From: Nemertoderma westbladi
Taxonomy: Eukaryota; Animalia; Xenacoelomorpha
Reading direction: 5' to 3'
Assembly: GCA_032718475.1 (NCBI GenBank)
Contig: JAUCBJ010000868.1
Location: 1-44,486, forward strand
DNA length: 44,486 bases
The notes below the pieces were generated by a model. It did not search any database and was not told the DNA's origin. It saw only the letters and a list, made by a program, of their open reading frames with translations. A program made the position numbers and the translations under genes. Positions 1 through 44,486 of the stretch are shown piece after piece. Positions within the stretch are counted from its first letter, which is position 1; each line of letters begins with the position of its first letter.

Positions 1-762
1 GGACTCATAGTGGACCCAGTGGTCACAAGTCCCAGATAGACCATTATTCTGTTTCGTAGGAAATACAGGAGCTCTATACAAGACTAATGCATTTACACTT
101 CGACCGTTCTCCAGTGATCACCACCTTATTGTGGCCAAGGTAAGACTTAGTCTGCGTGCTAGCAGAACAACGAAATCTGCCTTGCCGCGGCATGACTGTT
201 CCTCTCTGTTGCAACAGCCAAGTGTGAGATCCAGCTTCACACTACAGCTGAGCAACAGGTATGAGGCTCTTGCCTCTGAGGCGGCAGATCACTGTGAGGG
301 CTATACTGCCTTTACAGAAGCAGTTAAGTTAGCAGCTGCAGAAACAGTTTATGTATACCCTCGAAACAGGAAAAGGGCCCCCCGGACTGACAACAAAATT
401 CAGAAGTGCCGAAATGACCTTCATAAGGCGCTGAAAGAGTCCTGACTCAAACAGACTACAGCGGCAAAGAATGCAGTTAAGGCTGCATCTAGGTCCCTGA
501 ACAGGCAGTAACTCTGTTAATCTACAGGAGCTAATAAACTAACAGGTTGATGCCCTCAATGATGCTGACGACAGCAGGCAATCATCCCAGGCATGGAAAT
601 CGATCAATTTGCTTACTGGGCGGAAAAGCCAACCAACCACCAAAGTTAAGGCTGAATCACCAGCCGATCGCCTCAATGGTTGGAAAGCCCACTTTAAAAA
701 GCTCCTCAATAATGACAGGGTATTGCATGGTAACTTTATAGAAATAAAAGTGTCTGAGTCTG
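1..762 (+). mobile_element. RTE-clade non-LTR retrotransposon, piece 1 (APE endonuclease C-terminus and linker; decayed)
   Basis: Translates THSGPSGHKSQIDH...SDHHLIVAKVRLSLR (APE IDH and SDH motifs) with frameshifts and stops. Ends at TSD GTCTG (758-762) and resumes after the second TSD copy at 13679-13683. Confidence 0.85.
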
Positions 763-1745
763 TGTAAAAGCTTTTGCGGACATAACAAGTCATTTTTTCC
801 GCAATGTACCACGCAGGTGCTTTAGCGGACATAACAAGTCATATGTTGCCGCAATGCGCCTAATACTCTAAAAAGACTGGAACTCAGATGACGAAATCTG
901 TCAGCTGATTTACTGTAAACGTGGAACCTCTCTTTGTTCTGCTCAGCCAATCAGAGCGATTTTCATTTTATGTTGGACAAGGGCCTATGTAAAACCGCAC
1001 AATGCATTACGGTCTTTGTTTACCTTTTCTGAGCCTCAGAACACCGGCTTAGAATTCTTCTGTGCTTCTGTAGAAGTTTCAGACTTTGGCCTAAACATCT
1101 TATCTGATGGCTTTGATTACAAGAACGTAAAACTATTAACGATTCAACTAACGCATCACACCGCAATTCATGCATTACGCACATAGAACACTGCATAAGT
1201 AACACATACTGACTGTTCACCGCATTATTTGCTTCTGTTATTAATTGGTGTTATGTTAATGTATATTGCTGATATATTTGGAGAATACCGATGAATAATC
1301 ATAAAACCCCACAATCTTCTTGATTACTGAAGGTTAGAGGAACAGGTTTACCGGTAGCAACAGCGACTTACATTATAGTGGTTTTTTGTGTGAATTAAGT
1401 GCTATTTCATAATCCCTACATGGGTCAGTTGCGATCCTCCTTATATATGATCAAATTCAGTGACGGTCGGCAGATCAGTGTGAAGTAGTGTGAAGCCGTG
1501 TGAAGTAGTGTGAAGGTTAATAAAGCATCTCCTAAAGAATGCGCTTTTTACGAAACTTAGTAGCCATCTAGTTGTGATTAGAATAAGTCATAACATAAAG
1601 TTTTTATACTTAAAGCGCCACGTCCTAAAGGAACTGTTAATATTTCCCTGAAAGTAAATATATTGTCAGAGATTATATAGTAACGATCAATCGAATAATA
1701 CAGTAGGTCTACACCGCAATCACTATCAAAGCATCCGAATCCAGT
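763..1745 (+). repeat. 5' LTR of element A (3'-truncated)
   Basis: Matches 12542-13523 with roughly 25-30 differences counted by eye. The match stops after GCATCCGAATCCAGT, so the last ~155 bp and the primer-binding region are missing. Confidence 0.93.
1442..1524 (+). promoter_or_regulatory. Putative LTR core promoter and poly(A) signal
   Basis: TATATAT at 1442, Inr-like TCAGT at 1475, AATAAA at 1519. Same in the 3' LTR. The homologous position of the element B LTR has TTTTATAT...ATTAGT on the minus strand (~30760-30799). Confidence 0.5.
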
Positions 1746-3172
1746 ACAACAGTAGGTACAACAGTATTATTCGATTTTGATAATTATATACGGGTAGGTC
1801 TTGATATTTAATCAGGGACTGCAGCCCTGGTTTTTTATTGGGATTTTACTTATTTCTGTCGGTTTTATTTATCTGTAAGTGTAATATTGAGCAGAAGGCG
1901 TGTAAGCCTGCTCAAATTGTATAAATAATTTGTAGGCTGGATTGTTGTCTGGCTGTTGTTAAGTCTGATGCGATTGCAGTGTGTGTAGCGTGTATTTCCG
2001 ATAAAGTACTAGTTAGGAAGGTGGGGGCATCCAGTGTTGTAAGGTAAATCCCCCCCCCACCCCCCAAAAGAATAAGTCGTACTACTCGGTTAGAACGCCT
2101 ACTAACTAACAATTTCGGAGTCTGCATATACTATAGTTTATTTGGGCTTGCCAGTAGTCTGCCAGCATTTGGTCTGTATTTTGTTTGTATGGTCTGCACG
2201 GGTAGCGTAATATTTATTATTCAGAGTCTATGCGAGTATTCGCAACCTACATACCCCCCAAGTTTATTCCTACAGTAATTGTGCTTGTTATACATACCGT
2301 TATAGTTAAATTAACCCCGGTACTACATTAGGGCTGCTTGGCGTAGGTAAAGACTGGTGATTTTATGCTCTGGTCACTCCAGCAGATACCGTGATTCTTT
2401 TAGCTGTACAAGTATATTTAACTGCTGGTTATTTGTTGTATAAGTACTTGTACCTAATTTAGGGTTTAGAGTACAGTACTTTCCGAAAGTAATTAGTGTG
2501 TAGGCAGTATATTTGTGTTGTAAAGTGGTTAATAGGCACGTTAGCTCAGGTTGGCTGCGGTAATTAACTTCTAGGTAAGGACAGTCTGGGTACATAACGT
2601 AGTACTTATAGTTTAAGACTATAAGTCGTCAGACGGTGGTATTTTCTTATCTGGACAACGCAATTTACTTACTACTGCTTTATTGTTTTCAAATACCGTA
2701 GTATCCTGTCAGTTTGTAATAACCAGAAATTCTAACTCCTTGTTAGGCTGGTTTGTAGATTTCTTGTAAAATTACCCTAAAATTTGTACGTATAAATTTT
2801 GGTGTTTATTTAGAGATTGTAATCTCACACAGTAATTGTATGTAATTTGTAGTGATAAGTAACTTAGTAAAGTAGAATTATTCGTTTTAGTGTCTCACAG
2901 GTAGCACTCCACTGAGAGCGTTCAGCTTCTGTGTAGTGACCCCCTTATCTAGAAATAATAACATTTATTTCAAACATTGTCAAACCCCTTGTACGGGTAT
3001 ATATAAATATATTATAAATCAACTCAAACAGATTTATAAAATAGTAGGCCTGTTATACATCAATTAGGTCTTAATATCAGTTGGACTACTGCTTAATAAC
3101 AGTACTGTAATAAAGTAAAGGAAAGTGAACCTAAAATTCAGAAATTCAGTTATTATAAAATAATTGACATTA

Positions 3173-3430
3173 CCGGTATTTACGATAGGCTTATTATATT
3201 TATTTCTATAAATTTAGGCTGAAATTATATACCGGTATTTTGTAACTAATCCTGGTCTATAATAATACTTATATATATACTATAAGTGTATGCTGTATAC
3301 TGGTATTTACGATAGGCTTATTGTGTTTATTTCTATAAATTTAAGCTGAAATTATATAGCGGTATTCTGTGACTAATTCTAGTCTGTAATAATACTTATA
3401 TATATATTATAGGTGTATACCGGTATTTTA
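3173..3430. repeat. ~127-bp tandem duplication in the leader of element A
   Basis: GGTATTTACGATAGGCTTATT... occurs at ~3175 and ~3302; single copy in element B (~28345-28460). Confidence 0.8.
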
Positions 3431-3564
3431 ATATATTTTATATATATCACGTTACACTGAGTAACAGTATCGGTAATTAATTACTAGGCTTCCAGTGGAT
3501 ACTGAATTACTAGACTTGCTTTAACTGTCGTTATAGTAGTAGGCATTCAACTGTTCAATCAAAC

Positions 3565-6500
3565 ATGTCTGACACAAAACAAACACTATCAGATAGTCTC
3601 TTAGAAAGTGTTAGAATGAGTATTAGACTTAGACAGTGTCTTAAAAGGATCTGTGACCAAGATCAAAGTATAGAACATCCCAGACCAAAGTCCAAGTCCC
3701 CTCCTACTGTAAGAAAGGTCATCCCTCCAGTAGTAGTATCAGACCCTAGGCTAGTAAAGCACCATAGGTCTATCATAGGCACTAGGGCTCTAGTCAAGCG
3801 GGACCAAGAGGCAGCTGTTAAACAGCAGCAGCACCCGAACCGGGAACTTATTTCTCAGCGGCCCGATAACTCCAGTTGTTCAGACATTGTAGAGTTGAAA
3901 CCCGAGATCGGAGCAAGGATGACAGAAGCGGTTTATCCAGACCCACTTCTAATTCTTCCTGGAGCCGTACTCATGAGAGTATTGATCGCTGTGGAAGAAC
4001 ATCAAATCGATTGGGCGAGAGGTAAGTGATCGACTAAGGACAGTTATGCGGGATACACAATGGAGGAACTGAAGTCTATTGTCGGGACGCAATGGAACTT
4101 CCCCGGACCCGGACTCCCGTTTAACTTATCGGAAGCTGCCTGGGAGGACTTATACAGGATTGGAGTATTAAGAGACACTCGAGATCCAGCTGTGTGGAAG
4201 AGGTCGGCAGCAGGATATGTCCAGGGATTCTTCAGTTCTTTAGAGCGACTAGAAGAACACCTATTCCAACAATGTCAAGGACCTCAAGAGCAGGGAGAGC
4301 TGCTTTATCAAGTGCGAGAACGAATTTTACGGATCAGACTAATCCTTTCAGCCTTTGAGGAAGCCTCGAAGAGAAGCCAAGACACGTCGTTGCAAGTCGC
4401 CGTAAAGACTTGGTTCCAACGTGTGAGTCTTAAAGTCCAAGGAACGACCCAATGGAAAATTCAGCTAACTGAGCGCGCGACCCACGGAGAATCAACAGAT
4501 GCTACCTTTTCTCAGGTGGAAAGCGAAGTTACATCAGAAAAACCTCAGAAGAAGGACGCTATTGATATCTATCTGTCGGACTATCAACGATTTATAGGAG
4601 ACAAAGAGCTAAGGAGACTGCTAGCTGGACTTCGCCCTAATAGTGAGGGAGCCAAATTGGTGTTGGACTCGTTAGATGCAGAAAAGTTAGCCGCTGAGCA
4701 GGCTAAATTTGATGAACGCATCCTCATCCTTAAGCAACAGGAAGAACAAATAAAGAAAAAACTGATAGAAGACAGAAAGGCAGCAACAGTGGCAGCGGCA
4801 GAAGTTGAAAGAAAAGCAGCAGCAGCAGCGGCAGCAGCAGAGGCTGAAAGAAAAGCGGCAATGGCAGCAGCGGCAGCGGCAGAAGCGGCAGCAGCAACGG
4901 CAGAGGCTGAAAGAAAAGCGGCAGCTGCAGCGGCAGAAGCAGAAAGAAAAGCGGCAGAGGCAGTGGTAGAAGCGGAACGGAGGGCATCTGAAGAGACAGC
5001 CCAACTAGAGTTGGAAAATCTTCAAGAGAAGCAAGATTACTTAAATAAACAGAGAACAGCTATACAGATGCAGATGATAAGTTGATCTACTCCCAAGAGA
5101 CAGGGATTTACATCCTCTGATGAAGGCGATACAACAGATCCTGAAGGTAGAGGAAATAAATCTCGTTCCAGCGGACGTAGAAGGGCGCTGCACCGGCAGA
5201 AATTGCCTGATTTGCCTCCAGCCGTGAGAAGGCAACTAGCTAGTGTAGATCTAAGTAATCCTGAGCCTTTAGACCAAATTATTAGAGTAGAAAGACTCCC
5301 TACTATAATAGACGAGCCTGAAATAATTAGGCCTGTTATCGAAGCCACCCCCTCTGTGATAGAGACCCCTGTACTTCCAGAACTTAACTCTAAATTCCCT
5401 TTGCACAGTACTAAACTACCTGTGACCAGTAGAACATCCCCTAAATCCATCCCGGTCCTGGACGCCGAGCAAGACATCAATGATTTGTCGCCCGTCGTCC
5501 CTCGTCTACCCGCTACTATGTTGGTGGCTCCCGTTTCGGCCGTAGAGTGGGTGGATGAGAGACGGCGGGGGATGGATCTCCTGCTCGGACAGATGGAGGA
5601 ACATGGAATACGTTCCTCCCAACAGGTCCGAGATTTGGAAGAGACTGTTCAGCAGTTAAAGGGAACAGTAAGAGAGAGTAGGTTAAAGTTGCAAGAAGTG
5701 CAGCAGAGTATTGCGTTAGAATGTGATAAATTAGTAAATATACAAAGGGGTATACCACCACCCCCTGTAACAATGTGTCAACCTGTTAGGTCTGAAGTAT
5801 TTGATGCGCAAGGTGTGGAGCCTACATGCATCTATACTGCTAGTGAAGTAGAAACTCCTATAGTGAACCCTATTAAGGGTAATTATAAACCTGTTGATAA
5901 CGATATTCCATATAGACCTGATCCTAATCCGAGAAATTTATATACCGATGACTCGATATTAAATAATACGATGGCCCAAGAAAGTTTTACGCGTCAAATG
6001 GCTAGAACCGAAGCCCATCAAGCGGTAAAGGTGGGAGAGATTGTCAAGTTCAATGGAGATGAGATGAAATGGTTACCTTTTAATGAATATTATAAAGATA
6101 ACATAGAGAGTTCCGTACTATCCCAAGGAGATAAACTTAGATTCCTCATCGAGTGCTTGGAAGGACCTCCCAAGTTAATGGCGTTAAAGTTTATTGGACA
6201 TCCAGATGGATTAAGACAAGTTTGGGATACACTAAACATCAGGTATGGTAATAGGACTAACATAGCTAGGTATTTGTATGCGAAATTAATGGCCCCCCGA
6301 AAGTTCCTTAGCAGCGGGATTATAGAGTTTTCCGACGAGATTCAGGAGATCTGTAGACAGTTAGACTGGTTGGGTAAGTCTCATGAATACCAGAATTCTA
6401 TGGTTGTAGGAGCATCAACTTTACCAAAGAGGTTCTCTAAAAGGTTCTCTATTTGATGGACCAACAACATAGAGACCCTAACATGGATGATCTCATTCAT

Positions 6501-8687
6501 TCTTAAATGGAGAGGTAAGATTACAGCTCCTCAAGCAGTCCCGAGAGAAGACACCGGAAAATAAGGTGAGTGAAAAACCCGTTTCTAGGAGAAAGGTAAC
6601 ACCAGTGTGTTATACAGACGACGGCGAAAGCCAAACCTTCCCATGAGGAGAACAGCGGGAAAGACACCGAAAGATCTTATTATGTCAACAAACCGAGGAA
6701 AGACGTAAGTAAATCTAAGTCTCGAACCAGTGACAGGAGAGAACAGGTAACAACTCCTCCTACGTCTCCTAAGATAATTCATAGAAGAAAGCCCGAGGAA
6801 AGAACAAGTGTGCACCACACAGCACAGGTTAAAGTAAATAACATCAAGCCCAAATGTGTATTGTGCGACGGGCCACATCACTTGAGTGGGTGTGATGAAT
6901 TCTTGAAGAAATCCCTGAAGGATAGACGTGATGTCATGTGGGATAAGCGGTTGTGTTATAATTGCCTCAGACGAGGACACCAGAGACGGACCTGTTACTC
7001 AGACGCGAGGTGTGCTAAGTGCGGCGCGAAACATCATTATCTTGCTGCACACAGAATTTGAAAGAACCCGCTCGAGTCAGGTAAGTGAGCCTGAACTACA
7101 TGTCCAATTCAGTGATGTGAACGACACTGACCACAGCTCTGAGATGGAAGGATTTTACACGGACGAATTCTCCGACGAAAACGAATCCTGTTATATGATA
7201 AACACCGCAGTGTATCGAGTGCTTACGTATGAGACTGAAACCGATAACGAAACGCAACTGACCATTCCAGACCGACCACCATCTTGGAAAGCGCCAACTT
7301 CCAATGTCGGAATCCGGGAATTCCCAGTGGTGCAGCTGAGAGTCCACGGGATAGGTAAAAGTTTTATAGTAAACGCCCTCCTTGACTCCGGCAGCACAGA
7401 GACATTCATCGACAAAGAACTAGCCGAAGACATCTTTGCAGGACAACCCAAGTTCCAAACTAAGTTGAACCTTTCAGGAATTATGTAGGTTTGGAAATCC
7501 ACAGTAGCTACAGACTACTATGTAGGCGCGTTGTCCACCCCCCAGGATGAACTAGGAGAACATAGCATAAGGTCAGTAAAAATGGTGGCGATAAAGAACT
7601 TTGCTACCAGCCAAGTAGAACCTTACAACTGGGATGAAGACCATTTTACCCAGCAGCATGATATCCCTAGATTCAACACCGACTACCCAGGGGTACAGAT
7701 ATTGATCGGCCAAAATGCGCATAAGGCGCTAGAGACATTAGAAAAACGGCCTGCTCGACCGCAACCATTACAAACATATGCGGGAAGAACGAGAGTAGGT
7801 TGGTACTTCACTGGACCTTCCCGTAGAACACTCATGGAAAGACTACCTAACGAAAAAATACATCAGGTGAGTGAATGGGAAGAAGAAATCAGTGAGGGAG
7901 AGACCAGAACTGAGGGAACACCATACTCCTCAGATAACGACGATATTAACCAGCCATACGATGAGGAAAATACAATTGATCTCCTCGCCGAAAGCCGGAC
8001 TTGGTGTTTCCATCATCACTATTCCAGGACGAAGAAGAAACCTGGAATTGTATTCGAAACACAACAACTCAAAGTTGAACTCAAGGTCAACTTAAAGTTG
8101 CCTTGGTCACCTCTAAGGCCTTGATAAACAACAAACTACGAGTTCCTCGGGCGGAGTTAAAGGGGGCTCTATACGCTACAGCCATCGGCCGGAATGTAAC
8201 AGAACAGATCGACTATCCACTGGAGAAAACTGTCTATTGGACTGATGCTTTACTCGTTTTGGAGTATATAACCAATGAAGTCTGTCAGTTCAGCGTCTTC
8301 GTTACCAACAGAGTAGCCATTATACTTAGTCGCTCTAATGTAGATCAATGGAGACATTGCCCTGGTACGATTAATCCAGCCGACATCGCCTCAAGAGGAG
8401 CAACCCCGCAAGAACTGATAGATACTCCAGACTGGTTAGGTGGACTGGTTAGTTAGGAGACTCATATATCCGATGATGGTTTAGTGCGATCAGTAGAACT
8501 CGTCGTCATGCGACGTAACTTTAAGAAACCTGGAATTGTATTCGAAACACAACAACTCAATCGCCCAGTTGGTCGTTTATGTTTACTGGAAAGAGACAGA
8601 GAACTATCCGGAAACTATGGAAGGCAAGATATTCTTTCCACGACCACCTCCCTAATCCAACAAACATGTAGGGACTCCCCAACGTAA
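3565..8687 (+). pseudogene. Disrupted gag-pol of element A
   Basis: ORF fragments 3565-4029, 4060-5085, 5203-6456, 6810-7061, 6928-7488, 7531-8124, 8103-8456 and 8484-8687 align in order to the B polyprotein. They include three Cys-His knuckles, protease LLDSGS and RNase H PRAELK/WTDA/NPADIASRG. RT and integrase cores are absent. Confidence 0.95.
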
Positions 8688-10424
8688 CAGCGTCTGGAGT
8701 GGGTGTGTGACTACATTGTTTTATATATTTTTATTATTTTTTATATTTATGTATGTATTATTACGTAATTTTATTATTATAATCGTTTTCTTTAATTTTA
8801 TTTAGTAGAATATTATTTTAGCGATTATTTAGTAGATTAGTGCAATATATATATTCGTGTTTATTATTTAATTACTTAACATTACATATTTAGTGCAACG
8901 GCGAGAAATAATTATTTTTCTCTTTCCTTACTGTCCGTATCATATTATAAATACGTGACTACAGTAAGATGAAATGTCCATACTTATTAAAGTACAATAA
9001 AGCTCCTACTATACTCAAGTATTATTGGTAAGTAGAGTATTAGGAATGCAAAGTTCAGATCCTCGTGTCTCGGCTAAACCAAGCTCTGGGTAGACCTTGG
9101 AAACGACTTGCCTCTTCTCACTGACGACATTGCTTCTTGCAATATTGCTCTCATACCATATATTAAATAATACATATAGTAGCGTGATATCCCTTTAACA
9201 GTAGCGTAAAACGCAAAATAAATCTGTTAAACCCTTTGACCATCTGTAATTCTAGTCGATTAAGATATTGCGTTACCCACCGATATACTTGAAAGACAAA
9301 ATTCTAGAATCAGTGGTTAACGTCTCCAGACAAGTTCTGGAATAAATCGGTGCCCATCTTAAATATTAACTATTTAATATTTACCAAAATCTATTAAAAT
9401 AAATGCTATAATAGAGTAAATACAGACAAATAAACTCTAAGGAGTTTGTAAATCAAGAAAATCTTGAAATCCAAAATCTGTTAAAATTCAGATCCTTTAA
9501 AATTCTAGTCGATTAAGATATCGTAGCACTTACCGATACCCTTAAAAAGACAAATTTCCTAGAATTAAGGATCCTAGTCCCCAGACATGTTCTGGAATAA
9601 AATTGTGTCTATTTTAATATTAAATAATAAAATTTACAGGAATAAATTTAAATTCATATCCTCTCATGAATTTGATAAATTGTCATTTTATACAATTTAT
9701 AACATTCCCAAAATTCCATTAATTAATAGATCATGGGAGCGGAGATTCACCCTATAAAGTATATTAGTGTGCGAGAATCTCCAATATCTAGTCAATAGCT
9801 GATAAAATTCATAAAATCATGTATAAAGGGGAATATTGACAATTAAAGAATTACTATTAAATAGCATCCCAGATCTGTATGCATGAGAATTACTCTAATT
9901 CTACTGCTAGCTTTCCATAATGTCACCATAGCAACCACCATGCTAGAATTAGAAGCGAGTTAAAAGAACAATAGAAAGCTTGCCCCATTGAATAGCATAC
10001 GGAATAAATAGCACACTGTTAGTATCCAGGGATACATAATAATAACGTGGCATTCTGGAAGGCACTTGACTAATGGACAAATGGCCCGAATGTGTACAAT
10101 TTGTGACAGTTGTGTGGAATTTGTGCGTTTATAGGTGACTGTTACTACTAAAGTGTGTTTACAGTAGCGAGTCGCAGTTGTGAAAGTTACCCTGCCTCTG
10201 TAGCAAGAACCTGAAGTAATTCTGAGCCCTTGGGATGGACAGTGGAGTAACTCGCGCTGGTTATTGTTGTCGTTGTGTAGATAATACATTGGCGAGAGAC
10301 ACAGCGGCGACAGTACATCAGCACTGAGGAGCTTGCGCTGTCCGGGGGCATTGAGGGGGAGGCAGCGACAACCGCTAGCCTAAATTATGATTAATTATAA
10401 TATTGATAAACTCATATAGCAGCT

Positions 10425-12463
10425 ATGACTGAGTTGATAGAAGATGATCTTGGTATCAGGGAGCGATATACCCTACCCTTGCAAGCGTTTGTTAATAGTT
10501 AATAAGCAGTGACGCTAGTCAACCTACTACGGAGGACAATGGCCGTTATATCGAACCGCCAATGTCAAAGGAACAGCTCACGCGTGAATTGGACTATAGA
10601 AAATTCACCGCTCGCTATACGCATTGTAATGGTACGTATATGGACTTCTTAACTACTGGTCACCCTATCGATTTACACGATACGGACGATGTAGACACCG
10701 AAAGGGAAATGACCCTATTTAAATATCATACCCAGCGGAGTCGGAACGATAAACTGAGAATCGAACACGAAAAATTCTATTCGAAATCGACTCGAAAGAG
10801 AAGATGTTGAAGAACTGGATAAACGCAGTGACTTCAACGTATATTTGGAATTCTTGAGAGAAACATTGTAAAACTGCAGAAAGATCACCCGCGTTTCCCC
10901 TACAAGACGTGCATCTTTGGTATTATTACGATGAATGCCCTAGACCCAACCAACAAACGGAAAGACATAAACATCCGCGGAGACGTTGCGCTAAACACAG
11001 TTTTACTCGCTATACTTACGGGAGTTTCAAACGAAACTTGTTCGACATATCACCTATGCTCGCTCGACTCAAACGATCCTTAAATAAACCGATGATCAGA
11101 GTTCCGGAATACTCGGTCAGACCTCCTCATTTCCTGGTGAGACCTCAGACTCTTGATCCTAATAGTATCACGGATCCTCCTGAACTGTACTCACGGTTCA
11201 AAGATCTAGTGTTACCCAAACAATTAGTCGGTGGCACTCCGGTTGTGGGCTCCCTAGATATCGCCCATCTTACCTAGCCGGATTGGGACGCGGACACCTA
11301 ATATCGCCGTTCAACCCGTATAATCGTCCCGGTCTAACCCCGATACAACCTGTCACCGAGGTGGAGGAGAGCGTTGTACGAAACGCGCTAGACGCTATTC
11401 GACAAAAGATTGGAAAAGGAACTTACGATTGTTTAAATAAACGTAAATTGCAGCAGCAAGTCCAAGCGGTAAAAGAATTAGCTTTACCCCAGTTTGATAG
11501 AGAAATCCAGAATCTCGAGGAAGACATCGAACTTGGACGAATCTACTCTCTGCAGGAGTTTTTGGACGAACGCTTCCAATGACCAGCGGAGGAAAATCAG
11601 CTCGAGGAGAAGCATATCGAAATGGACGAGAGAGAAGAAGCAGCTTTAGCCCAGCCAGAAGCTCAAATCCTTATGACCGATCTCTATTCCAAAACCATTA
11701 TTCATCCTTCAATGGTACCCCATTTCGGAGACAAACTCTTCGCCACGGTACAACCCCAACCGGTTGCTATTAACTTAAGATCTAGAGATCTTATCGCTGA
11801 CGCTCCTATGTTACAACGTCCACCAATCGAGGCCACTCGTGTCAACGGTATACTCGTTGAACTTCCGGACAATCGAGCGGATCTTGTCCGTCGTATGGTA
11901 CACGAGGTCAACCTACGCGCTAGACCTTTACTGAACTCATTTTATGGGATCAAAGACCACCCCTATTATGTCAATTTAACTTAATATTATATGGTGAAAC
12001 CAGAAGATCCTACATACAGTTTAAAGTTTCTACCATTGATAAATCACGCGGTGACTTGTTCATAAACTCGCATCCAGAGTTACAGGAAGTTCATAGACAA
12101 CCATATGAATATAAAGCCAGAGAACGCGAGTTGGAAAGAACCATCAAACCGAGGAAATTTCTTACTACTCACAGTCCACCTACCGCTCTCGTGCAAACGA
12201 CCCGTCAGGGACCAGTAAGAGCTGCTGTCTTGAAATGCGCTCCAAAGGTTGTTCGACCTCGTTTCACTGAGGTTGATATCGATCAACCGGGTACCTCGAC
12301 CGGCGGATACACCGACTGTAACCCTAAACCTTCCGATGCAATTGTATTGCACCCCTCACCCAGGAGTTATAGCCCTCCTCGTAAAGTGGCTCACCCCAAA
12401 GAGAAAAGGACTCTTGCTAGCCTCACAAAACTTCATAAACGCCGTTCACGTAAGAAGGACTAA
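10425..12463 (+). pseudogene. Accessory coding cassette (ORF2/ORF3) of element A, unknown function
   Basis: Chain of fragments from MTELIEDD (ATG 10425) through 10562, 10909, 11283, 11622 and 12056 to KLHKRRSRKKD*. Homologous peptides occur in element B at 18486-16971. Confidence 0.8.
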
Positions 12464-12533
12464 CTGTTTAGAGTATTTTTATATTTTAGAAACTGTGATT
12501 TTTTATATTTTATAGAATTAAATCCCATTTTCT

Positions 12534-12541
12534 GGGAGCGG
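12534..12541 (+). promoter_or_regulatory. Polypurine tract of element A
   Basis: GGGAGCGG directly before the TGT of the 3' LTR; identical in element B (16893-16900, minus). Confidence 0.75.
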
Positions 12542-13678
12542 TGTAAAAGCTTTTGCGGACATAACAAGTCATTTTTTTCCGCAATGTACCATGCAGGTGC
12601 TTTAGCGGACATAACAAGTCATAGGTTGCCACAATGCGCCTAATACTCCAAAAAGACTGGAATTCAGATGACGAAATCTGTCAGCTGATTTACTGTAAAC
12701 GTGGAACCTCTCTTTGTTCTGCTAAGCCAATCAGAGCGATTTTCATTTTATGTTGGACAAGGGCCTATGTAAAACCGTGCAATGCATTACGGTCTTTGTT
12801 TACCTTTTCTGAGCCTCGGAACACCGGCTTAGAATTCTTCTGTGCTTCTGTAGAAGTTTCAGACTTTGGCCTAAACATCTCATCTGATGGCTTTGATTAC
12901 AAGAACGTAAAACTATTAACGATTCAACTACCGCATCACACCGCAATTCATGCATCACGCACATGGAACACTGCATAAGTAACACATACTGACTGTTCAC
13001 CACATTATTTGCTTCTGTTATTAATTGGTGTTATGTTAATGTATATTGCTGATATATTTGGAGAATACCGATGAATAATCATAAAACCCCACAATATTCT
13101 TGATTACTGAAGGTTAGAGGAACAGGTTTACCGGTAGCAACTGCGACTTACATTATACTGGTTTTTTGTGTGAATTAAATGCTATTTCATAATCCCTACA
13201 TGTGTCAGTTGCGATCCTCCTTATATATGATCAAATTCAGTGACCGTCGGCAGATCAGTGTGAAGTAGTGTGAAGCCGTGTGAAGTAGTGTGAAGGTTAA
13301 TAAAGCATCTCCTAAAGAATGCGCTTTTTACGAAACTCATTAGCCATCTAGTTGTGATTAGTATAAGTCATAACTCTGTTTTTATACTTAAAGCGCCACG
13401 TCCTAAAGGAACTGTTAATATTTCCCCGAAAGTAAATATATTGTCAGAGATTATATAGTAACGATCAATCGAATAATACAGTAGGTCTACACCGCAATCA
13501 CTATCAAAGCATCCGAATCCAGTCTTCCTTAACTGTGGGTGAATGGTCGCGCACAGACTGGCTTCGGCGGATGTAACTTCAGTACATTAAATAATTGGTC
13601 TAGGCTAAAGTCGATTTATAAACATAAAGACAACTAAAATTGGCAGGTTAAACTGCTAAAAGTCTAAAAGCGCGAACA
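12542..13678 (+). repeat. 3' LTR of element A (1137 bp)
   Basis: TG...CA termini, direct repeat of 763-1745, preceded by the PPT and followed by the TSD. Confidence 0.95.
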
Positions 13679-13683
13679 GTCTG

Positions 13684-14581
13684 TACTCCCAGATATTCCC
13701 ATTGGCGATATCTCCTTTGCAGAAGTGAAGGCTGCTGCAAAGAGCATTAAGACCAATCGTGCCAGTGGAGTAGATGGTGTTCCCCTTGAGGTCTTTAAAA
13801 TGCCTGAGTGTTTAAAGCTCATCTATCCCATCATAGTAGACATGTACCGAACAACAAGAGTCCCACAAGAAATGAAAACAAATAAGTTGGTGCCAGTTCC
13901 CAAGAAGGGCAACCTAACACTCTATGGTTCTTTTCGGGGAATCTCATTGATCTCGATTGCTGCAAAGCTATAAAATAGGATTCTATTAAATCGCATCAGG
14001 GATCCCATTGAGAGACTGCTCCGTGGAAATCAGAATGGGTTCCGTAAAGGTCGTGCGACCATGGAGCCCATTTTGGCACTTAGAAAGATAATTGAAGAAT
14101 TATCAAAAAAGAAAGACAAGCATCTGGCTGTTATCTTTGTTGACTTCTTCAAGGCCTTTGATTCAGTCTCTCGCTCACGTATGTTCAGCATACTTTCATT
14201 ATATGGGATTCCTGATGAAATTATTGCAGCAATCAGAACAGTATACGATGGTTCGACAACATTTGTGTCTACTGTTGACGGTGACACAGAACCATTTGAA
14301 ATGTTATGGGGCGTCCTCCAAGGAGACACACTTGCACCATTCTTGTTCATTATTGTGGTTGACTATGTTCTACGCATGTCCTTAGATCATCATAATGATG
14401 ATGGGGTGATGATAACTCCACCTACTGGCTCCAGAAGTCGAGGAAATCCTGCCAAGTACCTAACTGATCTAGACTTTGCTGATGACTTAGGAGTACTCTC
14501 AGAATCATTAGAGGGAGCCCAACAGCTCCTCAGCTCATTAGAACATGCTGTTTCTAGTGTTGGTCTTTTTATTAACTCCAG
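13684..14581 (+). mobile_element. RTE-clade LINE, piece 2 (reverse transcriptase core)
   Basis: RASGVDG, PVPKKG..FRGISL, QNGFRKGR, FVDFFKAFDSV, GVLQGDTLAPFLF, LDFADDL, VGLFINS. One in-frame stop at 13971. Confidence 0.95.
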
Positions 14582-14697
14582 TGTTCGCGCTTTCAGACCT
14601 TTGGCAGTTTAACCCGCCAAATTAAGATGTCTTCTAGATTGAGTTAATGGTGGTTGATTCATAGTATAAATATAATTAAATTTGTTGCGAGATTATA

Positions 14698-14754
14698 ACA
14701 GTATTGTAATATATTTCGTACCGACTGGCGGTGCTTCATCAGATATAGGTCTGT
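14698..14754 (-). ncRNA. Putative minimal type I hammerhead ribozyme (sense pLTR copy)
   Basis: Minus strand reads TATAT-CTGATGA-A-GCACCG-CCAGT-CGGTAC-GAAA-TATATT: both core boxes, stem II with one mismatch, palindromic TATA in place of stem III as in PLE hammerheads. Confidence 0.7.
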
Positions 14755-15084
14755 AGGTAGGTTAACAAAATACTAATGATAAGGGTACAATATAATAGAA
14801 AGGGAAACACATAAGTATGATTAATAATATTCAGATGTAAATACAGTAATTGTAATATTAACATAGCGATACTTCAGTACTTAGGCATTCTGAATTCTGA
14901 CTACGAGTACAGTGTAGGTATATAGCAGTAATGACACGGTAACTGTGGAACTGTATGATAAATCTAATATGATTAGGTCTGTTATAATTGTATTGTATGT
15001 ACAGTATAAAGTTGATGAAGCATGAAGAGTTATACAGTATGTATCTTTAACTAATTTTATGCATTATGAAAACTAATAGTTTCT

Positions 15085-15257
15085 TATCCTAAATTAATAA
15101 ATGCTAATTTGTTATATCCTAAATTAATAAATGCTAATATGTCATATCCTAAATTAATAAATGCTAATTTGTCATATCCTAAATTAATAAATGCTATTTG
15201 TTATATCCTAAAATTAATAAATACTAATATGTCATATCCTAAATTAATAAATGCTAC
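15085..15257. repeat. 30-bp minisatellite, ~6 copies, in the PLE 3' UTR
   Basis: TATCCTAAATTAATAAATGCTAAT(A/T)TGTCA repeated; this produces the spurious YPKLINA ORF. Confidence 0.95.
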
Positions 15258-15309
15258 TATTTTATTATATAGTTATTGTAACCTCCCCCTCCCCTATTTT
15301 TTTTTTGTG

Positions 15310-15535
15310 TTAGTGTGTATGTTTTTTGTGGTTCTGTGCCCTGTTATAGAAATCTTGGATACCGCGTAGAAATGGTACGAATATTGAAGATACGTTCACT
15401 GATAATCTACCGTTAATTACTTTGTCACCTCCTTCTTTTATAAATAAACTTTCTAGAATTCTTCGTCTTAAAGTGTGGTTTAGTCCTCTGTGCAGTATTT
15501 TGGAGTTATTAAAGTCGGGTGTGTGTTGTGATGTT
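15310..15535 (-). pseudogene. Penelope GIY-YIG endonuclease C-terminal fragment
   Basis: Hand translation: QHTPDFNNSKILHRGLNHTLRRRILESLFIKEGGDKVINGRLSVNVSSIFVPFL...*, fitting the PLE H-x-x-D-F-x-N-x-K-I-L...R-x-I-L-E-S-x-x-I...I-N pattern. Not in the ORF track. Confidence 0.8.
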
Positions 15536-15640
15536 TACATAATAATAATAATATTTACATCTGAATATTATTAATCATACTTATGTGTTTCCCTTTCTAT
15601 TATATTGTACCCTTATCATTAGTATTTTGTTAACCTACCT

Positions 15641-15697
15641 ACAGACCTATATCTGATGAAGCACCGCCAGTCGGTACGAAATATATTATAATACTGT
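15641..15697 (+). ncRNA. Putative minimal type I hammerhead ribozyme (inverted pLTR copy)
   Basis: CTGATGA at 15653, GAAA at 15678, with stem II between them. Confidence 0.7.
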
Positions 15698-16970
15698 TAT
15701 AATCTCGCAACAAATTTAATTATATTTATGTCTTCTAGATATTAAATCGCTTTTTAGCCTATGACAAGTATTTGATTCACTACACTAGTCGAAACCAATC
15801 TGTGCGCGATCATTCACCCGCTGGATATTCCCGGGAGATTGGGTTCGACGGTTTAATTTTATTGCTATGTAAGCCTAATGTATTATTCGACTGACAGTAT
15901 TATATAATCTCTGACAATATTATTCACCTTCGGGAATATTAACAGTTCCTTTAGGACGTAGCGCTTTATCTATATAAACAGAGTTATGACTTAAACTACT
16001 CACAACGATATGGCTTAATTATAATTCACATATATGGCGCATTCTTTAGGAATTGCTTCTTTAACAGACTCACTCATACACAATGCTGCACAATACTGCA
16101 CACTAATCTGCCAATCTTCACTGATTTTAGTCACATATAAAAGGAACACAGACTGACTCATGTAGGGTCTATCAAATAACATTAGATTCACTTCAAACCA
16201 CTTTAACATAAGTCACAATCGTTATTGGTAACCTTTCTCTCTTACCTTCGGTATATCAAGAATATTGGGTTTTCGGGGTTATTTCTCGTTATTCCAATAT
16301 AATAATTCATCAACAAATATAATGAATAACCGACAACAAATAGCAGTATACAGTATCGATTGAGCAGGTAAATTTTAGCAGTTTCAGCAGTTATTAAAAG
16401 CCGTGTGTCAGCAGGTATTATGCAGCAGTGACTACTGCAGTTAAAGGATATATGTCCTTATAATTAAACCTACTAGTGTTGGACTAAAAAGCAGAAAACA
16501 CAAAACACTACAAAGCCGTTCTTTCGTGGCTTTGAAAAACTCGTGACTACTGCTCTATACGAGGATACCAACTACCCTTATTCCACGAAGCTCCCGTTCA
16601 ACACAGAGAAAGAGCAGTGAGATAGGAAAATTTCAGTTCAGTAGCTCTGTGATAGGTCAAAATCAAGGCTAACTCAAATTCTATTGGGAGATACAAAAAC
16701 AAGGCTATGACGCAACCTTCCTAGGCTAGTTGGCCGATTAAACAGAGCCCAGATGCCTGCGTACAGCAAATCAGCCAATAAGCTGGTAGCTTGCACTATT
16801 TTAGCTATCGATCCCCTTTTAGAGTATTCAGCGACTGGGGGGGAACTGGTTAGCAAGGCAAACGAATCAGTTATCCCACAAAAGCTTTTACACCGCTCCC
16901 AGAAAATGGGATTTAAGTCTATAAAATATACAAAATCACAATTTCTAATATACATAAATACTCTAAACAG

Positions 16971-18486
16971 TTAGTCTTTCTTGCGCGGACGGCGTTTACG
17001 CAGTTTTTTGAGGCTAGCAAGAGTCTTTTTCTCTTTGGGGGGAGCCACTTTACTAGGAGGGCCATAACTCCTGGGTGAAGGGTGCAATATGATTGCATTA
17101 AAAGGTTTGGGTTTACGGTCGGTGTCTCGTCCATTTCGATATGCTTCTCCTCGAGCTGATTTTCCTCCGCTTGTCATGGGATACGTTCGTCCAAAACTCT
17201 CGCAGAGAATAGGGTTTTCTAAGCTTGATATCTTCTTTGAGATTCGAGGTTTCCCAATCGAACTGAGATAAGGCCAATTTGTTTATCGATTGGACTTACT
17301 GTTATAACTTACGTTTATCTGAACAAACGCAGGTTTCTTTTTTGATCTTTATAGAATAGCATTTAACTCGTTTCGTACAACGCTCTCCTTCACCTTGATG
17401 AAGGGTTGTATCGCGTTAAACGGGACGACCATACGGTTGGATAGTGATATTAGGTGTCTGCGTTATAATCCAGCTAGGTAAGATGGGCGGCTAGCTAGAA
17501 ATCACTGTCGGAGTGTTACCGATTAATTGTTAGGGTAGCACTAGATCTTGAACAGTGAATACCGTCCGCGAGGATCCGCGACACCACCAGGATCGCAGGT
17601 CTGAGGTCCAACTAAGGAATAAGGAGGTTTGACCGAGTATTCCGGGACTCTGATCGTAGGTTTACTCTAGGATCGTTAGAGCCGAGTGAGCATAGGTGAT
17701 ACGTCAAACAAGTTTCGCTCGAAACTCCAGTGAATATAACGAACACAACTGTGTTTAACAAAACGTTTCCGTGGATGTTTATGTCTTTCCGTTTATTGGC
17801 TGGGTCTAGGGCATTTACCGTAATAATACCCAAAAACGTACGTCTTGTAGGGGAAATGCGAGTGATCTTTCTCCAGCTTACAATATTCCTCCATCCGTTC
17901 GAAGCTATTCGGTACAACAGGTAGCGGTCGATCGGCGGTAAGATACATCATAGGGGAATCGAGCCGTTTGAGTTCTACCATGCGGTCATGATGTATACCT
18001 TGAGGATATCGAGTTTCTAGATTTTGTTGACTGGCAATATTGAGATATGTTTCTATCAGGAATTCCAGATAATCGTTGAAGTCGCTGCGTTTATCCGGCT
18101 CCTCAACGTCTTCTCTTTCGAGTCTGTTTCGAATAGAATTCTCGTGTTCCATTCTCGGTTTATCGTTCCGCCTCCGCTGGGTAGGATATTTCAATCGTAC
18201 CATTTCCCTTTTGGTGTCGACATTGTCCGTATCGTGTAAATCGATAGGATGATCAGTAGTTAAGAAGCCCATATACGTACCATTACGCTGCGTATATCGA
18301 GCAGCGAATTTTCTATAGTCCAACTCGCGCGAGCTGCTCTTGGGACATTGGCGGTTCGATATAACGACCATCGTCCTCCGCAGCAGTTGGACTAACGTCG
18401 CCGCGTATTAAGCTATCAACAAACGCTGGTAAAAGTAGAGTATATCGCTCCCCGATACCAAGACCATCTTCTATCAACTCCGTCAT
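16971..18486 (-). pseudogene. Accessory coding cassette (ORF2/ORF3) of element B, frameshifted and partly deleted
   Basis: MTELIEDGLGIGERYTL..., RELDYRKFAARYTQRNGTYM...YYYGKCPRP and MTSGGKSARGEAYRNGR...KKLRKRRPRKKD are homologous to 10425-12463. Confidence 0.8.
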
Positions 18487-20154
18487 ATCTGCTATATATG
18501 AGTTTATCCATATTATAATGAGTTTATATTTAGGCGAGCGGGCGTCGCTGCCTACCCCAATCAACCCCCGGACAGTACGAGATCCTCAGCGCCGATGTGT
18601 CGTCGCCGCTGTACTTTCGACAACGACGTAGCCGCACAACGACAACGACAACCGGCACAAGTCACTCGACTGTCCGTCCCAAAGGCTCCCAAAAGGGTCC
18701 CAAAAATGTACTTCAGGTTTTCCTTGGAGAGTTAGGTTACTTTTACGATTGCGACTAGCTACTGTAAACACACCTTAGCAGTAACATTCACCTATAAACT
18801 CACAAATACCACACACACAACTTGTCACAAATTACACACATTCGGGCCATTTGTCCGTTAGTCAATGCCTTCCAGAATGTCACTGCATTATTATGTATCC
18901 TTGGATACTAGTAGTGCGCTATTTATTCCCTATGCTATTCAATGGGACAAGCTTTCTATTGTTCTTTTAACTCAATTCTAATTCTAGCGTGGTTGTTGCT
19001 ATGGTGACATTATGTAAAGCTAGCGGTAGAATTAGGGTAATTTCCAATGCATACAGATCTGGGATGTTATTTAATAGTAATTCTTTAATAGTCAATGTCC
19101 TGTTTATACATGACTTTATGAATTTTATCGGCTATTGACTATGTTTGGGAGACTTTCGTACACGCATACGCATAATAATATAAATCTCCGCTCCCTTGAT
19201 CTATTAATTAATGGAATTTTGGGGATGTTATAAATTGCGTGAAATGGCAATTTATTAAATTCATTAAAAGACATGAATTTAAATTTATTCCCTGAAATTT
19301 TATTATTTGATAATTAAATTGACATATTTTGATTCTAGAACATGTCTAGGGACACAAGATCCTTAATTCTAAGAAAATTGTCTCTTTAAGAATATCGGTA
19401 AATGCTACGATATCTTAATTGACTAGAATTGTTGAAGGATCTGAATTTTACAAATTTTGACTTATTTGATTTGTAAATATTAACTAATTAATATTTGAGA
19501 TGGGCACCGATTTATTCCAGAACTTGTCTGGGGACGTTAACCACTGATTCTATAATTTGTCTTTCAAGTATATCGGTGGGTGCCACGATATCTTAATCGA
19601 CTAGAATTACAGATGGTCAAAGGGTTTAACAGATTTATTTTGCGTTATACGCTACTGTTAAAGGGACATCACGCTACTATATGTATTATTTAATATACGG
19701 TATGAGAGCAATATCGCACGAAGCAATGTCAGTGTGAAGAGGCAAGTCGTTTCCAAGGTCTACCCAGAGCTTGGTTTAGCCGAGACACGAGGATCTGAAC
19801 TTTGCATTCCTAATACTCTGCCTACCAATAATACTTGAATATAGTAGTGGCTTTATTGTACTTTAATAAGTACGGACATTTCATCTTACCGTAGTTACGT
19901 ATTTATAATATAATACGGACAGTAAGGAAAGAAAAAAATTAATTATTTCTTCGCCGTCGCACTAAATATAATATAAGTAATTACGTACGTAATAAACACG
20001 AATATATTGCACTATTCTACTAAATAATCGCTAAATAATATTCTACTAAATTAAATAAAACGATTATAATAAAATTACATAGTAATACATACATAAATAT
20101 AAAAATAATAAAATAATATAAAATAATAGAGTCACACGCCCACTCCGAACGATA

Positions 20155-23100
20155 TTAAGTTGGGGAGTCCCTAGATGTCGGTTGGATTAGGGAAGTGGTC
20201 GTGGGAAGAGTTTCTTGCCTTCCATAGTTTCCGGAGAGCTCTCTGTCTCTTTCCAGTAAACATAAACGACCCACTGGGCGATTGAGCTGTTGAGTCTCAA
20301 AGACTATCCCTGGTTTCTTAAAGTTCCGCCGCATGACGACGAGCTCTACTGATCTCACCAAACCATCGCTCGAGATATAAGTCTCGATGATACGTCCTGT
20401 TGGCCATCGCTTGCGTGGGAGATCGGGGTCCACAATAAGCACCATGTCTCCAGCGCTGACGTTTTCTTGCTGCGCAAACCACTTAGTTCGAAGTTGTAGA
20501 GTGGGCAGGTAATGTTTCTCGAAATGGTCAGCGAAACGACGGGATAGCAACTGCATAAGTTGCCAGGTTCGACGACAGTACTCGTCTCCGTCTGTGATCT
20601 CCGATCGTGGGAGCATGGCTACGGGCTTCTTCAGTAGAAAGTGCGCGGGTGTTAGCGCTTCCAGGGAATCAGGATTTGAAGAGACTGGCATAAGCGGTCT
20701 TTCGTTGAGATAGGCGGCGATTTCCTCCATTAACGTCCGCAATAGTTCGTCGGTGAGATAAGCGCGACAAGGCACAATAAAGTGGAACGCAGTCTTCACG
20801 CTCCTAATCAATCTCTCCCAACTTCCTCCCCACCAAGGGGCGTCGGCGGCGTTGAAGGTCCAGCTAGACGCTGTTATCTTTAGCTGATCGTCCACCTGTC
20901 TTTTGTTCCAGTCCTTCACGTAAGCTTGAATTTCGTTGTTGGCGCCAATGAAGTTCGTTCCCTTATCCGATCTCATCGTGTTACTGGTTCCGAAGCGAGC
21001 GATCTGTCGTCGTAAACTCAACACGAAGCTGTTGGTGGATAGATCGTTTACCATATCGAGATGGATAGCTCTACAAGTCATACAAACGAAGATGACACAC
21101 CATCTCTTGACTATAGTCCGGGCACGATATACTTCAATAGGGCCAAATAAATCCACACCGGTATTAGTAAAGGGTGGTTCATAGAAGCTTACTCTTTCCC
21201 TAGGTAATTCTGCCTCTCGCTGTGTTAAAGGCCTACTGAATGCTTTCCTACAGGGTATGCAGTTCCTAAGAACTTGGTTCAGAGCCCTACGGGGTTTATA
21301 AAAATAGTAGCGAGTTCGAATTTCGCTCAGAACTCGTTCTCTACCAGCATGGTACAGTTTGCTATGAACATCTACAATTATCTTGATTTGTATGTCAAGA
21401 TTTCTAATGAGTATGGGAAACTTAGTGTCAAAGGATAATGGGGCGTTGGTTAGCCGACCCCCAACACGTATTAACCCATCTATCATGGTACTAGAGAAGC
21501 GATCCCTTAAGCGCATCTGTGGATTTCTTAACAACAGGAAATACTTATCGGAATCCTCATAGCATTGTAGGAGTCTCAGCATCTGTTTGTTGGTTTCATC
21601 ATGCTCCTGGTAACTGATCTTCTCCTTTAGAAACCTGTCGGATACCTTGTATTGGGGAAGATCTTTAACAACATGGACTCGTGCAGATGTTGATGGAGCA
21701 TCATCACTATTGGTCTTTGTTCCGGAGTAACGATGATGAAAACATCGTTTCAAATAGGTAACAGCTTTACAGAGCCGATTCCAGGAACTGTAGTGACGTA
21801 TCGCTCTCTGCAAGAGAGGTGAGAGTCCTTGCGAAATATCTGGTATTCCAGATTTCCAATCCTTGTCACGGATTTCCAAGACTTCTTTAGTCGTGGCGGT
21901 GGGTTTCTGATCCAAAGCATCCTCTCCGGAAGTAAATAATACAGATAGATCAACCGCAGGTTTAAACAACTTCGATTTACTCGCTCGAGTTTTGGGTTTA
22001 ACTTTCTCCGCTCCCTTGGCCTGTCTGATCTCTGCTGTTGTGAGATGGGGAGGCCATTCTTCTTCTTCCCTGTAGAGAAAGTCGGGTCCTCCTAACCATT
22101 CGGGAGTATTTACCAATTCCTTTGGAGTCGCTCCTCGGGACGCGATGTCTGCTGGATTAATCGTTCCGGGGCAATGTCTCCATTGGTCCATCGTCGTGCG
22201 ACTAAGTATGATGGCTACCCTGTTGGTAACGAAGACGCTGAACTGACAGACTTCATTGGTTATATACTCTAACACGAGTAAAGCGTCGGTCCAATAGACA
22301 GTTTTCTCTAATGGATAGTCAATCTGTTCGGTTACATTCCGGCCGATGGCTGTAGCGTATAGAGCCGCTTTTAACTCCGCTCGAGGAACTTTCAACTTGT
22401 TGTTGATTAATGCCTTAGAAGTAACCAAGGCGACTTTGATTCCATCCGGAGTTTCCACTCTTAGGTAGGCTACTATACCGATTCCCATATCGCTGGCGTC
22501 TCCAAACACATGGAGTTGATAGGAATACGTAGGGAGAACATGACCAAAATATGAACGGGAAATTATAAAATCTTCGATAGCTGGCAGAGAATCTTCCCAT
22601 TTCATCCACTGCTTCAATAATTCTCCCTTAAGTGGATCGTCCCATGAGTGGTTTTCAAGCCACATTTGTTGTACCAAACTACGAGCAATCAATATAACTG
22701 GGCTAATAAATCCCAATGGATCGAAATAAGTGCTCAGTATACTTAAGCAAATCCGTTTGGTTCGAACTGGATTATCTCGCTGTTTTAGCTGGAAAAACAG
22801 GATATCTCGCTCTGTGTCCCATTTCAAGCCGAGTGTCTTGGTCTCTGGCAGATCATCTTTGATCAAATCGAGATCTTTCGCTCCTCGATCTTCCGCAGGG
22901 ATCGACTCCAGAAACTCACGGGAGTTGCTGGTGAATTTGGTTAATCGAAATCCACCTCTTTTTAAGCACTCTACCGTTCCCTTAGCGACCTCAATGGCTT
23001 CCTCAACTGATGGGAGGGACTTCAGATTGTCGTCCATGTATATGTCTCTCTTGATGTTGTCGATCACTTCCTTAGAGAAGGCCTCTCGGTTGTCCTCTGC

Positions 23101-26100
23101 AGTGGTACGCACTACCGAACAGGCGTTGGAAGGGCTTGAGATTATCCCAAAGGCCTGGATGGTCATCCAGTACTCCACCGGTTTCTGGTTGAGGTCTCCT
23201 TCGGGCCACCACAGAAATCGTAGACTATCTCGATCCCTATCTAACACCTTGACTTGTAAGAACATGCCTTCTATATCGGAGGCGAAAGCAATCGAATATT
23301 GTCTCAATCTTAAAAGAATTCCCAACAAAGATTGAAGTAAGTTGGGTCCGGGTAACAATTCAGAGTTAAGGGATTGACCCATGTAAAGAGCGGAGCCATC
23401 AAACACTACTCTCACTTCATGTGGCTTACCGGGTTTAGGAACGTAATGGTGAGTTAAGTAATACGTTCTTTCAGTCACAGGTGTTTCTTCCGGTACTCTC
23501 TCCGCGTATCCCTTACCAATAAATTTTTTCAGCTGTGTTTGATACATTGCTTTAGCTGAAGAATTAGCCGTAAGGCGTCGATGGAGTTGCGCGATTCTTT
23601 TTTCCGCCAAAGGTCTGTTATTGATGAACTTCGGTTCTCTCTTGCGAAAAGGTAAACCGACTTCGTACCTTCCTTGATCTTTGAGGAAACGTGTAGTTGT
23701 CTCTTGGATCTGCTTGGCCCTTTCCTCTTCCACCGACAAGGCTTTATCGTAGGAATTGGGCTCTACCGCCTCTTGCGTAAAGAATCGTACAGCATGTTCA
23801 TCTCGAGTCTTGGCATTGCAACGCTCAATGACGTCATTTAACTCGTCGTTATAAGCTTCTCGTTCAGATGGATAGAGAAGTTGACATAAGTTAACTTGGT
23901 TTTGCCAAGCCTCGTTTTCCTTAAGGAGATCGATGGTATTCTCCTCATCAAAAAGCTGGTGAACGTCGTCGTTATCTGAGGAGTATGGAATTCCCTCAGT
24001 TGAATCGTCTCCTTCACTAGTATCATCTTCCCATTCACTCACCTGGCAAACTCGCTCTTGCGGTAGTCTTTCTCTGAGTGTTCTACGGGAAGGGCCAGTA
24101 AAGTACCAACCTACTCTAGTTCTTACCGCATAGGTCTGTAGTGGCTGCGGTTGAGCAGGCCGTTTCTCTAATGTCTCCAGCGCCTCATGCGCGTTTTGGC
24201 CGATGAGTATTTGCACTCCAGGATAATCAGTCTGGAATCGAGGTATGTTAAGATGTTGGATGCTCTCATCCTCGTCCCAATTATAAAGGTCTGCTTGAGT
24301 AGTAGCGAAGTTCTTTATAGCCACCATTTTCACTGACCTTATGCTGTGTTCTCCTAGTTCGTCTTGTGGGGTGGACAACGCGCCTACATAATAATCAGCT
24401 GTTATTGTAGATTTCCAAACTTGCATAATGCCAGACATGTTGAGCTTAGTTTGGAACTTGGGCTGTCCAGCAAATATATCTTCGGCTAGCTCTTTATCGA
24501 TGAATGTTCCTGTACTACCGGAGTCAAGGAGGGCGTTCACTACATAACTCCTCTCAGGTCCGTGAACCCTTACTTGCACCACAGGAAACTCTCGGATCCC
24601 TACATTGGAAGATGGCTCTTTCCAAGATGGTTGTCGCTCAGAAGTAGTTAGAGTAAAGTCGTTGTCTGTATCTTTTTCATATGTGAGTGCTCGATACACT
24701 GCGGTATTTATCATGTAACAGGATTCGTTTTCGTCGGAGAACTCGTCTGTATAGAATCCTTCCATCTCAGATTGATCAGTGTCGTTCACATCACTGAATT
24801 GGACATGTAGCTCGGAATCACTTACCTGATTCGGACTATTTCGATCGAATTCAGCGTGCAACAAGATATGATGTTTCGCACCACACTTTGCACACCTTAT
24901 GTCAGAGAAACAGGTACGCCGTTGGTGTCCTTGTCTGAGGCAATTATAACATAACCGCTTATCCCACATGACTTCACGTCTCTCAGCTAATGATTTCTTC
25001 AGGAATTCATCACACATATTCAAACGGTGGGTCCCGTCACATAGCGCACATTTCGGTTTGATGTTACTCACCTTACTCTGAGTCACATTGTGTACACTTG
25101 CTTTGTCTTCGGGCTTTCTCACCTGAATTCTCTTGGGAGACGTAGGAGGAGTTTTTCTTACCTGTTCTCTCCTGTCATTTGTTCGAGACTTGAATTTACT
25201 CACCTGATCTTTAGGCATTTTATTCACGTAATAAGATCTATCGGTGTCCTTCCCGCTATCTTCTCCTTGAGAAGTCTGGCTTTCGCCTTCGTCTGTATAA
25301 CACACTGGTGTTATCTTTCTCCTAGAGACGGGTTTTTCACTTACCTTGTTTTCCGGTGTCTTCTCTCTGGACAGTTTCAGGAGCTGTAATTTCACTTCTC
25401 CATCTAGGAATGACATGAGATCAGACATGGTAGGGTCTCTTTGTTGTTGTTCCATCATATATAACACTTTCTTATCCCAGCGTGTGCCTACCCCACCTTT
25501 CGGTAAAGTAGAAGCCACAGCTCCAATGACCATAGAACTTTGGTATTCATGAGACTTACCTAACCAATCTAATTGTCTACAGATCTCTTGAATCTCATCG
25601 GAAAACTCTATTATCCCACTGCTGATGAACTTTCTGGGCGCTACTAATTTTGCATATAAATACTTAGCGATATTATTCCTATTAACATACCTGATGTTTA
25701 GTGTGTCCCAAACTTGTCTTAATCCGTCTGGATGTCCAATAAACTTTAACGCCATTAACTTGGGAGATCCTTCCAAGCACTCGATGAGGAATCTAAGTTT
25801 CTCTCCATTAGACAGTACAGAGTTCTGTATGTTATCTTTGTAATATTCATTAAAAGGTAACCATTTCATCTCATCTCCATTGAACTTGACGATCTCTCCA
25901 ACCTTTACCGCTTGCCGGGCTTCGGTTCTAGCCATTTGACGCGTAAAACTTTCTTGGGCCATCGTGTTATTTAATATCGAGTTATCGGTATATAAATTTC
26001 TCGGATTATGATCCGGTCTATAGGGAATATCATTATCAACAGGTCTATAATTACCCTTAATAGGGTTCACTATAGGAGTTTCTACTTCGCTAGCAGTATA

Positions 26101-28206
26101 GATGCGTGTAGGCTCCACACCTTGCGCATGAGATACTTCAGACCTAACGGGTTGACACATTGTTACAGAGGGTGGTGGTATACCCTTTTTTAAGTTTACT
26201 AATTTATCGCGTTCTAACGCGATACTTTGCTGCACTTCTTGCAACTCTAACTTACTTTCCCTCACTGTTCCTTTTAAATGTTGGACAGTCCCTTCCAACT
26301 CTCGGACCTGTTGGGAGGAGCGTATCCGATTCTCCTTCATCTCTCCGAGGAGAATATCCATCCCCCGCCGTCTCTCGTCTACCCAATCAACCGCCGAAAC
26401 GGGATCCGCCAACGTCGTAGCGGGCAGACGAGGGACAACGGGCGACAAATCATGAATACTTCGCTCGGGGTCCAGGACCTGAACTGTCTCCTGGGCAGTT
26501 CTACGGGGCACAGGTAGCTTAGTGCTATGCAGAGGGAATTTATAGGTAGCTTCAGGGAGCACAGGTGTGTCTATCACCGTAGGGGTGATTTCAAGAACAG
26601 GCTTAATTATTTCAGGCTCATCTACTATAGTAGGGAGTCTTTCTATTTCAATTATTTGGTCTGTGGGTTCTGTACTACCTAAGTTGGTGTTATTTAGTTG
26701 TCTTCTAACAGCTGGAGGCAAATCAGGCAATTTCTGACGGTGGAATGTTCTTTTACGTCTGCTTAGACGAGATCGCTTTCCTCCGCCTTCAGTGTCGGTG
26801 GTATCGCCTTCCTCAGATGATGTATACCCCTGTCTTTTGGGAGTAGATCGACTCAACATCTGCATATTACTAGCTGCTAACTGTTTACTGAAGTCGTCTT
26901 GCTTCTCTTGAAGATTTTCCAACTCCAGTTGGATGATCTCTTCAGCCGCTTTTCGTTCTACTTCCGCCACTGCTGCCGCTTTTGCCTCTGCCGCTGCCGC
27001 TTTTCTTTCTGCCTCTGCCACTGCTGCTATCTTTCTGTCTTCTATACGTTTTTTCCTTACTTGTTCTTCCTTTTCTCTAGCGATGCGGAGTTGTTCATCG
27101 AATTTAGCTTGGTTCGCCGCTAACCTATCCACATCAATCGCATCTAACACAAGTTTGGATCCTTCGCTATTAGGGCTAAGTCCCTCTATCCTTCTCCTCA
27201 ACTCTTCATCTCCCAAAAAACGCTGATAGTCTGACAGATAGATATCAATGGCATCCTTCTTATGCGGTTTCTCTGCCGTCGCTTCACTTTCCACTTGGGA
27301 AAAAGTAGCGTCCGTCGATTCTCCATGGGTTGAGCGCTCCTCCAACTGAGCTTTCCACTGAGCTGCTCCTTGAACCTGGCGTCTCACCCTTTGAAACCAA
27401 GTCTTTACGGCAACTTGCAACGACGTGTCTTGTCTTCTTTTAGAAGCCTCCTCAAAGGCGGATAAGATTAGCCTAATTCGCAGAACTCTTTCTCTAACTT
27501 GATAAAGCAGCTGTCCCTGCTCTTGAGGTCCTTGAGGTTGTTTAAACAGTTGTCTTTCTACTCGCTCCATAGTGCTGAAGAATCCCTGTGCGTATCCGGC
27601 TGCGGACCTCTTCCATACAGCTGGATCGATGGTTTCCTTGGCTACTCCCATCCGGTGTATGTCTTCCCAGGCAGCTTCTGATAAATCAAACGGGAGTCCG
27701 GGTCCGGGGAAGTTCCATTGCGACTCGACAATAGAGTTCAGTTCTTCCCTCGTGTACCCCGCATAACTATCTCTAGTTGATCGTTGACTCCTCGCCCAAT
27801 CGATCTGGTGTTCTTCCACCGCGATCAATAACCTAGTGAGTACGGCTGCAGGAAGGATGAGAAGGGGATCCGTATAAACCGCATCCGTCATCTCTGCTCC
27901 GCGCTCGGGTGTCAGCTCTACAGTATCCTCACTACTGGAGCTGCTGGGCCGCTGAGGAATAAGTTCTTGACTCGCGGGTTGTTGCTGTTCCGCTGCTTCT
28001 TGGTCCCGCTTGACCTGAGCTCGAGTGCCTATGATAGACCTACGATGTTGGACTAGCCTAGGTTCTGTTATTACTACTGGAGGGATGACCTTCCTCACAG
28101 TGGGAGGTGAACTGAACTTACGACTAGAGGGTTCTACACCTCTATCTGAGTCGCAGATAGTTACATCTAATAGACTGTCTGACAGGTTCTGCTTAGTATC
28201 AGACAT
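20155..28206 (-). CDS. BEL/Pao Gag-Pol polyprotein (2683 aa)
   Basis: DUF1759-type capsid region (KFNGDEMKWLPF); three Cys-His knuckles; protease LLDSGS; RT (RVVFDGS, DIEGMFLQV, YMDD); RNase H (FGDAS, PRAEL, WTDA, NPADIASRG); integrase HHCC and DDE (VDLFGP, SDKGTNF, GSWERL); BEL C-terminus (WPTGRI..DGLVRSV..RPVGRLCLL). Confidence 0.98.
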   Translation of the reverse strand: MSDTKQNLSDSLLDVTICDSDRGVEPSSRKFSSPPTVRKVIPPVVITEPRLVQHRRSIIGTRAQVKRDQEAAEQQQPASQELIPQRPSSSSSEDTVELTPERGAEMTDAVYTDPLLILPAAVLTRLLIAVEEHQIDWARSQRSTRDSYAGYTREELNSIVESQWNFPGPGLPFDLSEAAWEDIHRMGVAKETIDPAVWKRSAAGYAQGFFSTMERVERQLFKQPQGPQEQGQLLYQVRERVLRIRLILSAFEEASKRRQDTSLQVAVKTWFQRVRRQVQGAAQWKAQLEERSTHGESTDATFSQVESEATAEKPHKKDAIDIYLSDYQRFLGDEELRRRIEGLSPNSEGSKLVLDAIDVDRLAANQAKFDEQLRIAREKEEQVRKKRIEDRKIAAVAEAERKAAAAEAKAAAVAEVERKAAEEIIQLELENLQEKQDDFSKQLAASNMQMLSRSTPKRQGYTSSEEGDTTDTEGGGKRSRLSRRKRTFHRQKLPDLPPAVRRQLNNTNLGSTEPTDQIIEIERLPTIVDEPEIIKPVLEITPTVIDTPVLPEATYKFPLHSTKLPVPRRTAQETVQVLDPERSIHDLSPVVPRLPATTLADPVSAVDWVDERRRGMDILLGEMKENRIRSSQQVRELEGTVQHLKGTVRESKLELQEVQQSIALERDKLVNLKKGIPPPSVTMCQPVRSEVSHAQGVEPTRIYTASEVETPIVNPIKGNYRPVDNDIPYRPDHNPRNLYTDNSILNNTMAQESFTRQMARTEARQAVKVGEIVKFNGDEMKWLPFNEYYKDNIQNSVLSNGEKLRFLIECLEGSPKLMALKFIGHPDGLRQVWDTLNIRYVNRNNIAKYLYAKLVAPRKFISSGIIEFSDEIQEICRQLDWLGKSHEYQSSMVIGAVASTLPKGGVGTRWDKKVLYMMEQQQRDPTMSDLMSFLDGEVKLQLLKLSREKTPENKVSEKPVSRRKITPVCYTDEGESQTSQGEDSGKDTDRSYYVNKMPKDQVSKFKSRTNDRREQVRKTPPTSPKRIQVRKPEDKASVHNVTQSKVSNIKPKCALCDGTHRLNMCDEFLKKSLAERREVMWDKRLCYNCLRQGHQRRTCFSDIRCAKCGAKHHILLHAEFDRNSPNQVSDSELHVQFSDVNDTDQSEMEGFYTDEFSDENESCYMINTAVYRALTYEKDTDNDFTLTTSERQPSWKEPSSNVGIREFPVVQVRVHGPERSYVVNALLDSGSTGTFIDKELAEDIFAGQPKFQTKLNMSGIMQVWKSTITADYYVGALSTPQDELGEHSIRSVKMVAIKNFATTQADLYNWDEDESIQHLNIPRFQTDYPGVQILIGQNAHEALETLEKRPAQPQPLQTYAVRTRVGWYFTGPSRRTLRERLPQERVCQVSEWEDDTSEGDDSTEGIPYSSDNDDVHQLFDEENTIDLLKENEAWQNQVNLCQLLYPSEREAYNDELNDVIERCNAKTRDEHAVRFFTQEAVEPNSYDKALSVEEERAKQIQETTTRFLKDQGRYEVGLPFRKREPKFINNRPLAEKRIAQLHRRLTANSSAKAMYQTQLKKFIGKGYAERVPEETPVTERTYYLTHHYVPKPGKPHEVRVVFDGSALYMGQSLNSELLPGPNLLQSLLGILLRLRQYSIAFASDIEGMFLQVKVLDRDRDSLRFLWWPEGDLNQKPVEYWMTIQAFGIISSPSNACSVVRTTAEDNREAFSKEVIDNIKRDIYMDDNLKSLPSVEEAIEVAKGTVECLKRGGFRLTKFTSNSREFLESIPAEDRGAKDLDLIKDDLPETKTLGLKWDTERDILFFQLKQRDNPVRTKRICLSILSTYFDPLGFISPVILIARSLVQQMWLENHSWDDPLKGELLKQWMKWEDSLPAIEDFIISRSYFGHVLPTYSYQLHVFGDASDMGIGIVAYLRVETPDGIKVALVTSKALINNKLKVPRAELKAALYATAIGRNVTEQIDYPLEKTVYWTDALLVLEYITNEVCQFSVFVTNRVAIILSRTTMDQWRHCPGTINPADIASRGATPKELVNTPEWLGGPDFLYREEEEWPPHLTTAEIRQAKGAEKVKPKTRASKSKLFKPAVDLSVLFTSGEDALDQKPTATTKEVLEIRDKDWKSGIPDISQGLSPLLQRAIRHYSSWNRLCKAVTYLKRCFHHRYSGTKTNSDDAPSTSARVHVVKDLPQYKVSDRFLKEKISYQEHDETNKQMLRLLQCYEDSDKYFLLLRNPQMRLRDRFSSTMIDGLIRVGGRLTNAPLSFDTKFPILIRNLDIQIKIIVDVHSKLYHAGRERVLSEIRTRYYFYKPRRALNQVLRNCIPCRKAFSRPLTQREAELPRERVSFYEPPFTNTGVDLFGPIEVYRARTIVKRWCVIFVCMTCRAIHLDMVNDLSTNSFVLSLRRQIARFGTSNTMRSDKGTNFIGANNEIQAYVKDWNKRQVDDQLKITASSWTFNAADAPWWGGSWERLIRSVKTAFHFIVPCRAYLTDELLRTLMEEIAAYLNERPLMPVSSNPDSLEALTPAHFLLKKPVAMLPRSEITDGDEYCRRTWQLMQLLSRRFADHFEKHYLPTLQLRTKWFAQQENVSAGDMVLIVDPDLPRKRWPTGRIIETYISSDGLVRSVELVVMRRNFKKPGIVFETQQLNRPVGRLCLLERDRELSGNYGRQETLPTTTSLIQPTSRDSPT

Positions 28207-29454
28207 ATTTGTATGTACAGTTGAATGCCTACTGCTATATTACAGTCTAAGCAAGTCTAGTAATTCAGTATTAACTACTAGCCTAGTAATTAAATACCGA
28301 TACTGCTACTCAATGCAGCGTGGTATATATAATATATTAAAATACCGGTATGCTTATAGTATATATAAGTATTATTACAGACTAGGTTTGTCGCAGAGTA
28401 CCGGTATAATTTTAGCACAAATATATAAATATATAATAGGCCTATCGGGAATACCGGTATATCAATTATTTAAATAATTGAATTTCTGAATTTTAGGGTT
28501 ACTTTGTTACTTTACTTACTTTATTACCGTTATTTGAGCAGTAGTCCAACTGATATTGAGACCTAATTGTTGTATGGCAGGCCTACTATTTATAAATCGT
28601 TTGAGTTGATTTATAATATATATATACCCGTTTAATGGGTTTTGTCAATGTTGAAATAAATGTTATTATTTCTGGGGGGTAATCACTGCACAAAGCGGTA
28701 CGCTTTCAGTGAAGTGTTACTTATAAGACACTAAAACAAATAATGCTAATTTACCTAAGTTACTTAATACTACAAATTACGTACAATTCGGGTTGAGATT
28801 ACAATCTCTAAATAAACACAAAAATTTACAAAAAAACACAAAATACGAATTTTTAGGGTAATTTTACAAGAAGTCTACAAACCAGCCTAACAAAGGGTTA
28901 GAATCTGGTTATTACAACGGACAGGGTACTGCGGTATTTGAAAATAATAAGTAGTAGTAAATACACTGCGTTGTCCAGATAGGAAAATACCACCGCCTGA
29001 CGACCTATAGCCGTATCGCTATAGGTTCTACGTTATGTATCACGGAGTGTTCCTACCTAGAAGTTAATAGAGCTAATCGAACGTGCCTATCAACTACTTT
29101 ACAACACAAATATAATACCTACACTAATTACTTTCGGAAAGCACTGTACACTAAACCCTAAATTATGTACGAGTACTTGTACAACATATAATCAGTAGTT
29201 AAATATACTTGAACAGCTAAAAGAACCACGGCATCTGCTGGAGTGACCGATGCACAAAATCACCAGTCTTTACCTACGCCAAGCAGCCCGTGTAGTACCG
29301 GGGTTAATTTAACTATAGCGGTATGTATAACAAACACAATTATTGTAGGAACAAACTTGGGGAATGAATGTTGCGGATAATCGCATAAACTCTGAATAAT
29401 AAATATTACGCTACGCGTACAAACTACTCAAACAAAATGCAGACCGAACACTGA

Positions 29455-29970
29455 CAGACTACCATCAAGCCTAAACAAACTACGGTATATGCAGACTCCG
29501 AAATAATTAGGTAGTATGCGTTCTAACCCAGTAGTACGACTTATTCTTTAGTTGAGGGTTTACCTTACAGCATTCGCTGCCCCTACTTCCTAACCGTTCT
29601 TTATCGGACAAGTGATCTACACACGCTGCAATCCGTTCAGACCTAATAACAGCCAGACAACTATCCAGCCTACAAATTATCTAAATAAAATTATACGCTA
29701 CCCGTACAGACTTACACAAACAAAGTACAGACTAAACGATGACAGACTACTCTCAAGCCTAAATAAATTACAGGACATGCAGACTCCGAAATAATTAGGT
29801 AGTATGCGTTCTAACCCAGTAGTACGACTTATTCTTTAATTGGGGGTTTACCTTACAGCATTCGCTGCCCCTACTTCCTAACCGTTCTTTATCGGACAGG
29901 TGATCTACACACACTGCAATCCGTTCAGACTTAACAGCAATCAGACAACAGCTCAGCCTACAAATTGTCT
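29455..29970. repeat. ~288-bp-period direct duplication in the leader of element B
   Basis: ATGCAGACTCCGAAATAATTAGGTAG... at 29489 and 29777; single copy in element A (~1930-2130). Confidence 0.88.
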
Positions 29971-30145
29971 GTACAATCTGATCAGGCTTACACGTCTTCT
30001 GTTCAATACTGGCCTACAAACAAATAAAACTTGACAGAAATAAGTAAAATCTCAATAAAAAACCAGGACGGCCGTTCCCTGATTAAGTACTAAGACCTAC
30101 CGGTATACAACAATCAAATCGAATAATACTAATGTACTTATACGG

Positions 30146-30275
30146 GAAGTACCGGTTAGGACAGTTAGGCCTACGGACTTACAGAAGTACCGGTTCTGGC
30201 AGTTGGACCTACGGGCCTACAGCAGTACCGGTTCTGGCAGTTGGGCCTACTGACCTACAGAAGTACCGGTTCAAG
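30146..30275. repeat. 38-bp tandem repeat in the leader, near the 5' LTR of element B
   Basis: AGTACCGGTT core recurs at ~30148, 30186, 30224 and 30262. Confidence 0.85.
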
Positions 30276-30339
30276 TTTACCGGTTGACCGGTATTTTCAA
30301 CTTTATTGCTTACTGCAACAAAGAAGCTATATCCTTTAA

Positions 30340-31549
30340 TGTTCGCGCTTTCAGACCTTTGGCAGTTTAACCCGCCAAATTAAGATGTCTTCTAGATATT
30401 AAATCGCTTTTTAGCCTATGACAAGTATTTGATTCACTACACTAGTCGAAACCAATCTGTGCGCGATCATTCACCCGCTGGATATTCCCGGGAGATTGGG
30501 TTCGACTGTTTAATTTTATTGCTATGTAAGCCTAATGTATTATTCGACTGACAGTATTATATAATCTCTGACAATATTATTCACCTTCGGGAATATTAAC
30601 AGTTCCTTTAGGACATGGCGCTTTATCTATATAAACAGAGTTATGACTTAAACTACTCACAACGATATGGCTTAATTATAATTCACATATATGGCGCATT
30701 CTTTAGGAATTGCTTCTTTAACAGAATCACTCATACACAATGCTGCACAATACTGCACACTAATCTGCCAATCTTCACTGATTTTAGTCACATATAAAAG
30801 GAACACAGACTGACTCATGTAGGGTCTATCAAATAACATTAGATTCACTTCAAACCACTTTAACATAAGTCACAATCGTTATTGGTAACCTTTCTCTCTT
30901 ACCTTCGGTATATCAAGAATATTGGGTTTTCGGGGTTATTTCTCGTTATTCCAATATAATAATTCATCAACAAATATAATGAATAACCGACAACAAATAG
31001 CAGTATACAGTATCGATTGAGCAGGTAAATTTTAGCAGTTTCAGCAGTTATTAAAAGCCGTGTGTCAGCAGGTATTATGCAGCAGTGACTACTGCAGTTA
31101 AAGGATATATGTCCTTATAATTAAACCTACTAGTGTTGGACTAAAAAGCAGAAAACACAAAACACTACAAAGCCGTTCTTTCGTGGCTTTGAAAAACTCG
31201 TGACTACTGCTCTATACGAGGATACCAACTACCCTTATTCCACGAAGCTCCCGTTCAACACAGAGAAAGAGCAGTGAGATAGGAAAATTTCAGTTCAGTA
31301 GCTCTGTGATAGGTCAAAATCAAGGCTAACTCAAATTCTATTGGGAGATACAAAAACAAGGCTATGACGCAACCTTCCTAGGCTAGTTGGCCGATTAAAC
31401 AGAGCCCAGATGCCTGTGTACAGCAAATCAGCCAATAAGCTGGTAGCTTGCACTATTTTAGCTATCGATCCCCTTTTAGAGTATTCAGCGACTGGGGGGG
31501 AACTGGTTAGCAAGGCAAACGAATCAGTTATCCCACAAAAGCTTTTACA
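30340..31549 (-). repeat. 5' LTR of element B (1210 bp)
   Basis: Minus strand TGTAAAAGCTTTTG...GCGCGAACA; near-identical to the 3' LTR. Confidence 0.97.
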
Positions 31550-31554
31550 TCCAG

Positions 31555-32353
31555 AAAGACCAAAATTTTGACAGTTAACTTTGAAAGTCCTCAGCAAGTC
31601 TCTGATCGGATGAGCATAAGCTCAAAGGATGGTATGTTTGAGCATGTGGACGACTTCTGTACCTGGGATCATGGATCCGGAAGTCAGGTGAGGACCTTCG
31701 AATACGTAAGGGAAAGGCATGGGCAGCCTTGAATAGGCTTTCCAGGATTTGGAAGTTACCGAGAATTAATCGGAAACTTAAGGTCCGATTATTTAGAGCA
31801 GCAGTAGTTCCAGTACTCCTCTACGGGAGTCCATGCTGGGCTCTAACTGCTGAGGACACCAAATCTCTGGATGGCACATTCACAAGAATGCTACGCCGGG
31901 TTCATTGTGTCAAGTACAATGCACACATCTCCAACCAGACACAATATAACATTGGAGGTGTCTCATTGGTTCCCCCAAGCTTGACACTAGAACAAAATCG
32001 CCTCCGCTTTGCAGGACATTTCTTTCGCCGTGAGGACCAGCCAGTGCATAATCTTGTACTTTGGCAGCCTCATGGACTCCATGAGGCTGCCAAAGTACAA
32101 GATTATGCACTGAATAAGCATGAATAAGTGAATAAGAAGAATAAAGAAGAATAAGTGAATAAGCATGGTGGACAGCCCATGACTTTCTTGAGACACATCT
32201 TAAAGGACACTGGCCTTGAAGATGCGGATGATCTAGCAAATGTCATGGGTCATAGGGAGTTATGGCGGTGCAATTTTGTTGACAAGCCGGCACAGCATTC
32301 TTAAAAATGCAGCTGCAATGCAGCATGCCGATCCTAGTAGTAGTAGTAGTAGT
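31555..32353 (+). mobile_element. RTE-clade LINE, piece 3 (RT thumb, C-terminus, 3' UTR and (TAG)6 tail)
   Basis: Rejoins piece 2 in frame across the TSD (GLFINS-RKTK). LGSWI, KVRLFRAAVVPVLLYGS..W, RLRFAGH, GGQPMTF...RELWR. Ends in TAG repeats at 32335-32352. Confidence 0.93.
32042..32112. repeat. Perfect 35-bp-arm palindrome with 1-nt spacer
   Basis: CAGTGCATAATCTTGTACTTTGGCAGCCTCATGGA-C-TCCATGAGGCTGCCAAAGTACAAGATTATGCACTG. Confidence 0.97.
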
Positions 32354-32384
32354 GATACTGTACGTGCGACACTTTACCGTTGTC

Positions 32385-32545
32385 TGCTGGAACGTCTGTC
32401 TGCCAGAGTCGAGACTGCTTTTCACGCAATGGGAAGATCTTTGAGGAACCAAATCAAGTGAATACATGTTGGGGGTTCTACACATGGATGCCTCGAATGC
32501 GTTTAATTCGTTAAACTGAACAGCCGCGATGTGGAACGCCAGTGC
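32385..32545 (+). pseudogene. Relic of a CRE-like non-LTR reverse transcriptase
   Basis: Hand translation across frames: VETAFHAM...GVLHMDASNAFNSLN*TAAMWNA, resembling the CRE-clade E-x-A-x-H-A-M...D-A-x-N-A-F-N-S-L-N-R motif. Confidence 0.65.
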
Positions 32546-33468
32546 CAGTCCGTTTTGTCAGTGGGCACAATAGCCCTACAGTTCTCAGGACAAGGAGGGT
32601 ATCCTCCCTACATCCACCAACTCCTGAAAAATCATCACAAATCAACTTGTTCTTGGACGGTAGATTACAGTATTACTTATAATGTTCTTTTGTTCACCAT
32701 TTTTCAAGTGAAAGTTTGTTCTATGGGATAATTCATTCAGATTCATGTATGAGTTTCCCCTTGCTTTTGAGTTTTTTATGATGACTAATACAGTAATAAT
32801 AATTTGCATTAAAACTTTTATTTTGTGTTTTTAATAGATTGTGTCAGGTGGTGGATCAGTAGGCCTATATTAATTAAGCTAAAACTATTTAAGATTAATA
32901 TAATTATTTAATAACCATAAATACACGGCGTTTTTTCGTTTATTTATCTTTCAACTTACTATTAAGAATGTGACATAAAATACAAAACTTCTCGAAAACT
33001 TATCTACCGTCATCGGTGCACATTTGTAAACTCGTGAAGTTTTATTTAATTTATGATATTTTGCTGCGGCCAATGCGTAAATTATTTTATCATTAATGGA
33101 AACTTGTTCTTCAACTAACATATTATCAATCAATACCTGCCCATTTATTTTATGTTCGTTGTTGTTAAAAAAAACCTTCATTGTTTTGTAGATTTAACCT
33201 CGTTTATACTGTACCTCATAACATGCGACAGTATAAATTTATCGATGTTTTTTCATTTGTATCGTTTATCTACGCTGCCCAACAAATATAATATTTTGTG
33301 TTGGATAGTTATAAAACCCAAAAATAATGAAAATGACGAAATGATCAACTGAAATATCGAATTTATCAAACAATCTGCAAATTCTCGCTTTCCAGTACGA
33401 TAGGTATTATTAGACCAGTACGATAGGTATTATTACAGTCCAGCTCACCAACAGAGTGCCATCGGATC

Positions 33469-33527
33469 AAGCCGGCACAGCATTCTTAAAAATGCAGCTG
33501 CAATGCAGCATGCCGATCCTAGTCCTA
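33469..33527 (+). mobile_element. 59-bp 5'-truncated retrocopy of the RTE 3' end
   Basis: First 55 bp (33469-33523) are identical to 32284-32338. Flanked by direct repeat GCCATCGGATC (33458-33468 and 33528-33538). Confidence 0.85.
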
Positions 33528-33549
33528 GCCATCGGATCCGATCTGAACC

Positions 33550-33655
33550 GATCGGATCCAACAGCTTCAAACACTTTCAGCCAAACTCCAACAGTCCAAC
33601 AACTTCAAACAGATTCAGACAGTTTCAAACAGAATCAGACAACTTCCAACAACCT
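33550..33655. repeat. Degenerate 10-bp minisatellite (TTCA[A/G]ACA..)
   Basis: TTCAAACACT/TTCAGACAGT-type units; same family at 38010-38160. Confidence 0.75.
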
Positions 33656-34752
33656 GTCAATCACTCCACCCACACTCAACCGCAACCCCAACTCAACTCC
33701 CATCTTCTTGCGCGCAGATAGAATGAAAGCGTTTGAAACTACTAAAGGAACTCCATTCATAAAGACAGAGTGGACTGGCCACTGGCGGCGCCCTTGAACA
33801 TTCACACTGTAACCTAAGCCGACCTGAAGGAACAGCCCATTAGGGAGGTCAGTATTTCTCTTTATTCCTGCCGCTATCTTTGAATAACACAATAGCAGAA
33901 AGCTAACCAGTGGTCTACCCCCAATACAAGAAAGACAAGTTGGCTACCATTGAAATGAATGGGGAATGGAATTCTGTGTTCACATACTAATGTTGCTTTG
34001 GGTTGGTCTAGAGCCATACAATAGAGCTTTACGGAAATACACTTCCAAAGAGCCAAGCAGTGGCGGTATAGGTCCAAAATTTCCAAAGAATTCCAAATAA
34101 TTTCTTCGAATAATGCTCAATTTCCTTAAGTTACATTAATTAAAATACTGATAAATATATTTTGCTTTTCGCAGGAGGGACAGTATCCCCCTCTACAGTT
34201 AATATAGTGTACGTACATGTGTTAGTTATATCGTTGCGTTTATTTATATTTATACAGGTTTGGATATGATCTCTACTAGTTTGATTTTTGTTTTGACAAT
34301 TAATTAATTGTGCGGTTAATTTGTCAATCACAGCCTTAATTGGCTACATTGCTTATTGTATGAATGAATATAATTTAGTTATTAAGACATTATTTTAATT
34401 AGTATCAGGTGTGATTGGGTCTACCTTTTACATAACAACAGTATGTCAATGGCGGATTTACTACTACTACTAAGTCGAGCGAACTTGGACAGTGGAAATG
34501 AGATCCTTCCAGGCTTCCCGATTCTCCATAGTTGTCGCAATTTCGTTTCTCCCAAGTTCAGAGATGGCGGATATACATTACATCATAAAGTCACGCAGTC
34601 ACGTGAAAACAAGGGCCTTCACATTCCCAATTCTCTATCTAATCTATTATGGTTGTGCGTAATGCTCAATACTACTTTATGATATTAATTCATTCACTTT
34701 TAACATTAACAGCCACGTTTCATCAACCCCCCTCCCCTTCCAATGTGACAAA

Positions 34753-35992
34753 GGTGTTCGGACACTTCCCCCCGGACACTTCCCCACCGGACAGTTCCCC
34801 CCCGCTCAAGTAGGACACTTCCCCCCCGGACACTTCCCCCCCAGACACTTCCCCCCCGCGGACATTTCCCCCCCGACTGATCTTAACTTCGCACATTCGT
34901 ATTTTCCATTTTGTAAGGTAAACGGACCGCTTGTATCCAGATAAGTTGTATCCAATTTTCCTTTCGTAGCTCAGAAAGTGATCTTTACATCCCGATTTTA
35001 CATTTTATATCCAAGTTTTATTTATGGGTTTTATCAATGCAATTACATCGTATTGTTTGCTAATCTTTATACAATTAATTATATTAGATGACCTATAAAT
35101 TCCATCCCCGGAATGATATACTGTTTTTATTAACTATAGAATTATAATAATTAATTGTTTTATTTATAGGTATTATTATGTAATAGTCTTCTTCAAATTG
35201 TAGCAGATGGGGATGAATATTATTGTTGCAATCAAAATTATACCTCTCCAGGGTAAAATCGACATGCGTCGACCTGTATTCTGTGTTCAGCATTACATAT
35301 TGATATATAATTATTACTACTATGCATACTATATAGATATTATACACACTACATATTAAATTTCCTGGTTACTTGCAATATTTTTAATAGGATTTTGTTG
35401 AATTATATAATATTGTAGTAATTTATATATTAAATTGGTTAACATTCAATACAGCTCCTACTTTAGGCTTAGTCAATTTATTATCTGATGATACAAACAT
35501 GAATTAATTATTTCAAAGTGGTCTTAAGTCTTTCACCACGGGCACTCAGGGAAATGCCGGGGTTTGGGTCGATAACCCCCAAGAAAAGAAGCGGGTGTTT
35601 GGGGGCGGCAGCCCCCAAGAAAAGAAGCGGGGGTTTGGGGGCGGTAGCCCCCAACAAAAGAAGCGGGGGTTTGGGGGCGGCACCCCCCAATTAAAAGAAA
35701 TTAAAAGAATTAAAGGAATTAAAAGAAAAACAAACAAAATTTGACTATAAAAATGTTTCTTTTATAATTTTGAAAAAACTTGTCTAGATACAACTTGTCC
35801 TGTAACCATATTTAACTTTTGTTTATTGCTTTGATGCACCCAGATTAATTTTAACACTTTAACTGGGGGGGAAGTGTCCGGGGGGCAAGTGTCCGGGGGG
35901 GAAGTGTCCGGGGGGGAAGTGTCCTACTTGGGCGGGGGGGAAGTGTCCGGGGGGGAAGTGTCCGGGGGGGGGGGGGGAAGTGTCCTAGATCC
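34753..35992. mobile_element. Non-autonomous DNA transposon (MULE/foldback-like MITE)
   Basis: 8-bp TSD GTGACAAA (34745-34752 and 35993-36000). Inverted ends are built of GGACACTTCCCCCC tandem units. Internal ~32-bp repeats at 35560-35690. Confidence 0.88.
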
Positions 35993-38009
35993 GTGACAAA
36001 CTATCACGATATGTTGGCGTTGGGCCCCGTCCCTACGTCCATCCTCCCTTGTGAAGGGCTAGGGGGGACTTTCGACCCATCATTACTAAAGGGTAGTGAT
36101 AATTATTATTCAAAATAAGTTTTCCCATGTATACGTAATTTTATTCTTAAATAGGTACTTGTTTGTTCCTAAATTCTGCCTAAATGCTGCCTTACTCAAT
36201 GTTAAATAATTTATTGTTCTCGAATATTTATTTCGTAACTAGGAAACCGCTTAACTACAAACCAATATTGGATATGGAGCTCCGTTTCGAAGTTGGCCTT
36301 GCAGAGACTAAAGTTGCAATAACTTTTGAGTGTGTGAATGTAATTTACTCAAATAGGGTACGTGCGCGAAAAAATAGTTGGGCTAGAAGTATTACGTGCA
36401 AACCTGTTCTATTTCGATGCTCTTTCAATACAACTAATAAAATTAACCAAAAATATTTTTTTCACTCATTGTAATTATATTTACTGTTTGCTTAATCTGT
36501 TTGTGTTTATATCTGTTTATGTGCAGTATTTAGTGCCTTACGTGAAAGAAACTAATATATTTATAGCATTATTTACATTTCTAATTAAATTAAGGAATTA
36601 AAAACGTGTTGGTGTTATTATATTCATTTATCGGAATTTATATTATAGGAATTTTATTGAAAGTCAAAAAAAAAACGTTTTTTTTTTGTTAATGTTCTAA
36701 TTAATTACATTTTAAAGTCATTTTCAAGGTATTAATAATAATATTGAATTAAAATACATAGCCACCCACAGGTTATGTAGTTGTGACTCGGCAAGACAAG
36801 CTACGCAATATCCAATCACGTTGGTCAGTGTACCCAGAAAAAATTACATAATTCATTATATTACATCAGAGTCAGAGTGCCTATCTTATTTATGCTATCT
36901 TTCATTGGTATATAATATATTGAACCCTGCTTGACAGGCAAGGCACAGCGACGTCGTCTAATCAAAGCACAGAACCAAGGCAGGAGCCAGTACTGGTACC
37001 GGTATAGGCCTACTGACGTACCGGTACCCAGTACCGGTACCGAACGTGAATTATACTTTTCGAAAAGTGGCCTATAACGACCGCTGGTTAAAGTTATACA
37101 CACATGCCAAGTTCCAGCGCAATCCCTCTGCCCGTTTTGGAGGAGTTCGAACACAGAGAGAGAGAGAGAGAATTTGATTTTTATAGGTATAGATAATATA
37201 ACCAGCTAAAGACCCTCAATACTTTATTTTTTCTATCATCTTTACACTATGCTGCCGCTGGTGAATGCCTACCACTTCATCCGATTGCTTTACATTACAG
37301 ACTGTTAAACTGGTTGAGAGATTATATAATATAGGCCTAAGTAATAAGCTGGTTTTCTAAGAACATTATTGTATGATATTATGATACCATATCATGGGGG
37401 CGGGGGGGGGGGGGGGGGGGTGCCTGAGGGAATTATTGGTAGTGTACACTACCAATATACACTACCACTGTGCCACGTGGCTGGAGACCTGGCTACAACA
37501 CTTTGATGGGGTATATGGTATCCTTTCGTCTACTTATTTTCTTTGGCAACCTGCCTGGGATAATGTGGAATGTATCTGGTCTGGGGTCGGGCTCCTTCCC
37601 AAAGCAACTTCAACTTCGAATATTTTCTAATATTCGGTTTATTGCTGTATTGCACTTGTCATTATAATTTTTTTAATTTAACGGAACTTGATGAACGATG
37701 GCAAAATGCTCTCAGAGTTAGTGTAAGTTGGAATCTCCATGGTAGGGTCCCGGGACCCTGGGACCCTACCCTCGCTACGCTAGTGGAATTTATTATTCGT
37801 TTATGCATTCTAGTTAATTAATTGATATAATTAACGACATAATTATGTAAATAAAAATTGTTAAATGAAACAAATCTTTGTTTCGGTTTATAATTGACAA
37901 TAGCACACCCTCACAATCACGTCAAATTGAGAGTTAAAGTGATTGACATTTTGTTAATGAACTACGCTTTTGTAAGGCATTGGCAAATTCCAACAAATTC
38001 CGATGGCGT

Positions 38010-38160
38010 CAAACATCTTCAGACAACTTCAAACAGTTTCAGACAATTTCAAACAGCTTCAGACAACTTCAAACAACTTCAGATAGCTTCCAACAACATA
38101 CAACAGAAATTTCAAACACTTTCAGACGGATTTCAGACAGATTCAGATGGGCTCCAACAG
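38010..38160. repeat. Degenerate 10-bp minisatellite
   Basis: TTCAGACAAC/TTCAAACAGC units. Confidence 0.8.
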
Positions 38161-38391
38161 ACTAAACTTGTTGGAAATATTTTCTCCAACAGAATCAAAC
38201 TTTACATTTTTTAATTAATAAAATCCGATAATTTCGCCCCATTTTCGACCTTAAAAGTAATTTAATACCAAATACTGTCTGCTGGTTGGTTGTTAGGTGT
38301 TAGCTGTTGACCAATGGCGGCTTGGATGAAATCAGTGTACTGCAGTATTGGTCTGGTGCATTACAGATGTGGTGCTACAGATGTACAGTAC

Positions 38392-41300
38392 TAGATAGAT
38401 AGATAGATAGAATTAATTCATACATTATGAAAAACAATAACAAATACACCAAACAATGTACCGGTATAAAGGTATTGATTGTCTAACATAACATATAGGA
38501 TTACCGCTAAAGCTTTGCAGCTTATTTCCAAGGGGGTCCTTTATGTTACTTGGTTACAAATACAATATTAGACTACGCTAACCTAAAACCAATATAAAAC
38601 GTAATTACACTTTGTACATGTACAACTTTACCGAGAGCGTGACAATGTCCGACTTAACGATAAAGATGTAATGTACAGAACAATTTATTATAAAACGTAA
38701 TTACAGTATAAATAGTAAATAATTAATAACTAATAACTTACTGTAGGACTATTGTACCTATTTTTACATTGCACACGGAGGTGAGATTTAACTGCAGATT
38801 TAAAAGAAAATTGATTATTTAGGTTTTTAATTTCATTAGGCAGAGCGTTCCAATTTTTAATACCGTTAAAAAAGAAAGTATCAGATTCAAAGGATTTACA
38901 ATTCGGGAGGTAGAAGTTTGAAGCACTAGCTCTGGTACTGTAAGAGTGTGTATCGCGTACTCTGCTGAATTTTTGTTTTAGGTAATTGGGACATTTACCA
39001 TTATACACTTTATGCACATGGTTAAGGCGTAGCTGCTTAACTCTACTATCTAAGTTAAGTATTCCAGATTCAGAAAACTCATCTGGAGTTAGGTGGTGCC
39101 TAGGTTTGTAGTCTTTAATAAATCGTACTACTTTATTCTGAGCTACTTGTAATTTACATTTAAGTTGTTTGGTTAAGCCTTCATACCAAGAAGAGCATGC
39201 ATGCATAGTCTATGTGACACTGTATTAAAGAAGAGCAAAGTAACTTGCGGGAGTCGATGTTTAAACTATTTTTATTTCTGTATAGAAACCTAAGCCTACT
39301 GTTAACTTTCGAGAAAATATTTTTCACTGTACTTTCTCCTGATAAGCAGTTATCCAATGTGGCGCCTAAATATTTAACTTCCTTTTTATTTTCAATCTAA
39401 TGTCCATTACTAGTGAGTAGTGACTTCAAACTTAGTTACCTTCTTTAAATACTTTCAGTCTTACCGTAGTGAATGGATAGCTTATTATCAACCAACCACT
39501 CATTACAGGATTCTAGAACTGCACTTAACTTTTGGGAAATATGGATAGGATCTTTATGAGAGAAAATAAGAGCACTGTCGTCGGCATATAAAATGAGTTT
39601 AAAATCGGGATCTATACTACTTATCATATCATTTACATAGCATACAAAAAGCAGAGGACCTAATATACTACCTTGCGATACACCACAGGTAATCTCTTGT
39701 ACTTAAACTGCGATTTGCTAATGACTACAGTTTGACCTCTGTCTGACAGGTAGGACTTGAACCAGTCTATAGAACCTACACCCATCACGCCTAACTTACC
39801 AAGCAGAATTTCGTGATCTATAGTATCGAAAGCCTTTTGTAGGTCCAACATTACCATACCAGTATATAAACCCTTTCCGTTACTACATCTAATTGTATCA
39901 GTTAAGTTAATAAGGCAGGTGTCTGTAGAATATGATTTACGAAAACCGGACTGAAGTTCATAGATCAGATTTAGCCTACTAAGATGTGCTTCCAGCTGTA
40001 GAAAAACAGAACGTTCTAGAATTTTAGATACAATACTTAAGATACTAACAGGTCTGTAATTACAGGGTTCTACTTTACTATTCTTTTTATACAGAGGAAC
40101 AACCTTAGCTAATTTCAGTTCGTCTGGTACTACATTATCTACGATAGAGTAATTAATAATAAAAGTAATAGGCACTTTAAGTACTTCAGCACCATCCTTT
40201 GTTGTACCTTTGTTGTACAAATATTCAGATTTCGCTTTTTTTATTTCCCGTTGGACAAGGTTTCTATATTTGCAGTGAATATTATAATCAGCTAAAATAC
40301 GGTATTTTCTAAATTTATACAAATAGTTATCTCTTTCTCTGATATTACTAATAATACCCGAGGTCATCCAGGTCTCAGTGCGTTGTTTAACCCTATTAAT
40401 CCCGGGGGGGGGGGGGGGGGTCAATATGACCCCACCGTGGTTTTTTTATTATAATTCTGAAACAAACACAGTTGGGAATCTGAAATTTTATGACTCTTCT
40501 TAAAAATCAATTGTCTTCCTAGTAGTGAAAACCGTTTTCAAAAATATTGGGTAGTTTTCGAGTTATAGCACCATTTTTTAACCCTACTTTTGGCACTTTT
40601 TTTGAGACGTTTTTTGAAAATTACATTTCATTACATATTAATTGTAATATCTCTATTTTGGATTTACACCGGTTTTTTGGTATTAGCAATTGGATGGAAT
40701 TCATAAAAAATTTATTTAGAAATTTCAAACTTGTTTTTTTCGGCGGGTGCCAAATTTTGGTACCAGCACCAAATTTTGAAATATGTCAATTTTGTAAATT
40801 GATTGTTTGAAACTTGTTTTTTACGCAATTGGGGTTTTTTGGGGTTCTGGTTTCGATGAAATATATACGAGTTGCACCAAGCGTATCGAACTTGTATTTT
40901 TCGGTGCTGTGTGTAAATTTTGGTGCTAGCACGAAATTTCGAAAATCCATTCAATAGATAAAATTGCTTGTGACAATTTATTTCTTGCATTTTAGAGGTT
41001 TATGGCTGTTCTGAATTCAATGGAATATATAATTATCGAACTAGACAACTCAAAATTGTATTTTTCGGAAGTGGGTGCAAAATGTGGTGCTAGCACCAAA
41101 TTTTGAAAACCATCAAATATATCAATTGATTGTGTCACCTTGTTTCTTGCGTTATACGGGTTTGTTAGGGTTCTGAATTCAATGGAATCAGTAAAAATTT
41201 CATAAGAGTTTTCAACCTTGTATTTTTCGCAGGTGGTTGAAAATTGTTGTGCCAGCACCAAATAAGTAATCCAAAGTATAGGTAAAACCCCAGATTGAGA

Positions 41301-42500
41301 AATAATATCGGTATTATTACAAAGGATGTGATCTAGTAAAGTAGAAGTTTTACTGGTAATTCTGGTAGAATCTCGAATAATTTGTTTTAAACCAAACAAA
41401 TTTAAAATACTTTGGTACTGTTTACAGATGGGGGATGCTTTGTGATGGTAACAGATATTAAATCACCTAAGAAATATATTTCACAGTCTGACCTAAGATT
41501 ACATAAAATTGTATTTTCAAAATTTTGCAAAAAATCTGATTGTTTAGGGGGCCGATATAATGTACCAATTAAAATAGGTTTAGTTTTAGGAAGTAAAAGT
41601 TCCACCAGTAAAACTTCGTCACAAGTCTCTAAATTTTCCCTACGATTAAAAGCTAAATCACATCGAATGTAAGTACAGACACCACCACCGTGTCTGTCCC
41701 TATCCTTACGTAAAACTACGTAATTATCAATATAAATTTCTCCATCAGAAACGCTATCATCGAGCCAAGTTTCACAGATTGTTAAAACTGCTGGGTTGGA
41801 TTTATTGATTAAAATACGAATTTCGGAAAGTTTGGGAAGCAGAGATCGTGTATTTAAATGCAAAAAATGCAGAGCTTTTTTCTTAAAAAATTTAAAAGTT
41901 TCACTCTCAGCATCACTTGGAGTTTGCAGAGGCGATGTGAGAAATGAAACGTCGGTTTCTGATTCTAAAATAGTATCATGAAAGGGAAGTAAAAATACAG
42001 CTATTGCTGTATTGCAGAGAAAACTTGGCTCAAGATTGTTTCTGGTGGAGAATAAATTACTGCTTTTCCTACGGTAACATTTTAAATGTACAAATGTGTC
42101 ACAACTCTCGCATTGGACGATCTTACTCCAAGAGTTTGTTCCTCGTTGACAGACGGGACAGTTGATCTTCGGGGCCCGCGTCCTGCTGGGTCCTGGGTTG
42201 GTCTCAATATCCCCAGCCAGAGACAGAAGACAGAGTTTGGCGATTAGGCCTCTAGTTCGTGGAGAGGAGACCCAAGATCTTCTTCCCCGACGAGAGCAGT
42301 AGAGGCTAAATCCACTCGTCGACCACATCTCCGTCGATTCGGCGCGGCAATTCGAAACGGTAGCGACAGGGTGTTCCGCAAACCAGTCCAAATACGGGTA
42401 TTGGGTGGGTTGCAGGGTTACCCCGCGGATCGGATGGTTCTGCCACAACGAAACGGCCCAGAACGATGAAAACTGTGGAGATTAAGAGCGGTGACATTGT
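38392..42500 (-). mobile_element. Decayed CR1/L2-type LINE (PHD-like finger, APE and RT)
   Basis: AGDIETNPGP, C-x2-C...C-x2-C...H-x2-[69 protein letters not shown]. (TAGA)n tail at 38392-38410. 5' boundary approximate. Confidence 0.92.
40391..41270. mobile_element. One-ended piggyBac-like non-autonomous insertion with ~163-bp internal repeats
   Basis: Starts TTAA-CCCT (40387-40394) and interrupts the LINE frame. GGTGC(T/C)AGCAC-AAAT-type units recur near 40760, 40922, 41086 and 41250. No matching right end was found. Confidence 0.6.
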
Positions 42501-43384
42501 GCTGTCTGGCTGTAGTCTGACTCAAAGGATAAAAACGGTATAGGCCTAGTACCGGTATCTTTCTCGGTCTTATTGTCGGCAGGCCTACAGCTGATCACAA
42601 TTGACTATATACCAGGTTTCCATATTACACACACACACACACGCACCATCATATAAACAGACATACTGTACAAACAGACGAATTGACTTTTCAATGTTGA
42701 TTTAGCATCGCCCTGACTTGGAAAATTGATGTGTTTACAGAATTCGACTTTGCAAAACTGTTATTTATGAGTAAAACTATAATGGGTAATTTTGCGCCTT
42801 GGCCTTGCGGCCTTGGCGTTGCCTAAATAATAAAAGTCAAATAAAAAAAAAAGTGTTAAAGTAAAAGTTGTGACCCGGTTACATTTGGATAGAGTATAAA
42901 AAAAGTAGGAGAATTCATGAAATATTGTGAACCCAATAATTATATTGAATTTGTACAGTACATGTAAACTTCATTTTGGGTCAATTTGACCCAAACGGTT
43001 CTCGGCGGGTTAATATAGCTAGGCCCTTCTGGTTATTAATAGCTATACCCCACCTACTGGTAGGTAATGCAGTAGGCATATCTGGCTGTCAGGCAAATTT
43101 CCAGCTAATGTTTACCTGGTAAACCCATGGCGGCGTTAAGTAAATGTACCCTTAGTGGATATTACTTAACGCCGTCAATGGTTACCACGTAAACAATAAG
43201 ACCAAATACAATACTAAATGTACAGGCCAATACAATGCTGTAATGTACTTAAAATGTTGTAAAGTAACAACTCGCTGTTACTAACGGCGTTGAGTAATGT
43301 TACAATTTTGGAATAAAAAAATTATATAAAAATCAATATGTTGAATCGAGTTAATCAGAAGATCACAATAATTAATTGAAACTG

Positions 43385-43639
43385 ACTGTCGTCTACTACA
43401 GACAGTGCGGCGGTATCTGTTCTGACCATTACGTTGTGCACAAGGGAACTGTTGACGTCACTCGTTGCTATGAGACCTTCGACAAGAAAGGAAACGCTAT
43501 TGGATACGAGTGTTTGGCGTGTTGCCGGGACGACCAATGTAATTCATTCGCATTCTCAGGAACAACCCGGACTGTTACGGAAACTAATGGAATTATTCTT
43601 TATTTTTTTGTGACGTTAATTTTCAATATTTCGCGGTAA
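43385..43639 (+). CDS. Probable last exon of a GPI-anchored Ly6/uPAR (three-finger) protein
   Basis: RQCGGIC...RC...ECLACCRDDQCN gives the C-C-x4-C-N signature, followed by a Ser/Thr spacer and hydrophobic tail IILYFFVTLIF. 5' splice boundary unresolved. Confidence 0.68.
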   Translation, partial: TVVYYRQCGGICSDHYVVHKGTVDVTRCYETFDKKGNAIGYECLACCRDDQCNSFAFSGTTRTVTETNGIILYFFVTLIFNISR

Positions 43640-44486
43640 ACTATTGTATACTGATATGTGATTTGCTATGGCAATAATGTAGCTTTTTTTTTTCGGACTG
43701 TTATATCTTTATGGATCTAAAAAGATTATTTAATGTGATTTAAATAGTCAACAGAATCAACGGATTAAATAATAATTAATATAATAAAATATTGTAAATC
43801 CCACCATCTTTTTTGTTTATTTGACCCGAAACTAGGTTGTCCGTCTCACATCTCCTGGGACTTATCGAATAAAACTACATCCATAATTGATATCGACAAG
43901 TCCATAAAAAAAAAAAATTCTTATAAAACACCTGACAGTCAGTGGTCATCGAGAGTCAGGAGGGAAAACCTAAAAATTACATGATTCCAATCTACATAAG
44001 CAGATTGAGTAAATCCCGTATGGGCTATTTGAAATAAATTAATTGTAGAAATTAAATATACTGTTTGGTCCTGCTTACGGGGTATTTAATTGCATATTTC
44101 AGAATAATTTTTCGAGAATAATAATTTTTAATTTTTTTCATTCGTTCAATTGGATAACATCATCGAATTCTAGAATATTATTTATACCATTAATTATAAT
44201 CATATATCAATAAATTGTAAGGTATAAGATAATATTCTAGGAGTCAATGACAGTAATGTTGTCATAAGTTTCACTGCGTTTCATTGGGATGATTTTGATG
44301 CTTCCATGGAACACTTATATCGGAAACATTGAGTTGTTTTTTTATAAAATTTCACTTATATTGTAATTTTGTTTCCAAACTTTATAAGGTTCAACCTCCC
44401 TGCTACTGCAGTAGGCTTATGCTTCACTCCTGCCAGGCACATTCCCGCTTCGAGATTGTCTGGACTCTGATTGGTTAATCGCGTTC

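What the first reader, a model, noticed from the sequence alone, without database searches (positions are those of the whole stretch)
10425..12463. BEL/Pao family with a ~2.2-kb non-env accessory gene cassette between pol and the 3' LTR
Seen: both elements carry a homologous same-sense coding region ~1.7 kb after the pol stop (A 10425-12463; B 18486-16971). Several differences are synonymous (TCA/TCC, CGC/CGA, CAC/CAT, GTA/GTC, GCC/GCT). Their deletions are complementary: A lacks ~55 codons at ~10866 (YLNIASQQ...EEY), and B lacks ~680 bp matching A ~11630-12305. About 730 codons can therefore be reconstructed. I see no signal peptide, transmembrane helix or Cys-rich ectodomain, and the end is a basic NLS-like tail (KKLRKRRPRKKD). 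Known: extra ORFs at this position in BEL elements such as roo, Tas and Cer7/Cer13 are env-like. Inference: a soluble, possibly nuclear accessory protein (trans-activator, silencing antagonist or RNA-binding factor) of a family I do not recognise.
Basis: partly seen in the sequence, partly recalled or inferred. Interest (0 to 1): 0.85.

Follow-up and report, generated by a model that had tools for sequence, protein, structure and literature searches.

The report
Decaying orphan genes in giant retrotransposon
Two copies of an unusually long (about 16 kb) BEL/Pao retrotransposon carry, where relatives keep an envelope gene, about 2 kb of broken protein-coding DNA that matched nothing in our searches; it likely encoded one or two soluble helper proteins that individual copies can lose and still spread.

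Summary
The coding region is real. Both BEL/Pao copies (A 763-13678, B 31549-14582; each with a perfect 5-bp target duplication) carry it in sense, 1.7 kb after pol. Codon-model z is 8.1 (A) and 4.0 (B), against about 0 for the spacers and -0.5/1.5 antisense. A-versus-B dN/dS is 0.57-0.60 (95% interval below 1); shifted frames give 0.83-0.97, gag-pro 0.25. It is not an intact gene. A has about 7 breaks. B has about 17, although its 2694-codon gag-pol is intact and its LTRs are 99.6% alike. B's 678-nt deletion recurs in high-depth contigs of two runs, so copies likely spread without the cassette. A frame change near 10920-11083 favours two overlapping ORFs (about 270 and at least 470 codons) over one of 730; this is unresolved. 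I found no membrane anchor, no Cys enrichment, and no Pfam, PHROG, PDB or protein-library match; the folds were uninformative. Best reading: soluble, possibly nuclear accessory gene(s) acting in trans, once selected and now decaying (0.4). Function and expression are untested. The scan had not seen this sequence before; it noted a different extra BEL/Pao gene in another genome.

The parts
763..13678 (+). Element A, older BEL/Pao copy (5' LTR from 763, truncated near 1745; 3' LTR 12542-13678); gag-pol broken
   Evidence: identical 5-bp target duplication on both sides; LTRs differ at 27 of 981 aligned sites; about 8 breaks in gag-pol
14582..31549 (-). Element B, young BEL/Pao copy (5' LTR 31549-30340; 3' LTR 16892-14582, interrupted by a 1.1-kb insertion); about 15.9 kb of own sequence
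   Evidence: identical 5-bp target duplication; LTRs differ at 5 of 1165 sites
20155..28239 (-). Intact gag-pol of B, 2694 codons stop to stop
   Evidence: Pfam PF05380, PF03564, PF18701, PF17921; triple Cys-His box and YMDD
8689..10424 (+). AT-rich non-coding spacer of A (B: 20154-18487), with an imperfect direct repeat about 250 nt apart; no coding signal
   Evidence: no Rfam match
10225..10424 (+). GC/CpG-rich patch, then an AT-rich stretch ending in YAG two bases before the ATG; TATAAA at -42 in B only. Candidate internal promoter or splice acceptor (inferred)
10425..11083 (+). Cassette, first part ('X1') in A: acidic, partly helical; breaks near 10499, 10770 and 10866
   Evidence: dN/dS 0.49 (0.32-0.77), shifted frames 0.87 and 1.10
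11056..12463 (+). Cassette, second part ('X2') in A, in another frame from an ATG at 11056: predicted three-helix bundle, acidic and Pro-rich middle, basic tail; breaks near 11260, 11580, 11982 and between 11924 and 12063
   Evidence: dN/dS 0.63 (0.43-0.95); model
16971..18486 (-). Cassette in B: first part with 2 frame breaks and no premature stop; second part with 7 frame breaks, 7 stops and a 678-nt deletion
   Evidence: breaks assigned to B where A's frame stays open across them
12528..12541 (+). Purine-rich tract next to the 3' LTR, identical in B

Best explanation
The region is a broken protein-coding cassette inside both copies of a BEL/Pao retrotransposon, and it likely encoded one or two soluble accessory proteins that would act in trans, probably in the nucleus, on the element's own expression or RNA export. 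SHOWN: it lies within the proviral ends of both copies, reads in sense, has gag-pol-like codon use, evolved with dN/dS below 1 between the copies, lacks envelope hallmarks, and decayed in B while gag-pol stayed intact. INFERRED: it was expressed from a subgenomic RNA (internal promoter or splice acceptor just before the ATG); it has two overlapping ORFs (about 60:40 over one long ORF); the product is nuclear (basic tail); and because the product is shared in trans, copies with a broken cassette still spread, so most copies now drift. Whether any intact, expressed copy remains is untested.
For: Target duplications enclose the cassette in both copies. Coding z=8.1 and 4.0, spacer controls about 0. 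dN/dS 0.57 (0.43-0.75) on the two-ORF path and 0.60 (0.45-0.80) on the one-ORF path; shifted frames 0.83-0.97. Start ATG, final stop and basic tail sit at the same places in both copies. A's break density (7 in 2039 nt) does not differ significantly from its own gag-pol (8 in 4772 nt; p=0.17), so the cassette may have been near-intact when A inserted. B has no break in 8082 nt of gag-pol and about 17 in 1516 nt of cassette. The joint of B's deletion is in contigs of depth 1598 (X1, 3 contigs) and 1437 (X3, 1 contig); other internal deletions also occur, one removing about 1.6 kb. No membrane-spanning window, low Cys. CpG/GC patch and YAG before the ATG in both copies. Precedents: CERV of Cer1, a nuclear orphan needed for genomic RNA export (PMC10309623, sections 9 and 15 read); sORF1 and sORF2 of MDG1-group elements, each disrupted in one family's consensus (PMC11952523, passages).
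Against: Nothing ties the protein to a function: no homologue or informative fold. dN/dS rests on one pair of copies and is modest. Frames were called from A's stops and codon use, and the two-ORF path was chosen after seeing the data. In other copies, the 40 best-supported of 84 variant sites in 10925-11215 show no synonymous excess in any frame (13, 16 and 11 against 10.7, 11.9 and 11.1 expected; P 0.26, 0.10, 0.58); that stretch includes the presumed overlap. TATAAA is absent from A. NES-like words occur in 6 of 10 pieces and are unspecific. CERV is essential for export in Cer1, whereas B-type copies appear to spread without an intact cassette; that fits only if intact helpers exist, and none was seen. 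CpG o/e is higher (1.11-1.48) than in any of 27 gag-pol windows (0.74-1.0), which also fits a captured foreign gene.
Confidence: 0.4

Rival explanations
1. A captured host or viral gene that helped an ancestral element briefly or not at all and is now a family-wide relic; the region persists as hitch-hiking or structural DNA.
For: CpG o/e above all 27 gag-pol windows; no synonymous excess among 40 family variant sites; many high-depth deleted forms; heavy decay in young B.
Against: dN/dS below 1 between two element copies means selection acted after capture; start, stop and basic tail are kept; A's cassette is no more broken than its gag-pol within error; no donor gene was found.
Confidence: 0.3
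2. Anatomy rival: one long ORF of 730 or more codons, in which B keeps the original frame near 17831 and most other copies share an old frame break; or the two parts are joined by splicing or recoding.
For: B reads on in one frame across this point into the frame that is open in A for 139 codons; the codon-usage score and the Viterbi path on A prefer that frame from about 10870.
Against: Amino-acid composition prefers the other frame over 10921-11055 in both copies (+1.0 vs -4.5; +1.8 vs -3.5; the method picks the true frame in 48 of 59 control windows). dN/dS is 0.52 vs 0.86, with wide overlapping intervals. Four loose-end rows from three runs agree with A's length across this point. I saw no canonical slippery heptamer by eye. 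A possible 65-nt intron (11084-11148) is disfavoured because variants inside it are often synonymous in the second frame (read from the table).
Confidence: 0.35
3. A decayed envelope or fusogen gene: the family lost infectivity and spread within the germ line, as env-less retroelements do.
For: It sits where env sits; a candidate splice acceptor precedes it; it is lost while gag-pol is kept; one borderline hydrophobic stretch lies near the end of the first part (KD 1.36 and 1.58). The few env genes in LTR elements are usually non-functional (PMC3118150, passage).
Against: No N-terminal hydrophobic leader, no window at or above 1.6, Cys 1.1% (same as gag-pol), few N-glycosylation words; no Pfam match in 12 frames; acidic N-terminus and basic hydrophilic C-terminus; predicted structure is helical and disordered (low confidence).
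Confidence: 0.08
4. Remnant of an unrelated transposon nested in an ancestor of the family.
For: Compositional step at its 5' edge and high CpG.
Against: No terminal inverted or direct repeats bracket it; no transposase, RT or helicase family in any of 12 frames; no similarity elsewhere in the window or to 120 BEL polyproteins; same strand as pol, ending just before the purine tract.
Confidence: 0.04

Closest known systems
Env-bearing BEL/Pao elements (Tas, Cer7, Cer13, Atlas; roo is recalled, from no call)
   Same: Same family by gag, protease, RT and Pfam marks; extra coding capacity 3' of integrase (PMC554778, PMC9094657, PMC3118150; passages read).
   Different: Their extra gene is a membrane glycoprotein (in Atlas part of the polyprotein). 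Here it is separate, 1.7 kb downstream, hydrophilic, Cys-poor and unmatched. The element is about 16 kb against the usual 4.2-10 kb (PMC3118150).
CERV of Cer1 (Ty3/gypsy, C. elegans; PMC10309623, abstract and sections 9, 15 read)
   Same: Orphan accessory protein of about 500 residues with a candidate basic NLS, from a subgenomic mRNA; a model for how such a protein could work.
   Different: CERV overlaps gag, is spliced from 5 exons, has a Cys loop and a G-like domain, and is essential for RNA export. No similarity was tested or seen; position and family differ.
sORF1 and sORF2 of MDG1-group elements (PMC11952523, passages)
   Same: Two accessory ORFs, each lost in one family's consensus; non-env.
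   Different: They are short (sORF2-like 63-107 aa, with a membrane helix and myristoylation motif) and mostly upstream of gag. These ORFs are several times longer and have no clear membrane helix.
3' extra ORFs of rotifer LTR elements (PMC5408684, first of 5 parts read) and of plant Retand elements (PMC11963269, abstract)
   Same: Long pol-to-3'LTR region with non-env ORFs; repeats in the spacer.
   Different: Those are gypsy-type elements; the rotifer ORFs are recognisable enzymes or env, the Retand ORFs are antisense TRP28. Here the element is BEL/Pao, the ORFs are sense, and no family was found.
Accessory regions of complex retroviruses, such as foamy virus tas/bet (recalled, from no call)
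   Same: Two overlapping ORFs just before the 3' LTR with a candidate internal promoter.
   Different: Architecture only; no env here, no sequence or fold link.

Membership tests
BEL/Pao (Belpaoviridae) | LTRs TG...CA with a short target-site duplication | tested here: met
   5-bp duplications around both elements
BEL/Pao (Belpaoviridae) | Triple Cys-His box in gag; LLDxG and LIG protease motifs; YxDD RT | tested here: met
   motif definitions from PMC554778
BEL/Pao (Belpaoviridae) | Pao-type Pfam set (PF05380, PF03564, PF18701); nearest proteins of the same kind | tested here: met
   the 120 listed of 1280 hits to the integrase region carry PF18701, most also PF05380; best identity 44%
BEL/Pao (Belpaoviridae) | Placement in a named superfamily by RT tree | not tested
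   no named reference sequences were fetched
Env of BEL/Pao elements | Membrane anchor and N-terminal signal peptide | tested here: not met
   no KD19 window at or above 1.6 in 6 sense frames; maximum 1.58; hydropathy only, no dedicated predictor
Env of BEL/Pao elements | Cys-rich ectodomain | tested here: not met
   7 Cys in 661 residues, same rate as gag-pol
Env of BEL/Pao elements | Sequence match to a viral glycoprotein family | tested here: not met
   0 Pfam families at E<=0.1 in 12 frames; decay lowers sensitivity
Env of BEL/Pao elements | Fusion-protein fold | tested here: inconclusive
   single-sequence models, mean pLDDT 48 and 40; only a generic three-helix bundle matched, Z up to 8.7
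sORF2/FAST-like fusogen | Short ORF (63-107 aa) with a membrane helix and N-myristoylation motif | tested here: not met
   length, start residues and hydropathy; criteria from PMC11952523
Rev/CERV/Tas-like nuclear regulator (works-like claim) | Basic nuclear-localisation-like motif | tested here: met
   basic tail in both copies; a motif only
Rev/CERV/Tas-like nuclear regulator (works-like claim) | Own subgenomic mRNA | tested here: inconclusive
   candidate promoter or acceptor words; only contigs were available, which cannot show starts or splicing
Rev/CERV/Tas-like nuclear regulator (works-like claim) | Nuclear location and effect on element RNA | not testable with these tools
   needs bench work
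Nested DNA transposon | Terminal repeats and a transposase | tested here: not met

The most novel reading that the evidence does not exclude
A 'complex' BEL/Pao lineage, built like a complex retrovirus without env: an internal promoter drives two overlapping accessory genes of wholly new protein families just before the 3' LTR. A few intact helper copies supply them in trans (RNA export or anti-silencing) to a very large population of copies that have dropped the cassette.
Probability: 0.22. Interest if true: 0.75.

Novelty: new variant of a known kind. Interest (0 to 1): 0.42.

Why it matters
In the papers I read, the extra genes of BEL/Pao elements are envelopes. A non-envelope accessory cassette of no known family would extend retrovirus-like regulatory complexity to this lineage and supply new protein families. 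The pattern of intact gag-pol beside a lost cassette would be a natural case of helper and free-rider copies. As it stands, extra 3' ORFs are known in other LTR groups, both copies here are broken and no function is in reach, so the value is moderate.

Tried and rejected
No host genome is held, so copies could not be collected. Only 2 stretches of the cassette went to the large protein library, only 1 to the exhaustive search, and the last 23 residues or so of the 204-codon piece may be in the wrong frame. The ESM Atlas gave one weak hit (0.76, recognition 992), a lead of no value. Pfam on 8 cassette pieces and on 12 whole frames, PHROGs on 8 pieces, PDB sequences on 2 pieces: nothing better than E=0.046. 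Folds: model 1 had no BFVD match at E<=0.001 and only generic helical bundles in PDB (residues beyond 98 barely tested); model 2 (pLDDT 40) was not searched. Rfam: 0 matches. Sequencing runs: no RNA holder listed. Run X5 is only guessed to be RNA and is contigs, so it says nothing on expression. X7 gave no cover. Depths are not copy numbers. Antisense coding was rejected. A 65-nt intron as the cause of the frame change was considered and disfavoured. Literature searches listed no BEL/Pao element with a soluble non-env 3' ORF; I read listings and passages only, the library lacks most subscription papers, and Repbase/GyDB entries and supplements (such as file 9 of PMC3118150) were not seen.

Full report
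Setting. The window holds two copies of one BEL/Pao family in opposite orientation. Element A spans 763-13678 and B spans 31549-14582; each has a perfect 5-bp target duplication. B is young: its LTRs differ at 5 of 1165 sites and its gag-pol is one open frame of 2694 codons with PF03564, PF05380, PF17921 and PF18701, a triple Cys-His box and YMDD (motif definitions in PMC554778, passages). A is older (27 of 981 LTR sites differ) with about 8 breaks in gag-pol. B's own length is about 15.9 kb; BEL/Pao elements are usually 4.2-10 kb (PMC3118150, passage). The best integrase relatives are at most 44% identical, so this is a distant lineage. No host genome is held.

Is the region coding? Yes. After a 1.7-kb spacer of about 33% GC, GC rises to 45%. 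A codon model trained on B's gag-pol, allowing frameshifts, gives z=8.1 for A 10425-12463 and 4.0 for B 18486-16971 (0 of 100 shuffles reach either). Antisense gives -0.5 and 1.5, the spacers 0.05 and 0.6, and A's broken gag, the positive control, 10.3. With frames called from A alone, dN/dS between the copies is 0.60 (0.45-0.80; 427 codon pairs). Shifted frames give 0.83 and 0.94, the spacer 0.74-1.04, gag-pro 0.25, and short RNase H and integrase stretches 0.08 and 0.11. Selection acted, but weakly or for only part of the time. dS is 0.25 here against 0.46 in gag-pro, and the first 600 nt of the spacer are 95% alike, so the 3' half has probably recombined between sub-lineages (inference).

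How broken is it? A has about 7 breaks in 2039 nt, not significantly more than its gag-pol (8 in 4772 nt; p=0.17). That is compatible with a near-intact cassette when A inserted. B has 9 frame breaks, 7 premature stops and the large deletion in 1516 nt, beside no break in 8082 nt of gag-pol. The cassette was therefore already dead in B's lineage while that lineage still transposed. The stops and most of the breaks fall in the second half. Contigs from 4 runs were laid on A: 18,997, 6,481, 296 and 87 records aligned, so the family is abundant in organism A and present in a run labelled organism B. B's deletion joint is in contigs of depth 1598 and 1437 in two runs; other deletions are seen too, one skipping 1599 nt. 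Depth is not copy number, but these forms are likely multi-copy. In a 291-nt test stretch, the 40 listed of 84 variant sites show no significant synonymous excess in any frame (P 0.26, 0.10, 0.58). This tells against present-day selection on most copies, though the test is small and covers the presumed overlap.

One ORF or two? Between about 10920 and 11083 two frames are open in A. The frame that continues from upstream closes at 11081 in A and 18 codons later in B; the other frame has an ATG at 11056 and runs on. For two ORFs: amino-acid composition prefers the upstream frame over 10921-11055 in both copies (margins about 5.5; control 48 of 59 windows right); dN/dS is 0.52 against 0.86, intervals overlapping; four loose-end rows from three runs agree with A's length at the point where B changes frame; and 15 of the 20 longest listed contig pieces that enter 10970-11215 show no gap. 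For one ORF: B reads through in one frame at that point, and the codon-usage score prefers the second frame from about 10870. On the two-ORF path the first part has dN/dS 0.49 (0.32-0.77) with no premature stop in B, and the second 0.63 (0.43-0.95). I put it at about 60:40 for two overlapping ORFs of about 270 and at least 470 codons. A contig in X5 runs on unlike A after 12045, so the second part may be longer.

What is the protein? No search named it: Pfam, PHROGs, PDB sequences, the large protein library, viral and metagenome contigs, the Atlas. Since even pol found nothing close, these blanks mainly show that the lineage is unsampled. Single-sequence models are poor (mean pLDDT 48 and 40). 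The only part near confidence is a three-helix bundle in the second ORF, which matches unrelated bundles at Z up to 8.7, a level the tool calls unspecific; BFVD gave nothing. Envelope hallmarks are missing: no hydrophobic window at or above 1.6 in six sense frames (one borderline stretch, 1.36 and 1.58, near the end of the first part) and Cys 1.1%. The first part is acidic; the tail is basic and Pro-rich. CpG o/e is 1.11-1.48 against 0.74-1.0 in 27 gag-pol windows, a hint of foreign origin or a different expression context. No terminal repeats bracket the cassette.

How it likely worked. Upstream of the ATG both copies have a GC- and CpG-rich 100-nt bin (0.51 and 0.60 GC; 6 and 14 CpG), then an AT-rich stretch and YAG two bases before the ATG; B has TATAAA at -42, A does not. 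A gene 1.7 kb behind the pol stop needs its own RNA, so an internal promoter or a splice acceptor is inferred. A soluble product with a basic tail, selected yet lost by copies that still spread, fits a factor shared in trans. CERV (PMC10309623, abstract and sections 9 and 15) and MDG1 sORF1 (PMC11952523, passages) show that LTR elements can carry such orphan regulators. I commit to this at 0.4. A relic with no present role (0.3) is the main rival; an env remnant (0.08) and a nested element (0.04) are unlikely.

Novelty. Extra non-env ORFs after pol are known in gypsy-type elements (PMC5408684, part 1 of 5; PMC11963269, abstract; PMC6431247, passages). For BEL/Pao, the passages I read name only env (PMC3118150, PMC554778, PMC9094657; PMC13524379, two passages, added nothing). 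Seven searches listed no soluble 3' cassette in this group; that is not proof of absence. The scan's index has no look-alike sequence; it notes a different extra gene between pol and env in a BEL/Pao element of another genome (unchecked). Verdict: a real, decaying orphan cassette; new variant of a known kind; interest 0.42.

Noticed in passing
window 12542-13678 and 31549-30340: The LTRs of A and B share the first 14 nt and the last 570-620 nt (about 77% alike), but the roughly 500 nt between do not align; loose ends at 12556 show further versions in the family. This looks like exchange of the U3 region.
   Followed up: partly
window 14640-15728: A 1.1-kb element with 199-bp inverted ends (95.5% alike) and short internal tandem repeats is inserted near the end of B's 3' LTR.
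   Followed up: partly
window 30339-30291 (minus strand): The 49 nt after B's 5' LTR end contain no TGG, so a canonical tRNA primer site is not obvious.
   Followed up: no
window 28239-25900 (minus strand): Gag has about 780 residues before DUF1759, including an Ala/Glu/Lys-rich stretch; only 2 of the 120 listed relatives are longer than this 2694-codon polyprotein.
   Followed up: no
window 8800-9400: The first part of the non-coding spacer is 95% alike between A and B, more than the neighbouring pol end (86%): recent exchange or a conserved cis element. An imperfect direct repeat follows.
   Followed up: partly
window 30339-28240: B has a 2.1-kb leader with a 290-nt tandem duplication at 29391-29970.
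   Followed up: no
window 30385-31549 (minus strand): B's LTR gives a weak coding-like score in sense (z=2.4, 0 of 100 shuffles); no long ORF.
   Followed up: no
window 11-445, 13683-14581, 31642-32127: Both elements sit in pieces of a LINE-like reverse transcriptase gene (label by eye, recalled, not searched); more LINE-like ORFs lie at 38730-42481.
   Followed up: no
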